This document shows, in pieces, positions 1 through 64,000 of a stretch of DNA of 64,000 nt. Source of the stretch: Balanoglossus misakiensis (Eukaryota; Animalia; Hemichordata). The stretch is taken from contig CM082587.2 in the NCBI GenBank assembly GCA_040954595.2, positions 9,677,403 through 9,741,402 on the forward strand. Reading direction: 5' to 3'. Below the pieces are notes generated by a model that was not told where the DNA came from, ran no database searches, and worked only from the letters and a program-made list of their open reading frames with translations. The position numbers and the translations under genes are program-made. The first letter of the stretch is position 1. Each line of letters begins with the position of its first letter.

Positions 1-3000
1 TAAGCTTTCAGCCTACCAATGTAGCTATTGTATTTTCCACTTTTTGTAAGTGAAGTCTGACTGTCGCCTGTCTTAGGTCACCACTTCATAAGCGGTCTTA
101 CCCGTCATTGGCACAAACAGTCTCAGGAAGAAAGCTTTCAGCCTACCAATGTAGCTATTGTATTTTTCACTTTTTGTAAGTGAAGCCTGACTGTCGCCTG
201 TCTCAGGTCACCACTTCATAAGCGGTCTTACCCGTCATTGGCACAAACAGTCTCAGGAAGTAAGCTTTCAGCCTACCAAACAGTCTCTGGAAGTAAGCTT
301 TCAGCCTACCAATGTAGCTATTGTATTTTCCACTTTTTGTAAGTGAAGCCTGACTGTCGCCTGTCTTAGGTCACCACTTCATAAGCGGTCTTACCCGTCA
401 TTGGCACAAACAGTCTCAGGAAGTAAGCTTTCAGCCTACCAATGTAGCTATAGAATTTTCCACTTTTTGTAAGTGAAGCCTGACTGTCGCCTGTCTTAGG
501 TCACCACTTCATAAGCGGTCTTACCCGTCATTGGCACAAACAGTCTCAGGATTTAAGCTTTCAGCCTACCAATGTAGCTATTGTATTTTCCACTTTTTGT
601 AAGTGAAGCCTGACTGTCGCCTGTCTTAGGTCACCACTTCATAAGCGGTCTTACCCGTCATTGGCACAAACAGTCTCAGGAAGTAAGCTTTCAGCCTACC
701 AATGTAGCTATTGTATTTTCCTCTTTTTGTAAGTGAAGGCTGACTGTCGCCTGTCTTAGGTCACCACTTCATAAGCGGTCTTACCCGTCATTGGCACAAA
801 CAGTCTCAGGAAGTAAGCTTTCAGCCTACCAATGTAGCTATTATATTTTCCACTTTTTGTTAGTGAAGCCTGACTGTCGCCTGTCTTAGGTCATCACTTC
901 GTAAGCGGTCTTACATGTCATTGGCACAAACAGTCTCAGGAAGTAAGCTTTCAGCCTACCAATGTAGCTATTGTATTTTCCACTTTTTGTAAGTGAAGCC
1001 TGACTGTCGCCTGTCTTAGGTCACCACTTCATAAGCGGTCTTACCCGTCATTGGCACAAACAGTCTCAGGAAGTAAGTTTTCAGCCTACCAATGTAGCTA
1101 TTATATTTTCCACTTTTTGTAAGTGAAGCCTGACTGTCGCCTTTCTTAGGTCACCACTTCATAAGCGGTCTTACCCGTCATTGGCACAAACAGTCTCAGG
1201 AAGTAAGCTTTCAGCCTACCAATGAAGCTATTGTATTTTCCACTTTTTGTAAGTGAAGCCTGACTGTCGCCTGTCTTAGGTCACCACTTCATAAGCGGTC
1301 TTACCCGTCATTGGCACAAACAGTCTCAGGAAGTAAGCTTTCAGCCTACCAATGTAGCTATTGTATTTTCCACTTTTTGTAAGTGAAGCCTGACTGTCGC
1401 CTGTCTTAGGTCACCACTTCATAAGCGGTCTTACCCGTCATTGGCACAAACAGTCTCAGGAAGTAAGCTTTCAGCCTACCAATGTAGCTATTGTATTTTC
1501 CACTTTTTGTAAGTGAAGCCTGACTGTCGCCTCTCTTAGGTCACCACTTCATAAGCGGTCTTACCCGTCATTGGCACGAACAGTCTCAGGAAGTAAGCTT
1601 TCAGCCTACCAAACAGTTTCTGGAAGTAAGCTTTCAGCCTACCAATGTAGCTATTATATTTTCCACTTTTTGTAAGTGAAGCCTGACTGTCGCCTGTCTT
1701 AGGTCATCACTTCGTAAGCGGTCTTACCTGTCATTGGCACAAACAGTCTCAGGAAGTAAGCTTTCAGCCTACCAATGTAGCTATTGTATTTTCCACTTTT
1801 TGTAAGTGAAGCCTGACTGTCGCCTGTCTTAGGTCACCACTTCATAAGCGGCCTTACCCGTCATTGGCACAAACAGTCTCAGGAAGTAAGCTTTCAGCCT
1901 ACCAATGTAGCTATTGTATTTTCCACTTTTTGTAAGTGAAGCCTGACTGTCGCCTCTCTTAGGTCACCACTTCATAAGCGGTCTTACCCGTCATTGGCAC
2001 GAACAGTCTCAGGAAGTAAGCTTTCAGCCTACCAAACAGTCTCAGGAAGTAAACTTTCAGCCTACCAAACAGTCTCTGGAAGTAAGCTTTCAGCCTACCA
2101 ATGTAGCTATTGTATTTTCCACTTTTTGTAAGTGAAGCCTGACTGTCGCCTGTCTTAGGTCACCACTTCATAAGCGGTCTTACCCGTCATTGGCACAAAC
2201 AGTCTCAGGAAGTAAGCTTTCAGCCTACCAATGTAGCTATAGAATTTTCCACTTTTTGTAAGTGAAGCCTGACTGTCGCCTGTCTTAGGTCACCACTTCA
2301 TAAGCGGTCTTACCCGTCATTGGCACAAACAGTCTCAGGATTTAAGCTTTCAGCCTACCAATGTAGCTATTGTATTTTCCACTTTTTGTAAGTGAAGCCT
2401 GACTGTCGCCTGTCTTAGGTCACCACTTCATAAGCGGTCTTACCCGTCATTGGCACAAACAGTCTCAGGAAGTAAGCTTTCAGCCTACCAATGTAGCTAT
2501 TATATTTTCCACTTTTTGTAAGTGAAGCCTGACTGTCGCCTGTCTTAGGTCATCACTTCGTAAGCGGTCTTACCCGTCATTGGCACAAACAGTCTCAGGA
2601 AGAAAGCTTTCAGCCTACCAATGTAGCTATAGAATTTTCCACTTTTTGTAAGTGAAGCCTGACTGTCGCCTGTCTTAGGTCACCACTTCATAAGCGGTCT
2701 TACCCGTCATTGGCACAAACAGTCTCAGGATTTAAGCTTTCAGCCTACCAATGTAGCTATTGTATTTTCCACTTTTTGTAAGTGAAGCCTGACTGTCGCC
2801 TGTCTTAGGTCACCACTTCATAAGTGGTCTTACCCGTCATTGGCACAAACAGTCTCAGGAAGTAAGCTTTCAGCCTACCAATGTAGCTATTATATTTTCC
2901 ACTTTTTGTAAGTGAAGCCTGACTGTCGCCTGTCTTAGGTCATCACTTCGTAAGCGGTCTTACCTGTCATTGGCACAAACAGTCTCAGGAAGTAAGCTTT

Positions 3001-4367
3001 CAGCCTACCAATGTAGCTATTGTATTTTCCACTTTTTGTAAGTGAAGCCTGACTGTCGCCTGTCTTAGGTCACCACTTCATAAGCGGTCTTACCCGTCAT
3101 TGGCACAAACAGTCTCAGGAAGTAAGCTTTCAGCCTACCAATGTAGCTATTATATTTTCCACTTTTTGTAAGTGAAGCCTGACTGTCGCCTTTCTTAGGT
3201 CACCACTTCATAAGCGGTCTTACCCGTCATTGGCACAAACAGTCTCAGGAAGTAAGCTTCCAGCCTACCAATGAAGCTATTGTATTTTCCACTTTTCGTA
3301 AGTGAAGCCTGACTGTCGCCTGTCTTAGGTCACCACTTCATAAGCGGTCTTACCCGTCATTGGCACAAACAGTCTCAGGAAGTAAGCTTTCAGCCTACCA
3401 ATGTAGCTATTGTATTTTCCACTTTTTGTAAGTGAAGCCTGACTGTCGCCTGTCTTAGGTCACCACTTCATAAGCGGTCTTACCCGTCATTGGCACAAAC
3501 AGTCTCAGGAAGTAAGCTTTCAGCCTACCAATGTAGCTATTGTATTTTCCACTTTTTGTAAGTGAAGCCTGACTGTCGCCTCTCTTAGGTCACCACTTCA
3601 TAAGCGGTCTTACCGTCATTGGCACAAACAGTCTCAGGAAGTAAGCTTTCAGCCTACCAATGTAGCTATTGTATTTTCCACTTTTTGTAAGTGAAGCCTG
3701 ACTGTCGCCTGTGTTAGGTCACCACTTCATAAGCGGTCTAACCCGTCATTGGCACAAACAGTCTCAGGAAGTAAGCTTTCAGCCTACCAATGAAGCTATT
3801 GTATTTTCCACTTTTTGTACGTGAAGCCTGACTGTCGCCTGTCTTAGGTCTTAACTTCATAAGCGGTCTTACCCGTCATTGGCAAAAACAGTCTCAGGAA
3901 GTAAGCTTTCAGCCTACCAATGTAGCTATTATATTTTCCACTTTTTGTAAGTGAAGCCTGACTGTCGCCTGTCTTAGGTCACCACTTCATAAGCGGTCTT
4001 ACCCGTCATTGGCACAAACAGTCTCAGGAAGTAAGCTTTCAGCCTACCAATGTAGCTATTGTATTTTCCACTTTTTGTAAGTGAAGCCTGACTGTCGCCT
4101 GTCTTAGGTCACCACTTCATAAGCGGTCTTACCCGTCATTGGCACAAACAGTCTCAGGAAGTAAGCTTTCAGCCTACCAATGTAGCTATTGTATTTTCCA
4201 CTTTTTGTAAGTGAAGCCTGACTGTCGCCTGTCTTAGGTCACCACTTCATAAGCGGTCTTACCCGTCATTGGCACAAACAGTCTCAGGAAGTAAGCTTTC
4301 AGCCTACCAATGTAGCTATTGTATTTTCCACTTTTTGTAAGTGAAGCCTGACTGTCGCCTGTCTTAG
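1..4367. repeat. 130-bp tandem satellite DNA, left block (~33 monomers; runs off the window start)
   Basis: Monomer AGTAAGCTTTCAGCCTACCAATGTAGCTATTGTATTTTCCACTTTTTGTAAGTGAAGCCTGACTGTCGCCTGTCTTAGGTCACCACTTCATAAGCGGTCTTACCCGTCATTGGCACAAACAGTCTCAGGA repeated head-to-tail, with occasional 33-bp internal duplications (e.g. 278-310, 1611-1643, 2034-2099). Confidence 0.98.
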
Positions 4368-4401
4368 CCCTTACGAAAGTCACCAAGATGTAACAACCTT
4401 G
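4368..4401 (+). repeat. Left TIR of EnSpm/CACTA element
   Basis: Reverse complement of 12643-12676 (33/34 match). Confidence 0.95.
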
Positions 4402-5082
4402 TACAAGCTTGCTGCAATGTTGACACAACTTTGAAATTCTAGCTCGTTGCTTGTATAAAGGTTTTACAAGCTTGGATAGGATTATGGCTTAATTTTACAA
4501 GCTTGGATACAGCTTGTGAACAACCCCATGCAAGCTTGTACATTACACACTTGCTACAACCTTGATTGTTGCACACTTACTGTGAGCCAGAAGTTATTGT
4601 CAGACTCCTTGACTCAGAGCTTAGAACCTCATACTTTGCATTGGTTCATCTAGACCAGGGGGATTCACCCCCCTGGTCCTGTTGACATGTTGGCACCCCC
4701 AGCAATTTGTCAATGGGGGACCAGTGCCCCTTAAAATGAAGTCATTCACATGTTCGAGATATTACAGTCCCCCCCCTAAATATTCTGGCAAAGGGGGGAG
4801 GGGTCCATATCCCCCCTCTTGATAGCTTCCCGAATGAAAAATTGACTTTGAATGAAAATCCCTATTTTAACTCGCTATAATGACCAAAAACAAATCAACA
4901 CAAAGTTATTTATTGTACCTGATTCTTTATTACATAATTCAAGAAGATAAATCTGTTAAACATTACTACACTGTGGTCAACTTAACTCTTAACTTTTATA
5001 TACAAATTTACATGTCCACTTTAACGCTTAACTTTATACAAATTTACAATGTACTGGTGGCATTCATATTTTTACATGACAA

Positions 5083-7870
5083 TCAATCTTTCTCCAGTCG
5101 ATTGGGAAATTTACTGATATAGGCAATGGTGGGATTGCTGTCTATCACCATAAACATACACTTTTCACCTACATCATCTAATTTGATAACAACAGTTTTT
5201 GTTCTACAAAGGTCTACAGTGAATATATGTGAGGCATGATTTATTACATTGGAATGGACTGGTGTCAACTGAGTAATCAGTGCAAAATGTTTGATGCAGT
5301 TTGTACACCCAGTGGAATTGCAGTACATGCACTGACTTGTTAAACAGTACTGGAAAAAAAATTCTACTTGACCAAAGTGTTCCTTCCCATCAGTACTAAT
5401 ATATGTGATAGTGTAGCTGTTGCGCTGTTGTACTCGGATATAGCTTCTGGAGTGTATTACAATAAAATGCTTCAAAAGGCGATTGTATGATTTTACAATA
5501 TCAGCAGTTGGCACATACCCTAGTGCTAAAGACAGTGCCTCAAATTCCTGTTTACTTAATTTTCGCAATTTACCTTTCCCTAATGCAAATATTCCATTCC
5601 CAAGATCTACTATAGTTTTTCAGATATGGGAAAGTTATGGGTCATTTTTGAATACAGTCGTTCAGCTGTACTTCCTGAGACAATACAGTTTGAGGCAATC
5701 TCAGGCAAATTTTGCAGGATTGAAACTGCATTCACAATTTGCCTTTCAATATGTTGCGTACCATGGAAAAGTTTGAGTAACTGGCCATTTTTGTCTTCAA
5801 AATGAAAACAGGATGATGTCCATAATGGACCCAATTCACGCACAACATCTGTCAGATGGACAAGCATGTGAAGATTACATGTCAAATACTGCTCTTTATA
5901 ATAGTCTGAAAACAACATCACAAATTTCAGCAAGCATTCCTCTGCATGGTTAAGAGCTGCAGGTGTATTGAGTCACATAACAAAATGTAAACACCTTCAC
6001 TTAGTAATTGAAAATGCTCGAAGTAATCTGCAGGCAAAATTCCGATGAGGCATGGAACAGAATAAAACAGTAACCGTGACCTCACCTCATTTGCCTTCCA
6101 GTACTTCTTCTGGTCGATACTACGTGGACAACGAGTAATTTCATTTGTTGGCTTAATACTCAAAATTCGTTTGTTGACTTCGCCAATTTTGTCTCCACTG
6201 TAAAAATCTTGTAATTTGTGCTCAGCATTAAACCATAAATTAAGTAACAGTTTTGCAACACCTTGACATACTGCATGCATGTAATCAATGGCCGTTCCTG
6301 CGATTATATCATAATTTGGCGTCCAACATAACCACGATGGCCCCTTAACACCATCCTTTACAATTCCCCTTTCAATGGCATCCTTAGCATCAGACAGCGT
6401 ACCATCCTTAGTTCTAAGTGGTCCTTTTGGGTTGCTTTCTATGAAAGGGAATGCATGGATGTGACCTCTTACGCCTACTTTTACAGTTTTCCCTGGTTGT
6501 TTACATTTGGGACAACCACATTTCCCATTAAACTGTGTAAAATTTTGTACCAAACATTTGGCAGGCATATCAAAGGTTCCCATCAATAGCATTCCTTTAA
6601 CACAGATTTGGACACCAGATTCTGGTAAGTTTAACTCTATTCCTTGTGAATTTAAGGATGTCATTGCCAAATGCAACAGTTTAAAAAATGTAGACATATC
6701 TGGCTTTTGACAACCAAACCAAATACCGGCCAAGATCATGTTATCCTTGTGGGTTCGTTGGTTATATGGGAGTTCGTTAATAACCAAATAAAGTGGCCAG
6801 ATAGAAAATTTCGAAGATTTAAATATTGGGACTCCGTCTGTGTTCAGTGTGAATGAAATGTTATTTGGATTTGCAAGAAATCCATTTGGACGAAAATGTT
6901 TTGCATATTTAGATCCATCATAAATGTCCTCTATATTCAAGTGATTTTTCTTATTACGCCTAAATCGGTAATGTAGACTCTCATAAAATCCAACCCTACT
7001 GAATAATGAAATTATCTGAGTAGCAAGAGGCACCTCAATGAAATATTGTTTACTGGTTGGCCTACTCAAGTCACTGTCACAAATACTGCATCGCCCAATT
7101 CCACCGTTTGACAAATAGCTACAGCATGATGAACAGTAATAATGGAACACCATAGGCGATTTAAGATTTTTAAAGTAGTTAAAAAACATGTTCACTGATC
7201 TCAAAGTTTCGGGCTGCGTCAGACAGTGTGCGCTTATCAAAGACAACAGGTCACAGAAGGCTTCTCCGGTCAAGCTGTACTTCATGACGAAAGTTAGTAT
7301 GAGCAACATGCTCACACTTCTTGTTATTGGGCAATTTTCGTACACTGGCGGATCACGAACTTCCTCAGAATCCATTTGCTCATCGTCAACGTCACCGTTG
7401 TCACCCTGTTCGAGTTCAGCTTCGTTTCCTTCGTCACCATCGGTATCTATATCCAAACTCTCGTCGACAGAGTCAACATACTCCTCCATTTTGTATTCGA
7501 TGAAAGAATCATAATCAAAATCAGCAACGGTCAGTCTGGCTTCATCATCGTCCATGGAAAGTTTAGATTCTGGGTCATCGTAGGTATTTTCACCAACGCT
7601 GCTTTCATAGGCATCGGCAATCACATTTTGAACGGGCATTCCTACCGTCCGTTCATCGCTACGCACCATGTGCACGCTACTGACGCCAGCTTCCGGGTTC
7701 CCCTCATCGAGTTGGGTCACGAACTCCGCATCAAAGTCTTCGTCTCTCTGGTTTTCTCTTGCCGTGTGAATGTTTTCACCGCTGACATCAGAAGTTTTTT
7801 CCCTCCGCCACTTAGTTGTCCTACTTCCGGCGATTTCATGGCCACTCCAATTTGAACCTGCGTCCGACAT
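5083..7870 (-). pseudogene. EnSpm/CACTA Tnp2-like (Transposase_21-type) transposase with two single-base frameshifts
   Basis: ORFs 5927-7954, 5610-5933 and 5083-5568 join if one base is restored near 5966 and one near 5618. Family motifs: NISFTLNTDGVPIFKSSKFSIWP, DMPAKCLVQNFTQFNGKCGCPKC, DYMHAVCQGV, YWKANE, CNLHMLVHL..LGPLWTSSCFHFED. Likely start is ATG at 7870 (MSDAG). Confidence 0.9.
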
Positions 7871-8090
7871 ATTGTGCTTCACGATCGATCTTTTGTTCAC
7901 GTCACTGCACTGGCTGTGTGTACGTGTTATCGCGAGAAATCGCCAGTACGTCACGTGGGCTATGATATGCGCTCTGATTGGACAGTGGTTTAAGGCGCGA
8001 AATTATATCTCTATTGTAAACACAAAACCCACACTCCTCCATTCATCGCAACTGTCATGCCTGTTGAAGTACATTTGTATTCAACTAACA

Positions 8091-10497
8091 ATGGAGCAAA
8101 AATACGCCTTTGCTTTGATTTACTGGATCAATGAAGGAAACTACAGCGTTGAAGAGACCAGCTCAATCGCAACAGCAGAGGGAGAAGCGATTGCAATTGG
8201 AAAGCAATATAACGAAGCATGGAAGGCGAGAGGGAAAATCCGTATTTTTCCTGGCGTTGTAAAGAAATTAGGTAAGTTCAATAGTATTCATTTGTAGTTT
8301 TGGGGTTCATATATATCCAGTTTTTGCTGCTTCAGGTCCAAGAACTCCTCCGCCGCAAACGCACGGACAAAAAAATGTGTTGGTAGTGTTATTATTGTTA
8401 GACATACATGTGCTTGACCGTACAGTACACCTCCGTTATTCTCTGTCAGCACGTCCGATCAGCAATTACATGCTGGTCTGTCAATGCACTGTTTCTGTAT
8501 GCTGTGCGACGCTGATCTGATGATCAGATCAGCCCTTTTATAATGTCAAACAATTGTTATGCAAAATAACCGTCAATATGGCAGAAAATGACATAGTTGA
8601 ATAGCATGAATTATGATCTCACAAATATTCACACTGAATAAGACAGATTTTAACTTCTTTACCAAGTTAGAGTTCTATTTTCCATTACCAGACTGCAGAA
8701 GACAGTATTTTGTGTTGTAATCCTTATTCCTTTAGGAAGATCTGTGTAATGAATTGTAACGAATTTCTTTACAGGTGATAAAAAGGAGATGAAAAATGCT
8801 CTAACGGAATTGGAGAAAACTAGTTCTACTGATACATCTAAAACCGATGTGGAGACAGGGCGAGGACGCCGAAGTGCAAAGCCAAATCCAAGATATGAAA
8901 CATGCGCAGAATCAGAAGAAAATGATGAGCCAGTGAAAAGAAAGCGAACGAAGAAAGCTACCAAAACCCACATAACTCAAGCCAAAGCAAATGATCTTTT
9001 CAGGCAAGTAGAACCAACTACAGCTGTTCCAGGAAAGGTGCAAGGAGAAGGCAGCGAGTCAGTGATGACAGGCATGCAGAGACGACAGATAGCCAAGGAA
9101 CGGGCAGATTCACTGATTGGCTACAACTCTGCAAGTCATAGTCCCAGTGGCTACAACTCTGCAAGTCATAGTCCCAGTGGCTACAACTCTGCAAGTCATA
9201 GTCCCAGTGGCTACAACTCTGCAAGTCATAGTCCCAGTGGCTACAACTCTGCAAGTCATAGTCCCAGTGGCAACAACTCTGCAAGTCATAGTCCCCTTGG
9301 CAACAACTCTGCAAGTCATAGTCCCCATGGCAACAACTCTGCAAGTCATAGTCCCAGTGGAAGCAATACTACAGCAAGTGTCATCAGACGGTCAATAACT
9401 TTATCAAATGACGTTGAGGAGAACAATGATTCTGAACAGACTGACCCGAATGCAATGCCTTCATACATCTATTTTTCTGATTCACCTCCACCTGCCTCTC
9501 ATATCCCATGTCCACAGTTGTCACTACCAAGACGGCACAGTACTTCACCTAATGCCATGTACAATGCAGTTACACCATTCCCTCTCAATACACCCAACTT
9601 TACTCAGCAGACCCCCCCCAATCATTATCCGTCCCACTCCCAATCACGTGCATCACCATCACCTTCATATGCTGTTCCCCAACAACAGCAATCACAAACT
9701 TTGTCCATTTCTCCATCATCTGAACCATACTTGCCATCACCACGCCCTTTATATAATTCAAATGCACGTTCTCAACAACCTTTGCAACCACTGTCTCCAA
9801 ATAACAACTGCAATGAAAGCAGCAGTGACTTTCCAAGAAAAATAAGACTGTATGAGGGATATGATGCATTCTTGACAAAGCGGCAGCTCAATGAAGCAAT
9901 GGAGGCTGCTTCTTGTACTTCCAGGGGCAAAGTACCATCCGTCTTGACACACAAACTACTCGTTACATTTTTTGGAGATCACATACTTTCAAAATCCAAG
10001 GCAACATCATCAACAAGAACGTGGAACAACTCTGGCCATACTGGTTTGGATGGTTAAATTACAGGTGCCATAAAAGGTAGGTGTATTATACATTGTAGTG
10101 CAGTCACCTATCCAAATTAAGTACACTTTCTGGAACAGAAAAAAATGTCATTAATAGAGAGGTAACACTCTATTCAAATCATAACTTTCTGTCTTGAAAA
10201 AATCTGTCTTGATTTAGAAGTGGCTGTGATTGACAGATTTTACATACATATAAAGCTTCCAACATATTTAAATCTTAAAATTTGGGTTCACAGTTGCTGT
10301 TCTGAAAATTTTCAATGTGACATATTTTCCAGTGTATTTAAATAATTATATCCTCTTGTATTTATTTCACAGGATATGTTCGTGAAAGGTTTCCGAGAGC
10401 CATTATTAATTTCAATGACATCATCAACGATGAATGTGGTCAAGCCAGGAGGAGGATTAAAGTAAGAGCCGAAAAAATCATCTGTAACAGAAACTAA
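8091..10497 (+). pseudogene. Spliced accessory gene of the CACTA element, C-terminal BEN-domain-like protein; premature TAA at 10055-10057
   Basis: Exons 8091-8271, 8775-10076 and 10373-10497 with GT-AG, phase-1 compatible junctions. The C-terminus reads LLVTFFGDHIL...GLDG*ITGAIKGYVRERFP...IINDECGQARRR, matching the BEN-domain pattern (LF..e.L / LD....AI / IN.kC..aRR). Long S/P-rich disordered middle. Confidence 0.75.
9118..9360 (+). repeat. 30-bp coding minisatellite (~8 copies, encodes GYNSASHSPS)
   Basis: TGGCTACAACTCTGCAAGTCATAGTCCCAG repeated in frame inside exon 2. Confidence 0.95.
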
Positions 10498-10499
10498 CC

Positions 10500-12132
10500 G
10501 TAATACCAAAAAAGCAACAGAATAACTTTTCTGAGCCATATTTATACAACAGAGAACTGTTTATTTTTGTGAATTTTATTAGATTTTTGTTAGAAACCAT
10601 GATGCCAAAAAGCAAGGAAAAGCAACAAGATAACTTGTTTTCTGAGCCATATTACAACAGGGAACTGCTTATTTTTTGTGAATTTTATTAGATTTTGTTA
10701 GATTTTTGTTAGAGACCATGATACCAAAAAGCAAGGAAAAGCAACAAGATAACTTGTTTTCTAAGCCATATTACAACAGAGAACTGCTTATTTTTGTGAA
10801 TTTTATTAGATTTTTGTTGAAACCATGATACCAAAAAGCAAGGAAAAGCAACAAGATAACTTGTTTTCTGAGCCATATTACAACAGGGACCTGCTTATTT
10901 TTTGTGAATTTTATTAGATTTTGTTAGATTTTTGTTAGAGACCATGATACCAAAAAGCAAGGAAAAGCAACAAGATAACTTGTTTTCTAAGCCATATTAC
11001 AACAGAGAACTGTTTATTTTTGTGAATTTTATTAGATTTTTGTTGAAACCATGATACCAAAAAGCAAGGAAAAGCAACAAGATAACTTGTTTTCTGAGCC
11101 TTATTACAACAGGGAACTGCTTATTTTTGTGAATTTTATTAGATTTTGTTAGATTTTTGTTAGAAACCATGATACCAAAAAGCAAGAAAAGCAACAAGAT
11201 AACTTGTTTTCTGAGCCATATTACAACAGGGAACTGCTTATTTTTTGTGAATTTTATTAGATTTTTGTTAGAGACCATGATACAAAAAAGCAAGGAAAAG
11301 CAACAAGATAACTTGTTTTCTAAGCCATATTACAACAGGGAACTGCTTATTTTTGTGAATTTTATTAGATTTTTGTTAGAAACCATGATACCAAAAAGCA
11401 AGGAAAAGCAACAAGATAACTTGTTTTCTGAGCCATATTACAACAGGGAACTGCTTATTTTTGTGAATTTTATTAGATTTTTGTTAGAAACCATGATACC
11501 AAAAAGCAAGGAAAAGCAACAAGATAACTTGTTTTCTGAGCCATATACAACAGAGAACTGCTTATTTTTGTGAATTTTATTAGATTTTGTTAGATTTTTG
11601 TTAGAAACCATGATACCAAAAAGCAAGGAAAAGCAACAAGATAACTTGTTTTCTGAGCCATATTACAACAGGGAACTGCTTATTTTTTGTGAATTTTATT
11701 AGATTTTTGTTAGAAACCATGATACCAAAAAGCAAGGAAAGGCAACAAGATAACTTGTTTTCTGAGCCATATTACAACAGGGAACTGCTTATTTTTGTGA
11801 ATTTTATTAGATTTTTGTTAGAAACCATGATACCAAAAAGCAAGGAAAAGCAACAAGATAACTTGTTTTCTGAGCCATATTACAACAGGGAACTGCTTAT
11901 TTTTGTGAATTTTATTAGATTTTTGTTAGAAACCATGATACCAAAAAGCAAGGAAAAGCAACAAGATAACGTGTTTTCTGAGCCATATACAACAGAGAAC
12001 TGCTTATTTTTGTGAATTTTATTAGATTTTTGTTAGAAACCATGATACCAAAAAGCAACAAGATAACTTGTTTTCTGAGCCATATTACAACAGGGAACTG
12101 CTTATTTTTGTGAATTTTATTAGATTTTTGTT
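10500..12132. repeat. ~108-bp (some units 118-bp) tandem repeat inside the CACTA element, ~15 copies
   Basis: Unit GAAACCATGATACCAAAAAGCAAGGAAAAGCAACAAGATAACTTGTTTTCTGAGCCATATTACAACAGGGAACTGCTTATTTTTGTGAATTTTATTAGATTTTTGTTA; period 11821 to 11929. Confidence 0.95.
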
Positions 12133-12642
12133 CTTACGTTTTTTTTTACAGCTAATAAATATATTGTTATTTTATTTATTTTAGAAATACATAATTATTG
12201 TCCTTAAATAGAATGTTGGTAGCTGCCTGAGAAGAATGTGATGTAGTGTATGGACTACCAATGCATTACTGGTTGTGTGTGTATATGTGAGGTGGGCTGC
12301 ATGGGTCAGGGGTCAAATGCAATGAAAGGGGGGGGGGGGCAGGGGCTGTATATGTGAAGCGTGGAGGTGTGGCTGCATTGGGTCAGGGGTCAAATGAGAT
12401 GAAGATAACACCCAACCTTGTAGCAAGCTTGCTGCACGGAGAGGACTGTACGATAATACTTCAATCATCCATCCTTGTTCCAAGCTTGCAACAACTTTGA
12501 TTCTTTTATTGATCCAACCTTCATACAAGTATCTTACCGTTTCATGTCAACCTTGTCTAACCGGTATGTAGACAAGGGTGCAGCCAAGGTGGAACTTTAT
12601 CGCTCTACATGCTTGGTGCAAGCATGGAAATAGACCATGTGT

Positions 12643-12676
12643 CAAGGTTGTGACATCTTGGTGACTTTCGTAAGGG
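12643..12676 (-). repeat. Right TIR of EnSpm/CACTA element
   Basis: CAAGGTTGTGACATCTTGGTGACTTTCGTAAGGG followed by the AG TSD. Confidence 0.95.
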
Positions 12677-15600
12677 AGGTCACCACTTCATAAGCGGTCT
12701 TACCCGTCATTGGCACAAACAGTCTCAGGAAGTAAGCTTTCAGCCTACCAATGTAGCTATTGTATTTTCCACTTTTTGTAAGTGAAGCCTGACTGTCGCC
12801 TGTCTTAGGTCACCACTTCATAAGCGGTCTTACCCGTCATTGGCAAAAACAGTCTCAGGAAGTAAGCTTTCAGCCTACCAATGTAGCTATTATATTTTCC
12901 ACTTTTTGTAAGGGAAGCCTGACTGTCGCCTGTCTTAGGTCACCACTTCATAAGCGGTCTTACCCGTCATTGGCACAAACAGTCTCAGGAAGTAAGCTTT
13001 CAGCCTACCAATGTAGCTATTATATTTTCCACTTTTTGTAAGTGAAGCCTGACTGTCGCCTGTCTTAGGTCACCACTTCGTAAGCGGTCTTACCCGTCAT
13101 TGGCACAAACAGTCTCAGGAAGTAAGCTTTCAACCTACCAATGTAGCTATTGTATTTTCCACTTTTTGTAAGTGAAGCCTGACTGTCGCCTGTCTTAGGT
13201 CACCACTTCTTAAGCGGTCTTACCTGTCATTGGCACAAACAGTCTCAGGAAGTAAGCTTTCAGCCTACCAATGTAGCTATTGTATTTTCCACTTTTTGTA
13301 AGTGAAGCCTGACTGTCGCCTGTCTTAGGTCACCACTTCATAAGCGGTCTTACCCGTCATTGGCACAAACAGTCTCAGGAAGTAAGCTTTCAGCCTACCA
13401 ATGAAGCTATTGTATTTTCCACTTTTTGTAAGTGAAGCCTGACTGTCGCCTGTCTTAGGTCACCACTTCATAAGCGGTCTTACCCGTCATTGGCACAAAC
13501 AGTCTCAGGAAGTAAGCTTTCAGCCTACCAATGAAGCTATTGTATTTTCCACTTTTTGTAAGTGAAGCCTGACTGTCGCCTGTCTTAGGTCACCACTTCA
13601 TAAGCGGTCTTACCCGTCATTGGCACAAACAGTCTCAGGAAGTAAGCTTTCAGCCTACCAATGTAGCTATTGTATTTTCCACTTTTTGTAAGTGAAGCCT
13701 GACTGTCGCCTGTCTTAGGTCACCACTTCATAAGCGGTCTTACCCCTCATTGGCAAAAACAGTCTCAGGAAGTAAGCTTTCAGCCTACCAATGTAGCTAT
13801 TATATTTTCCACTTTTTGTAAGGGAAGCCTGACTGTCGCCTGTCTTAGGTCACCACTTCATAAGCGGTCTTACCCGTCATTGGCACAAACAGTCTCAGGA
13901 AGTAAGCTTTCAGCCTACCAATGTAGCTATTATATTTTCCACTTTTTGTAAGTGAAGCCTGACTGTCGCCTGTCTTAGGTCACCACTTCGTAAGCGGTCT
14001 TACCCGTCATTGGCACAAACAGTCTCAGGAAGTAAGCTTTCAGCCTACCAATGTAGCTATTGTATTTTCCACTTTTTGTAAGTGAAGCCTGACTGTCGCC
14101 TGTCTTAGGTCACCGCTTCATAAGCGGTCTTACCTGTCATTGGCACAAACAGTCTCAGGAAGTAAGCTTTCAGCCTACCAATGTAGCTATTGTATTTTCC
14201 ACTTTTTGTAAGTGAAGCCTGACTGTCGCCTGTCTTAGGTCACCACTTCATAAGCGGTCTTACCCGTCATTGGCACAAACAGTCTCAGGAAGTAAGCTTT
14301 CAGCCTACCAATGAAGCTATTGTATTTTCCACTTTTTGTAAGTGAAGCCTGACTGTCGCCTGTCTTAGGTCACCACTTCATAAGCGGTCTTACCCGTCAT
14401 TGGCACAAACAGTCTCAGGAAGTAAGCTTTCAGCCTACCAATGAAGCTATTGTATTTTCCACTTTTTGTAAGTGAAGCCTGACTGTCGCCTGTCTTAGGT
14501 CACCACTTCATAAGCGGTCTTACCCGTCATTGGCACAAACAGTCTCAGGAAGTAAGCTTTCAGCCTACCAATGTAGCTATTGTATTTTCCACTTTTTGTA
14601 AGTGAAGCCTGACTGTCGCCTGTCTTATGTCACCACTTCATAAGCGGTCTTACCCGTCATTGGCACAAACAGTCTCAGGAAGTAAGCTTTCAGCCTACCA
14701 ATGTAGCTATTGTATTTTCCACTTTTTGTAAGTGAAGCCTGACTGTCGCCTGTCTTAGGTCACCACTTCATAAGCGGTCTTACCCGTCATTGGCACAAAC
14801 AGTCTCAGGAAGTAAGCTTTCAGCCTACCAATGTAGCTATTGTATTTTCCACTTTTTGTAAGTGAAGCCTGACTGTCGCCTGTCTTAGGTCACCACTTCA
14901 TAAGCGGTCTTACCCGTCATTGGCACAAACAGTCTCAGGAAGTAAGCTTTCAGCCTACCAATGTAGCTATTGTATTTTCCACTTTTTGTAAGTGAAGCCT
15001 GACTGTCGCCTGTCTTAGGTCACCACTTCATAAGCGGTCTTACCTGTCATTGGCACAAACAGTCTCAGGAAGTAAGCTTTCAGCCTACCAATGTAGCTAT
15101 TGTATTTTCCACTTTTTGTAAGTGAAGCCTGACTGTCGCCTGTCTTAGGTCACCACTTCATAAGCGGTCTTACCCATCATTGGCACAAACAGTCTCAGGA
15201 AGTAAGCTTTCAGCCTACCAATGTAGCTATTGTATTTTCCACTTTTTGTAAGTGAAGCCTGACTGTCGCCAGTCTTAGGTCACCACTTCATAAGCGGTCT
15301 TACCCGTAATTGGCACAAACAGTCTCAGGAAGTAAGCTTTAAGCCTACCAATGTAGCTATTGTATTTTCCACTTTTTGTAAGTGAAGCCTGACTGTCGCC
15401 TGTCTTAGGTCACCACTTCATAAGCGGTCTTACCCGTCATTGGCACAAACAGTCTCAGGAAGTAAGCTTTCAGCCTACCAATGTAGCTATTGTATTTTCC
15501 ACTTTTTGTAAGTGAAGCCTGACTGTCGCCTGTCTTAGGTCACCACTTCATAAGCGGTCTTACCCGTCATTGGCACAAACAGTCTCAGGAAGTAAGCTTT

Positions 15601-18600
15601 CAGCCTACCAATGTAGCTATTGTATTTTCCACTTTTTGTAAGTGAAGCCTGACTGTCACCTGTCTTAGGTCACCACTTCATAAGCGGTCTTACCCGTCAT
15701 TGGCACAAACAGTCTCAGGAAGTAAGCTTTCAGCCTACCAATGTAGCTATTGTATTTTCCACTTTTTGTAAGTGAAGCCTGACTGTCGCCTGTCTTAGGT
15801 CACCACTTCATAAGCGGTCTTACCCATCATTGGCACAAACAGTCTCAGGAAGTAAGCTTTCAGCCTACCAATGTAGCTATTGTATTTTCCACTTTTTGTA
15901 AGTGAAGCCTGACTGTCGCCAGTCTTAGGTCACCACTTCATAAGCGGTCGTACCCGTAATTGGCACAAACAGTCTCAGGAAGTAAGCTTTCAGCCTACCA
16001 ATGTAGCTATTGTATTTTCCACTTTTTGTAAGTGAAGCCTGACTGTCGCCTGTCTTAGGTCACCACTTCATAAGCGGTCTTACCCGTCATTGGCACAAAC
16101 AGTCTCAGGAAGTAAGCTTTCAGCCTACCAATGAAGCTATTGTATTTTCCACTTTTTGTAAGTGAAGCCTGACTGTCGCCTGTCTTAGGTCACCACTTCA
16201 TAAGCGGTCTTACCCGTCATTGGCACAAACAGTCTCAGGAAGTAAGCTTTCAGCCTACCAATGAAGCTATTGTATTTTCCACTTTTTGTAAGTGAAGCCT
16301 GACTGTCGTCTGTCTTAGGTCACCACTTCATAAGCGGTCTTACCCGTCATTGGCACCAACTGTCTCAGGAAGTAAGCTTTCAGCCTACCAATGAAGCTAT
16401 TGTATTTTCCACTTTTTGTAAGTGAAGCCTGACTGTCGCCTGTCTTAGGTGACCACTTCATAAGCGGTCTTACCCGTCATTGGCACCAACTGTCTCAGGA
16501 AGTAAGCTTTCAGCCTACCAATGAAGCTATTGTATTTTCCACTTTTTGTAAGTGAAGCCTGACTGTCGCCTGTCTTAGGTCACCACTTCATAAGCGGTCT
16601 TACCCGTCATTGGCACAAACAGTCTCAGGAAGTAAGCTTTCAGCCTACCAATGAAGCTATTGTATTTTCCACTTTGTGTAAGTGAAGCCTGACTGTCGCC
16701 TGTCTTAGGTCACCACTTCATAAGCGGTCTTACCCGTCATTGGCACAAACAGTCTCAGGTAGTAAGCTTTCAGCCTACCAATGAAGCTATTGTATTTTCC
16801 ACTTTTTGTAAGTGAAGCCTGACTGTCGCCTGTCTTAGGTCACCACTTCATAAGCGGTCTTACCCGTCATTGGCACAAACAGTCTCAGGAAGTAAGCTTT
16901 CAGCCTACCAATGTAGCTATTGTATTTTCCACTTTTTGTAAGTGAAGCCTGACTGTCGCCTGTCTTAGGTCACAACTTCATAAGCGGTCTTACCCGTCAT
17001 TGGCACAAACAGTCTCAGGACGTAAGCTTTCAGCCTACCAATGAAGCCTTTGTATTTTCCACTTTTTGTAAGTGAAGCCTGACTGTCGCCTGTCTTAGGT
17101 CACCACTTCATAAGCGGTCTTACCCGTCATTGGCACAAACAGTCTCAGGAAGTAAGCTTTCAGCCTACCAATGAAGCTATTGTATTTTCCACTTTTTGTA
17201 AGTGAAGCCTGACTGTCGCCTGTCTTAGGTCACCACTTCATAAGCGGTCTTACCCGTCATTGGCACAAACAGTCTCAGGACGTAAGCTTTCAGCCTACCA
17301 ATGAAGCCTTTGTATTTTCCACTTTTTGTAAGTGAAGCCTGACTGTCGCCTGTCTTAGGTCACCACTTCATAAGCGGTCTTACCCGTCATTGGCACAAAC
17401 AGTCTCAGGAAGTAAGCTTTCAGCCTACCAATGAAGCTATTGTATTTTCCACTTTTTGTAAGTGAAGCCTGACTGTCGCCTGTCTTAGGTCACCACTTCA
17501 TAAGCGGTCTTACCCGTCATTGGCACAAACAGTCTCAGGAAGTAAGCTTTCAGCCTACCAATGTAGCTATTGTATTTTCCACTTTTTGTAAGTGAAGCCT
17601 GACTGTCGCCTGTCTTAGGTCACCACTTCATAAGCGGTCTTACCCGTCATTGGCACAAACAGTCTCAGGAAGTTAGCTTTCAGCCTACCAATGTAGCTAT
17701 TGTATTTTCCACTTTTTGTAAGTGAAGCCTGACTGTCACCTGTCTTAGGTCACCACTTCATAAGCGGTCTTACCCGTCATTGGCACAAACAGTCTCAGGA
17801 AGTAAGCTTTCAGCCTACCAATGTAGCTATTGTATTTTCCACTTTTTGTAAGTGAAGCCTGACTGTCGCCTGTCTTAGGTCACCACTTCATAAGCGGTCT
17901 TACCCATCATTGGCACAAACAGTCTCAGGAAGTAAGCTTTCAGCCTACCAATGTAGCTATTGTATTTTCCACTTTTTGTAAGTGAAGCCTGACTGTCGCC
18001 AGTCTTAGGTCACCACTTCATAAGCGGTCTTACCCGTAATTGGCACAAACAGTCTCAGGAAGTAAGCTTTCAGCCTACCAATGTAGCTATTGTATTTTCC
18101 ACTTTTTGTAAGTGAAGCCTGACTGTCGCCTGTCTTAGGTCACCACTTCATAAGCGGTCTTACCCGTCATTGGCACAAACAGTCTCAGGAAGTAAGCTTT
18201 CAGCCTACCAATGTAGCTATTGTATTTTCCACTTTTTGTAAGTGAAGCCTGACTGTCGCCTGTCTTAGGTCACCACTTCATAAGCGGTCTTACCCGTCAT
18301 TGGCACAAACAGTCTCAGGAAGTAAGCTTTCAGCCTACCAATGTAGCTATTGTATTTTCCACTTTTTGTAAGTGAAGCCTGACTGTCACCTGTCTTAGGT
18401 CACCACTTCATAAGCGGTCTTACCCGTCATTGGCACAAACAGTCTCAGGAAGTAAGCTTTCAGCCTACCAATGTAGCTATTGTATTTTCCACTTTTTGTA
18501 AGTGAAGCCTGACTGTCGCCAGTCTTAGGTCACCACTTCATAAGCGGTCTTACCCGTAATTGGCACAAACAGTCTCAGGAAGTAAGCTTTCAGCCTACCA

Positions 18601-21600
18601 ATGTAGCTATTGTATTTTCCACTTTTTGTAAGTGAAGCCTGACTGTCGCCTGTCTTAGGTCACCACTTCATAAGCGGTCTTACCCGTCATTGGCAGAAAC
18701 AGTCTCAGGAAGTAAGCTTTCAGCCTACCAATGTAGCTATTGTATTTTCCACTTTTTGTAAGTGAAGCCTGACTGTCGCCTGTCTTAGGTCACCACTTCA
18801 TAAGCGGTCTTACCCGTCATTGGCACAAACAGTCTCAGGAAGTAAGCTTTCAGCCTACCAATGAAGCTATTGTATTTTCCACTTTTTGTAAGTGAAGCCT
18901 GAATGTCGCCTGTCTTAGGTCACCACTTCATAAGCGGTCTTACCCGTCATTGGCACAAACAGTCTCAGGAAGTAAGCTTTCAGCCTACCAATGAAGCTAT
19001 TGTATTTTCCACTTTTTGTAAGTGAAGCCTGACTGTCGCCTGTCTTAGGTCACCACTTCATAAGCGGTCTTACCCGTCATTGGCACAAACAGTCTTAGGA
19101 AGTAAGCTTTCAGCCTACCAATGAAGCTATTGTATTTTCCACTTTTTGTAAGTGAAGCCTGACTGTCGTCTGTCTTAGGTCACCACTTCATAAGCGGTCT
19201 TACCCGTCATTGGCACAAACAGTCTCAGGAAGTAAGCTTTCAGCCTACCAATGTAGCTATTGTATTTTCCACTTTTTGTAAGTGAAGCCTGACTGTCGCC
19301 TGTCTTAGGTCACCACTTCATAAGCGGTCTTACCCGTCATTGGCACAAACAGTCTCAGGAAGTAAGCTTTCAGCCTACCAATGTAGCTATTGTATTTTCC
19401 ACTTTTTGTAAATGAAGCCTGACTGTCGCCTGTCTTAGGTCACCACTTCATAAGCGGTCTTACCCGTCATTGGCACAAACAGTTTCAGGAAGTAAGCTTT
19501 CAGCCTACCAATGTAGCTATTGTATTTTCCACTTTTTGTAAGTGAAGCCTGACTGTCGCCTGTCTTAGGTCACCACTTCATAAGCGGTCTTACCCATCAT
19601 TGGCACAAACAGTCTCAGGAAGTAAGCTTTCAGCCTACCAATGTAGCTATTGTATTTTCCACTTTTTGTAAGTGAAGCCTGACTGTCGCCAGTCTTAGGT
19701 CACCACTTCATAAGCGGTCTTACCCGTAATTGGCACAAACAGTCTCAGGAAGTAAGCTTTCAGCCTACCAATGTAGCTATTGTATTTTCCACTTTTTGTA
19801 AGTGAAGCCTGACTGTCGCCTGTCTTAGGTCACCACTTCATAAGCGGTCTTACCCGTCATTGGCAGAAACAGTCTCAGGAAGTAAGCTTTCAGCCTACCA
19901 ATGTAGCTATTGTATTTTCCACTTTTTGTAAGTGAAGCCTGACTGTCGCCTGTCTTAGGTCACCACTTCATAAGCGGTCTTACCCGTCATTGGCACAAAC
20001 AGTCTCAGGAAGTAAGCTTTCAGCCTACCAATGTAGCTATTGTATTTTCCACTTTTTGTAAGTGAAGCCTGACTGTCGCCTGTCTTAGGTCACCACTTCA
20101 TAAGCGGTCTTACCCGTCATTGGCACAAACAGTCTCAGGAAGTAAGCTTTCAGCCTACCAATGAAGCTATTGTATTTTCCACTTTTTGTAAGTGAAGCCT
20201 GACTGTCGCCTGTCTTAGGTCAACACTTCATAAGCGGTCTTACCCGTCATTGGCACAAACAGTCTCAGGAAGTAAGCTTTCAGCCTACCAATGAAGCTAT
20301 TGTATTTTCCACTTTTTGTAAGTGAAGCCTGACTGTCGTCTGTCTTAGGTCACCACTTCATAAGCGGTCTTACCCGTCATTGGCACAAACAGTCTCAGGA
20401 AGTAAGCTTTCAGCCTACCAATGTAGCTATTGTATTTTCCACTTTTTGTAAGTGAAGCCTGACTGTCGCCAGTCTTAGGTCTCCACTTCATAAGCGGTCT
20501 TACCCGTCATTGGCACTAACAGTCTCAGGAAGTAAGCTTTCAGCCTACCAATGTAGCTATTGTATTTTCCACTTTTTGTAAGTGAAGCCTGACTGTCACC
20601 TGTCTTAGGTCACCACTTCATAAGCGGTCTTACCCGTCATTGGCACAAACAGTCTCAGGAAGTAAGCTTTCAGCCTACCAATGTAGCTATTGTATTTTCC
20701 ACTTTTTGTAAGTGAAGCCTGACTGTCGCCTGTCTTAGGTCACCACTTCATAAGCGGTCTTACCCGTCATTGGCACAAACAGTCTCAGGAAGTAAGCTTT
20801 CAGCCTACCAATGTAGCTATTGTATTTTCCACTTTTTGTAAGTGAAGCCTGACTGTCGCCTGTCTTAGGTCACCACTTCATAAGCGGTCTTACCCGTCAT
20901 TGGCACAAACAGTCTCAGGAAGTAAGCTTTCAGCCTACCAATGTAGCTATTGTATTTTCCACTTTTTGTAAGTGAAGCCTGACTGTCGCCTGTCTTAGGT
21001 CACCACTTCATAAGCGGTCTTACCCGTCATTGGCACAAACAGTCTCAGGAAGTAAGCTTTCAGCCTACCAATGTAGCTATTGTATTTTCAACTTTTTGTA
21101 AGTGAAGCCTGACTGTCGCCAGTCTTAGGTCACCACTTTATAAGCGGTCTTACCCGTCATTGGCACAAACAGTCTCAGGAAGTAAGCTTTCAGCCTACCA
21201 ATGTAGCTATTGTATTTTCCACTTTTTGTAAGTGAAGCCTGACTGTCGCCTGTCTTAGGTCACCACTTCATAAGCGGTCTTACCCATCATTGGCACAAAC
21301 AGTCTCAGGAAGTAAGCTTTCAGCCTACCAATGTAGCTATTGTATTTTCCACTTTTTGTAAGTGAAGCCTGACTGTCGCCTGTCTTAGGTCACCACTTCA
21401 TAAGCGGTCTTACCCGTCATTGGCACAAACAGTCTCAGGAAGTAAGCTTTCAGCCTACCAATGTAGCTATTGTATTTTCCACTTTTTGTAAGTGAAGCCT
21501 GACTGTCGCCAGTCTTAGGTCACCACTTCATAAGCGGTCTTACCCGTCATTGGCACAAACAGTCTCAGGAAGTAAGCTTTCAGCCTACCAATGTAGCTAT

Positions 21601-24600
21601 TGTATTTTCCACTTTTTGTAAGTGAAGCCTGACTGTCGCCTGTCTTAGGTCACCACTTCATAAGCGGTCTTACCCGTCATTGGCAGAAACAGTCTCAGGA
21701 AGTAAGCTTTCAGCCTACCAATGAAGCTATTGTATTTTCCACTTTTTGTAAGTGAAGCCTGACTGTCGCCTGTCTTAGGTCACCACTTCATAAGCGGTCT
21801 TACCCGTCATTGGCACAAACAGTCTCAGGAAGTAAGCTTTCAGCCTACCAATGAAGCTATTGTATTTTCCACTTTTTGTAAGTGAAGCCTGACTGTCGCC
21901 TGTCTTAGGTCACCACTTCATAAGCGGTCTTACCCGTCATTGGCACCAACTGTCTCAGGAAGTAAGCTTTCAGCCTACCAATGAAGCTATTGTATTTTCC
22001 ACTTTTTGTAAGTGAAGCCTGACTGTCGCCTGTCTTAGGTCACCACTTCATAAGCGGTCTTACCCGTCATTGGCACCAACTGTCTCAGGAAGTAAGCTTT
22101 CAGCCTACCAATGAAGCTATTGTATTTTCCACTTTTTGTAAGTGAAGCCTGACTGTCGCCTGTCTTAGGTCACCACTTCATAAGCGGTCTTACCCGTCAT
22201 TGGCACAAACAGTCTCAGGAAGTAAGCTTTCAGCCTACCAATGTAGCTATTGTATTTTCCACTTTTTGTAAGTGAAGCCTGACTGTCGCCTGTCTTAGGT
22301 CACCACTTCATAAGCGGTCTTACCCGTCATTGGCACAAACAGTCTCAGGAAGTAAGCTTTCAGCCTACCAATGAAGCTATTGTATTTTCCACTTTGTGTA
22401 AGTGAAGCCTGACTGTCGCCTGTCTTAGGTCACCACTTCATAAGCGGTCTTACCCGTCATTGGCACAAACAGTCTCAGGAAGTAAGCTTTCAGCCTACCA
22501 ATGAAGCTATTGTATTTTCCACTTTTTGTAAGTGAAGCCTGACTGTCGCCTGTCTTAGGTGACCACTTCATAAGCGGTCTTACCCGTCATTGGCACAAAC
22601 AGTCTCAGGAAGTAAGCTTTCAGCCTACCAATGAAGCTATTGTATTTTCCACTTTTTGTAAGTGAAGCCTGACTGTCGCCTGTCTTAGGTGACCACTTCA
22701 TAAGCGGTCTTACCCGTCATTGGCAGAAACAGTCTCAGGAAGTAAGCTTTCAGCCTACCAATGAAGCTATTGTATTTTCCACTTTTTGTAAGTGAAGCCT
22801 GACTGTCGCCTGTCTTAGGTCACCACTTCATAAGCGGTCTTACCCGTCATTGGCACAAACAGTCTCAGGAAGTAAGCTTTCAGCCTACCAATGAAGCTAT
22901 TGTATTTTCCACTTTTTGTAAGTGAAGCCTGACTGTCGCCTGTCTTAGGTCACCACTTCATAAGCGGTCTTACCCGTCATTGGCACCAACTGTCTCAGGA
23001 AGTAAGCTTTCAGCCTACCAATGAAGCTATTGTATTTTCCACTTTTTGTAAGTGAAGCCTGACTGTCGCCTGTCTTAGGTCACCACTTCATAAGCGGTCT
23101 TACCCGTCATTGGCACCAACTGTCTCAGGAAGTAAGCTTTCAGCCTACCAATGAAGCTATTGTATTTTCCACTTTTTGTAAGTGAAGCCTGACTGTCGCC
23201 TGTCTTAGGTCACCACTTCATAAGCGGTCTTACCCGTCATTGGCACAAACAGTCTCAGGAAGTAAGCTTTCAGCCTACCAATGTAGCTATTGTATTTTCC
23301 ACTTTTTGTAAGTGAAGCCTGACTGTCGCCTGTCTTAGGTCACCACTTCATAAGCGGTCTTACCCGTCATTGGCACAAACAGTCTCAGGAAGTAAGCTTT
23401 CAGCCTACCAATGAAGCTATTGTATTTTCCACTTTGTGTAAGTGAAGCCTGACTGTCGCCTGTCTTAGGTCACCACTTCATAAGCGGTCTTACCCGTCAT
23501 TGGCACAAACAGTCTCAGGAAGTAAGCTTTCAGCCTACCAATGAAGCTATTGTATTTTCCACTTTTTGTAAGTGAAGCCTGACTGTCGCCTGTCTTAGGT
23601 GACCACTTCATAAGCGGTCTTACCCGTCATTGGCACCAACTGTCTCAGGAAGTAAGCTTTCAGCCTACCAATGAAGCTATTGTATTTTCCACTTTTTGTA
23701 AGTGAAGCCTGACTGTCGCCTGTCTTAGGTCACCACTTCATAAGTGGTCTTACCCGTCATTGGCACAAACAGTCTCAGGAAGTAAGCTTTCAGCCTACCA
23801 ATGTAGCTATTGTATTTTCCACTTTTTGTAAGTGAAGCCTGACTGTCGCCTGTCTTAGGTCACCACTTCATAAGCGGTCTTACCCGTCATTGGCACAAAC
23901 AGTCTCAGGAAGTAAGCTTTCAGCCTACCAATGAAGCTATTGTATTTTCCGCTTTTTGTAAGTGAAGCCTGACTGTCGCCTGTCTTAGGTCACCACTTCA
24001 TAAGCGGTCTTACCCGTCATTGGCACAAACAGTCTCAGGTAGTAAGCTTTCAGCCTACCAATGTAGCTATTGTATTTTCCACTTTTTGTAAGTGAAGCCT
24101 GACTGTCGCCAGTCTTAGGTCACCACTTCATAAGCGGTCTTACCCGTCATTGGCACAAACAGTCTCAGGAAGTAAGCTTTCAGCCTACCAATGTAGCTAT
24201 TGTATTTTCCACTTTTTGTAAGTGAAGCCTGACTGTCGCCTGTCTTAGGTCACCACTTCATAAGCGGTCTTACCCGTCATTGGCAGAAACAGTCTCAGGA
24301 AGTAAGCTTTCAGCCTACCAATGAAGCTATTGTATTTTCCACTTTTTGTAAGTGAAGCCTGACTGTCGCCTGTCTTAGGTCACCACTTCATAAGCGGTCT
24401 TACCCGTCATTGGCACAAACAGTCTCAGGAAGTAAGCTTTCAGCCTACCAATGAAGCTATTGTATTTTCCACTTTTTGTAAGTGAAGCCTGACTGTCGCC
24501 TGTCTTAGGTCACCACTTCATAAGCGGTCTTACCCGTCATTGGCACCAACTGTCTCAGGAAGTAAGCTTTCAGCCTACCAATGAAGCTATTGTATTTTCC

Positions 24601-27600
24601 ACTTTTTGTAAGTGAAGCCTGACTGTCGCCTGTCTTAGGTCACCACTTCATAAGCGGTCTTACCCGTCATTGGCACCAACTGTCTCAGGAAGTAAGCTTT
24701 CAGCCTACCAATGAAGCTATTGTATTTTCCACTTTTTGTAAGTGAAGCCTGACTGTCGCCTGTCTTAGGTCACCACTTCATAAGCGGTCTTACCCGTCAT
24801 TGGCACAAACAGTCTCAGGAAGTAAGCTTTCAGCCTACCAATGTAGCTATTGTATTTTCCACTTTTTGTAAGTGAAGCCTGACTGTCGCCTGTCTTAGGT
24901 CACCACTTCATAAGCGGTCTTACCCGTCATTGGCACAAACAGTCTCAGGAAGTAAGCTTTCAGCCTACCAATGAAGCTATTGTATTTTCCACTTTGTGTA
25001 AGTGAAGCCTGACTGTCGCCTGTCTTAGGTCACCACTTCATAAGCGGTCTTACCCGTCATTGGCACAAACAGTCTCAGGAAGTAAGCTTTCAGCCTACCA
25101 ATGAAGCTATTGTATTTTCCACTTTTTGTAAGTGAAGCCTGACTGTCGCCTGTCTTAGGTGACCACTTCATAAGCGGTCTTACCCGTCATTGGCACCAAC
25201 TGTCTCAGGAAGTAAGCTTTCAGCCTACCAATGAAGCTATTGTATTTTCCACTTTTTGTAAGTGAAGCCTGACTGTCGCCTGTCTTAGGTCACCACTTCA
25301 TAAGTGGTCTTACCCGTCATTGGCACAAACAGTCTCAGGAAGTAAGCTTTCAGCCTACCAATGTAGCTATTGTATTTTCCACTTTTTGTAAGTGAAGCCT
25401 GACTGTCGCCTGTCTTAGGTCACCACTTCATAAGCGGTCTTACCCGTCATTGGCACAAACAGTCTCAGGACGTAAGCTTTCAGCCTACCAATGAAGCCTT
25501 TGTATTTTCCACTTTTTGTAAGTGAAGCCTGACTGTCGCCTGTCTTAGGTCACCACTTCATAAGCGGTCTTACCCGTCATTGGCACAAACAGTCTCAGGA
25601 AGTAAGCTTTCAGCCTACCAATGAAGCTATTGTATTTTCCACTTTTTGTAAGTGAAGCCTGACTGTCGCCTGTCTTAGGTCACCACTTCATAAGCGGTCT
25701 TACCCGTCATTGGCACAAACAGTCTCAGGACGTAAGCTTTCAGCCTACCAATGAAGCTATTGTATTTTCCACTTTTTGTAAGTGAAGCCTGACTGTCGCC
25801 TGTCTTAGGTCACCACTTCATAAGCGGTCTTACCCGTCATTGGCACAAACAGTCTCAGGACGTAAGCTTTCAGCCTACCAATGTAGCTATTGTATTTTCC
25901 ACTTTTTGTAAGTGAAGCCTGACTGTCGCCTGTCTTAGGTCACCACTTCATAAGCGGTCTTACCCGTCATTGGCACAAACAGTCTCAGGAAGTAAGCTTT
26001 CAGCCTACCAATGAAGCTATTGTATTTTCCACTTTTTGTAAGTGAAGCCTGACTGTCGCCTGTCTTAGGTGACCACTTCATAAGCGGTCTTACCCGTCAT
26101 TGGCACCAACTGTCTCAGGAAGTAAGCTTTCAGCCTACCAATGAAGCTATTGTATTTTCCACTTTTTGTAAGTGAAGCCTGACTGTCGCCTGTCTTAGGT
26201 CACCACTTCATAAGTGGTCTTACCCGTCATTGGCACAAACAGTCTCAGGAAGTAAGCTTTCAGCCTACCAATGTAGCTATTGTATTTTCCACTTTTTGTA
26301 AGTGAAGCCTGACTGTCGCCTGTCTTAGGTCACCACTTCATAAGCGGTCTTACCCGTCATTGGCACAAACAGTCTCAGGACGTAAGCTTTCAGCCTACCA
26401 ATGAAGCCTTTGTATTTTCCACTTTTTGTAAGTGAAGCCTGACTGTCGCCTGTCTTAGGTCACCACTTCATAAGCGGTCTTACCCGTCATTGGCACAAAC
26501 AGTCTCAGGAAGTAAGCTTTCAGCCTACCAATGAAGCTATTGTATTTTCCACTTTTTGTAAGTGAAGCCTGACTGTCGCCTGTCTTAGGTCACCACTTCA
26601 TAAGCGGTCTTACCCGTCATTGGCACAAACAGTCTCAGGACGTAAGCTTTCAGCCTACCAATGAAGCTATTGTATTTTCCACTTTTTGTAAGTGAAGCCT
26701 GACTGTCGCCTGTCTTAGGTCACCACTTCATAAGCGGTCTTACCCGTCATTGGCACAAACAGTCTCAGGACGTAAGCTTTCAGCCTACCAATGTAGCTAT
26801 TGTATTTTCCACTTTTTGTAAGTGAAGCCTGACTGTCGCCTGTCTTAGGTCACCACTTCATAAGCGGTCTTACCCGTCATTGGCACAAACAGTCTCAGGA
26901 CGTAAGCTTTCAGCCTACCAATGAAGCCTTTGTATTTTCCACTTTTTGTAAGTGAAGCCTGACTGTCGCCTGTCTTAGGTCACCACTTCATAAGCGGTCT
27001 TACCCGTCATTGGCACAAACAGTCTCAGGAAGTAAGCTTTCAGCCTACCAATGAAGCTATTGTATTTTCCACTTTTTGTAAGTGAAGCCTGACTGTCGCC
27101 TGTCTTAGGTCACCACTTCATAAGCGGTCTTACCCGTCATTGGCACAAACAGTCTCAGGACGTAAGCTTTCAGCCTACCAATGAAGCTATTGTATTTTCC
27201 ACTTTTTGTAAGTGAAGCCTGACTGTCGCCTGTCTTAGGTCACCACTTCATAAGCGGTCTTACCCGTCATTGGCACAAACAGTCTCAAGACGTAAGCTTT
27301 CAGCCTACCAATGTAGCTATTGTATTTTCCACTTTTTGTAAGTGAAGCCTGACTGTCGCCTGTCTTAGGTCACCACTTCATAAGCGGTCTTACCCGTCAT
27401 TGGCACAAACAGTCTCAGGACGTAAGCTTTCAGCCTACCAATGAAGCTATTGTATTTTCCACTTTTTGTAAGTGAAGCCTGACTGTCGCCTGTCTTAGGT
27501 CACCACTTCATAAGCGGTCTTACCCGTCATTGGCACCAACTGTCTCAGGAAGTAAGCTTTCAGCCTACCAATGAAGCTATTGTATTTTCCACTTTTTGTA

Positions 27601-30600
27601 AGTGAAGCCTGACTGTCGCCTGTCTTAGGTCACCACTTCATAAGCGGTCTTACCCGTCATTGGCACAAACAGTCTCAGGAAGTAAGCTTTCAGCCTAGCA
27701 ATGAAGCTATTGTATTTTCCACTTTTTGTAAGTGAAGCCTGACTGTCGCCTGTCTTAGGTCACCACTTCATAAGCGGTCTTACCCGTCATTGGCACAAAC
27801 AGTCTCAGGTAGTAAGCTTTCAGCCTACCAATGTAGCTATTGTATTTTCCACTTTTTGTAAGTGAAGCCTGACTGTCGCCTGTCTTAGGTCACCACTTCA
27901 TAAGCGGTCTTACCCGTCATTGGCACAAACAGTCTCAGGAAGTAAGCTTTCAGCCTACCAATGTAGCTATTGTATTTTCCACTTTTTGTAAGTGAAGCCT
28001 GACTGTCGCCTGTCTTAGGTCACCACTTCATAAGCGGTCTTACCCGTCATTGGCACAAACAGTCTCAGGACGTAAGCTTTCAGCCTACCAATGTAGCTAT
28101 TGTATTTTCCACTTTTTGTAAGTGAAGCCTGACTGTCGCCTGTCTTAGGTCACCACTTCATAAGCGGTCTTACCCGTCATTGGCACAAACAGTCTCAGGA
28201 AGTAAGCTTTCAGCCTACCAATGTAGCTATTGTATTTTCCACTTTTTGTAAGTGAAGCCTGACTGTCGCCTGTCTTAGGTCACCACTTCATAAGCGGTCT
28301 TACCCGTCATTGGCACAAACAGTCTCAGGACGTAAGCTTTCAGCCTACCAATGTAGCTATTGTATTTTCCACTTTTTGTAAGTGAAGCCTGACTGTCGCC
28401 TGTCTTAGGTCACCACTTCATAAGCGGTCTTACCCATCATTGGCACAAACAGTCTCAGGAAGTAAGCTTTCAGCCTACCAATGAAGCTATTGTATTTTCC
28501 ACTTTTTGTAAGTGAAGCCTGACTGTCGCCTGTCTTAGGTCACCACTTCATAAGCGGTCTTACCCGTCATTGGCACAAACAGTCTCAGGAAGTAAGCTTT
28601 CAGCCTACCAATGTAGCTATTGTATTTTCCACTTTTTGTAAGTGAAGCCTGACTGTCGCCTGTCTTAGGTCACCACTTCATAAGCGGTCTTACCCGTCAT
28701 TGGCACAAACAGTCTCAGGAAGTAAGCTTTCAGCCTACCAATGTAGCTATTGTATTTTCCACTTTTTGTAAGTGAAGCCTGACTGTCGCCTGTCTTAGGT
28801 CACCACTTCATAAGCGGTCTTACCCGTCATTGGCACAAACAGTCTCAGGAAGTAAGCTTTCAGCCTACCAATGAAGCTATTGTATTTTCCGCTTTTTGTA
28901 AGTGAAGCCTGACTGTCGCCTGTCTTAGGTCACCACTTCATAAGCGGTCTTACCCGTCATTGGCACAAACAGTCTCAGGTAGTAAGCTTTCAGCCTACCA
29001 ATGTAGCTATTGTATTTTCCACTTTTTGTAAGTGAAGCCTGACTGTCGCCTGTCTTAGGTCACCACTTCATAAGCGGTCTTACCCGTCATTGGCACAAAC
29101 AGTCTCAGGAAGTAAGCTTTCAGCCTACCAATGTAGCTATTGTATTTTCCACTTTTTGTAAGTGAAGCCTGACTGTCGCCTGTCTTAGGTCACCACTTCA
29201 TAAGCGGTCTTACCCGTCATTGGCACAAACAGTCTCAGGACGTAAGCTTTCAGCCTACCAATGTAGCTATTGTATTTTCCACTTTTTGTAAGTGAAGCCT
29301 GACTGTCGCCTGTCTTAGGTCACCACTTCATAAGCGGTCTTACCCGTCATTGGCACAAACAGTCTCAGGAAGTAAGCTTTCAGCCTACCAATGAAGCTAT
29401 TGTATTTTCCACTTTTTGTAAGTGAAGCCTGACTGTCGCCTGTCTTAGGTCACCACTTCATAAGCGGTCTTACCCGTCATTGGCACAAACAGTCTCAGGA
29501 AGTAAGCTTTCAGCCTACCAATGTAGCTATTGTATTTTCCACTTTTTGTAAGTGAAGCCTGACTGTCGCCTGTCTTAGGTCACCACTTCATAAGCGGTCT
29601 TACCCGTCATTGGCACAAACAGTCTCAGGACGTAAGCTTTCAGCCTACCAATGAAGCTATTGTATTTTCCACTTTTTGTAAGTGAAGCCTGACTGTCGCC
29701 TGTCTTAGGTCACCACTTCATAAGCGGTCTTACCCGTCATTGGCACCAACTGTCTCAGGAAGTAAGCTTTCAGCCTACCAATGAAGCTATTGTATTTTCC
29801 ACTTTTTGTAAGTGAAGCCTGACTGTCGCCTGTCTTAGGTCACCACTTCATAAGCGGTCTTACCCGTCATTGGCACAAACAGTCTCAGGTAGTAAGCTTT
29901 CAGCCTACCAATGTAGCTATTGTATTTTCCACTTTTTGTAAGTGAAGCCTGACTGTCGCCCGTCTTAGGTCACCACTTCATAAGCGGTCTTACCCGTCAT
30001 TGGCACAAACAGTCTCAGGAAGTAAGCTTTCAGCCTACCAATGTAGCTATTGTATTTTCCACTTTTTGTAAGTGAAGCCTGACTGTCGCCTGTCTTAGGT
30101 CACCACTTCATAAGCGGTCTTACCCGTCATTGGCACAAACAGTCTCAGGACGTAAGCTTTCAGCCTACCAATGTAGCTATTGTATTTTCCACTTTTTGTA
30201 AGTGAAGCCTGACTGTCGCCTGTCTTAGGTCACCACTTCATAAGCGGTCTTACCCGTCATTGGCACAAACAGTCTCAGGAAGTAAGCTTTCAGCCTACCA
30301 ATGAAGCTATTGTATTTTCCACTTTTTGTAAGTGAAGCCTGACTGTCGCCTGTCTTAGGTCACCACTTCATAAGCGGTCTTACCCGTCATTGGCACAAAC
30401 AGTCTCAGGAAGTAAGCTTTCAGCCTACCAATGTAGCTATTGTATTTTCCACTTTTTGTAAGTGAAGCCTGACTGTCGCCTGTCTTAGGTCACCACTTCA
30501 TAAGCGGTCTTACCCGTCATTGGCACAAACAGTCTCAGGAAGTAAGCTTTCAGCCTACCAATGTAGCTATTGTATTTTCCACTTTTTGTAAGTGAAGCCT

Positions 30601-32502
30601 GACTGTCGCCTGTCTTAGGTCACCACTTCATAAGCGGTCTTACCCGTCATTGGCACAAACAGTCTCAGGACGTAAGCTTTCAGCCTACCAATGTAGCTAT
30701 TGTATTTTCCACTTTTTGTAAGTGAAGCCTGACTGTCGCATGTCTTAGGTCACCACTTCATAAGCGGTCTTACCCGTCATTGGCACAAACAGTCTCAGGA
30801 AGTAAGCTTTCAGCCTACCAATGTAGCTATAGTATTTTCCACTTTTTGTAAGTGAAGCCTGACTGTCGCCTGTCTTAGGTCACCACTTCATAAGCGGTCT
30901 TACCCGTCATTGGCACAAACAGTCTCAGGAAGTAAGCTTTCAGCCTACCAATGAAGGTATTGTATTTTCCACTTTTTGTAAGTGAAGCCTGACTGTCGCC
31001 TGTCTTAGGTCACCACTTCATAAGCGGTCTTACCTGTCATTGGCACAAACAGTCTCAGGAAGTAAGCTTTCAGCCTACCAATGAAGCTATTGTATTTTCC
31101 GCTTTTTGTAAGTGAAGCCTGACTGTCGCCTGTCTTAGGTCACCACTTCATAAGCGGTCTTACCCGTCATTGGCACCAACAGTCTCAGGAAGTAAGCTTT
31201 CAGCCTACCAATGAAGCTATTGTATTTTCCACTTTTTGTAAGTGAAGCCTGACTGTCGCCTGTCTTAGGTCACCACTTCATAAGCGGTCTTACCCGTCAT
31301 TGGCACAAACAGTCTCAGGAAGTAAGCTTTCAGCCTACCAATGAAGCTATTGTATTTTCCACTTTTCGTAAGTGAAGCCTGACTGTCGCCTGTCTTAGGT
31401 CACCACTTCATAAGCGGTCTTACCCGTCATTGGCACAAACAGTCTCAGGAAGTAAGCTTTCAGCTTACCAATGTAGCTATTGTATTTTCCACTTTTTGTA
31501 AGTGAAGCCTGACTGTCGCCTGTCTTAGGTCACCACTTCATAAGCGGTCTTACCCGTCATTGGCACAAACAGTCTCAGAAAGTAAGCTTTCAGCCTACCA
31601 ATGTAGCTATTGTATTTCCACTTTTTGTAAGTGAAGCTTGACTGTCGCCTGCCTTAGGTCACCACTTCATAAGCGGTCCTACCCGTCATTGGCACAAACA
31701 GTCTCAGGAAGTAAGCTTTCAGCCTACCAATGAAGCTATTGTATTTTCCACTTTTTGTAAGTGAAGCCTGACTGTCGCCTATCTTAGGTCACCACTTCAT
31801 AAGCGGTCTTACCCGTCATTGGCACAAACAGTCTCAGGAAGTAAGCTTTCAGCCTACCAATGAAGCTATTGTATTTCCACTTTTTGTACGTGAAGCCTGA
31901 CTGTCGCCTGTCTTAGGTCACTACTTCATAAGCGGTCTTACCCGTCATTGGCACAAACAGTCTCAGGATTTAAGCTTTCAGCCTACCAATGTAGCTATTG
32001 TATTTTCCACTTTTTGTAAGTGAAGCCTGACTGTCGCCTGTCTTAGGTCACCACTTCATAAGCGGTCTTACCCGTCATTGGCACAAACAGTCTCAGGAAG
32101 TAAGCTTTCAGCCAACCAATGTAGCTATTGTATTTTCTACTTTTTGTAAGTGAAGCCTGACTGTTGCCTGTCTTAGGTCACCACTTCATAAGCGGTCTTA
32201 CCCGTCATTGGCACAAACAGTCTCAGGAAGTAAGCTTTCAGCCTACCAATGTAGCTATTGTATTTTCCACTTTTTGTAAGTGAAGCCTGACTGTCGCCTG
32301 TCTTAGGTCACCACTTCATAAGCGGTCTTACCCATCATTGGCACAATCAGTCTCAGGAAGTAAGCTTTCAGCCTACCAATGTAGCTATTGTATTTTCCAC
32401 TTTTTGTAAGTGAAGCCTGACTGTCGCCTGTCTTAGGTCACCACTTCATAAGCGGTCTTACCCGTCATTGGCACAAACAGTCTCAGGAAGTAAGCTTTCA
32501 GC
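12677..32502. repeat. 130-bp tandem satellite DNA, main block (~152 monomers)
   Basis: Same monomer and orientation as 1-4367. Highly homogeneous centre, more substitutions and indels from ~30700 to the abrupt end at 32502. Confidence 0.98.
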
Positions 32503-33290
32503 TGAACCGGACCCAAGGACACCGACCCATCATTATACCTTTCAACAACAGGTACAGCAAGAAGAGAAATTAACGTAACACAACAGCCAGAAATTATGGA
32601 TTCAATGACAACAGCAGGATTTATATCAATGAAAACCTTACACAAAGAAGAAAATCGTTCGGACGTCCCATGGCATTGCAGTGAAACTGGGACATAAAGG
32701 TCCAATCAATGAGGCTGACCACATGGTTACAGCTCCAATTACGGCAACTGTAAAATGTAGTGGAACTGCAGATGACTGACGTTGCCCAGGGCAACAGCGA
32801 ACCGGGACCCTGGAGGGCAGAGCAGCGGGACCTGATTGACAGGAGCTGTACCGGTACATAGCAGTTGTGAACATAGTATATGAAATAATTTAAAATAGTC
32901 ATTGCTCTCTGGGTCCATCATTTTCAGTAGAAGTGACCTGATTTCACATCAATAGTTTACCTCCCGTCATTTCCAGCTAATTTCATGTAGTACAAAACTC
33001 CTATACAACATAATGACATTTCTAGAACCTTTTTTTGCTGGTTGGGCCGACAGACTAACACTAGTGGTTCTAAAAAGAAACTTCCATAACAACCTGTACA
33101 CTTGACACGTCCAAGTCAAGGCAGACCTAACCCATTCAAAATATGCAAATTAGGAAAAGACGCATACATGCATTCCTTGCATCCCCAGAGACACACACAG
33201 GAAATCAAGCGAGTGCGGCCACTAGCTGGAAGAGCTGAATTCAATGCATTGCCTTGCGATGTTCATGATACAGGGGGGTTATGATCAATG
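32503..33290 (-). other. Possible degraded 5' part (UTR/ORF1) of a non-LTR retrotransposon abutting the satellite
   Basis: Minus-strand peptide VIESIISGCCVTLISLLAVPVVERYNDGSVSLG loosely resembles the N-termini of Tx1/L1 ORF1 proteins; no RT or endonuclease seen. Confidence 0.2.
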
Positions 33291-33591
33291 AACAGAACAG
33301 TGGTCCACTTTCACGAGTTGTAGTGCACTGATCGTGGCAAGTTGATCATGGCAAAACAAACGACTATGTTAGATAGCAGTGCTTCGCAAGTTTGGCTAAT
33401 TTGTATGAAAATCATCTCGGCAAACAGTGCACTACCTTTTTCTCGCATTTGCGATTTGGCGAGCGGGTAGCGAAAACACTGCTGGCTAATCCGTTCCGAT
33501 TTCTGTCACTGTTCCAATTCTTCCTCAACACCTCAAAGCTACACACCCCTACTAGAAAATGGTATGAATTCTTGACGGACGGAAGTAGTAG

Positions 33592-36500
33592 CAGTCGAGA
33601 AACTGGGTAGTGAATTTGCATATTTTATCATCGCCGGAGCCTCGCTTTCAAACACGCGGGAGCTGCAAACATGGCGTTCGCTACCCTCGCCATTGTCATG
33701 TAAACACATTTTTAGAAGTGGTTTATCTCAGTTAAAAACCCCACTTTTCTGGGGTATTATAAAGTAATTATTGGGATAACGAACAAATCCGTCATTTTTA
33801 GCGTCATTTTCTTGCAATTCACGACCAATCTCGGCACCAGTCATTACGGTGATTTATCACGCTACGACGGGCCAACTTTCAGCGAACGGGTACGGGGTCA
33901 AGGAGGTCGTGAGCCATCACGATATTTCAATCACATGATTTGGAAAGTTCAAGGGTACTTCAGTCCAAATATGGGAGTAGTGCCGCCTTGCAAACGCAAA
34001 CGACGCAGTGTTGACTGATCCAGGTCACTTACTTCCAGGTTTCGATGTTGCGCGCGATGTGTATGCGTTGAAGTTAGTCATGCGTACAGGTCTGTAGGTT
34101 CCCGGCGTTAATTAAAGCCGCCCGGCCGCGAACCACACGATGTGAGCTAAAGCCCAACCTGCACGACCCAGTCCACCAGGGCTACAATTATTGCGGCTAC
34201 GGTTATGCGAAATACTGACTCTCCTTGCAAGTCACCACGTATGTTGCATGCCCCCCCCCCCCCCGCCACGTACAGCCACACTGAGTTAGTAACATTGGCA
34301 AATACATTTGCTAGTTTTACCCAGCAATTTCATCATCACTGTCAAGGTGCTATCATCAACTTCGAGAACATTTTCTTCTGGTAAATCATATTCTTGTTCA
34401 TCCTCAATAATTTCTTCTATTTCACAATTTGTGATTTCATTATCACCATTATTTGTTTCTTCTTCAATAATTTCATCAGTTTCTGTCTGCAGTTCCCTGC
34501 CCTTGTTATTGTATTGTTCACACAGTTCAGGCAATTACAGCCTGGGCCACACATCATGCCCTTCTTTTTGCATTTACATGTATTATTCCTGCATCCTGTT
34601 TTCTTACATTTACACCCTTTTGTGTAAAACATCACACACTTTTGAACCTTCTCCATATTTTCCACAGAATCCCACAGTATATTTATTTTCCCATTTTCCA
34701 CATTGTATCCTGAGTTTTCATAAGGAGGAAGTGTAATGTGATGTCGGTGAGCTTGTGACCAATAACATGGGTTCTCCAACAACCAGTTTGTCCCCAACAT
34801 GCATTGCATTGCTGTTTTGATTATAATTATTTCATCCAGCTCAGCCTCTGGATTAAAATTATCAAATTATCTTGACGTTTACATATAATGTTTGATAACC
34901 CTGTGTTACTTCAGTGACAATTGTTTTCTTTTCATTTTTCTACTGTGCGGTACAAAGACATGTAGCACTTTTTACACAGTGTGCTAGTTTCATCCAGTTT
35001 TAATCCAGGATAGTCCCCATGTTCAGTAAAGTGCTCCATTAGTAACTCTGGATTGTGGGGATATTTTAGAGTAGAAGAGGTCAAGCATTTATGACAATGG
35101 CTAAAAATCTGGTTTTATCATCCACCCTGGTTTTGTGGCAAGAGACATTTCCACAAATGTGACACGTTTTGTCTTTTTGATGAGGTGCCTGTTCGGTACT
35201 ACCCTGGGCTTGTGCTTCAAAGTCTTTTTCTACACATATTCTGCAGCTATTGCATAGACAACCAGATGGAGATAAATTCATTTCTTTTACAACCCAATCT
35301 TTGAAATTGTCTGGCTTATTTACTGTACCCGGTATGTGGTACCATCTTGGAGTTGATGATATGCTACACTTTTTTGGGGTCCACATTTTTCTTTGTCAGG
35401 GTGAGCCTGCTGACTTAATGGAAGAACTCCTCCAAACCCACTAATATAAATGTTTAAATGCATCCCCCCTTTTGTTGGTATATTTATTTGTCCGGTTTTC
35501 CCTGAAAGAATAATTTGAAGCTATCAGTATTCAAATTTAATTCCTCAGATATTACATTTTTCAAGGAGCTGGCATATGGATCTGTGAGCCGAAAAAAATA
35601 CTCATGTGAATTTAGATGAACAATTATGTCACATCCACTTGCAATCTTTTTATCAGATTGAATTGCCTTGAATTTTGATTTGAGTCTACAGAATCTGCTT
35701 TGTATGTCACATAACAGGAGTAAGGCTTGACTGCATTGTGACAAACGTTTTTAATCATGGTTTCTGCCATAATAATGGACTTGTCTTTTATAAATTCTTG
35801 GTGACGCTTATGGCAATGATGTTTTAGAGGTCCTGACATTTTGCACACAGACTGCAGCAATTTTTTAAACTCTTGCAGTTGATTACACAGTTTTTATTTG
35901 TTTCACTACATTATTTTTTACTTTACTCTTATCCCGCATTTTTATTACAAATATTATATCGATGCTCTGTCAGTCGTAAAAATGTGGAAATATGGTACTT
36001 GTAAGCTTTGTAATTATTAAATGAAGGCTTGCTAGCACTTTTAAGCACATTTAAAATATTTGCAACTTTTGTTTTTGTTTCAGTTGAGTTTGTATACAGA
36101 ACCTTGTTTTTTTCCACTTCAGAGCAGGTTTTGTTAATTTGCAACAGTGCATTTTTACTGACAGAGTTTATGTGTGAACGATGCACCCTCTTTGTCCACA
36201 AAGACAAGGATTGACTCCACATACAATCACCATTTTTATGCGTTTTATGGTTATCTGTAGTACAAACATGTACTTAGTAGTATAACCCTGGAAGCCAACA
36301 ATGCACCAATAAATCCGAAAAAATCCACTTCTCTGGTAAAACAATAGCAAAGTGATAGCTATGTTAATGTGAGACGAAAATATACACGATTAAGTCATAC
36401 ACAAGTCCAAAGAATCATGCATGGATGCACCTCAGTGACACGATCACGATCCGATGAGAGAGTAAACAATCAGCCGCCATATTGGATTTTGCTGGCGTCG

Positions 36501-36938
36501 ACCACCCAAAACATACTCAAATTAAATGGCCCGAAACTCCACTTTGGGAAGTTTGAGCCAAAACGAAACGATATCCGTTCAAAATATAAGATATAAAACT
36601 AATACAAAAAGCACACTTGAAACAATTCTATGCTTGCAAACGGAAACGACGCAGTGTTTATTTTACCACATTCGCTAGACGTCACTTACAAATGATATCA
36701 GAGATCGAACAGAAATACGATAAATTTTCCACTTTCAACACGATCGGACGATAGGTTACGTCTATCAAACCTGAGGAACGCAGTTTGGTGGCACAAATCT
36801 CACCTTTTGGTGTAGAAAAAGACGATTTTCTGAAACTGAAAAAATACACCAACGGTTCTCCAAGTAATGGTGGCGCTGTTGAAATTCAAAGTAAAATCTC
36901 ATTAACATATGCAAATTCACTACACAGTTTCTCGACTG
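33592..36938. mobile_element. Internally deleted, decayed DNA transposon with 4-bp TSD (Chapaev-like; superfamily uncertain)
   Basis: 32-bp TIRs CAGTCGAGAAACTG(G/T)GTAGTGAATTTGCATAT (33592-33623 and 36907-36938), flanked by a GTAG duplication (33588-33591 and 36939-36942). Contains minus-strand transposase-like remnants. Confidence 0.8.
34286..36350 (-). pseudogene. Fragmented transposase-like gene: ubiquitin-like segment, Cys-rich segment, C-terminal CXC-like Cys cluster and acidic tail
   Basis: Fragments LKNVISEELNLNTDSFKLFFQGKP / HLNIYISGFGG; CLCNSCRIC..CHICG; YWSQA...LPPYENSGY...ILWDS...GCKCKKTGCRNNTCKCKKKGMMCGPGCNCLNC; many stops and frameshifts; no catalytic core visible. Confidence 0.6.
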
Positions 36939-37190
36939 GTAGCTCATACCCAACTTGACAGACTCCTTTGTTTACACTTCGGAGCCAAAAAGGTTGGTGC
37001 GGGGGGGGGGGGGGGGGGGGTGTCTACATTGATGCACGTGGGGATATGAGAAACAAAATACTTTTTTTACAAGAAAAATCTATGCCGTCTCTCTGCCTGT
37101 ATGATTCTACTACAAGCTCTTATAGAAACATGATTATGAAATAAGTTTGCAAGACTGTATGGAAGAATATCCTGAACTCAACATCAAAGT

Positions 37191-38013
37191 GAAGGGGTCG
37201 TCGCGCCACGTTTGTTTATAAACATTACAATTCATCCACAACAAATTAGATCATTCTTAGAATGAACGAAGCAGCCAACTGTAGTGTAGACTGGGCATGG
37301 CAGCAACTGAAGATCCTAGTAGGTGGTAGCGACTGCAGTGGGGTTTGCACTGGTATAGGACACAGTACATTATTTTACCCACAATTCTCCATGATTTGTA
37401 TCATCGAAGGTTGCCCATTTAATAACTTTTTCTGTTTTAGATACTAACAATGATATGAAGTACATCTTATTTATTTTTATCTAGAAAAAGTACGATTAGG
37501 AGTTAGAGTGAAAATTTCAACATCAAAATTTAAAAGCCATAGGAATCAAAGTATCCATGTACTGCAAATGTCACACTTTGGAGGAAACAAGCAATGACTA
37601 ACTGAGGTGGCCAGTGTCTGTTGAAAGTTAACATGTAAATTTCCATTGTTCTGTCAATAGAAAAAAATCAGTATCCTTTTGTTTGATTAAACAGGTGTTT
37701 CAAGTGTCCCTGTTTTACTTCAAACTTTTTTGTATGGCTGGCTATGCAATTGCTTGATTATTTTATAAAATTCGTATCTCCTCTCTCAATAATGCATATT
37801 TTTAAAAATGATTTTAAACGGTAATTGACAATAAGATTTGCCTTAAAAGTACGATCTCAAATTTTGTATTAGTGGTCTACAATGTGAACATGCCCGGTTT
37901 GTCGAGGAATCTCTGAGCGTACAAATCAGAATGAATCATGGGATATTTCTAGTACTGTGTAGGAGGGCATATTCTCATCAAAGGGGACACCCTCGCAGCG
38001 CGACGACCCCTTC
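37191..38013. mobile_element. Possible old MITE bounded by a 16-bp inverted repeat
   Basis: GAAGGGGTCGTCGCGC (37191-37206) and GCGCGACGACCCCTTC (37998-38013); no clean TSD. Confidence 0.35.
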
Positions 38014-38179
38014 CCTACTGTTGCTGAAAAATACTTGTATATGAAAGTTGAAACAGTGATAGTTGCACATGAGGTATCTGATATGGCATTAACATAAACA
38101 TAACAAAATAAAGTTTTGAATGTTCCTTGCAATCTGCAATTGCATGAAAATATTCTCTGTACTGTTAATAAAGTATAAT

Positions 38180-38751
38180 CAGGGGTACCTAAGAAATTGT
38201 AGTTCAGAGAAAGAAATCGGTCGTCTTGCTCCCCAACCCGGTCGGTCAGAACTATTTTCCCGTCATTCGGAACCCAAAATCTGTAGTTCAGAACTCAAGT
38301 CCCGTAATTCAGACCAGAAACGCGGCGTTCAGAAAGTGGTTTCACGCAATTTCCACCATTGAGGGCGCAAACAAGATGGCCGACCACAGTGGAAAGATCG
38401 GCGATGGTGAGTATTTTCTGTGATTTCTATATATTTATGACGATTTTTGTCACAAAATATATCGCGTACAGTGTAACTGACCAAGATGCTTAGCTTTGTA
38501 AAGTTTCACTGTTCAGTATTTCGAAATTACAGAGAAATCCGCGTCCCAGCTCTTTTACCGGGCAATCTGAAGTACACTGTGTACAAGTACACGCCAGTGT
38601 GTTTATACCATGCGATCCCTGGCAATACCACAGGCAGCTCTTCCTCCTTGTTTGTAGTATGTATGTATGTATGTATGTGTGTATGTATGTATCTAGTGTG
38701 TATGTATGTCTGTGTGTGTGTATGTATGTATGTGTTTGTTTACAAATATGG
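38180..38751 (+). repeat. Left long TIR (contains the putative promoter, exon 1 and a (TATG)n/(TG)n microsatellite)
   Basis: Reverse complement of 55871-56535 apart from a few substitutions, small indels and an 86-bp insertion in the right copy. Confidence 0.93.
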
Positions 38752-39786
38752 GCATGTTTGTTCGTTTATTTGCTTGTAAACAGGTTAAGGTTAGGATGTG
38801 TTAGGGTTGGGGTGCGCATGAGTACCCCATATTGCAAATGTTTACTTTTAGAACATGTATTGTCGCCTCGCTCTTCAAGCAAATTTTAAACCTTCATGTC
38901 CAACTCCATTAAAATTGAGTAATTTTCTCCATGATTTTTTTACTTAAATGTTGTACTTGTTTTTTTCTCCATAGCAATGCAAATTCTGCACAATATGGAA
39001 TGTGGTGAAGATGTCAGTGTCAGTTTAAAAAGCCCTAATTCAACAAGCTCTAGTGAGGGAAATGTTGGTACAGGATCGGATGCAGTTGCACCTGGTGAGG
39101 GGACCAAGACGGATAGAGTTGGTGTTGGTGATGAAGTTCAGGGCAAGAAAAAGAAAGTGGCAAAGCACATTAAGTGTGATACATGTGATAAAGTCTTTCA
39201 ATCAAAAACTGGATGGAGAAAACACTACAGGCAACACACTAAAGAGTACCCTTATAAGTGTTTCTGTGGAAAAGGCTTTTCTGAAAGACTGAGACTAAGA
39301 GAGCATTCTTGTAAACACACCAACAGGGGCATAAAAAGGTGTAATGTTTGTGGATTTGAGGCAAAAACTTACAAAGGGATGAAATCGCACACCGCATCCC
39401 ACAGCTCTGAAACTCATCCGTGTGGTAAATGCTCAAAAACTTTCAAGTCAAAGACGGCACTAACACAGCATATGAAAGGATGCCACGAAACCAACTACAC
39501 CTGCTCTTGTGGAAAAGTCTTTGGATTGAAAGCCAGGTACAACGCTTATCTGAAAGTCCATTCCGAGAAGAAAGAGTACCAGTGTTCAGCTTGCAGTTAC
39601 CAATCTTCCAGGAAAGCAGACTTCAAAAAACACATGTTGCATAAACATACTGATGCGACTCCTTTCATATGCAGTATGTGTGGGCATGGGTTTAAAACCA
39701 GAGATAAACTCATGAAAAATGAATCCCGCAAAAAACCCTGTGGTGAAACAGAACAATCATTCATGTGGGATGATATTGACTGTTAG
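38376..39786 (+). CDS. Transposon-borne C2H2 zinc-finger protein (7 fingers), 2 exons: 38376-38406 and 38975-39786
   Basis: Exon 1 ATGGCCGACCACAGTGGAAAGATCGGCGATG|gtgagt (phase 1) joins ttttttctccatag|CA ATG CAA in frame with ORF 38977-39786. Fingers e.g. CDTCDKVFQSKTGWRKHYRQH, linkers HTKEYPY and HSEKKEY. Fingers 5 and 7 lack a His ligand. Confidence 0.85.
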
Positions 39787-40194
39787 AAAACCAGGACATA
39801 TTTGTGCATTTTTTGGCCCCATTACAGGCATGCTTTCATGTACTTTTAGGTATCATTCACTATATGCACATCTATACGTATTGGTTTATGTGTGTATGCA
39901 TGTTCCTTCCACCAGTATTCCATGTCTACTGTCATCGGTAATAATTTACAACTTTTATTACATACTGCTGTGAATTTCACTTACAGTTACTATTTTCTTA
40001 TTTGCTACATCATTTTATTGTTTAGTACAAACAATCTCTGCAGATAACAAAACAGAACAGGCTTATCAGCATGTTTTGATAGGCTGTTTGTTCATGTTAA
40101 TCAAGATATTTCAAAGATATATTGTTTGCTTATTTTATTCAAAAACACAAATTTATATGAATTGAGATGATAAGAGCACAGAGTCTGCAGTCAA

Positions 40195-40784
40195 CATGTT
40201 ATTTAATATTTTATCAGTTGTTGTTTGATTGTTAAAAAATAATCCTCTGCCAGTTGGGTTATTATGCCACCTTCACCCCTAGGCCCATGTCTGTCCACTA
40301 TCAGTGTTTATATCTAAAGAAACAGCCCCTATAGTACCTGTGAAAGTGTTCCTGCATATTAGCTAAAGCCGACTGACCAGTTTTTCCAAGAGATCACCAT
40401 TCACATGTGATTAACCCCTACACAAACATTTAGAGGTTATAAACGGCTAGCGAGGGTATTTGGTTGTGTATATAAGACCTCTTAGGTGAAAATTAGCATA
40501 TTTAGCATATTTCACCCAAATATGCTAAGTTTCACCTGAGAGGTCTTATACCCACAACCAAATACCCTCGCTAGCCGTTTATAACCTCTAAATGTTTGTG
40601 TAGGGGTTAATCACATGTGAATGGTGATCTCTTGGAAAAACTGGTCATACTGGCTATTTCTTCAGATATATACACTGATAATGGACAGACATAGGTCTAG
40701 GAGTAAAGGTAGCCTAGTACCCCACTAGCAGGGGATTTGTTCCATTAAAATCAAAGAATATCTGATAAAATATTAGATAACATG
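40195..40784. repeat. ~590-bp inverted repeat/hairpin between the two convergent genes
   Basis: Near-perfect inner arms 40374-40503 and 40518-40647; more diverged outer arms 40195-40328 and 40652-40784. Confidence 0.9.
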
Positions 40785-42980
40785 CTATCTGATCCCTGTG
40801 GTAGGCGACAAGAATGAGTAATTCTTAATTGGCCTGCAAATGTTTATCGAGTTGATATTGCTTTTTATACATTGCAATAAAATGTTATTAGTTTTCGTTA
40901 GTCCAAGTATTTTCCTAAATGTTCTTATTACTACATGTAAATGTGTATCCATATGTGCAAAGTCCATTGTTTATCAACTGCATTTTAGCCAGATGATATA
41001 GAGACCAAACTGCTGAATATTTCAACACATTGATTCATTAAACTATAATACACACATTTTGCAGTATTTCGTCTACTACCAGTGTCTGTTCCACAGTTGG
41101 TCAGCTGTGAGCACCAATGGGTGTAAATTACAATTCAACATGAAATGGTACCTGAAATTTTTGTGTCCTTCAATGTATTAAAGGAAAAATATTTTCAGAT
41201 GCAACTGTATCACCCATTGATTCCAATTCCTCTTCCCCCCCCATTATCACTCCCACTTCCTCCGATCCTCACCCCATCCATATTTTTTGTGTGGATGCAG
41301 CCTTTTTCCACTTGTACATACATATATTCTGTTTTAATGACAACTAAACTGTAGACAAATTAATGCAAGTCCAGACTCAAATTCAGTACACACGTGCTGT
41401 GTTGATAAGCTAAATGCTTGGTATTTCATCATGGGTTTGAACATGAAAAAGCAGTTGATACACAAAGTAGGTACATGTATACACTTAAAATTGTTGACCC
41501 CCAAAATGTACCTATAAAGGGCAAATTCAGTACATTGTGTACTGCAAGCTAAACACAGCATTTCAACATTATTTTGGGAGATGAACATGCACGATGTTAC
41601 AAATGTAACTTTGAGCTTTTTCCGAGTCTAACGAGGGCATTGACCTTTCCCTCATTTACTTTGTGATACGATCTAACTCCTGTAACTCCCTTAGCTGGCT
41701 CATGCAGGTTAGAAAGTCCCTTGACCTTCCATCTGGCTGTCCTTCTTCTGTTAAGATTATCAAAGGGATGGTTCTGCATGTGGGAATAAAGAAAACAGAG
41801 ACTGTTTTTCTTGCCATATAAATTAGCAACTAGATATAAAAGTAAAAATGTGAACTCAATGATATTCAACAGAGCACTATTGCAAAATTGCTCAAATACA
41901 TTTGTTACACATGTACAAACAGATACTAGTAATCCGTAAGCTCCTTCTGATACACCTACCACCTGTGCTGTAAAAATTTGATGACAAAAACAAAGCAACA
42001 AACTTACATGAAGTCTTTCTCTGAAATGAACGTTGGTGGGGGAATTGGTTGACTTGAGGGTTCTGAGTCAAGCTCTAATTCCTGTTGTGGATAGATTGCT
42101 GCTGATGAAAGCCTCACCGGAAAACCTCTGTAAGTCCAAAACAATGAGCAATGACAATATGTTGTGAAAATATTTAGAAATGAACATTAATGTTAAAAAA
42201 AGTGTTTATATTGCAGGCCTTGGCCATATTGTTCTTCTGTAAATGATACCACACATTATTGTCAACCTTTTTCAACAATTTGATAGTCAAAAATATATAA
42301 GAACAAAATTATAAATCGAGGATCCATTATTCTTTAATAGTCTTATATGTCTCTTTCCAAAAAAAGTCAATACCCTACACTTTTCTGTACATGAAAGAAT
42401 TATGCTTATCACATGCTATGTACCTGCAAGGGTCATACCGTACAACCATCTCTCCACATATCTTCGCAAAACTGGTTTCCAAATCGATGCAGTTTGGGAC
42501 ACCATTTCGTGAACCTGACAATGATGCCAAACTTCCAAAGAGACTTTCACAAGGTTGACTGGTCACTGCACGTTGATTGTAGGTTCTTCGTTTTACAAGC
42601 CCACATAGTATCAGCTCTGCATCAATATTTGCAATGGTTGATTCCCATAATGCCCTTGGATATCCATGAATAAACATCCCAGGAGGTGGAAAGCTGTACA
42701 GATCAACCATTGATAACAGTGTCTCCCTGTATCTGTGCATGAAAAATGATAAAGGGATAAAACAAAACATATAGGAAATAACATCTTTCATGGGTTAACA
42801 TTAATACGTGTGATAAAAGTGTCTTAAAAGTAAAAGGAAAAAAAATGTGTTTCAAGTAAACCAGTAAACAAAACAAAACAAACAAATCAACAGACTAACT
42901 AACAAGAGCTCAGTTAAATCACATGGTATTGGTGACAATAAAATTATGAAATTAATTAAAATTAACACCAACCTTATTTT

Positions 42981-43622
42981 TGTAACGGCCTTGTTGATCC
43001 ATTGAATTTGTATACATGTATATCTGTATGTATGTTATACCTGTATCTTATAGTAATTAGTTATTCAATTATTCATATGACGTAATAGTACTTACCTTCA
43101 ATTGGTTGATCTTAATTATATGCAAACCACCTGGAAGTTTCATTTGACCAATGAACACAAGCTAATCTGGCACTATGATGTAATTGCTGATATAAAAGGA
43201 CATGGTGCATAAAATTGGTCAGTTCACCTCTGTAGCCAGACCGGCCACACACGTTGGAACTGACATGTATTTGTTCCATTTCAGGTTAGTTTCCTTGTAC
43301 CTTACCTGTTGCTTGAAGCTTTGTATTTTGGTGCATTCTACCGACTCATTTCAGCACAAGTAATTGGTGTCGTTAACTTGCGTCAATTTTCCAATTGTAT
43401 GTCTATATTTTTCACTTGAATGAATTTTGGTGTATTCTGTTGGAGGTGAACTCCCATACATGTGTGTAATTTAGCAGTTCACCTCTGTAGCCAGACCGGC
43501 CACACACGTTGGAACTGACATGTATTTGTTCCATTTCAGTTATTAAATGTAAGGCCTATGTCTTTGTTACCCGTAACCTGTTTGGTGTGAATATGTTGGA
43601 ATGAACGGCGACAACCGTGACA
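42981..43622 (+). repeat. 5' LTR (642 bp)
   Basis: TGTAACGG...CCGTGACA; no difference seen by eye from 50397-51038. Confidence 0.97.
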
Positions 43623-43624
43623 AA

Positions 43625-43643
43625 TGGCGTAGTCGGCAGGATT
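43625..43643 (+). promoter_or_regulatory. Primer-binding site, tRNA-Ser
   Basis: TGGCGTAGTCGGCAGGATT is complementary to the conserved animal tRNA-Ser 3' end AATCCTGCCGACTACG-CCA; it starts 2 nt after the LTR. Confidence 0.9.
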
Positions 43644-44695
43644 TGGCAATTCCTACGCAAGTTCTTGTTTCGGGACGGAGAGGATGATACTGACAAGTGC
43701 CATGTTTTAACTGGTCAGAAGTGTCTGGACAACGGACAACGCCCAACCAGGTGTGTCTTTCGCTGAGCTGGACGTCCTTGGGGAGCCAACCGGACTGCAG
43801 ACAGACGGGAGCCAGGTCCAAGCGTCAACGGCGAGGAAAATTCTCTGCAGAGTGCCAAGTGGTGAAGTCGCTGAACTGTTACCGGCCGGAACTGTTTAGT
43901 GTGAAGTGTTCATCGCGGTATACAAAGTATTGTGTGTCCAGAACTTGACAGTGTTATTCCGTGCGAACTATAGACAGTGCGCATAAATTCCGTCCGTGGC
44001 GCATAGTTTCCATCTGTGATAACTTCGGACTTGAACTTGTGGACTGGGTATTTTATTGCAAACGAACTTTCTGGTTATTCGCCGTAGAACCTGGTGTAAC
44101 GTAAATTTTTCTTAGAAATTTCAATATTGTCTATATAATGCAATGTGGTCAAAGTAGTTTTGACTTTGATTTAATTGTTGAAGTGGGCTCCATGTGGATA
44201 TAAACCCCTGTTTTGTTGCCTTTAGCCTGCTTTAAACGAAAAAAAATATATATATAAATTTTATTTTCTTTCAACAGTATATTTTGGTTAAGTGCTGAAG
44301 TATAATTTTCTTTGTAAATTTCAGTTCATTATTTTCCAAACGACGTGGAAAAAAAAATTGTCAGCACTTGTTGAAAAAAAAATATTAAGTTATAAGTTAA
44401 ATATTGTATAGTGACTTGAGTTAGTTTATTATTGTATTAGTTATTTAGTTGTTTCATTATTATTGAGACTGTCCATGAATGGTCGTATTCATCCAAATCA
44501 TACATTAGTCTCTATAGAACCTTTGGCAGTGTCTGTAAGCTATTCTACGCTTATTTCATTCCCTGTTAACGTATGTGCTATGCCAGTAGATACTGATATT
44601 ATTGTTAAGATTTTCCAGTGAAATAGCTTGCATTGCATCGTATTTAACGACACGTCAGAGTCCTCCCAAATTGCCTCTCATTTTATGGAAAAAAA

Positions 44696-46120
44696 ATGGC
44701 TGTGTCCAAAATATCAATTCAAGAGCGAAGCATTTATGTGCAACACTTGCCTTTTGAATGTACAAAGAAACATTTTAGAGAAGTTATCGAGTTACAGCTT
44801 GGTTTGGCCCAGGTTGATCAAATTTATATTTCTGATAAAGATTCCGCTTTTGTCATATTTGAGAATATAGAATCAGCCACAGCCGCTCTGCCAGTAATAC
44901 ATAAAAGCACTTTTGAAGAAAGCAAATTACGGGCAAGTCGTGTGACCACAGCCCGAGGGTTGGAACTGTGGCATTTAATTGAGGAAACCGAACAAAGTAC
45001 TGGCCTAGATTACAATGAAACCAGTGATCCCAAGACATCCAAACCCAAAGCAGATGTACAGGAAATTATTAACATGTTGAGTTTACTGTCTGAAGCAGAT
45101 AGGAAAGCGGTTGCACAGGCCATATCACCTGCTCCACTGAAACCAATCGTATCAACCCCTATGCCACAGCCGATTCCATTTCCAGCATTTCCAGTACCAA
45201 CTTCAGTTGCAGATTCTTCACCATTTATTATGTCTTCACCTGCCCAAGCAGCTGCTGCACAGCCAGCCACAGCCACTACTGCTTTTCACTCGGTGGAATT
45301 CCCAAGAATAGTCGTCTTCTCTGGCAAAGGTGATGTCACTTATGAAATGTGGCGATATGAAGTTCGAGCACTACAGAGGGAGAATGTGTTTCCGGAGACC
45401 ATAATTATGCAGGCTGTTCGGAAATCCCTACGAGCGTCCGCTGCTGAAGTCCTACTACATATGGGAGAAGACATCACAGTGTCCCGATTGATGGCGAAGA
45501 TGGACATGGTCTTTGGGAAAGTATTGCCACCGGAAGCAGTTTTGGAAAAATTCTATACAGCACGACAAACGAAGACAGAAAAGGTAGCAGAATGGGCCTG
45601 TCGCATCGAAGGACTTTTGGATGAACTCAGATCAGGTCAGTCCATCTCTAGTAATTCAGAAGAAACCATGCTTCGAACCAAATTCTTTTCTGGCCTGTCA
45701 GATGAGCACATTAAGAATGCAATCAGACACCGATATGATACAGGAGAAGATTATTCAGGATTGTTGCTAGCCGCAAGAAAGTTTGAAGTAAATAGGGAGA
45801 CCACTACCAGGGTTCACCAAGCAACTGTTGCTGACAAGACGATGATAACCAAATTGGAGGAACTTACCAAAGGTCTGAAGAACTTAGCTGAGAAGGTTGC
45901 TGAACTAGAGAAGCGAACTTCAACATCATCAACTCCAGAGTCTACTTTTCGCCGACATGTCAACAATGAAAATGGCCGGGATCGGCGTGGCAACGATGGA
46001 ACTCGCCAACCCAAACAAGTTTTCCCAGGCAACTGCTTCAAGTGTGGTGAACATGGACACAAAAAGACAGACTGTCCTTTAAATGGGGAGCGACCAGGCA
46101 TCCGGAGGGACATGCGCTAG
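44696..46120 (+). CDS. gag: Gag (PNMA/Ma-like capsid) with N-terminal RRM-like domain and CCHC zinc knuckle
   Basis: RNP2/RNP1-like SIYVQHLP...SAFVIFEN; capsid FSGKGDVTYEMWRYEV...VRKSLRASAAEVL; CFKCGEHGHKKTDC. Confidence 0.93.
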   Translation: MAVSKISIQERSIYVQHLPFECTKKHFREVIELQLGLAQVDQIYISDKDSAFVIFENIESATAALPVIHKSTFEESKLRASRVTTARGLELWHLIEETEQSTGLDYNETSDPKTSKPKADVQEIINMLSLLSEADRKAVAQAISPAPLKPIVSTPMPQPIPFPAFPVPTSVADSSPFIMSSPAQAAAAQPATATTAFHSVEFPRIVVFSGKGDVTYEMWRYEVRALQRENVFPETIIMQAVRKSLRASAAEVLLHMGEDITVSRLMAKMDMVFGKVLPPEAVLEKFYTARQTKTEKVAEWACRIEGLLDELRSGQSISSNSEETMLRTKFFSGLSDEHIKNAIRHRYDTGEDYSGLLLAARKFEVNRETTTRVHQATVADKTMITKLEELTKGLKNLAEKVAELEKRTSTSSTPESTFRRHVNNENGRDRRGNDGTRQPKQVFPGNCFKCGEHGHKKTDCPLNGERPGIRRDMR

Positions 46121-49100
46121 GTCGGAACGGTAACAGTCCCTCTAATGTTATTGATTCGTTAATAGGCCACGCCAATGAAACTGAGATTGTGTTGGAAGGA
46201 TCCTCGTGTATTGCGCTGATAGACACCGGGTCCATGGTATCTACTGTTGCTGACACTTTTAACAGAGAGAAGCTACAGAAACCAATTCATGACCTGAACA
46301 ACTTGGTGAAGGTAGAAGGGGCTAGTGGTACAGAAGTTCCTTACCTTGGTTATATTGAAGTTGAAGTGAAATTCCCAGATAGCCATGGACAAGAGATGTC
46401 TAAAGATATATTATTGCTTGTTGTTGAAGACACGGAATATAATCAGATGGTTCCAGTTGTGATAGGCACAAATGTTCTCCAACATTTTGTGGATGAAGAT
46501 ACACAGTACAATACAGACCTATCCTCAGTATGGAGACTAGCATACCAAGCGACTATCCACCGGCAGAGGGCCGAAGGTAGGACATTTACAGTTACCACTA
46601 CTAAACCCACAACCATTGGACCATACGAACGCACAGTCATCCATGGATTTTGCAGAGTGGACCTAAGAAATTGTCAATCAGTAGTTGTGGTGGAACCAGA
46701 AAATGACAGACTTTTACCTGGTGGTTTACTTGTTACTCCAGCCGTGTTGAAGTTAGAGCCTCGTGGTAATTCGTGTCGAATCCCAGTAATGGTGACCAAC
46801 TATGGAGCACGTGCTGTCACAGTTCCCCCTAAAAGCACCCTATGTAACATGAACTTAGCATCTAATGTCTCACAGCCTTTAGATCCATATGGAGATGATA
46901 TTGATACAAACTCAGATGGGACCACCTCACCAAAAGTACCCGATTGGCTGATAAAAGACCTGGGATTACAAGAGGCAGATACAGAATTAACAGAAATCCA
47001 GAAAGACCAAGCCTTGGCTACCATTGGTAAATGGCAAACCGTGTTCTCTACAGGTGAGAGAGATTTGGGACACACAACATTGGTAACACATTCGATAAAG
47101 TTAACGGATGAAACCCCCTTTAAAGATAAATACCGTCGAATCCCTATGGGTATGTACGAAGAATTGCAACAGTACCTGCAAGATATGCTACAGAGTGGTG
47201 TGATTAGAGAATCAAACAGCCCGTGGTCCTCAAATGTTGTATGTGTCAGAAAACCTGATGGGAAGCTGAGGGTGTGTATTGATTATAGACGTCTCAACGC
47301 CAAAACCATTAAAGACGCTTACGCATTACCCCGGGTATTGGATACGCTTGATAACCTTAGTAACGCCGAGTGGTTTTCATCGCTTGATCTACGGTCTGGA
47401 TATTACCAAGTAGAGATGGCGGAAGACGACAAAGCGAAGACAGCTTTCACGGTGGGAAACTTCGGCTTATTTGAATTCAACCGTATGTCTATGGGTCTGA
47501 CCAACGCACCTGCAACTTTCCAGCGTCTCATGGAGAAGTGTTTTGGAGAATTGGCGTTCAGAGAATGTTGTGTGTATTTAGATGACATCATAGTATTTTC
47601 GAAGACTTTTGAAGACCACCTCAATAGATTGGAGCGGGTATTCCAGCGGCTGGCATCACATGGATTAAAGTTGAAGGCAACGAAATGTGTTTTATTCCAG
47701 AAGAAGGTGAAATATCTTGGACACGTGGTATCAGCCGACGGAATTACAACGGACCCAGACAAGGTAGCAGCTCTGAAGGAATGGCCAATACCCACTACTG
47801 TAACAGAACTGAGAAGATTTCTTGGATTTGCAGGGTATTACAGGAGATTTATCCAAAGCTACAGTAATATTGCCAAGCCACTTAACGACTTGCTGTGTGG
47901 ACGTCAGTCAAGGAATAAGGCGGGAAAATTTGAAAAACTCCAGTGGGGACAACAGGAACAACAAGCTTTCGACACTCTGAGGAAGAGCCTAATGTCGTCA
48001 CCAATACTAGCCTTTGCTGACTACTCACTTCCATTTGAAATACATACTGATGCAAGTTCCACAGGTCTGGGAGCAGTGCTGTATCAACGCCAGAAAGGTA
48101 TTCTCAGAGTAATTGCCTATGCAAGTAGAGGACTCACCAAGTCTGAAAGTAATTATCCAGCTCATAAATTAGAATTTTTGGCACTGAAATGGGCCGTCAC
48201 CAAGAAGTTCAACGACTACCTGTATGGAAGCAAATTCACTGTGTTTACAGACAACAACCCTTTGACGTATGTGTTAACTTCTGCGAAACTGGATGCGGTG
48301 GGACACAGATGGTTGTCAGACTTGTCATTGTACGACTTCTCTATTGTTTACCGGAGTGGTAAGAAGAATATAGAGGCTGACGCTTTGTCTAGGATTCCAT
48401 GGAATAGAGAGAATCCAGAGACGGAAACCAATCTGGGAGCCGATGTAGTCCAGGCGCTTTGTCGAGCAACAGAAGGTCCATACGTAACTTCATTCGGAAT
48501 GGTAGCAGATGAGGACAGACCTGCAGTAGTTCAAGGTGGGGATGATGTGTTCTGGAAGACGGAGCAGTCCAAAGATTCAATAATACGGTATGTGACTGAT
48601 CAGCTTGAAAAGGACCACAAACCACTTATGAGAGATCATACAGGAGATATCAGACTACTTATACGAGATTGGAAACGCCTTGTTCTGAAGAATGGAGTCC
48701 TATACAGGAAATGCTTCATCGATGATATACAATATTTGCAACTTGTCTTACCAGTACACCATAGAAAAGATGTCCTGGAGGAACTACATGATAAACTTGG
48801 ACACTTTGGCCAAGATAAAACCCTGGATCTGGTACGACGAAGATTCTACTGGCCTAGGATGTCGATGGATGTTCAAAAGAAAGTGGAACATTGTTTACCA
48901 TGCATTCGCAGGAAAAGTTCAACTTCCTTACCCAGAACTCCCTTGGTTAATATTCACACATCACAACCGATGGAAATGGTGTGCATCGACTTTCTCCATA
49001 TACCAACACCAGATCAAGGATATAGCAACATATTAGTGATGACGGACCATTTCACTCGATACGCTATAGCAGTACCTACAAAGAACCAGTCTGCCAAAAC

Positions 49101-50337
49101 AACTGCCAAAGCATTGTTTGAACATTTGATTTTGCATTATGGGTTCCCAGGACGATTACACAGTGACCAGGGGCGAAACTTTGAGTCGTCTACAATTCAG
49201 GAACTTTGCCGAATAGCTAATATTAAGAAGTCCAGGACCACTCCATACCACCCCCAGGGAAATGGAATGTGCGAACGATTTAATAAGACGTTATTACAGA
49301 TGCTTGGAACTATGAATGAAGACAACAAAACAAGATGGGCTTCACATGTCAATACGATGGTTAATGCCTATAATTCTACAAAGCATGAAAGCACCGGATA
49401 TTCACCTTTCTTTTTGATGTTTGGTCGTGAACCAAGACTGCCTATAGATGTATCTGGACATGCAGACCAGACCAACCTAGAATATGGTGGAACAGTTTCA
49501 GATTATGTGACGAAACTTGCCGAACGGTTGGATTACGCCTATAAAGTAGCAACGGAACGGTCTGTTAAGTCTGGTGAACGGCAGAAGAAGTCATATGATA
49601 GAAAAGTGAAGGTGGCCATAATACAACCTGGTGATACTGTGTTGGTGAAGAATACAGGACCTAAAGACAATTACAAATTGGCAGACCAATGGGAAAAGGA
49701 TCCATATACAGTGATTTCACAGCCCATAGAAGACATTCCAGTATACGTGGTACAAAAACAAGTTAAGGGTGGAAGGAAGCGGACACTACATAGAAATTTG
49801 CTACTCCCAATACCAATAATTCCGGACGAACTGGATGACGATGTTAACACCAAGATGACGCAGCGTGATGTTAAGCAGAGTGTACCGGGTGTTATCAACG
49901 ATGCTACCCAGGATGCAGTGGACGAAGAGGATGACGGCATTGGTAAATTGCAATTCGTGTCAACTATCAACTTGCCAACAGAACACAATGCTCTTAATCC
50001 TACTGCTGCAGAATTCATCCCATCCAGAAGAGAAAGTTCCCTGATGGACAACCCCACAGGTATGGTTAATCCGGATGGACCTTCTCAAATACTTACCTCA
50101 GATTTCTCGAATCATATTTTGCAAAGTACGGATGGTTGGTCATCGAGCGATCCAGATGGTATCACTCCTGCTACAACCAACATCAGTCCTGACTCCAGTA
50201 GTAGTACTCAACCTGAACCACGCTATCCTACACGACAGAGACGACCTCCAGATAGATATAGTCCCGAACAATGGAATCTAAAACAGTTTGCTCATACGAC
50301 TTTATCTTCTATACCATTTATTAATTGCCACTATTAA
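46078..50337 (+). CDS. pol: Pol polyprotein (protease, RT, RNase H, integrase), probably expressed by -1 frameshift
   Basis: LIDTGS, YLDDIIVFS, TDASSTGLGAVL, H-H-C-C zinc finger, D-D-E integrase (HSDQGRNFES). The pol frame is open from the slippery heptamer T TTA AAT at 46078-46084. Confidence 0.96.
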   Translation, partial: FKWGATRHPEGHALGRNGNSPSNVIDSLIGHANETEIVLEGSSCIALIDTGSMVSTVADTFNREKLQKPIHDLNNLVKVEGASGTEVPYLGYIEVEVKFPDSHGQEMSKDILLLVVEDTEYNQMVPVVIGTNVLQHFVDEDTQYNTDLSSVWRLAYQATIHRQRAEGRTFTVTTTKPTTIGPYERTVIHGFCRVDLRNCQSVVVVEPENDRLLPGGLLVTPAVLKLEPRGNSCRIPVMVTNYGARAVTVPPKSTLCNMNLASNVSQPLDPYGDDIDTNSDGTTSPKVPDWLIKDLGLQEADTELTEIQKDQALATIGKWQTVFSTGERDLGHTTLVTHSIKLTDETPFKDKYRRIPMGMYEELQQYLQDMLQSGVIRESNSPWSSNVVCVRKPDGKLRVCIDYRRLNAKTIKDAYALPRVLDTLDNLSNAEWFSSLDLRSGYYQVEMAEDDKAKTAFTVGNFGLFEFNRMSMGLTNAPATFQRLMEKCFGELAFRECCVYLDDIIVFSKTFEDHLNRLERVFQRLASHGLKLKATKCVLFQKKVKYLGHVVSADGITTDPDKVAALKEWPIPTTVTELRRFLGFAGYYRRFIQSYSNIAKPLNDLLCGRQSRNKAGKFEKLQWGQQEQQAFDTLRKSLMSSPILAFADYSLPFEIHTDASSTGLGAVLYQRQKGILRVIAYASRGLTKSESNYPAHKLEFLALKWAVTKKFNDYLYGSKFTVFTDNNPLTYVLTSAKLDAVGHRWLSDLSLYDFSIVYRSGKKNIEADALSRIPWNRENPETETNLGADVVQALCRATEGPYVTSFGMVADEDRPAVVQGGDDVFWKTEQSKDSIIRYVTDQLEKDHKPLMRDHTGDIRLLIRDWKRLVLKNGVLYRKCFIDDIQYLQLVLPVHHRKDVLEELHDKLGHFGQDKTLDLVRRRFYWPRMSMDVQKKVEHCLPCIRRKSSTSLPRTPLVNIHTSQPMEMVCIDFLHIPTPDQGYSNILVMTDHFTRYAIAVPTKNQSAKTTAKALFEHLILHYGFPGRLHSDQGRNFESSTIQELCRIANIKKSRTTPYHPQGNGMCERFNKTLLQMLGTMNEDNKTRWASHVNTMVNAYNSTKHESTGYSPFFLMFGREPRLPIDVSGHADQTNLEYGGTVSDYVTKLAERLDYAYKVATERSVKSGERQKKSYDRKVKVAIIQPGDTVLVKNTGPKDNYKLADQWEKDPYTVISQPIEDIPVYVVQKQVKGGRKRTLHRNLLLPIPIIPDELDDDVNTKMTQRDVKQSVPGVINDATQDAVDEEDDGIGKLQFVSTINLPTEHNALNPTAAEFIPSRRESSLMDNPTGMVNPDGPSQILTSDFSNHILQSTDGWSSSDPDGITPATTNISPDSSSSTQPEPRYPTRQRRPPDRYSPEQWNLKQFAHTTLSSIPFINCHY

Positions 50338-50396
50338 TCAAATATCTTTAACTTACTTTAAATGACGAGGACGCCATTTCTCCTCGCAGGGGTGCG

Positions 50397-51038
50397 TGTA
50401 ACGGCCTTGTTGATCCATTGAATTTGTATACATGTATATCTGTATGTATGTTATACCTGTATCTTATAGTAATTAGTTATTCAATTATTCATATGACGTA
50501 ATAGTACTTACCTTCAATTGGTTGATCTTAATTATATGCAAACCACCTGGAAGTTTCATTTGACCAATGAACACAAGCTAATCTGGCACTATGATGTAAT
50601 TGCTGATATAAAAGGACATGGTGCATAAAATTGGTCAGTTCACCTCTGTAGCCAGACCGGCCACACACGTTGGAACTGACATGTATTTGTTCCATTTCAG
50701 GTTAGTTTCCTTGTACCTTACCTGTTGCTTGAAGCTTTGTATTTTGGTGCATTCTACCGACTCATTTCAGCACAAGTAATTGGTGTCGTTAACTTGCGTC
50801 AATTTTCCAATTGTATGTCTATATTTTTCACTTGAATGAATTTTGGTGTATTCTGTTGGAGGTGAACTCCCATACATGTGTGTAATTTAGCAGTTCACCT
50901 CTGTAGCCAGACCGGCCACACACGTTGGAACTGACATGTATTTGTTCCATTTCAGTTATTAAATGTAAGGCCTATGTCTTTGTTACCCGTAACCTGTTTG
51001 GTGTGAATATGTTGGAATGAACGGCGACAACCGTGACA
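50397..51038 (+). repeat. 3' LTR (642 bp)
   Basis: Direct repeat of 42981-43622, preceded by a short purine-rich tract GCAGGGGTGCG. Confidence 0.97.
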
Positions 51039-54000
51039 TTTTCATTGTAAACCTGTCAACTGCAGATATTCCAGGTTCATCCATTGACAGAAACCATTCT
51101 CTCACAAGTTTACAATGGCTGGCAGAGGATGTGTACCCTTTCTTTTCCAACTCATCCTGGACTTCTTCAGAAAACATAATGAGTGCAAAATCAGTACACT
51201 GCATATCCAGACTTTCTTCAACCATACCAAGTTTCAGCTGTGTAGTGTTGTCTGCTGCTACTTCTAAGAAGTGCCTCTTTTTTGCTTGCCCAAGGTCCCT
51301 CTTGCACAAAGCAGATCTATGCCTGGTCAACAAGTGATGAGGGTCTATTTTCCTAACTAAAAGTTCATCCCGTTTTGTGGAATATTCTGGTATGTAGAAC
51401 CAATTTATCCCAGAGTGTTCATTTAATTCAGGAATATCCATGTTGTGCTTGATTTTGGACTCACGTTTCCACTTTTCCACTCTTTCTTGAAATTTCCAAT
51501 TAGCATAAGAAACAGAAAGAGCGTTCTTTGCGTAGCCTTTGCTATTCAAAATATTCAGGCACAAAACTGACAGTTTATGGGGTGACTTTGAACTTCTTGA
51601 AGTGCTGACTTCACCAGGGATATGGAGAACATTCTTCAAGCACCTGAGAAGAGCTTCCTTGCGACCAGCCATTGTGACATTTTGGTGTTTATGTTCCTTC
51701 AGGTATTTTAATATTACTTTCAATTCCAAAACCGTAAGCCTGGAAAGACTTTCGCAGCTTTGCAGTTGTTGTCCTATATCATTGATACCCTTATTATTCC
51801 ATTTCGTTGTTTGATCTTTCAGCAATGTTAAAATATTGTGAATATCATTTTCATGTAGTACAGAGTTAATCTCATCAGAATGCAAATCCAAGTCAATTTC
51901 TGTCGATGTAACTCTTTCTTCTCTTTCATCTTCTGATGCATCACTGTTACTTGAACTACTGTTCCGTCCTTCATTGTTGGTGTCTTCATCTTCATCGAGA
52001 TCTATGTTAACCAAATTCCTTTCAACCACTTCTTCCTGTTGTTTTTGTTGCTGTTGATTTTCATTGTCCATTAATGTCTCATCCTCCAGTGAAATAACAC
52101 ATTCTGGAAGCTCTGCCATTAATTGCTGAACCAGCTGCCTATCAGGCTCTTCTATTTGTTGTGACACTTCTTTGTGATCATTGCTGTTTAAAAGAGCAAC
52201 TACTGTCTGTGGAACCTTGACACTTTCACGGTGACCAAGTGTAATAGTAATTACACCACCCACATTTACAGTTTTCTTGATGATATCTTCCATCTTTGCT
52301 ACTTTATTGACATTTCTTATTTCTGAGATAATTTGATTCTTTGGCATCTGACATACCTCCTTCCAGAACATCCTCTGCAATTCCATAAGAGTTAAAGGCT
52401 GTCCATCCTTGCTGGTTTGCAACAAAGGTAAACACTGGCCGTCAAAGCTCTGCACAGGACAGTGAATTCCTCTGCTATGGCAGTAATCCAGAACATCTTC
52501 TAATATACCTCTAACAACACTGGTTGGTAAACTGTAACCCCTCAGAAAATAGCAAACAGGTGTCCCATGTGTCAGTTCAGCAGACCATAATCTGTCCGTG
52601 TTGCTGGCGACAAGTGCTACAACTTCAGTAGCTTTCTTCCTTGATAATTGGTAGTGCTGCTTCATGTAGTAGATAACTTCATTCAAAATGTCACCAAGTT
52701 GTGATAATGGAAGCTCTTGCATCTTGGGAGGTGAATTTGTAACAAAGCTGTTGTGTATCTCATTTGATGTGTATGGATTAGGATTATCTTCAGATATTGT
52801 AACAATCCTGTCTTCAAATAAACATGCGTGTACTGATGTCAATTCACCAACAACTTTGCAATACTTTGGAATATTGGTTCCGACCATTTCTTTAATAGCC
52901 TTTGCTGTGGTAGAAAGCTTGCTTGGACATCTTGTCACTTCTCTACCATAAATATCATTGAGCTCCTTCTCAATGAGAGGCCAGATTTCATCATCTTTTT
53001 CTACCCTGAATGCCTTGGTTGTTTCTTCTGTCCATACACAAAATAAACACCACTGAATGTTTGGCTTACTCCTTATTTCTGATTGTACTTGTAAGTAGTA
53101 GCGTTTTGGAATGGTATCTGGTATTTTACCACTTTTTGGGCATTTACACTCCACAGCAGCTATGTCTTCATGGCTGATGTTACAATGAAGGAATCCATCC
53201 GGTGAAATAACCATGTCAACATTCCCAACTGTCAGCTTGAAAGCACCAACTTCCAACAGACAACAATTTGGAAACAGTGCAGGTAAAAACTTGGTTGCCA
53301 ATGTAGCCAATGAGCATATTTCATGCTTGGTACCCCAATCCATAGCTTCCTGAGTAGACTTGTCAGGTGGTGGCTTTTCAAATCCAAGCACTTTTTGCTG
53401 ATAATGCTCCCTTTGAGCTTTTAAGCCCGCACAGCCAACAGCATTAAATAGTGTGCTTGCAGTAGCTTTCACATCTTTACGTGCCTGAAACCATAATGAA
53501 GATCTCTGCTTGATGTATGGGAGTCCTTTGTTGATTACAGACTGGGCAAAGTTCTCAAGATGTTCTTCGCCACTACCAAGAAAGAGATCTATATCATGCA
53601 AAGCATGGTACCTGCTGCATTCTTCAATGCGAACTATTGGCAATGATACCCAATGAGCTGGGTCACTAACCAATGCAGCACAGGCTTCTGCAATACGCTC
53701 TCTGAGCTGGTCACCAATGGCATTAAGTTCTTTGAGTTCCACTATGTTTGCTGTCACTACACTTATTGGGTATTGGTACTTTGGTGATCCAGCGTCAACT
53801 GCTGCACGAGCTCTTAGCTTTTCCAATGCGTAACTCTTCTTCTCAAGTGTGTTTCTTGTTTCAGACTTCTTCACTGAAAGTGTCGTCAATACATTCCGAA
53901 GCCTTTCCAATGTTCTGCTTGTATCAATGTTATACGAGCATGATCCTGTATCAGTGCACACCTGCTTCTTGATGGATTTCACATACTGTACTTCTTCTAA

Positions 54001-55870
54001 ATGAACTTGTTTTTTTACTTCTGGTGACACACTACCAATTTCATTCTCTCTGCCAAGGAGATTTATGTCCCCTTTATCACCTTTCACACCAGGTGAAACC
54101 TTCTTTCCATCAAGTGAAATGCAAATACTGGTATCTTGATGCGCAACTGCAAGTTTGTTGACAATGTTCACACATATCCCAGGTGGAATACTTTTCGGCC
54201 ACTCACCATTATAAGGATCAAATGATTTCAAAACATCCTCATTTGGGATTGCAAGGATAATATCTGCTTCATCTCCTGAAAAACTGCCTTTCTCTCCTTT
54301 ATTCAGTAGAACTGTCCCTGCATGCTTCCATCCAGACAGAAAACGAAGGGGAGCTCCACCAAACTTATTTATAAATGTCTTCCAGAAAATTTTACTCTTG
54401 TGACTGAATCTCATTTCTGTCAGAGAAGATGAATTAAGTGCCTTCACTGTATCCAAAAATATGTGATATGTTACACTGTCTGGTTTGAGTGATCCATTAC
54501 CAATGCACAGTAGAAGTTCTTTAAGTAAGTTTCCTTCTTCAAACTCACTCAGAATACTGAAACAAAGGTCAATCAAATTACTCATAGCAGAGTCCTGTCT
54601 GTTTGTGATATTTTCAGACTCCACACTACCTCTCCCAATCGAATCATCATCAGGCAAGTTTGAAGTTGATATGTCTTGTGAAGGACCAACACCATTTTCT
54701 CTAGCATCAGTAGTTGCAGATGATGGGTGTACACCAGACGCAACTTCTGTTTGTTCTGGCATCTTATTGTTTACATCTTCAGGTGACTGAAAACTTTTAC
54801 AGGCTGGTATACTAAGGATGGAACCACCACAGCCACACACATCACATATTTCGCACGCTATGAGTAATGAATGGTGACATGGACTCGCTGTGCTCTTATT
54901 TGGATGTTTAAGTCTGTTGGTCGTTCCACAATTTGAACAAAGTATGCCATAAACCTCATCAGAACCAATCAAAATGTCAGATATCTTGATACTAGTATGA
55001 CATGTCATACACACCAGTTCATCATGACTTGTATCCTCATCAAAGGGAGCTGTCCGTTCCTCGGGAATCACTGCAATTTCTTTTGGTGACACTGGATAAA
55101 TACATCTACTTCGATACTTCACAGGTGTACTATGACACAATGGTTTTGATACCTCCTCCTCCTCCTCTTCATGGTTAAAATCTATATAAAAAATGTATGC
55201 AATTGTCAAAGCAAAATATAACAAATCAATCCTGCGGATTCCAACAGGTCACTTTAAAATTTTTCAGTTTTCTACAACATCATAAACTGTACATGATAGA
55301 ATGGTGATAGTACACCATGGACACTCAAAGAAATTGTATTTTCTTCCTGTGTCTGCTATAGGAGGAAATAACTCATTTCCCACTCAAAACTACCCAAAGT
55401 TAACCCTTTCACCACCATGGTTCAGTCCAAGCCCATTGTTTTCTATGGTAAGGTTGAACCACTATTAAAGGGAAGTGGGGGTGAAAGGCTTAAATAACCG
55501 CAGTATGATATCTTTGCATTTACACTTTACAAGTAACTCTTTTAAACTTACCACTGTATGTGTCAGTCCTTTTTCTCCTTTTATGTCTGTCTAATGATAA
55601 AAAGAGTTTTGATTTCCGTTTTCTACATGGCCTGTTTTCTGGTGTTTCTACATTAAAAAAGTAAATGATGTAATTATAAAACTTCAGAAAACATTCAAAA
55701 TTGATTTTAAAACAAAAAAATATATTCTACCAAAAAGGAAAGTTTGGGGCTAAATCGTACAGTATAACAATAATGAAAGAAAAAAAATGTTGCCGGTTTC
55801 AATGTGAGTTGAATTGGTAGAAAAATGCAAATGAACCGATTTTACTTATTTATTCAACAAGCAAACTTAA

Positions 55871-56535
55871 CCATATTTGTAAACAAACAAACAAACAAAC
55901 AAACAAACACACACACATACATACATACACACACACACACATACATACATACATACTACAAACAAGGAGGAAGAGCTGCCTGTGGTATTGCTGCAGTTTG
56001 CAGCCCCTCCATCTCCCCTGGGCGATTTTTGGTTTTCGCCCAGGGGAGATGGAGGGGCTGCAGACTGCAGCAACCTGTGGTATTGCCAGGGATCGCATGG
56101 TATAAACACACTGGCGTGTACTTGTACTATATACACAGTGTACTTCGGATTGCCCGGTAAAAGAGCTGGGACGCGGATTTCTCTGTAATTTCGAAACACT
56201 GAACAGTGAAACTTTACAAAGCTAAGCATCTTGGTCAGTTACACTGTACGCGATATATTTTGTGACAAAAATCGTCATAAATATATAGAAATCACAGAAA
56301 ATACTCACCATCGCCGATCTTTCCACTTTGGTCGGCCATCTTGTTTGCGCCCTCAATGGTGGAAATTGCGTGAAACCACTTTCTGAACGCCGCGTTTCTG
56401 GTCTGAATTACGGGACTTGAGTTCTGGACTACAGATTTTGGGTTCCGAATGACGGGAAAATAGTTCTGACCGACCGGGTTGGGGAGCAAGACGACCGATT
56501 TCTTTCTCTGAACTACAATTTCTTAGGTACCCCTG
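55871..56535 (-). repeat. Right long TIR (contains exon 1 of the transposase gene)
   Basis: Inverted copy of 38180-38751; the ATG lies 196 nt from the terminus in both TIRs (38376 and 56339). Confidence 0.93.
55988..56073. mobile_element. 86-bp palindromic mini-insertion (micro-MITE) in the right TIR
   Basis: ~38-bp arms TTGCTGCAGTTTGCAGCCCCTCCATCTCCCCTGGGCGA / TCGCCCAGGGGAGATGGAGGGGCTGCAGACTGCAGCAA, flanked by a CCTGTGGTA duplication (55979-55987 and 56074-56082). Absent from the left TIR, which has a single copy of the target. Confidence 0.85.
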
Positions 56536-56639
56536 ATAATGTCTGCTCCTAATTCTGCAAAATGTGTCATACTAAAATGTTATCATTAGTGACACTATGA
56601 CTAATAATAAAATATCATACTCTCCCCTTATGTATTTCA

Positions 56640-57792
56640 GGTCCGTGGCTAATTGCGGCCAAGTGAAACGCCTATCTGTAATCCAGACCAACCGATTCCT
56701 TATTTGACGTTGTTTCCGTCTGTTTCGAATACCGAACCACTATTACGTATTCACTTTCTAAAATGTCGAGTGAATCTACAAGTTGTCATTTGGGAGTTGA
56801 TATTGTATTTCTTTTTTCGATTTTCGAAAATTGAATTACAAACAGGGTTTCACAGTTCTACCAATCGTGTGTTCTTTTACTGGAAAGTTAGGGAGCTAGC
56901 TATTAACCATTGCTACATTGTTACATTTTGTTCTGTTTTGAGGGAAAACACCCGTTCTTTTTGGCCCAATACATCTTCAACCAAAAACATTGACGACGCA
57001 TCAACACATTTCCCGACAGCATGTTCAGTTGAACCACTGTAACCGGCGTTTTTAGTTCATAAATTTCATCGCATACACGGATGCAGATCGACATTTTCCG
57101 TTCAATTCAGTGCACGTAACCTTGAATGCCAGTACACTAGCCTTGCCATGCGAACTAAAACAAGTTTGCTTGAACTTCTACAACTAATTAAATATTAATG
57201 AAAAGTAAAACAATTAACTAATGAGATACCGGGACATAATTCAAGAAACGCCTATGCCTGATTTATGTAAATTGTGCTGCTTTCATAGCGTGGGAACGTC
57301 CACTTCTTCACTAATACATGTCCCAAATATAGCAATGTGTAAATTTACGGTTAAGGAGATATCGTTGAATATTCATAAAAAGAAAACATTAAGCCAATGG
57401 GATTTTAGAATGTAGAGTGAAGGGAGTGTCTATGACCTTCATGACATTGATGTATTGATCTTTATTGTCAGAAGGGTCATGGAACGTCCCTTAAAACGTA
57501 GCAAAATGTAACAATGTAGCAAGGGTTAATGGCCAGCTCCCTAACTTTCCAGTAAAAGAACACAGGATTGGTAGAACTGTGAAACCCTGTTTGTAATTCA
57601 ATTTTCGAAAATCGAAAAACGAAATACAACATCAACACCCAAATGCCAACTTGTAGATTCACTCGACATTTTAGAAAGTGAATACATTATAGTGGTTCGG
57701 TATTCGAAACAGACGGAAACAACGTCAAATAAGGAATCGGTTGGTCTGGATTACAGATAGGCGTTTCACTTGGCCGCAATTAGCCACGGACC
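56640..57792. mobile_element. Non-autonomous TIR element, ~300-bp TIRs, 6-bp TSD
   Basis: GGTCCGTGGCTAATTGCGGCC... / ...GGCCGCAATTAGCCACGGACC; ATTTCA duplicated at 56634-56639 and 57793-57798. Confidence 0.92.
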
Positions 57793-57799
57793 ATTTCAG

Positions 57800-58190
57800 A
57801 TGTTAATGAAATGATATTCCCATCCCTATCTTTGTACTGGTACTAAGCTATAAGTAAACTGTTACACTTATCCCAAGCATAGTACTGGTATTATAACTGG
57901 TAGTCCAATGCCATGCCCATCCCCTTGCTGTGTTAATTGATAATAAAGTGTCATACCCTCCCCTTGTTCTGTACTGTTGCTGTTAATAAAATGTTATGAC
58001 AATCCCTCATTGTACTACATGTAATACTTAACTGTAAGTACAATATCATGCACATCCCCTGCTTTTTAGTAAAATGCCATGCCTTCCCCTAGTTCTGTAC
58101 TATAACTGTTAGTCAAATGTCATGTCCAACACTCACTTTGTACTATAAGTTACCAATAATAAAAATGTCATGCCCTCCCTGCTTCTCTAT
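57800..58190. repeat. Degenerate ~42-bp minisatellite
   Basis: Recurring AAATGTCATGCCCTCCC...TGTACTATAACTGTTA-like units; a related unit lies left of the MITE at ~56590-56635. Confidence 0.6.
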
Positions 58191-58403
58191 ACAGTCTGAT
58201 CTCAGCCTATTAAAATTCGCCTAAACCTTACAACAGAGAGCCTCGTTTCCACTTCTATCCAATATGGCGGCCTACCGAAAACTTGAAACCTGCATGCTGG
58301 CATGAAAAGAGGTGTACACGCTTTAATTTTGGATGACAAGGTTCGTTTTCCATCAATTATTGTCTAAATGGATGTTATCTTACGCTTCATGACGCTCGTT
58401 TTA

Positions 58404-59598
58404 GGCCAAAAAAAAAAGAGTTTTGTTTAGCGTCCTCGCGCGCGTCACTTTTAAACATGCGCGTCGAGGCTTTTTTTTCGTATTTTTCGAACCCGGAAAT
58501 CAAGTTTGCCAGTGTTTTCTCCAGGACGCGCGATCGCGCGATTCCCCCTCTTTTACACTTGAAGCGCCCCTTGTAACAAGTTCAGGGGGCGACAATCGCC
58601 CCTTCGTGAGCAGCCCACCCGGCCAGTACATGCGCGTCCAAGCCTCCATAGCACGCACCGTCAGTCAAAACACTGGGAAAACGGCCGATATTACTGCGTG
58701 CTGGCCTATACATTTTAACTTCCCACCCCCCAAAACTATGTTGTATATGACTTTCACATTCATTTACGTGTAATTTAGCTCCAGGGCTATAGTGTGCAAT
58801 TGTTGGAACAGCCTATCTGGATGCCGTCTAAATTTAGAGCACACACTCTGCACTCGTACTCAAGTGAACTTGTTGTTATGGTGACTTTTGAAATTGGGTT
58901 GGCAGAACGTAACAATTTTATGCAAATTAAAGAAACTGCGTTCCTGCCATGGCGATTATCAAGAATGTATCAGTTTTCCATGACCTTGTTTTCTTAGTTA
59001 GGAAGGAAAGTCATTCAATAAGTACACAGACTGTTTATTTGAGTAGTGTGCCTAGCCACAGATGGGGAAGTGTAGGCAGAAACTAATATTTTGGCAGCTA
59101 TAAAACTGAAACTTTTAAAATCAAACAAGAAGTCTTTTTCTCAGGTATAGTATTAAAGAAAGACACTATTGTTTTTGCAGTTGCATTTATTTTATTCATT
59201 TCACTCTACTTGCCAGGGGAGCAGTTAATCAGTCACTCTCCTACCACTTGTGTAATTAATGTCAGGAGAGTTATTTTTCAGCTCTCCAGCATTTTTTAAA
59301 TTACATGCCCTGAAAGTTATGCAAGCTGATGTCTTCCTCTGCAAAATCTACTAATTTAAAGTAGAAAAAACTGTAACTGTTAATATGTTGTCAAGTTCAC
59401 ATGTAAAATGTTGTAATTTACTTATGCTGTTTTTAATATGGAATGAAGGCAGTTTAGTAAGTTAACGTTCAAAATTGTCATTCCTTGATGTTTACCTAAT
59501 TAACATAAATTATGCAAATCATGATTCCCCCCTACTTTGACCAAATCCCCCCTTAATTTTGGACTATCAAAGAAATATTTGCTGTTCTTGTTTCGCAG

Positions 59599-59629
<31 letters not shown>

Positions 59630-59698
59630 AGCCGCGTCACTGCATCAATTTTGAGATTTTGCTTGGACGCTAAACAAAACTCTTTTTTTTTTTTGGCC
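58404..59698. mobile_element. Non-autonomous DNA transposon with TTA TSD (Zator- or PIF/Harbinger-like)
   Basis: TIR GGCC(A)nGAGTTTTGTTTAGCGTCC / GGACGCTAAACAAAACTC(T)nGGCC; TTA at 58401-58403 and 59699-59701. Confidence 0.85.
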
Positions 59699-59709
59699 TT
59701 AGCTGTAAT

Positions 59710-60563
59710 CACGGTTACTAGAAGAAGACGGTTAGGAAACTATTTTTTCTCCATTGTTAGATGCTCGCCTCGGTAAACACTTAGTGTAAACGAAAGATAT
59801 CAGGTGCTAACGAACCTGGCCATACGAATAAACAGACAGAATAACTGACCGCTCGGTCAAAATGACGTCATTACCCCTACAATCCAAAGCAAACCATACT
59901 CATGTTTACGGAATTGCTTGCACGCACAGTACGTATACCACCAGATTTGAGGAAAACAGCACAGAGAGTGGATAATTTATAAAGTCACAGCACATTTATG
60001 ACAATTTTGAACTTTCAAGGACATGATGAAGCCATACATTCTTTGTCTTGACTGTGCCCTAGAGATTCGATGCGAACCAAAACAAACAAGATGGCCGCCA
60101 AAGGCTATATCAATAATGTTAACGACTGTATCGAAATGGGTATGCAATCTCAACGAAATATTCCAATTGGAATAAACGAAATAGCCCATGCAGTACAAAA
60201 AGGTGTAAAATATCTAAATATATTTAAAAAAAACAGAAATGCGACCATCAGGGTTGAATTCTAGGGGTTCAAAATTCGACGCTATTTGAGTCCGGACTTT
60301 TAGTTAACCACCCAAGAAACAATGGTAGAGTGTCGCAAGCCCAACAGACTATGACCGTGCACTCCATAAGCCTATATGGAACTCGTACAAAAAAAAAGTG
60401 GCGCTGTACTCTGACGAAAAAGGGCAGATGAAGGGGTTCAAAAATTAACACGTTCCCCAATACAACCCCACATAGCGGTTCGGACATGTACTCTCCTAGC
60501 TAACACCTCGTTCACACCTTCCGAACAATAGAGTTTCCTAACCGTCTTCTTCTAGTAACCGTG
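59710..60563. mobile_element. P-superfamily-like MITE, 7-bp TSD
   Basis: ~32-bp TIR CACGGTTACTAGAAGAAGACGGTTAGGAAACT; CTGTAAT duplicated at 59703-59709 and 60564-60570. CANRG terminus and 7-bp TSD fit P elements. Confidence 0.88.
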
Positions 60564-61900
60564 CTGTAATAAATTATTTTGAAACCCTGCATACTGGCGA
60601 TGTGGCAGTGACTCGATCGTACGATGTTATGCATGTGAATGCTAATGTTTGAGAAGCGATACAGAAATTAGAGGGTCTTGAGCAGAGGCGTAAATACGGT
60701 TTTTCACAGGGTCTATGTATTAGCTATAACTGTGCCAAGTTTGGTTTGCCTACGGTGAAGCACATTGACGCGGGGCAGTGTTGAATGTGACCTCTCAAGC
60801 AACATACTATATGTATAGGACCTCCGTAAGGGTGTTTCGATTGCGTAACACGGAAACTCGGCAGATCAAATCACAGTCCCCGGGAGTCTGCCGGGACTTT
60901 ACACTGAACATAACATTGCAGATGAGTTATGAGACAATCAATGCTCGATAACAGCCTAGGTTTTGACAATGGATATTCGTGTGTTTTAGAGATTAACCCG
61001 GATAAGTGGCGGTCTGCATAGACAGTATGTACATAGTATGCATAGTGGTGACTGTGAGGTTAATCTGACAATGAAATTATGGTTACTACAACAGACTACA
61101 CTGGTCCAACTCTCCTTTTTCTGACATTGATTGGTAATTTGGCAATTTTTAAAAACATTTTTTTTTGTTCTTTTTGATTATTTCAAATTTAAGAATTTTA
61201 TGTATATTTTTTCAATCAATAAAATTATTGCCAGCCTTATTATTCAAAACCTAATCACGTAGCGATAATATTCCGCCAGGTGTTATCTCATTAATATTCA
61301 TAAGAATGACAAAGGTATAAAAGAAGAACAGGGCAAAAGACTCTGTGTCATTTCCTCGCACAGTCAGGGCAGTCTCCACCGGTATAGAACATGGCTTCGA
61401 GACAAGACGTAGCTGCTCAGAAAACCACTTCCAACGTAGCTGTAGACACTGCCTCACGAAGTTCGGCAGCCCAGCAGCCAATTCAGGGAACGGCCACTGA
61501 TTCTGATATCGCACAAGCTTTTGTGGACGCCCATCGTCCTGGTAGACCTGCCTGCCAGTGTTTCGACGGGGTCAACTACTGCAAGTACAAGTGGTGAACA
61601 AGCTATTCAGCCTTTGGAAGCCCCTTCGGAGGCTCAAGATAGTCAACATCATGACATACAGGTGCGTTCTCTTTGCAGCCCAGAGTTACTTTTGGTGCAG
61701 GTCGGTTTTATTCCTGGTTGTCTTCGTCGTGGCATTTCTATGAGCTTGGAAACTTCATAGTCTCGTGTAGATGATATTGGTGGTGGCCACCTACAAGTCC
61801 TTTTACTTTGAAGACCTACTTAGTATGCTAATCGTTTTATTTGTCTTTGTGGGCGACCAGGTGTGGGAGACTAGGTAAATGGAGTTAAGGCTTGTATACG

Positions 61901-62061
61901 AAACTTTACGCGAGTCAAGGCGCTAAAGTATGTGAGAATTACACCTTACGCGAGTCAAGGCATAAAGGTATTCATAAAAAAAAACTTTACGCGAGTCAAG
62001 GCGTTAAAGTATGTGAGAATTACACCTTATGCGAGTCAAGGCGTAAAGGTATTCATAAAAA
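61901..62061. repeat. 81-bp tandem duplication with internal TTACGCGAGTCAAGGC subrepeats
   Basis: Two copies starting at 61901 and 61982; the motif occurs 4 times. Confidence 0.85.
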
Positions 62062-62228
62062 TAGCGTCAAGGACTCTGTGGTCCCATTTGAGGATTATGC
62101 GGAAACAGTGACACACCAGAATAAAAATTACAGGTGACATTGCAAGCAGATCTGCAAGCAGCAATATCGGGCCCAAGCCAATATAGCACATAGCAACATA
62201 GCAAATATAGCTGTGAACAGCAATAAGC

Positions 62229-64000
62229 GGGTTTCGAGACACTACTAGCCCTATTGGTTTGCCTGGAGATAGATATGTGCCTATTGAATTAGGCAGGGTG
62301 AAGGACTGCATTAGTTGTTCTATCATGCCAAATGCCAAGGGCATAGGTGCTGTGGATGCTGAGATTTGGAAAAGTAGGTCAAAGGTTACGTGAGGTCACG
62401 CTAAATATGAGCAGAGAATGTTGATGCTTTAGTGGTCCATTTTAACAAAAAACAGACCTGTAGCCCTGTTGGTTTGCCTGGAATTAGGTACGCACATAAT
62501 TAATGAGTTAGGCAGGTGTCGCAGGTGACCCTAAATTTTGGCTTCTTATTTTGGTACCATCCACGCAAACACCTAAGCTGTACCTGCTCTAGATGCCGAG
62601 ATATGAGGAAGTAGGTCAAAGGTCACCCGAGGTCACCCAAAATTTGGGCAAAACAATTTGACCCCATAGTGGTACATATCCAACAAACACCAGACCTGTA
62701 GCCCCCTTGGTTCGCCTAGAATTAGGTATGCACATAATTAATGAGTTAGGCAGGTGTCACAGGTGACCCTAAATTTTGGCTTCTTATTTTGGTACCATCC
62801 ACGCAAACACCTAAGCTGTACCTGCTCTAGATGCCGAGATATGAGGAAGTAGGTCAAAGGTCACCAAAGGTCACCCCAAATTTGGGGGGATAATTTGACC
62901 CCATACTAGTCCATGTCCAACAAAAATCAGACCTGTAGCCCTATTGGTTTGCCTGGAATTAGGTATGCACATAATTAATGAGTTAGGCAGGTGTCACAGG
63001 TGACCCTTGAATTAATTTGGCTTCTTATTGTGGTCCTATGCTGCACACTGGCCGAAAGGACTCTTGCACCAACCAGAATTCTACAAAACGACTTGGCCAT
63101 AGCTTAACTATAGTGGAATACGTATAGATTTCATAAAAAAATTAATATAAAAAAATCTGTCGATTTTTCATATTATTTTTTCAGTTGGAACTGATTGTTG
63201 GAAGGTAGGCTAGCTGCACAATAAATTTGAAGCTGATCAGCCCAGCGGATGTTGAGATATTGGGCATAAATCTAAGATCCTAGGTGGCCATAGCTTAACT
63301 ATGGAAAGTATAGGCCTAAGGCTGGGTCCAATGGTCTTGAAAAATATGAAAAATAATGCTTTAAAAATCATCTCCTCAAAATCGGCAAAGACTTGAACAT
63401 TGAAATTTGGCATATAGGACCCTGGCCATATGGTCCACAAAGTTTGTTCACAGAATTTTGATTCGTCATTTTTTATGCAAATGAGATCAATTTAAAACTT
63501 TCAATCCAAGATGGCTGCCAGGTCATGTGACCTGTTGCCATAGTTACATGATCAGAAAATTACTTGCTTTGAGTTTTACCTATGAGCCAAATTTCAAGTC
63601 ATTGGGTGCAACGGTCTTCGAATAGCGGCTGTTTTTAAGAGTGGGAAGAAGAATAATAATAATAAAAAACAACACGATTTCAAGAGGGTTTCGAGACCAG
63701 AGGGTCTCGAAACCCTAATAAGCATATCTGCTCTGGATGCCAAGATATGGAAAAGTAGGTCAAAGGTCACCTGAGGTTATGCAAAATTTGGGCAAGGAAT
63801 TTTGACCCTATACTGGTCCATGTTCAACAAAAACCAAACCTATAGCCCTATTGGTTAGCCTGGAATTAGGTATGCACATAATTAATGAGATATGCAGGTG
63901 TCACAGGTGACCCCCAATTTTGGCTTTTCAGTTTTAGTCCCAACCCTCCAAACGCCAAGTCTGTACCTTCTCTGGATGTCAAGATATGATAAAGTAGGTC
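62229..64000. repeat. ~237-bp tandem repeat family, probably part of a Helentron/HINE-like non-autonomous element
   Basis: CCTGTAGCCC recurs at ~62457, 62695 and 62932, with related units after 63720. 14-bp-stem hairpin at 63685-63716 preceded by a (GAA)/(AAT) microsatellite; the same GGGTTTCGAGAC motif occurs at 62229-62240. Confidence 0.6.

Follow-up and report, generated by a model that had tools for sequence, protein, structure and literature searches.

A hemichordate DNA transposon whose terminal inverted repeats likely carry one first coding exon for both its transposase and its zinc-finger gene

How could two unrelated proteins encoded by one transposon come to begin with the same codons? 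The question is raised by a locus in a 64,000-nucleotide stretch of contig CM082587.2 of Balanoglossus misakiensis (hereafter, the window). Positions 38180–56535 hold a two-gene transposon, and we consider it very probable that the same 31-base exon, present in both terminal inverted repeats (TIRs), starts both a P-element-like transposase and a C2H2 zinc-finger (ZF) protein (Table 1). Alignment of both ends revealed TIRs of ~570 bp, which start at 38180 on the left and at 56535 on the right, and a target duplication of 5 bp, known from this one insertion of the element. The element ends begin with CAGGGG, and the two TIRs show four differences over the first 401 nt. The inverted repeats, the target duplication and a DDE transposase place the element in the class of TIR DNA transposons. 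The TCAGA repeats in the TIR are candidate protein-binding sites; a 5-mer count of five, as for TCAGA, was reached in 9 of 1000 shuffles.

Table 1. Features of the element and its surroundings (window positions)
Feature	Position	Strand	Remarks
Left target-site duplication	38175..38179		5 bp, ATAAT; identical bases beyond right end
Left TIR	38180..38751	+	~572 bp; holds exon 1 and ~345 nt of intron 1
TCAGA, five copies upstream of ATG, left TIR	38204..38333	+	spacing 42, 42, 21, 20 nt
CAAGATGGC 9-mer spanning start codon	38372..38380	+	reverse complement of ProtoRAG TR5 element bound by YY1
Shared coding exon 1, left copy	38376..38406	+	31 nt = 10 codons + 1 nt, then GTGAGT donor
ZF gene exon 2	38975..39786	+	tandem C2H2 fingers (Pfam zf-C2H2)
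Transposase exon 6, with stop codon	41597..41773	-	39/57 identical to P0003 1612–1668
Transposase exon 5	42008..42127	-	phase mismatch with exon 6, probable frameshift
Transposase exon 4	42424..42732	-	catalytic Glu region; 91/102 identical to P0003 1468–1569
Transposase exon 3, last 4 nt	42973..42976	-	severed from rest by Gypsy element
Nested Gypsy LTR retrotransposon	42981..51038	+	8058 bp, 4-bp duplication, gag and pol Pfam matches; foreign to host element
Transposase exon 3	51039..55181	-	Cys-rich N-terminal part, first Asp, YqaJ/lambda-exonuclease domain, second Asp, DxxH; 831/1337 identical to P0003
Transposase exon 2	55552..55647	-	96 nt, basic motif common to P0003, P0005, P0009; no in-frame ATG
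Right TIR	55871..56535	-	~665 bp; carries 7-nt and 95-nt insertions
Palindromic mini-element inside right TIR (intron 1)	55988..56073		86 bp, 9-bp duplication
Shared coding exon 1, right copy	56309..56339	-	31 nt, then GTGAGT donor
Right target-site duplication	56536..56540		5 bp, ATAAT

The initial annotation had placed one first coding exon 196 nt from the end of each TIR (ATG at 38376 on the forward and 56339 on the reverse strand), and every coordinate was confirmed. The exon, its donor, the open frames and the convergent layout of the genes are directly visible in the window. The two exon copies constitute one repeat and hence are not independent observations; they differ by a single base, giving His or Gln at codon 4. 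This change is one of the four TIR differences, with no sign of protein constraint on the exon 1 peptide. According to an ad hoc score built on a donor consensus, the donor after exon 1 ranks first among 91 GT dinucleotides on the left (921 nt) and among 113 on the right (1436 nt). Between 33001 and 64000, a stop-free stretch leading to GTRAG within 10–60 nt follows 6 of the 161 strong-context ATGs, and two of these six are the exon 1 copies. The acceptors at 38975, 55647 and 55181 are all AG behind a pyrimidine run; by pyrimidine count, 38975 is second of 35 AG and 55647 third of 70. An AG richer in pyrimidines is present inside the TIR at 38657/55956, and its use would run into a stop. The phase-1 joins proposed earlier also held: exon 1 together with 38975–39786 forms an open ZF frame of 280 aa, and together with 55647–55552 and 55181 onward it forms an open transposase frame.

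Without exon 1, the first in-frame ATG of the transposase is at residue 58 of exon 3, and the protein would begin inside the Cys cluster and lose the basic motif. A start codon inside the intron, in frame with and ahead of exon 2, was considered and rejected because a stop comes first. The copy in the window is unable to make a whole transposase owing to the Gypsy insertion, whose LTRs are identical at 642/642 positions, and the probable frameshift.

Gene models of Ptychodera flava provided a comparison. The transposase model P0003 (XP_070550840.1, RefSeq) and the ZF model P0159 (XP_070550844.1) are identical at residues 1–10 (10/10) and at only 1/30 of residues 11–40; among the proteins compared, the next longest start in common with P0159 is three residues. 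Both are located on a 448,434-bp contig with accessions four apart, and a second pair, ZF P0161 and transposase piece P0004, has consecutive accessions (XP_070546555.1 and XP_070546556.1) on a 29,013,476-bp contig; these are gene models, and the assignment of each pair to the same element follows from equal contig size and accession order. All three ZF models (P0159, P0160 and P0161) begin with the ten-residue module, in a ZF search seeded with P0003 N-terminal words, which favours matches with that start; for both matches of the seeded search the score came from the fingers (65% identity over 96–98% of the query), and P0160 is without the seed words. No partner transposase for P0160 was present among the homolog proteins compared. 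The first ZF search returned only an unrelated fish protein (1/83 candidates) and missed P0159–P0161 though they were in its length range, so that blanks from that search are weak. Residue 11 is G, G, D and E in P0159, P0161, P0160 and P0003, respectively, and all these codons start with G, as must be the case after a phase-1 exon whose last base is G; residues with such codons make up 30% of all, and P0159 and P0161 are near copies.

Conservation of the mini-exon in related elements had been suggested as a check. It was borne out for the ten-residue start common to the P. flava transposase and ZF models, and not for the peptide, which matches that of the window exon at only 4/10 residues; across three families the identity is 2–4/10. 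As far as these alignments tell, the arrangement is conserved and the peptide is not. The P. flava transposase models P0005 and P0009 and the amphioxus model P0010 have no mini-exon and open with Met-Pro within the basic motif, so the exon 1 trait may be confined to a sub-lineage. We regard it as very unlikely that the common start is an echo of annotation, with a predictor led by two identical TIRs to one and the same strong ATG and donor although neither gene is truly spliced so. The RefSeq XP models are indeed predictions, and ATG-containing YY1-like motifs are frequent in this genome's repeats; however, chance would have to preserve a start codon in frame, a ten-codon stretch and a donor in phase 1 across three families with 2–4/10 residues in common, and the transposase would be left without a usable start. 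The P. flava models, the open frames and the start problem of the transposase together support the earlier proposal that both proteins obtain their start codon and first splice donor from the TIR.

The window ZF gene has an ATG of its own two bases past the acceptor (38977), with a purine at −3, and the Met is kept in P0159 and P0161. The ZF protein might thus start mainly at 38977, exon 1 being part of both transcripts and coding in practice for the transposase only, or the left copy might be a passive by-product of TIR homogenisation; the match of the exon 1 frame has a 1 in 3 chance. We judge this unlikely, because the exon 1 ATG precedes 38977 in the same frame and has a stronger context, P0160, of a second ZF family, has Leu in place of the post-acceptor Met and so needs an upstream start, and all three ZF models open with the ten-residue module. 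A recent capture of host cargo by the TIR donor would fit a ZF gene consisting of one coding exon that opens with a phase-1 acceptor, yet we find it hardly credible: the homologs in P. flava are 49–55% identical to the window ZF and have the same start module, and two of them adjoin transposase models by accession. This level of identity suggests that the ZF protein is a standing partner of the transposase and not a fresh capture. Two His conserved in 3/3 ZF homologs are lost in the window ZF.

For a shared exon translated in both genes, we propose that transcription would run inward from the outer ~190 bp of each TIR, that translation would begin at the ATG within the YY1-type 9-mer, and that the exon 1 donor would be joined, in phase 1, to whichever gene-specific acceptor comes first past the TIR (38975 on the left and 55647 on the right). 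Exon 1 would act as a start-and-splice module and not as a functional peptide, its Met-Ala start, length and phase persisting while the peptide drifts. Since the two ends have to remain alike, an altered exon would affect both genes, which would explain the drift between families. The TIR holding the protein start is, by prediction, itself excised; the transposase would move the element by cut-and-paste in the manner of the P-element transposase, and the inserted lambda-type exonuclease likely processes DNA ends. A YY1-type motif over the ATG had been noted before. The 9-mer CAAGATGGC is present there; it is also found at 60087 and 63507, two unrelated sites outside the element, and therefore is not specific to it. 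The 9-mer was rejected as stand-alone evidence. ATG-containing YY1-like motifs are common among this genome's repeats. A promoter and 5' UTR within the TIR, together with a role for YY1, are plausible by analogy with MuDR and ProtoRAG. The earlier suggestions that the shared TIR enforces co-regulation of the two genes and that TIRs act as traps for new cargo found no support in these data.

The affinity of the transposase was examined with the predicted fold (pLDDT 82) of a relative, L001, which is 28% identical to the window protein and whose N-terminal part lies outside the fold. The model matched the P-element transposase (6p5a/6pe2) at Z 30.0 and rmsd 2.9 with 363/442 residues aligned, and 6p5a was the only Foldseek match at E<=0.001. 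The next transposase was RAG1 at Z 10.5 (RAG1/Transib range, Z 8–10.5), and lambda-type exonucleases matched residues 276–480 at Z about 15.6. In a 44-row alignment, D, D, DxxH and E are kept in 37/37, 43/44, 44/44 and 43/43 rows, respectively, and the window residues agree; PF21787 matched 9/35 relatives. Sequence searches of the PDB missed the P-element transposase, one of them finding exonucleases only. Atlas matches to P-element clusters scored 0.79–0.91 and are leads only. Judging from the L001 model and the alignment, the fold and the DDE triad with D(2)H are those of the P superfamily. The target duplication is 5 bp at the one insertion, so that 7–8 bp was rejected, and no THAP domain was detected by Pfam in the window ORF, P0003, P0005, P0007 or the 35 relatives. 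The related family comprises 243 clusters at E<=1e-30; the six named records of ten looked up are 'uncharacterized', 'hypothetical' or only 'YqaJ'. A scan of a metagenome collection yielded one locus, L001, without element ends (1/473 pattern matches), and no relative was obtained from pattern matches in viral contigs (0/197) or in two prokaryote genome scans (0/83 and 0/193).

Transposition in the P superfamily is GTP-dependent. The superfamily (Drosophila P element, 1360/Hoppel and Galileo) shares with the window element the transposase fold and the DDE triad with D(2)H, located between the second Asp and Glu (PMC3698922, excerpt), and Galileo has similarly long TIRs (PMC3688188, excerpt). 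The window element differs in its 5-bp duplication, as opposed to 8 bp in P and 7 bp in 1360 and Galileo (PMC3698922, excerpt), in the lack of a THAP match, in its second, convergent ZF gene, and in a catalytic core split by the lambda-exonuclease domain and other inserts. Like KolobokE and ISL2EU, it combines a PD-(D/E)xK exonuclease with a DDE transposase; the exonuclease domain lies between the first and second catalytic Asp, whereas ISL2EU has YqaJ as a separate ORF, an AT duplication and a THAP transposase (PMC4482050, excerpt). Membership of ISL2EU was rejected on these three points, and that of Kolobok (KolobokE) on the element ends and catalytic residues. Transib/RAGL was likewise rejected: the ends are CAGGGG and not CAC heptamers, Z is 8–10.5 against 30 for P, the partner is a C2H2 ZF protein, and there is no RAG2-like gene. 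The 5-bp duplication agrees with Transib/RAGL in length, but it is AT-rich here and GC-rich in RAG/Transib.

As to the layout, mudrA and mudrB have their start codons outside the MuDR TIRs. In maize MuDR, the ~215-bp TIRs contain the promoters and transcription starts of two convergent genes; coding exons are not among the TIR contents given in the excerpt (PMC3440606), and the MuDR transposase differs from that of the window. ProtoRAG/RAGL resembles the window element in its tail-to-tail genes and 5-bp duplication, and in ProtoRAG both TIRs drive transcription. The 9-mer over the window ATG is the reverse complement of TR5 (GCCATCTTG), a YY1-bound element of the ProtoRAG TIRs, whereas the ProtoRAG ATGs are far from the termini (~1800 and ~600 bp of sequence upstream of them were cloned) (PMC7481187, excerpt). 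In RAG2L-A of P. flava, a 9-codon exon further upstream provides the start codon, as shown by RT-PCR, but that exon is placed between the large exon and the TIR and serves one gene only (PMC10629977, excerpt). The double role suggested for the window 9-mer is like that of TISU in human promoters, a motif that binds YY1 and at the same time contains the start codon (context AAGAUGG) and that was reported from host genes whose 5' UTRs are very short (PMC2518114, excerpt). A literature search, with Repbase Reports (which may already list the lineage) outside its scope, returned no precedent for a shared coding exon inside TIRs.

More tentatively, and with considerable doubt, the element may represent an undescribed P-like branch in hemichordates, amphioxus, molluscs and annelids, in which THAP was swapped for a separate ZF partner binding 21-bp-phased TIR repeats, the lambda exonuclease was built into the core and, in one sub-lineage, the TIR came to hold the first exon of both genes together with its start codon and promoter. 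The analysis also brings to light a wide family in which P-fold transposases carry a lambda exonuclease within the catalytic core. If the shared exon is used as proposed, the TIR end would be substrate, promoter and N-terminus of both subunits at once, and the 'promoter in TIR' known from MuDR and ProtoRAG would be extended to the first coding exon. A common N-terminus would arise in two unrelated proteins by inverted duplication and not by alternative splicing, and their start modules would evolve in step.

In each TIR an ATG at offset 196 opens a 31-nt coding exon ending at the donor GTGAGT, as the initial annotation had claimed. Its further claim, that this exon starts both genes, was supported in silico: joining the left copy to its acceptor gave an open frame for a 280-aa C2H2 zinc-finger (ZF) protein, and joining the right copy to exons 2 and 3 gave a frame open into the transposase. 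The TIRs (~572 and ~665 bp) show 4 differences over their first 401 positions. By an ad hoc score the donor ranked first among 91 and first among 113 GT sites; the acceptors ranked second of 35 and third of 70, outranked by an AG inside the TIR that would itself lead to a stop. Because a strong ATG with a nearby donor was found at 6 of the 161 ATGs in the stretch scanned, the sequence alone is only suggestive.

Features of the window (window positions)
Feature	Position	Remarks
DNA transposon	38180–56535	18,356 bp, ~10.3 kb without the nested retroelement; ATAAT on either side (5-bp duplication)
Exon 1, left TIR	38376–38406	
Exon 1, right TIR	56339–56309	
ZF gene, acceptor joined to exon 1	38975	
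Transposase exon 2	55647–55552	
Transposase exon 3, acceptor	55181	
Transposase exon 4	42732–42424	
Transposase exon 5	42127–42008	out of phase with exon 6
Transposase exon 6	41773–41597	out of phase with exon 5
Gypsy LTR retrotransposon	42981–51038	breaks the end of transposase exon 3
Palindromic mini-element	55988–56073	86 bp; 9-bp duplication; right TIR only
Nested palindromes	40188–40791	between the 3' ends of both genes; complementarity is 97% between the 130-bp arms and 75% between the outer ones; probably a non-autonomous element
YY1/TISU-like ATG motifs	36484, 58260, 60087, 63507	closer to the consensus than the motif in the TIR
Satellite array	75–33000	~130-bp unit, ~184 copies; occasional 163 and 196 bp spacings
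Element inside the satellite	4368–12676	34-bp inverted ends; one ORF matches Transposase_21/DUF1258 (EnSpm-like); divergent ORF with a weak BEN match
Inverted repeat pair	56640–57792	306 bp; 95% complementary; 100 bp past the transposon's right end
Inverted pair	33589–36941	39 bp; likely another decayed transposon
ORF piece enclosed by the 39-bp pair	34417–34866	Tesmin/CXC match

The closest transposases were RefSeq models of the hemichordate Ptychodera flava, 59–70% identical (2 matches among 7,989 candidates scored). One of them, P0003, begins with Met-Ala-Asp, seven residues and Glu, followed by the basic motif of exon 2 in the window. The ZF search, scored over 84 finger residues and seeded with N-terminal peptides, which favours matches with such a start, gave 2 matches among 38 candidates, both P. 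flava ZF proteins. Between these gene models, residues 1–10 of the ZF model P0159 are identical to those of P0003, and only 1 of the next 30 agrees. Each of the two lies on a 448,434-bp contig, with accessions four apart; P0161, a near copy of P0159, and P0004, a transposase piece, sit together on a different contig under adjoining accessions. The second ZF family, P0160, starts with a different ten-residue Met-Ala module and has Leu at the position of the post-acceptor Met of the window protein; 2–4 of the ten residues are common to the three start modules. Residue 11 has a G-starting codon in all four models (background 30%), which is what a phase-1 exon of 31 nt would require if its last base is G. 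We think it likely that the shared coding exon is real. Conservation of the mini-exon in relatives, the check proposed initially, is suggested by the P0003 and P0159 models; its generality is contradicted by P0005 and P0009 of P. flava and P0010 of amphioxus, whose models begin at Met-Pro inside the basic motif. Among 46 long proteins, 11 carry a loose form of this motif in their N-terminal 45 residues, and no other transposase among the proteins compared has a start shared with a ZF protein.

Searching with a profile gave 243 clusters at E ≤ 1e-30 and 1,723 at 1e-3, part of the larger set perhaps through the nuclease alone; six of ten records looked up were named (two amphioxus, P. flava, snail, and annelid twice). 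In an alignment of 44 near full-length sequences, selected by coverage out of ~157, the catalytic residues (Asp 37/37, Asp 43/44, DxxH 44/44, Glu 43/43 rows) and the nuclease residues (E 42/43, D 43/44, ExK 44/44) are kept. The structure model of a relative on metagenome contig L001 (28% identical to the window protein, pLDDT 82) matched the P-element transposase with Z 30.0 (rmsd 2.9, 363 aligned), lambda-type exonucleases with Z ~15.6, RAG1 with Z 10.5 and Hermes with Z 9.5; in Foldseek, P transposase was the sole match at E ≤ 0.001. The transposase would work like that of the P element. Among 35 relatives, Pfam matched YqaJ in 22, PF21787 in 9 (2 above the curated cut-off) and THAP in none. 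We file the element as P-like because it departs from the P superfamily in two family marks: it has no THAP match, and its target duplication is 5 bp rather than the 7–8 bp of P elements (PMC3698922). The L001 contig (1–4278) carries the entire DDE core in one frame and no element ends. Five further relatives (P0014, P0033, P0041, P0058, and P0102) have an N-terminal Cys-x2-Cys...His segment that resembles one C2H2-type finger joined onto the transposase; Pfam matched a finger in P0041 only, weakly.

The present copy is young and probably dead. Its ZF protein lacks two His kept in all three homologs. The Gypsy element, which lies 4 nt away from one of the host transposase's splice donors, inserted very recently: the LTRs are identical across 642 bp, and the gag (RRM, PNMA, CCHC) and pol frames are open.

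TIR promoters driving two convergent genes are described for MuDR (PMC3440606) and ProtoRAG (PMC7481187), a short exon with the start codon near a TIR for one gene only, P. flava RAG2L-A (PMC10629977), and nucleases for KolobokE (PMC9587614) and ISL2EU (PMC4482050). Repbase transposon classes are covered in PMC4455052. Word matching against listings of open-access papers found neither a YqaJ domain inside a P-like element nor a transposon with a TIR-borne coding exon common to both genes. Convergent genes likewise begin in terminal repeats in some densoviruses and fungal linear plasmids.

The YY1-type motif noted initially at the ATG was recovered: the 9-mer there, once reverse-complemented, reads as ProtoRAG TR5, described as bound by YY1 (PMC7481187), and the 9-mer shows the TISU context as outlined in PMC2518114. 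The window has similar motifs at several other, unrelated sites. Upstream of the ATG, TCAGA occurs five times with 21-bp phasing, a count reached in 9 of 1000 shuffles; these copies are candidate binding sites, and our guess is that the ZF protein binds them, replacing THAP. Co-regulation by the TIRs and cargo capture, also proposed initially, are unsupported. The TIR plausibly acts as a promoter. Transcription would run inward from each TIR, translation would begin at the ATG embedded in the YY1-type site, and a phase-1 splice would join the TIR donor to the first gene-specific acceptor. Because the TIRs would be kept alike, the starts of both genes would evolve jointly.

Follow-up and report, generated by a model that had tools for sequence, protein, structure and literature searches.

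Within a 64,000-nucleotide window of the Balanoglossus misakiensis genome, the whole stretch of DNA analysed here, we identified a DNA transposon whose transposase is predicted to have a DDE fold of the P-element type and to carry, on a helical stalk between strands 1 and 2 of the RNase H core, a domain resembling lambda exonuclease. The element ends, the motif order, the family-wide conservation of both catalytic sets and the interruption of this copy by an LTR retrotransposon are established. As to function, we give an even chance to a P-type DDE enzyme whose stalked exonuclease resects the donor ends, homologous repair then restoring the element.

The transposon and its Gypsy insert

38175..38179 (+): ATAAT, left copy of the apparent 5-bp target site duplication
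38180..56535 (unstranded): whole DNA transposon, 18,356 bp, about 10.3 kb minus the Gypsy insert
38180..38634 (+): left terminal inverted repeat, ~460 bp, then a microsatellite common to both ends
42981..51038 (+): Gypsy LTR retrotransposon, splitting a transposase exon a few bases ahead of its splice donor
42981-43622 and 50397-51038: Gypsy LTRs, 642 bp, identical
56074..56535 (-): right terminal inverted repeat
56536..56540 (+): ATAAT, right copy of the apparent target site duplication

The transposon reads 5'-CAGGGGTACC...GGTACCCCTG-3' at its termini, and the two inverted repeats are 97.4% identical over 467 columns. The flanks of this single insertion agree only at 2 and 5 bp (lengths 2-10 tried), a 5/5 match having a chance probability of 0.001-0.003; the 5-bp duplication is thus read from one insertion. 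Another boundary, with ATAAT inside the element and a 2-bp GT flank, was rejected as less parsimonious. No further copy of the transposon ends was found elsewhere within the window. The Gypsy insert, with a TTTT duplication and open gag (RRM, PNMA, CCHC) and pol frames, interrupts the transposase gene ahead of the codon for the last catalytic Glu (42548). Both the transposon copy and its insert look recent, and the copy is probably non-functional. The initial annotation of this DNA mentioned neither the whole element, nor its Gypsy interruption, nor the second gene and the insertion between strands 4 and 5 described below.

Transposase and zinc-finger genes

56309..56339 (-): transposase coding exon 1, predicted from splice sites and frame, within the right repeat (MADQSGKIGD, GT donor)
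55552..55647 (-): predicted exon 2, with a basic RKRKSKLFLSLDR stretch, resembling the N-termini of relatives P0002 and P0004
51039..55181 (-): large exon, ending at the LTR insertion
42424..42732 (-): predicted exon, 74% identical to P0002 1384-1488, whose SQPCESLF stretch contains the last catalytic Glu (codon 42548-42546)
42008..42127 (-): predicted C-terminal exon
41597..41773 (-): predicted last exon
38376..38406 (+): left-repeat counterpart of the 31-nt transposase exon 1 (MADHSGKIGD), predicted to open the zinc-finger gene, its frame suiting the acceptor at 38975
38975..39786 (+): multi-C2H2 zinc-finger protein, convergent second gene (zf-C2H2 E=4e-11, zf-H2C2_2 E=1e-12)

The transposase exons are predictions from splice sites and frame, and residues are numbered on the stop-to-stop ORF 50983-55248 (-), with aa 1 at 55248. 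Judging from these exons, the transposase and zinc-finger genes are both predicted to start with the same exon, which lies in the repeats. The ATGTAG at 55628 was considered as a nonsense codon and dropped because it falls inside an internal exon that is read in another frame.

The large exon encodes, in order, a Cys-rich N-terminus, an HTH-like region, strand 1, the stalk, the YqaJ domain, strands 2-4, a second insertion, strand 5 and a helical insertion domain. The motifs start at residues 377 (ISLDGKK), 581 (QRSSLWFQAR), 638 (WGTKHE), 682 (SPDG), 700 (ECKCP), 717 (YYLQVQ), 872 (KATEVVALV), 896 (TPVCYF), 934 (SFDGQ), 1171 (LTVLELKVIL) and 1302 (DPHH), with TAS at 596-598. This is the order given in the initial annotation, and all motifs lie in one frame inside one predicted exon; the positions that it assigned to the acidic residues fall at most one base from the codons that we found (D380 at 54111, D936 at 52443 and the last Glu at 42548). 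The codon of D1302 is at 51345. A metagenome contig (L001) encodes the same order, final Glu included, in one unbroken frame of 1425 aa with 27% identity, which indicates that the order is neither chance nor a gene-model artefact.

A YqaJ nuclease domain predicted to be nested in the RNase H core

54100..54129 (-): predicted RNase H strand 1 with the first catalytic Asp, D380 (codon 54111-54109; model strand 105-114)
53668..54024 (-): predicted stalk, three long outgoing helices (model H140-258; helical-bundle matches span outgoing and return helices)
52930..53538 (-): YqaJ / lambda-exonuclease-like PD-(D/E)XK domain (R590, E643, D684, E700, K702, Q720)
52642..52707 (-): predicted stalk return helix (model H579-600)
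52441..52626 (-): predicted RNase H strands 2-4 and helix, up to the second catalytic Asp, D936 (codon 52443-52441)
51367..52440 (-): second insertion, between strands 4 and 5, about 330 aa beyond P transposase
about 51865-52176 (-): acidic low-confidence linker in the second insertion
51625-51732 (-): SAP-like helix-loop-helix in the second insertion, from the model
51334..51366 (-): predicted strand 5 and DxxH signature (D1302, H1305)

The YqaJ assignment, first made from motifs, is borne out by Pfam PF09588, which matches residues 586-724 (E=1e-9, 39.3 bits vs a cut-off of 22), and by the window model, which superposes on lambda exonuclease 3slp with Z 15.0 and rmsd 3.2 Å over 184 aligned residues. 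The nearest atlas clusters to this domain are viral YqaJ proteins (0.95). Its motifs are conserved among aligned sequences (R 69/72, E 67/70, D 72/74, E 71/74, K 70/73), as the initial annotation required of its proposal, and the set of six residues is intact in 42/49 full-length members. Five of the 49 have lost the YqaJ catalytic residues and kept the DDE, four of them being neighbours in the core tree, so that YqaJ activity is not universal. Mean identity is 0.31 in YqaJ, 0.30-0.34 in the core and 0.13 in the linker. The YqaJ and core trees agree in part, 9/14 supported YqaJ splits being present in the core tree and 5/14 in conflict with it, with a Spearman correlation of 0.28 between YqaJ and core, where two core segments reach 0.44. 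In the alignment, the conserved Arg falls on lambda Arg28, described as contacting the 5'-phosphate of a free end (PMC11611040), and the domain should therefore act on ends that are already cut.

Around this domain, the core residues are conserved among the aligned sequences that extend to them (D1 62/62, D2 71/74, last Glu 62/64), as is the DxxH (Asp 71/71, His 68/70). Pfam PF21787 matches 5/33 relatives, downstream of YqaJ and over positions 62-134 of its 137 only, and the P-element Pfam models gave no match to the strand-1 or strand-2-4 stretches of the window. A single-sequence PDB search returned nothing and a profile search only exonucleases, without P transposase. The structural model of P0002 287-1486, a complete relative 60% identical (pLDDT 84, pTM 0.75), has as top match P transposase 6p5a, with Z 29.4 and rmsd 3.2 Å over 327 aligned residues, the next family reaching Z 13.3. 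Taking the alignment end points as residue matches and P numbers from PMC8230255, model 38..1198 corresponds to chain 189..569, from before the first Asp to past the Glu: D1 lies 39 residues in and D230 of P transposase 41, and the Glu lies 39 residues short of the end and E531 38. The window's own model (pLDDT 82.6) superposes from residue 1 to 1134 on P transposase 146..473 (Z 14.6, rmsd 6.1, 281 aligned).

It is very improbable that ISLDGKK is not strand 1 and that YqaJ is instead N-terminal to a core starting at KATEVV, with E875 as first acidic residue, or that the arrangement is an artefact of the gene model. E875 is indeed conserved (71/74) and the strand-1 stretch has no Pfam match, but D380 is invariant within its DGKK strand, the PF21787 match downstream of YqaJ lacks the first 61 positions of the model, the superposition with P transposase opens ahead of D230, and the motif order occupies one exon here and one frame in L001. 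Conservation, the partial PF21787 match and the two superposed models thus favour what the initial annotation had proposed, a P-type RNase H fold with a nuclease inserted after strand 1 and before strand 2. On these models, we hold it very probable that the two Asp, D380 and D936, come together with the Glu at 42548 in one active site, with YqaJ as a nested, separately folded domain.

The second insertion holds further helices besides its linker and SAP-like stretch. For the latter, the SAP label of the initial annotation finds a counterpart in the helix-loop-helix of the model and none in Pfam, PF02037 not matching the window stretch; the best Pfam SAP score belongs to relative P0008 (E=0.069). 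One Lys of the stretch is invariant in 56/56 aligned sequences.

Distribution of the family

The family comprises 185 clusters at E<=1e-30. Among the best 150 of 1336 matches, YqaJ lies between strand 1 and strands 2-4 in 82/82 relatives having both, a count biased by this sampling and by a query that contained YqaJ; strands 1 and 2 are 433-537 aa apart (60 relatives). Four matches with strands 2-4 and no YqaJ were rejected as YqaJ-less forms, being truncated proteins in which strand 2 begins within the first 86 residues. When shorter relatives were sought by word index, 6 proteins of 156-384 aa came up, including five named P. flava proteins, and thus no candidate for a whole YqaJ-less form. 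Low-sensitivity pattern scans of viral contigs, with 6 and 146 pattern matches, turned up no relative. The named relatives among the matches go under 'uncharacterized', 'hypothetical' or 'YqaJ domain protein', and the split core appears to hide the family from annotation.

Comparison with known systems

The P superfamily (Drosophila P element transposase, PDB 6p5a/6pe2; THAP9; Galileo) provides the closest structural match to the predicted fold, and P-transposase clusters were the first atlas leads, at 0.84, under the 0.9 reliability line. Common to both are the DDE, the DxxH right behind strand 5, the HTH-like region, the helical insertion domain ahead of the Glu and ends starting with CA. 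The spacing differs, with 556 aa between D1 and D2 vs 73 in P and 366 vs 36 between D2 and DxxH, and so does the target duplication (apparent 5 bp vs 8 bp). The nested YqaJ on its stalk, the ~460-bp repeats and the second, zinc-finger gene also set the element apart from P. No THAP domain, a P superfamily feature, was detected in the window ORF or, at E<=0.05, in 33/33 relatives, for which up to five families per protein were listed and none had more than three. The zinc-finger protein and/or the SAP-like module might replace it in end binding, a suggestion that we make tentatively and lean somewhat against. By spacing, the equivalent of P residue D528 (three before the Glu) is not Asp, being Leu in 49/63 sequences and Gln in 10/63; of the GTP-contact equivalents placed in this way, K400 and D528 appear not to be conserved and S409 appears to be.

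DDE and YqaJ pairings are already known from published elements. KolobokE, as described in PMC9587614, likewise has a PD-D/ExK domain of the lambda-exonuclease type in one protein with a DDD/E transposase that bears C/DxxH, but its exonuclease lies downstream of the transposase domain, whereas here the nuclease is inside the fold. Its TTAA duplication and RR..YY ends also differ from the ATAAT and CA..TG found here. The ISL2EU group of PHIS is described as a two-gene TIR element with a DDE transposase and a YqaJ protein whose function that source calls unknown; there, YqaJ is a separate ORF, the transposase is Harbinger-like (THAP-HTH-DDE) and the ends are GG (PMC4482050). Members of the lambda exonuclease / YqaJ family (PDB 1avq, 3slp; mimivirus R354) have a fold in common with the modelled domain (Z 15.0, 13.7) and the same R, E, PD, ExK and Q residues. 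Unlike lambda exonuclease, the domain is embedded in a transposase, and neither a trimeric ring nor a partner annealase is evident. MuDR has long terminal repeats that drive two convergent genes, with a transposase of another family; unlike in MuDR, each of the two genes here appears to have its first coding exon in a repeat. In DDE transposases, an insertion domain is described as usually following strand 5 and preceding the last helix (PMC8230255); insertions that separate the first three RNase H strands are described as relatively rare (PMC3985635). A nuclease inside the core was not found in the literature searched, and the family may already be catalogued in Repbase or Dfam. New in this analysis are the second insertion of ~330 aa, the THAP absence and the convergent zinc-finger gene with its predicted common first exon.

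Possible role of the nested nuclease

The initial annotation suggested that the nuclease could resect donor ends, promote gap repair or process the staggered ends, and these suggestions are plausible. Donor-end resection that favours homologous gap repair is in our view the likeliest function, at a little under an even chance. The DDE site would first excise the element, and the tethered exonuclease would then grip a free 5'-phosphate end of the flanking DNA and trim it 5' to 3'. The 3' tails left would favour sister-templated gap repair over end joining, and cut-and-paste would thereby become a net copy gain. Donor breaks of P elements are described as repaired by HR or NHEJ (PMC7776569). The nuclease is probably accessory, not needed for the cut and of limited processivity, since a transposase dimer cannot supply the trimeric ring of lambda exonuclease; the presence of YqaJ in ISL2EU and KolobokE also fits a generic accessory role.

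It is rather unlikely that the nested nuclease instead works on the transposon's own ends, with the DDE site cutting the 3' end and the nuclease cutting or trimming the 5' strand that is not transferred, to give the long 3' extension that P transposase produces alone. In Tn7, TnsA and TnsB divide the labour of end cutting, and this would be a one-chain version of that division. The unusual 17-nt staggered cut of P elements, for which neither order nor mechanism is known (PMC7776569), speaks for such a role, as do the position right behind strand 1, which in the models would tie the domain near the active site, and the apparent absence, by spacing, of some P GTP-contact residues, on account of which end handling may differ from P. 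However, a four-member group, of unknown mobility, keeps its DDE with a degenerate YqaJ; the Arg28 equivalent is more suggestive of an exonuclease dependent on a free 5'-phosphate than of a first-cut enzyme; and the predicted stalk is long, with helices of 25-40 residues. Less credible still is a YqaJ domain that mainly binds or caps DNA ends, or destroys excised or competing linear DNA, without steering donor repair. The 5/49 members that retain the domain with degenerate catalytic residues would suit it, and the KolobokD exonuclease has been proposed to degrade DNA intermediates (PMC9587614), but 42/49 keep the six catalytic-type residues at about 30% mean identity and the element gains no obvious benefit from degrading excised DNA.

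We consider it plausible, if on the doubtful side, that the elements form an undescribed, widespread lineage, possibly a separate superfamily, with a single-chain transposase in which two working nuclease sites join cut-and-paste to end processing. Features that would bear on separate rank are the 5-bp duplication, the lack of THAP, perhaps the lack of a GTP cofactor, and two genes with a common first exon in the repeats. The ~480-aa module that places a second nuclease between strands 1 and 2 belongs to a large and diverse animal family with both catalytic sets conserved. If so, a eukaryotic cut-and-paste enzyme would here govern how its own break is repaired, and the role of the exonucleases that are unexplained in ISL2EU and KolobokE could be tested directly in one protein. 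The single-chain form, with its natural nuclease-dead members, would offer a clean system for asking whether transposons control donor-site repair.

Architecture of the transposase

The minus-strand frame 50983–55248 runs for 1421 codons without a stop and contains, in one frame and in the order claimed in the initial annotation, all the motifs listed there; the proposed catalytic codons were located at 54111, 52443 and 42548. A scan with the Pfam YqaJ profile, recommended in the same annotation, matched residues 586–724 (E=1e-9). The nested nuclease is real, its anatomy being well supported and its function a prediction, and the protein is very probably a P-like core that carries YqaJ between strands 1 and 2.

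The closest complete relative, P0002 (residues 287–1486), was folded with 56 sequences (pLDDT 84, pTM 0.75). In this model, strand 1 with the first catalytic Asp (D1) is followed by three long helices, a PD-(D/E)XK alpha/beta domain and a return helix, and then by strands 2 and 3, a helix, strand 4 with the second Asp (D2), a further insertion, strand 5 carrying the DxxH motif, a helical domain and the helix bearing the last Glu. Foldseek returned P transposase (6p5a) as the sole match at E<=0.001, and VIA-align superposed model residues 38..1198 on chain residues 189..569 (Z 29.4, rmsd 3.2 A, 327 residues), with mimivirus R354 next (Z 13.3) and RAG1 after it (Z 12.1). The segments before and after YqaJ thus align jointly on one P transposase chain, which supports the insertion between strands 1 and 2 that had been proposed. 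Judged from the alignment end points, D1 and the Glu lie 1–3 residues from D230 and E531. Helical-bundle matches across model residues 105–568 point to a single stalk in which the outgoing helices pack with the return helix.

The 1134 residues of the window protein itself, the C-terminal part being absent, were modeled with a pLDDT of 82.6. They aligned with lambda exonuclease, at Z 15.0 and rmsd 3.2 over 184 residues, and with residues 146..473 of P transposase, at Z 14.6 and rmsd 6.1 over 281. Of 33 relatives, 5 gave a match to Pfam PF21787, 2 of them above the cut-off, always within profile positions 62–134 of 137 and downstream of YqaJ; the window protein's own stretches gave none.

Comparison with known systems

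In P transposase, 73, 36 and 192 residues separate D230, D303, D339 and E531 (PMC8230255). The corresponding spacings here are 556 and 366, with 165 in P0002, which makes two extra insertions rather than one. In RNase H folds, an insertion placed among the first three strands is described as relatively rare (PMC3985635). The enzyme would work like P transposase, but it differs from P in giving no THAP match, in an apparent target duplication of 5 bp in place of 8 bp and in spacing, and we therefore call it P-like, not P. Pairings of DDE and YqaJ are already published: KolobokE carries, downstream of its transposase domain, the nuclease (PMC9587614) and ISL2EU encodes YqaJ, reported as of unknown function, in a separate ORF (PMC4482050), whereas here the nuclease is internal to the transposase. 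Literature searches brought up no description of this internal form; Repbase/Dfam may list these families under P.

Family and conservation

Searching 1.84 billion cluster representatives with HMMER yielded 1336 matches at E<=1e-3 (185 at E<=1e-30); the best 150 of the 1336 were used. Species-named relatives come from Ptychodera flava (60–71% identity), Branchiostoma floridae, B. belcheri, Owenia fusiformis and Batillaria attramentaria. Several clusters hold members at least 90% identical on separate contigs, as expected for multicopy elements. The metagenome contig L001 encodes the full motif order in a single uninterrupted frame (27% identity).

The window protein was aligned with the 73 of 151 proteins that reach at least 1000 residues, the 78 shorter ones being excluded; denominators are the sequences having a residue in the column. 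D1 is kept in 62/62, D2 in 71/74, DxxH in 71/71 and 68/70, and the last Glu in 62/64. For YqaJ, where the initial annotation had put forward conservation of E-PD-ExK as a check, Arg is kept in 69/72, the first Glu in 67/70, Asp in 72/74, the second Glu in 71/74 and Lys in 70/73, and PD..ExK is intact between D1 and D2 in 55 of the 60 sequences having both. Segment profiles over 156 proteins placed YqaJ between strand 1 and strands 2–4 in all 82 having both, a count biased against YqaJ-less relatives because the query included YqaJ.

Selection was assessed on the 49 sequences, out of 74, in which the four core residues are all present. There YqaJ equals the core in conservation (mean identity 0.31, against 0.30–0.34 for the core and 0.13 for the linker); R, E, D, E, K and Q of YqaJ are all kept in 42/49. 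YqaJ catalytic residues are lost in five, four of which adjoin in the core tree and one of which has alignment gaps. YqaJ and core trees (FastTree) have 9 of 14 supported splits in common and 5 in conflict, a partial agreement that fits, and does not prove, a single ancient insertion whose domain is short and noisy.

The transposon and its surroundings

The transposase gene is enclosed in a complete DNA transposon (38180–56535) whose terminal inverted repeats (TIRs), of about 460 bp each and 97.4% alike, begin CAGGGGTACC. At the single insertion examined, ATAAT flanks either side; among lengths 2–10 tested, direct matches occur only at 2 and 5, a 5/5 match having a chance probability of 0.001–0.003. 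GT/AG sites, together with tblastn using relatives, served to predict the exons.

Features within the transposon
38376–38406 (+) and 56309–56339 (-): predicted 31-nt exon, same in both TIRs, 196 bases into each repeat
42981–51038: Gypsy element, identical 642-bp LTRs, TTTT duplication, splitting the large transposase exon just upstream of its donor

The right-TIR exon is predicted to splice in frame into the transposase and the left-TIR exon into a convergent C2H2 zinc-finger ORF, so that both genes are predicted to have a common first exon; we infer that they may also have a promoter in common. The Gypsy insertion is probably recent, and since it parts the last Glu from the remainder, this transposase copy is probably dead. 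The gag and pol frames of the Gypsy element are open, gag starting with an RRM domain (E=0.001) followed by PNMA and CCHC. A MITE-like foldback (40188–40791; 130-nt repeats, 97%) lies between the transposon's two genes; a second lies outside the transposon, at 56640–57792 (306 nt, 95%).

Features elsewhere in the window
1–4367 and 12677–32502: 130-bp satellite array, the longer block with 152 copies at 98%
4368–12676: CACTA/EnSpm-type element inserted in the satellite, 34-nt repeats beginning CCCTTACG
5927–8002: its Transposase_21/DUF1258 ORF
8753–10057: its BEN-like ORF
33589–36941: 39-nt inverted arms around short ORFs, TCR/CXC domain (E=2e-6), weak RING-like match; possibly a decayed transposon
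61901–63934: tandem repeats, 81-bp and 238-bp

The CACTA/EnSpm-type element also holds an internal 108-bp array.

Possible role of the nuclease

The DDE core would cut and paste in a P-like manner, and YqaJ would act on DNA ends already cut. The conserved YqaJ Arg aligns (allowing for a presumed two-residue numbering offset) with lambda Arg28, the residue that recognises the 5'-phosphate at a free end (PMC11611040), and this match points to action on such ends. Donor breaks made by P are mended either through homologous recombination or through end joining (PMC7776569); from general repair biology, flank resection would tip repair towards the route restoring the donor copy. Donor-end resection is the leading, if tentative, reading, held at somewhat under an even chance.

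That YqaJ instead processes the element's own 5' ends is less likely. This alternative is attractive because P leaves a 17-nt staggered cut and some GTP-contact positions appear changed, but it fits less well with the relatives P0113, P0115, P0128 and P0148, in which DDE is intact and the YqaJ catalytic residues are degenerate. Other roles are less probable still. These four proteins are natural controls for the role of the nuclease.
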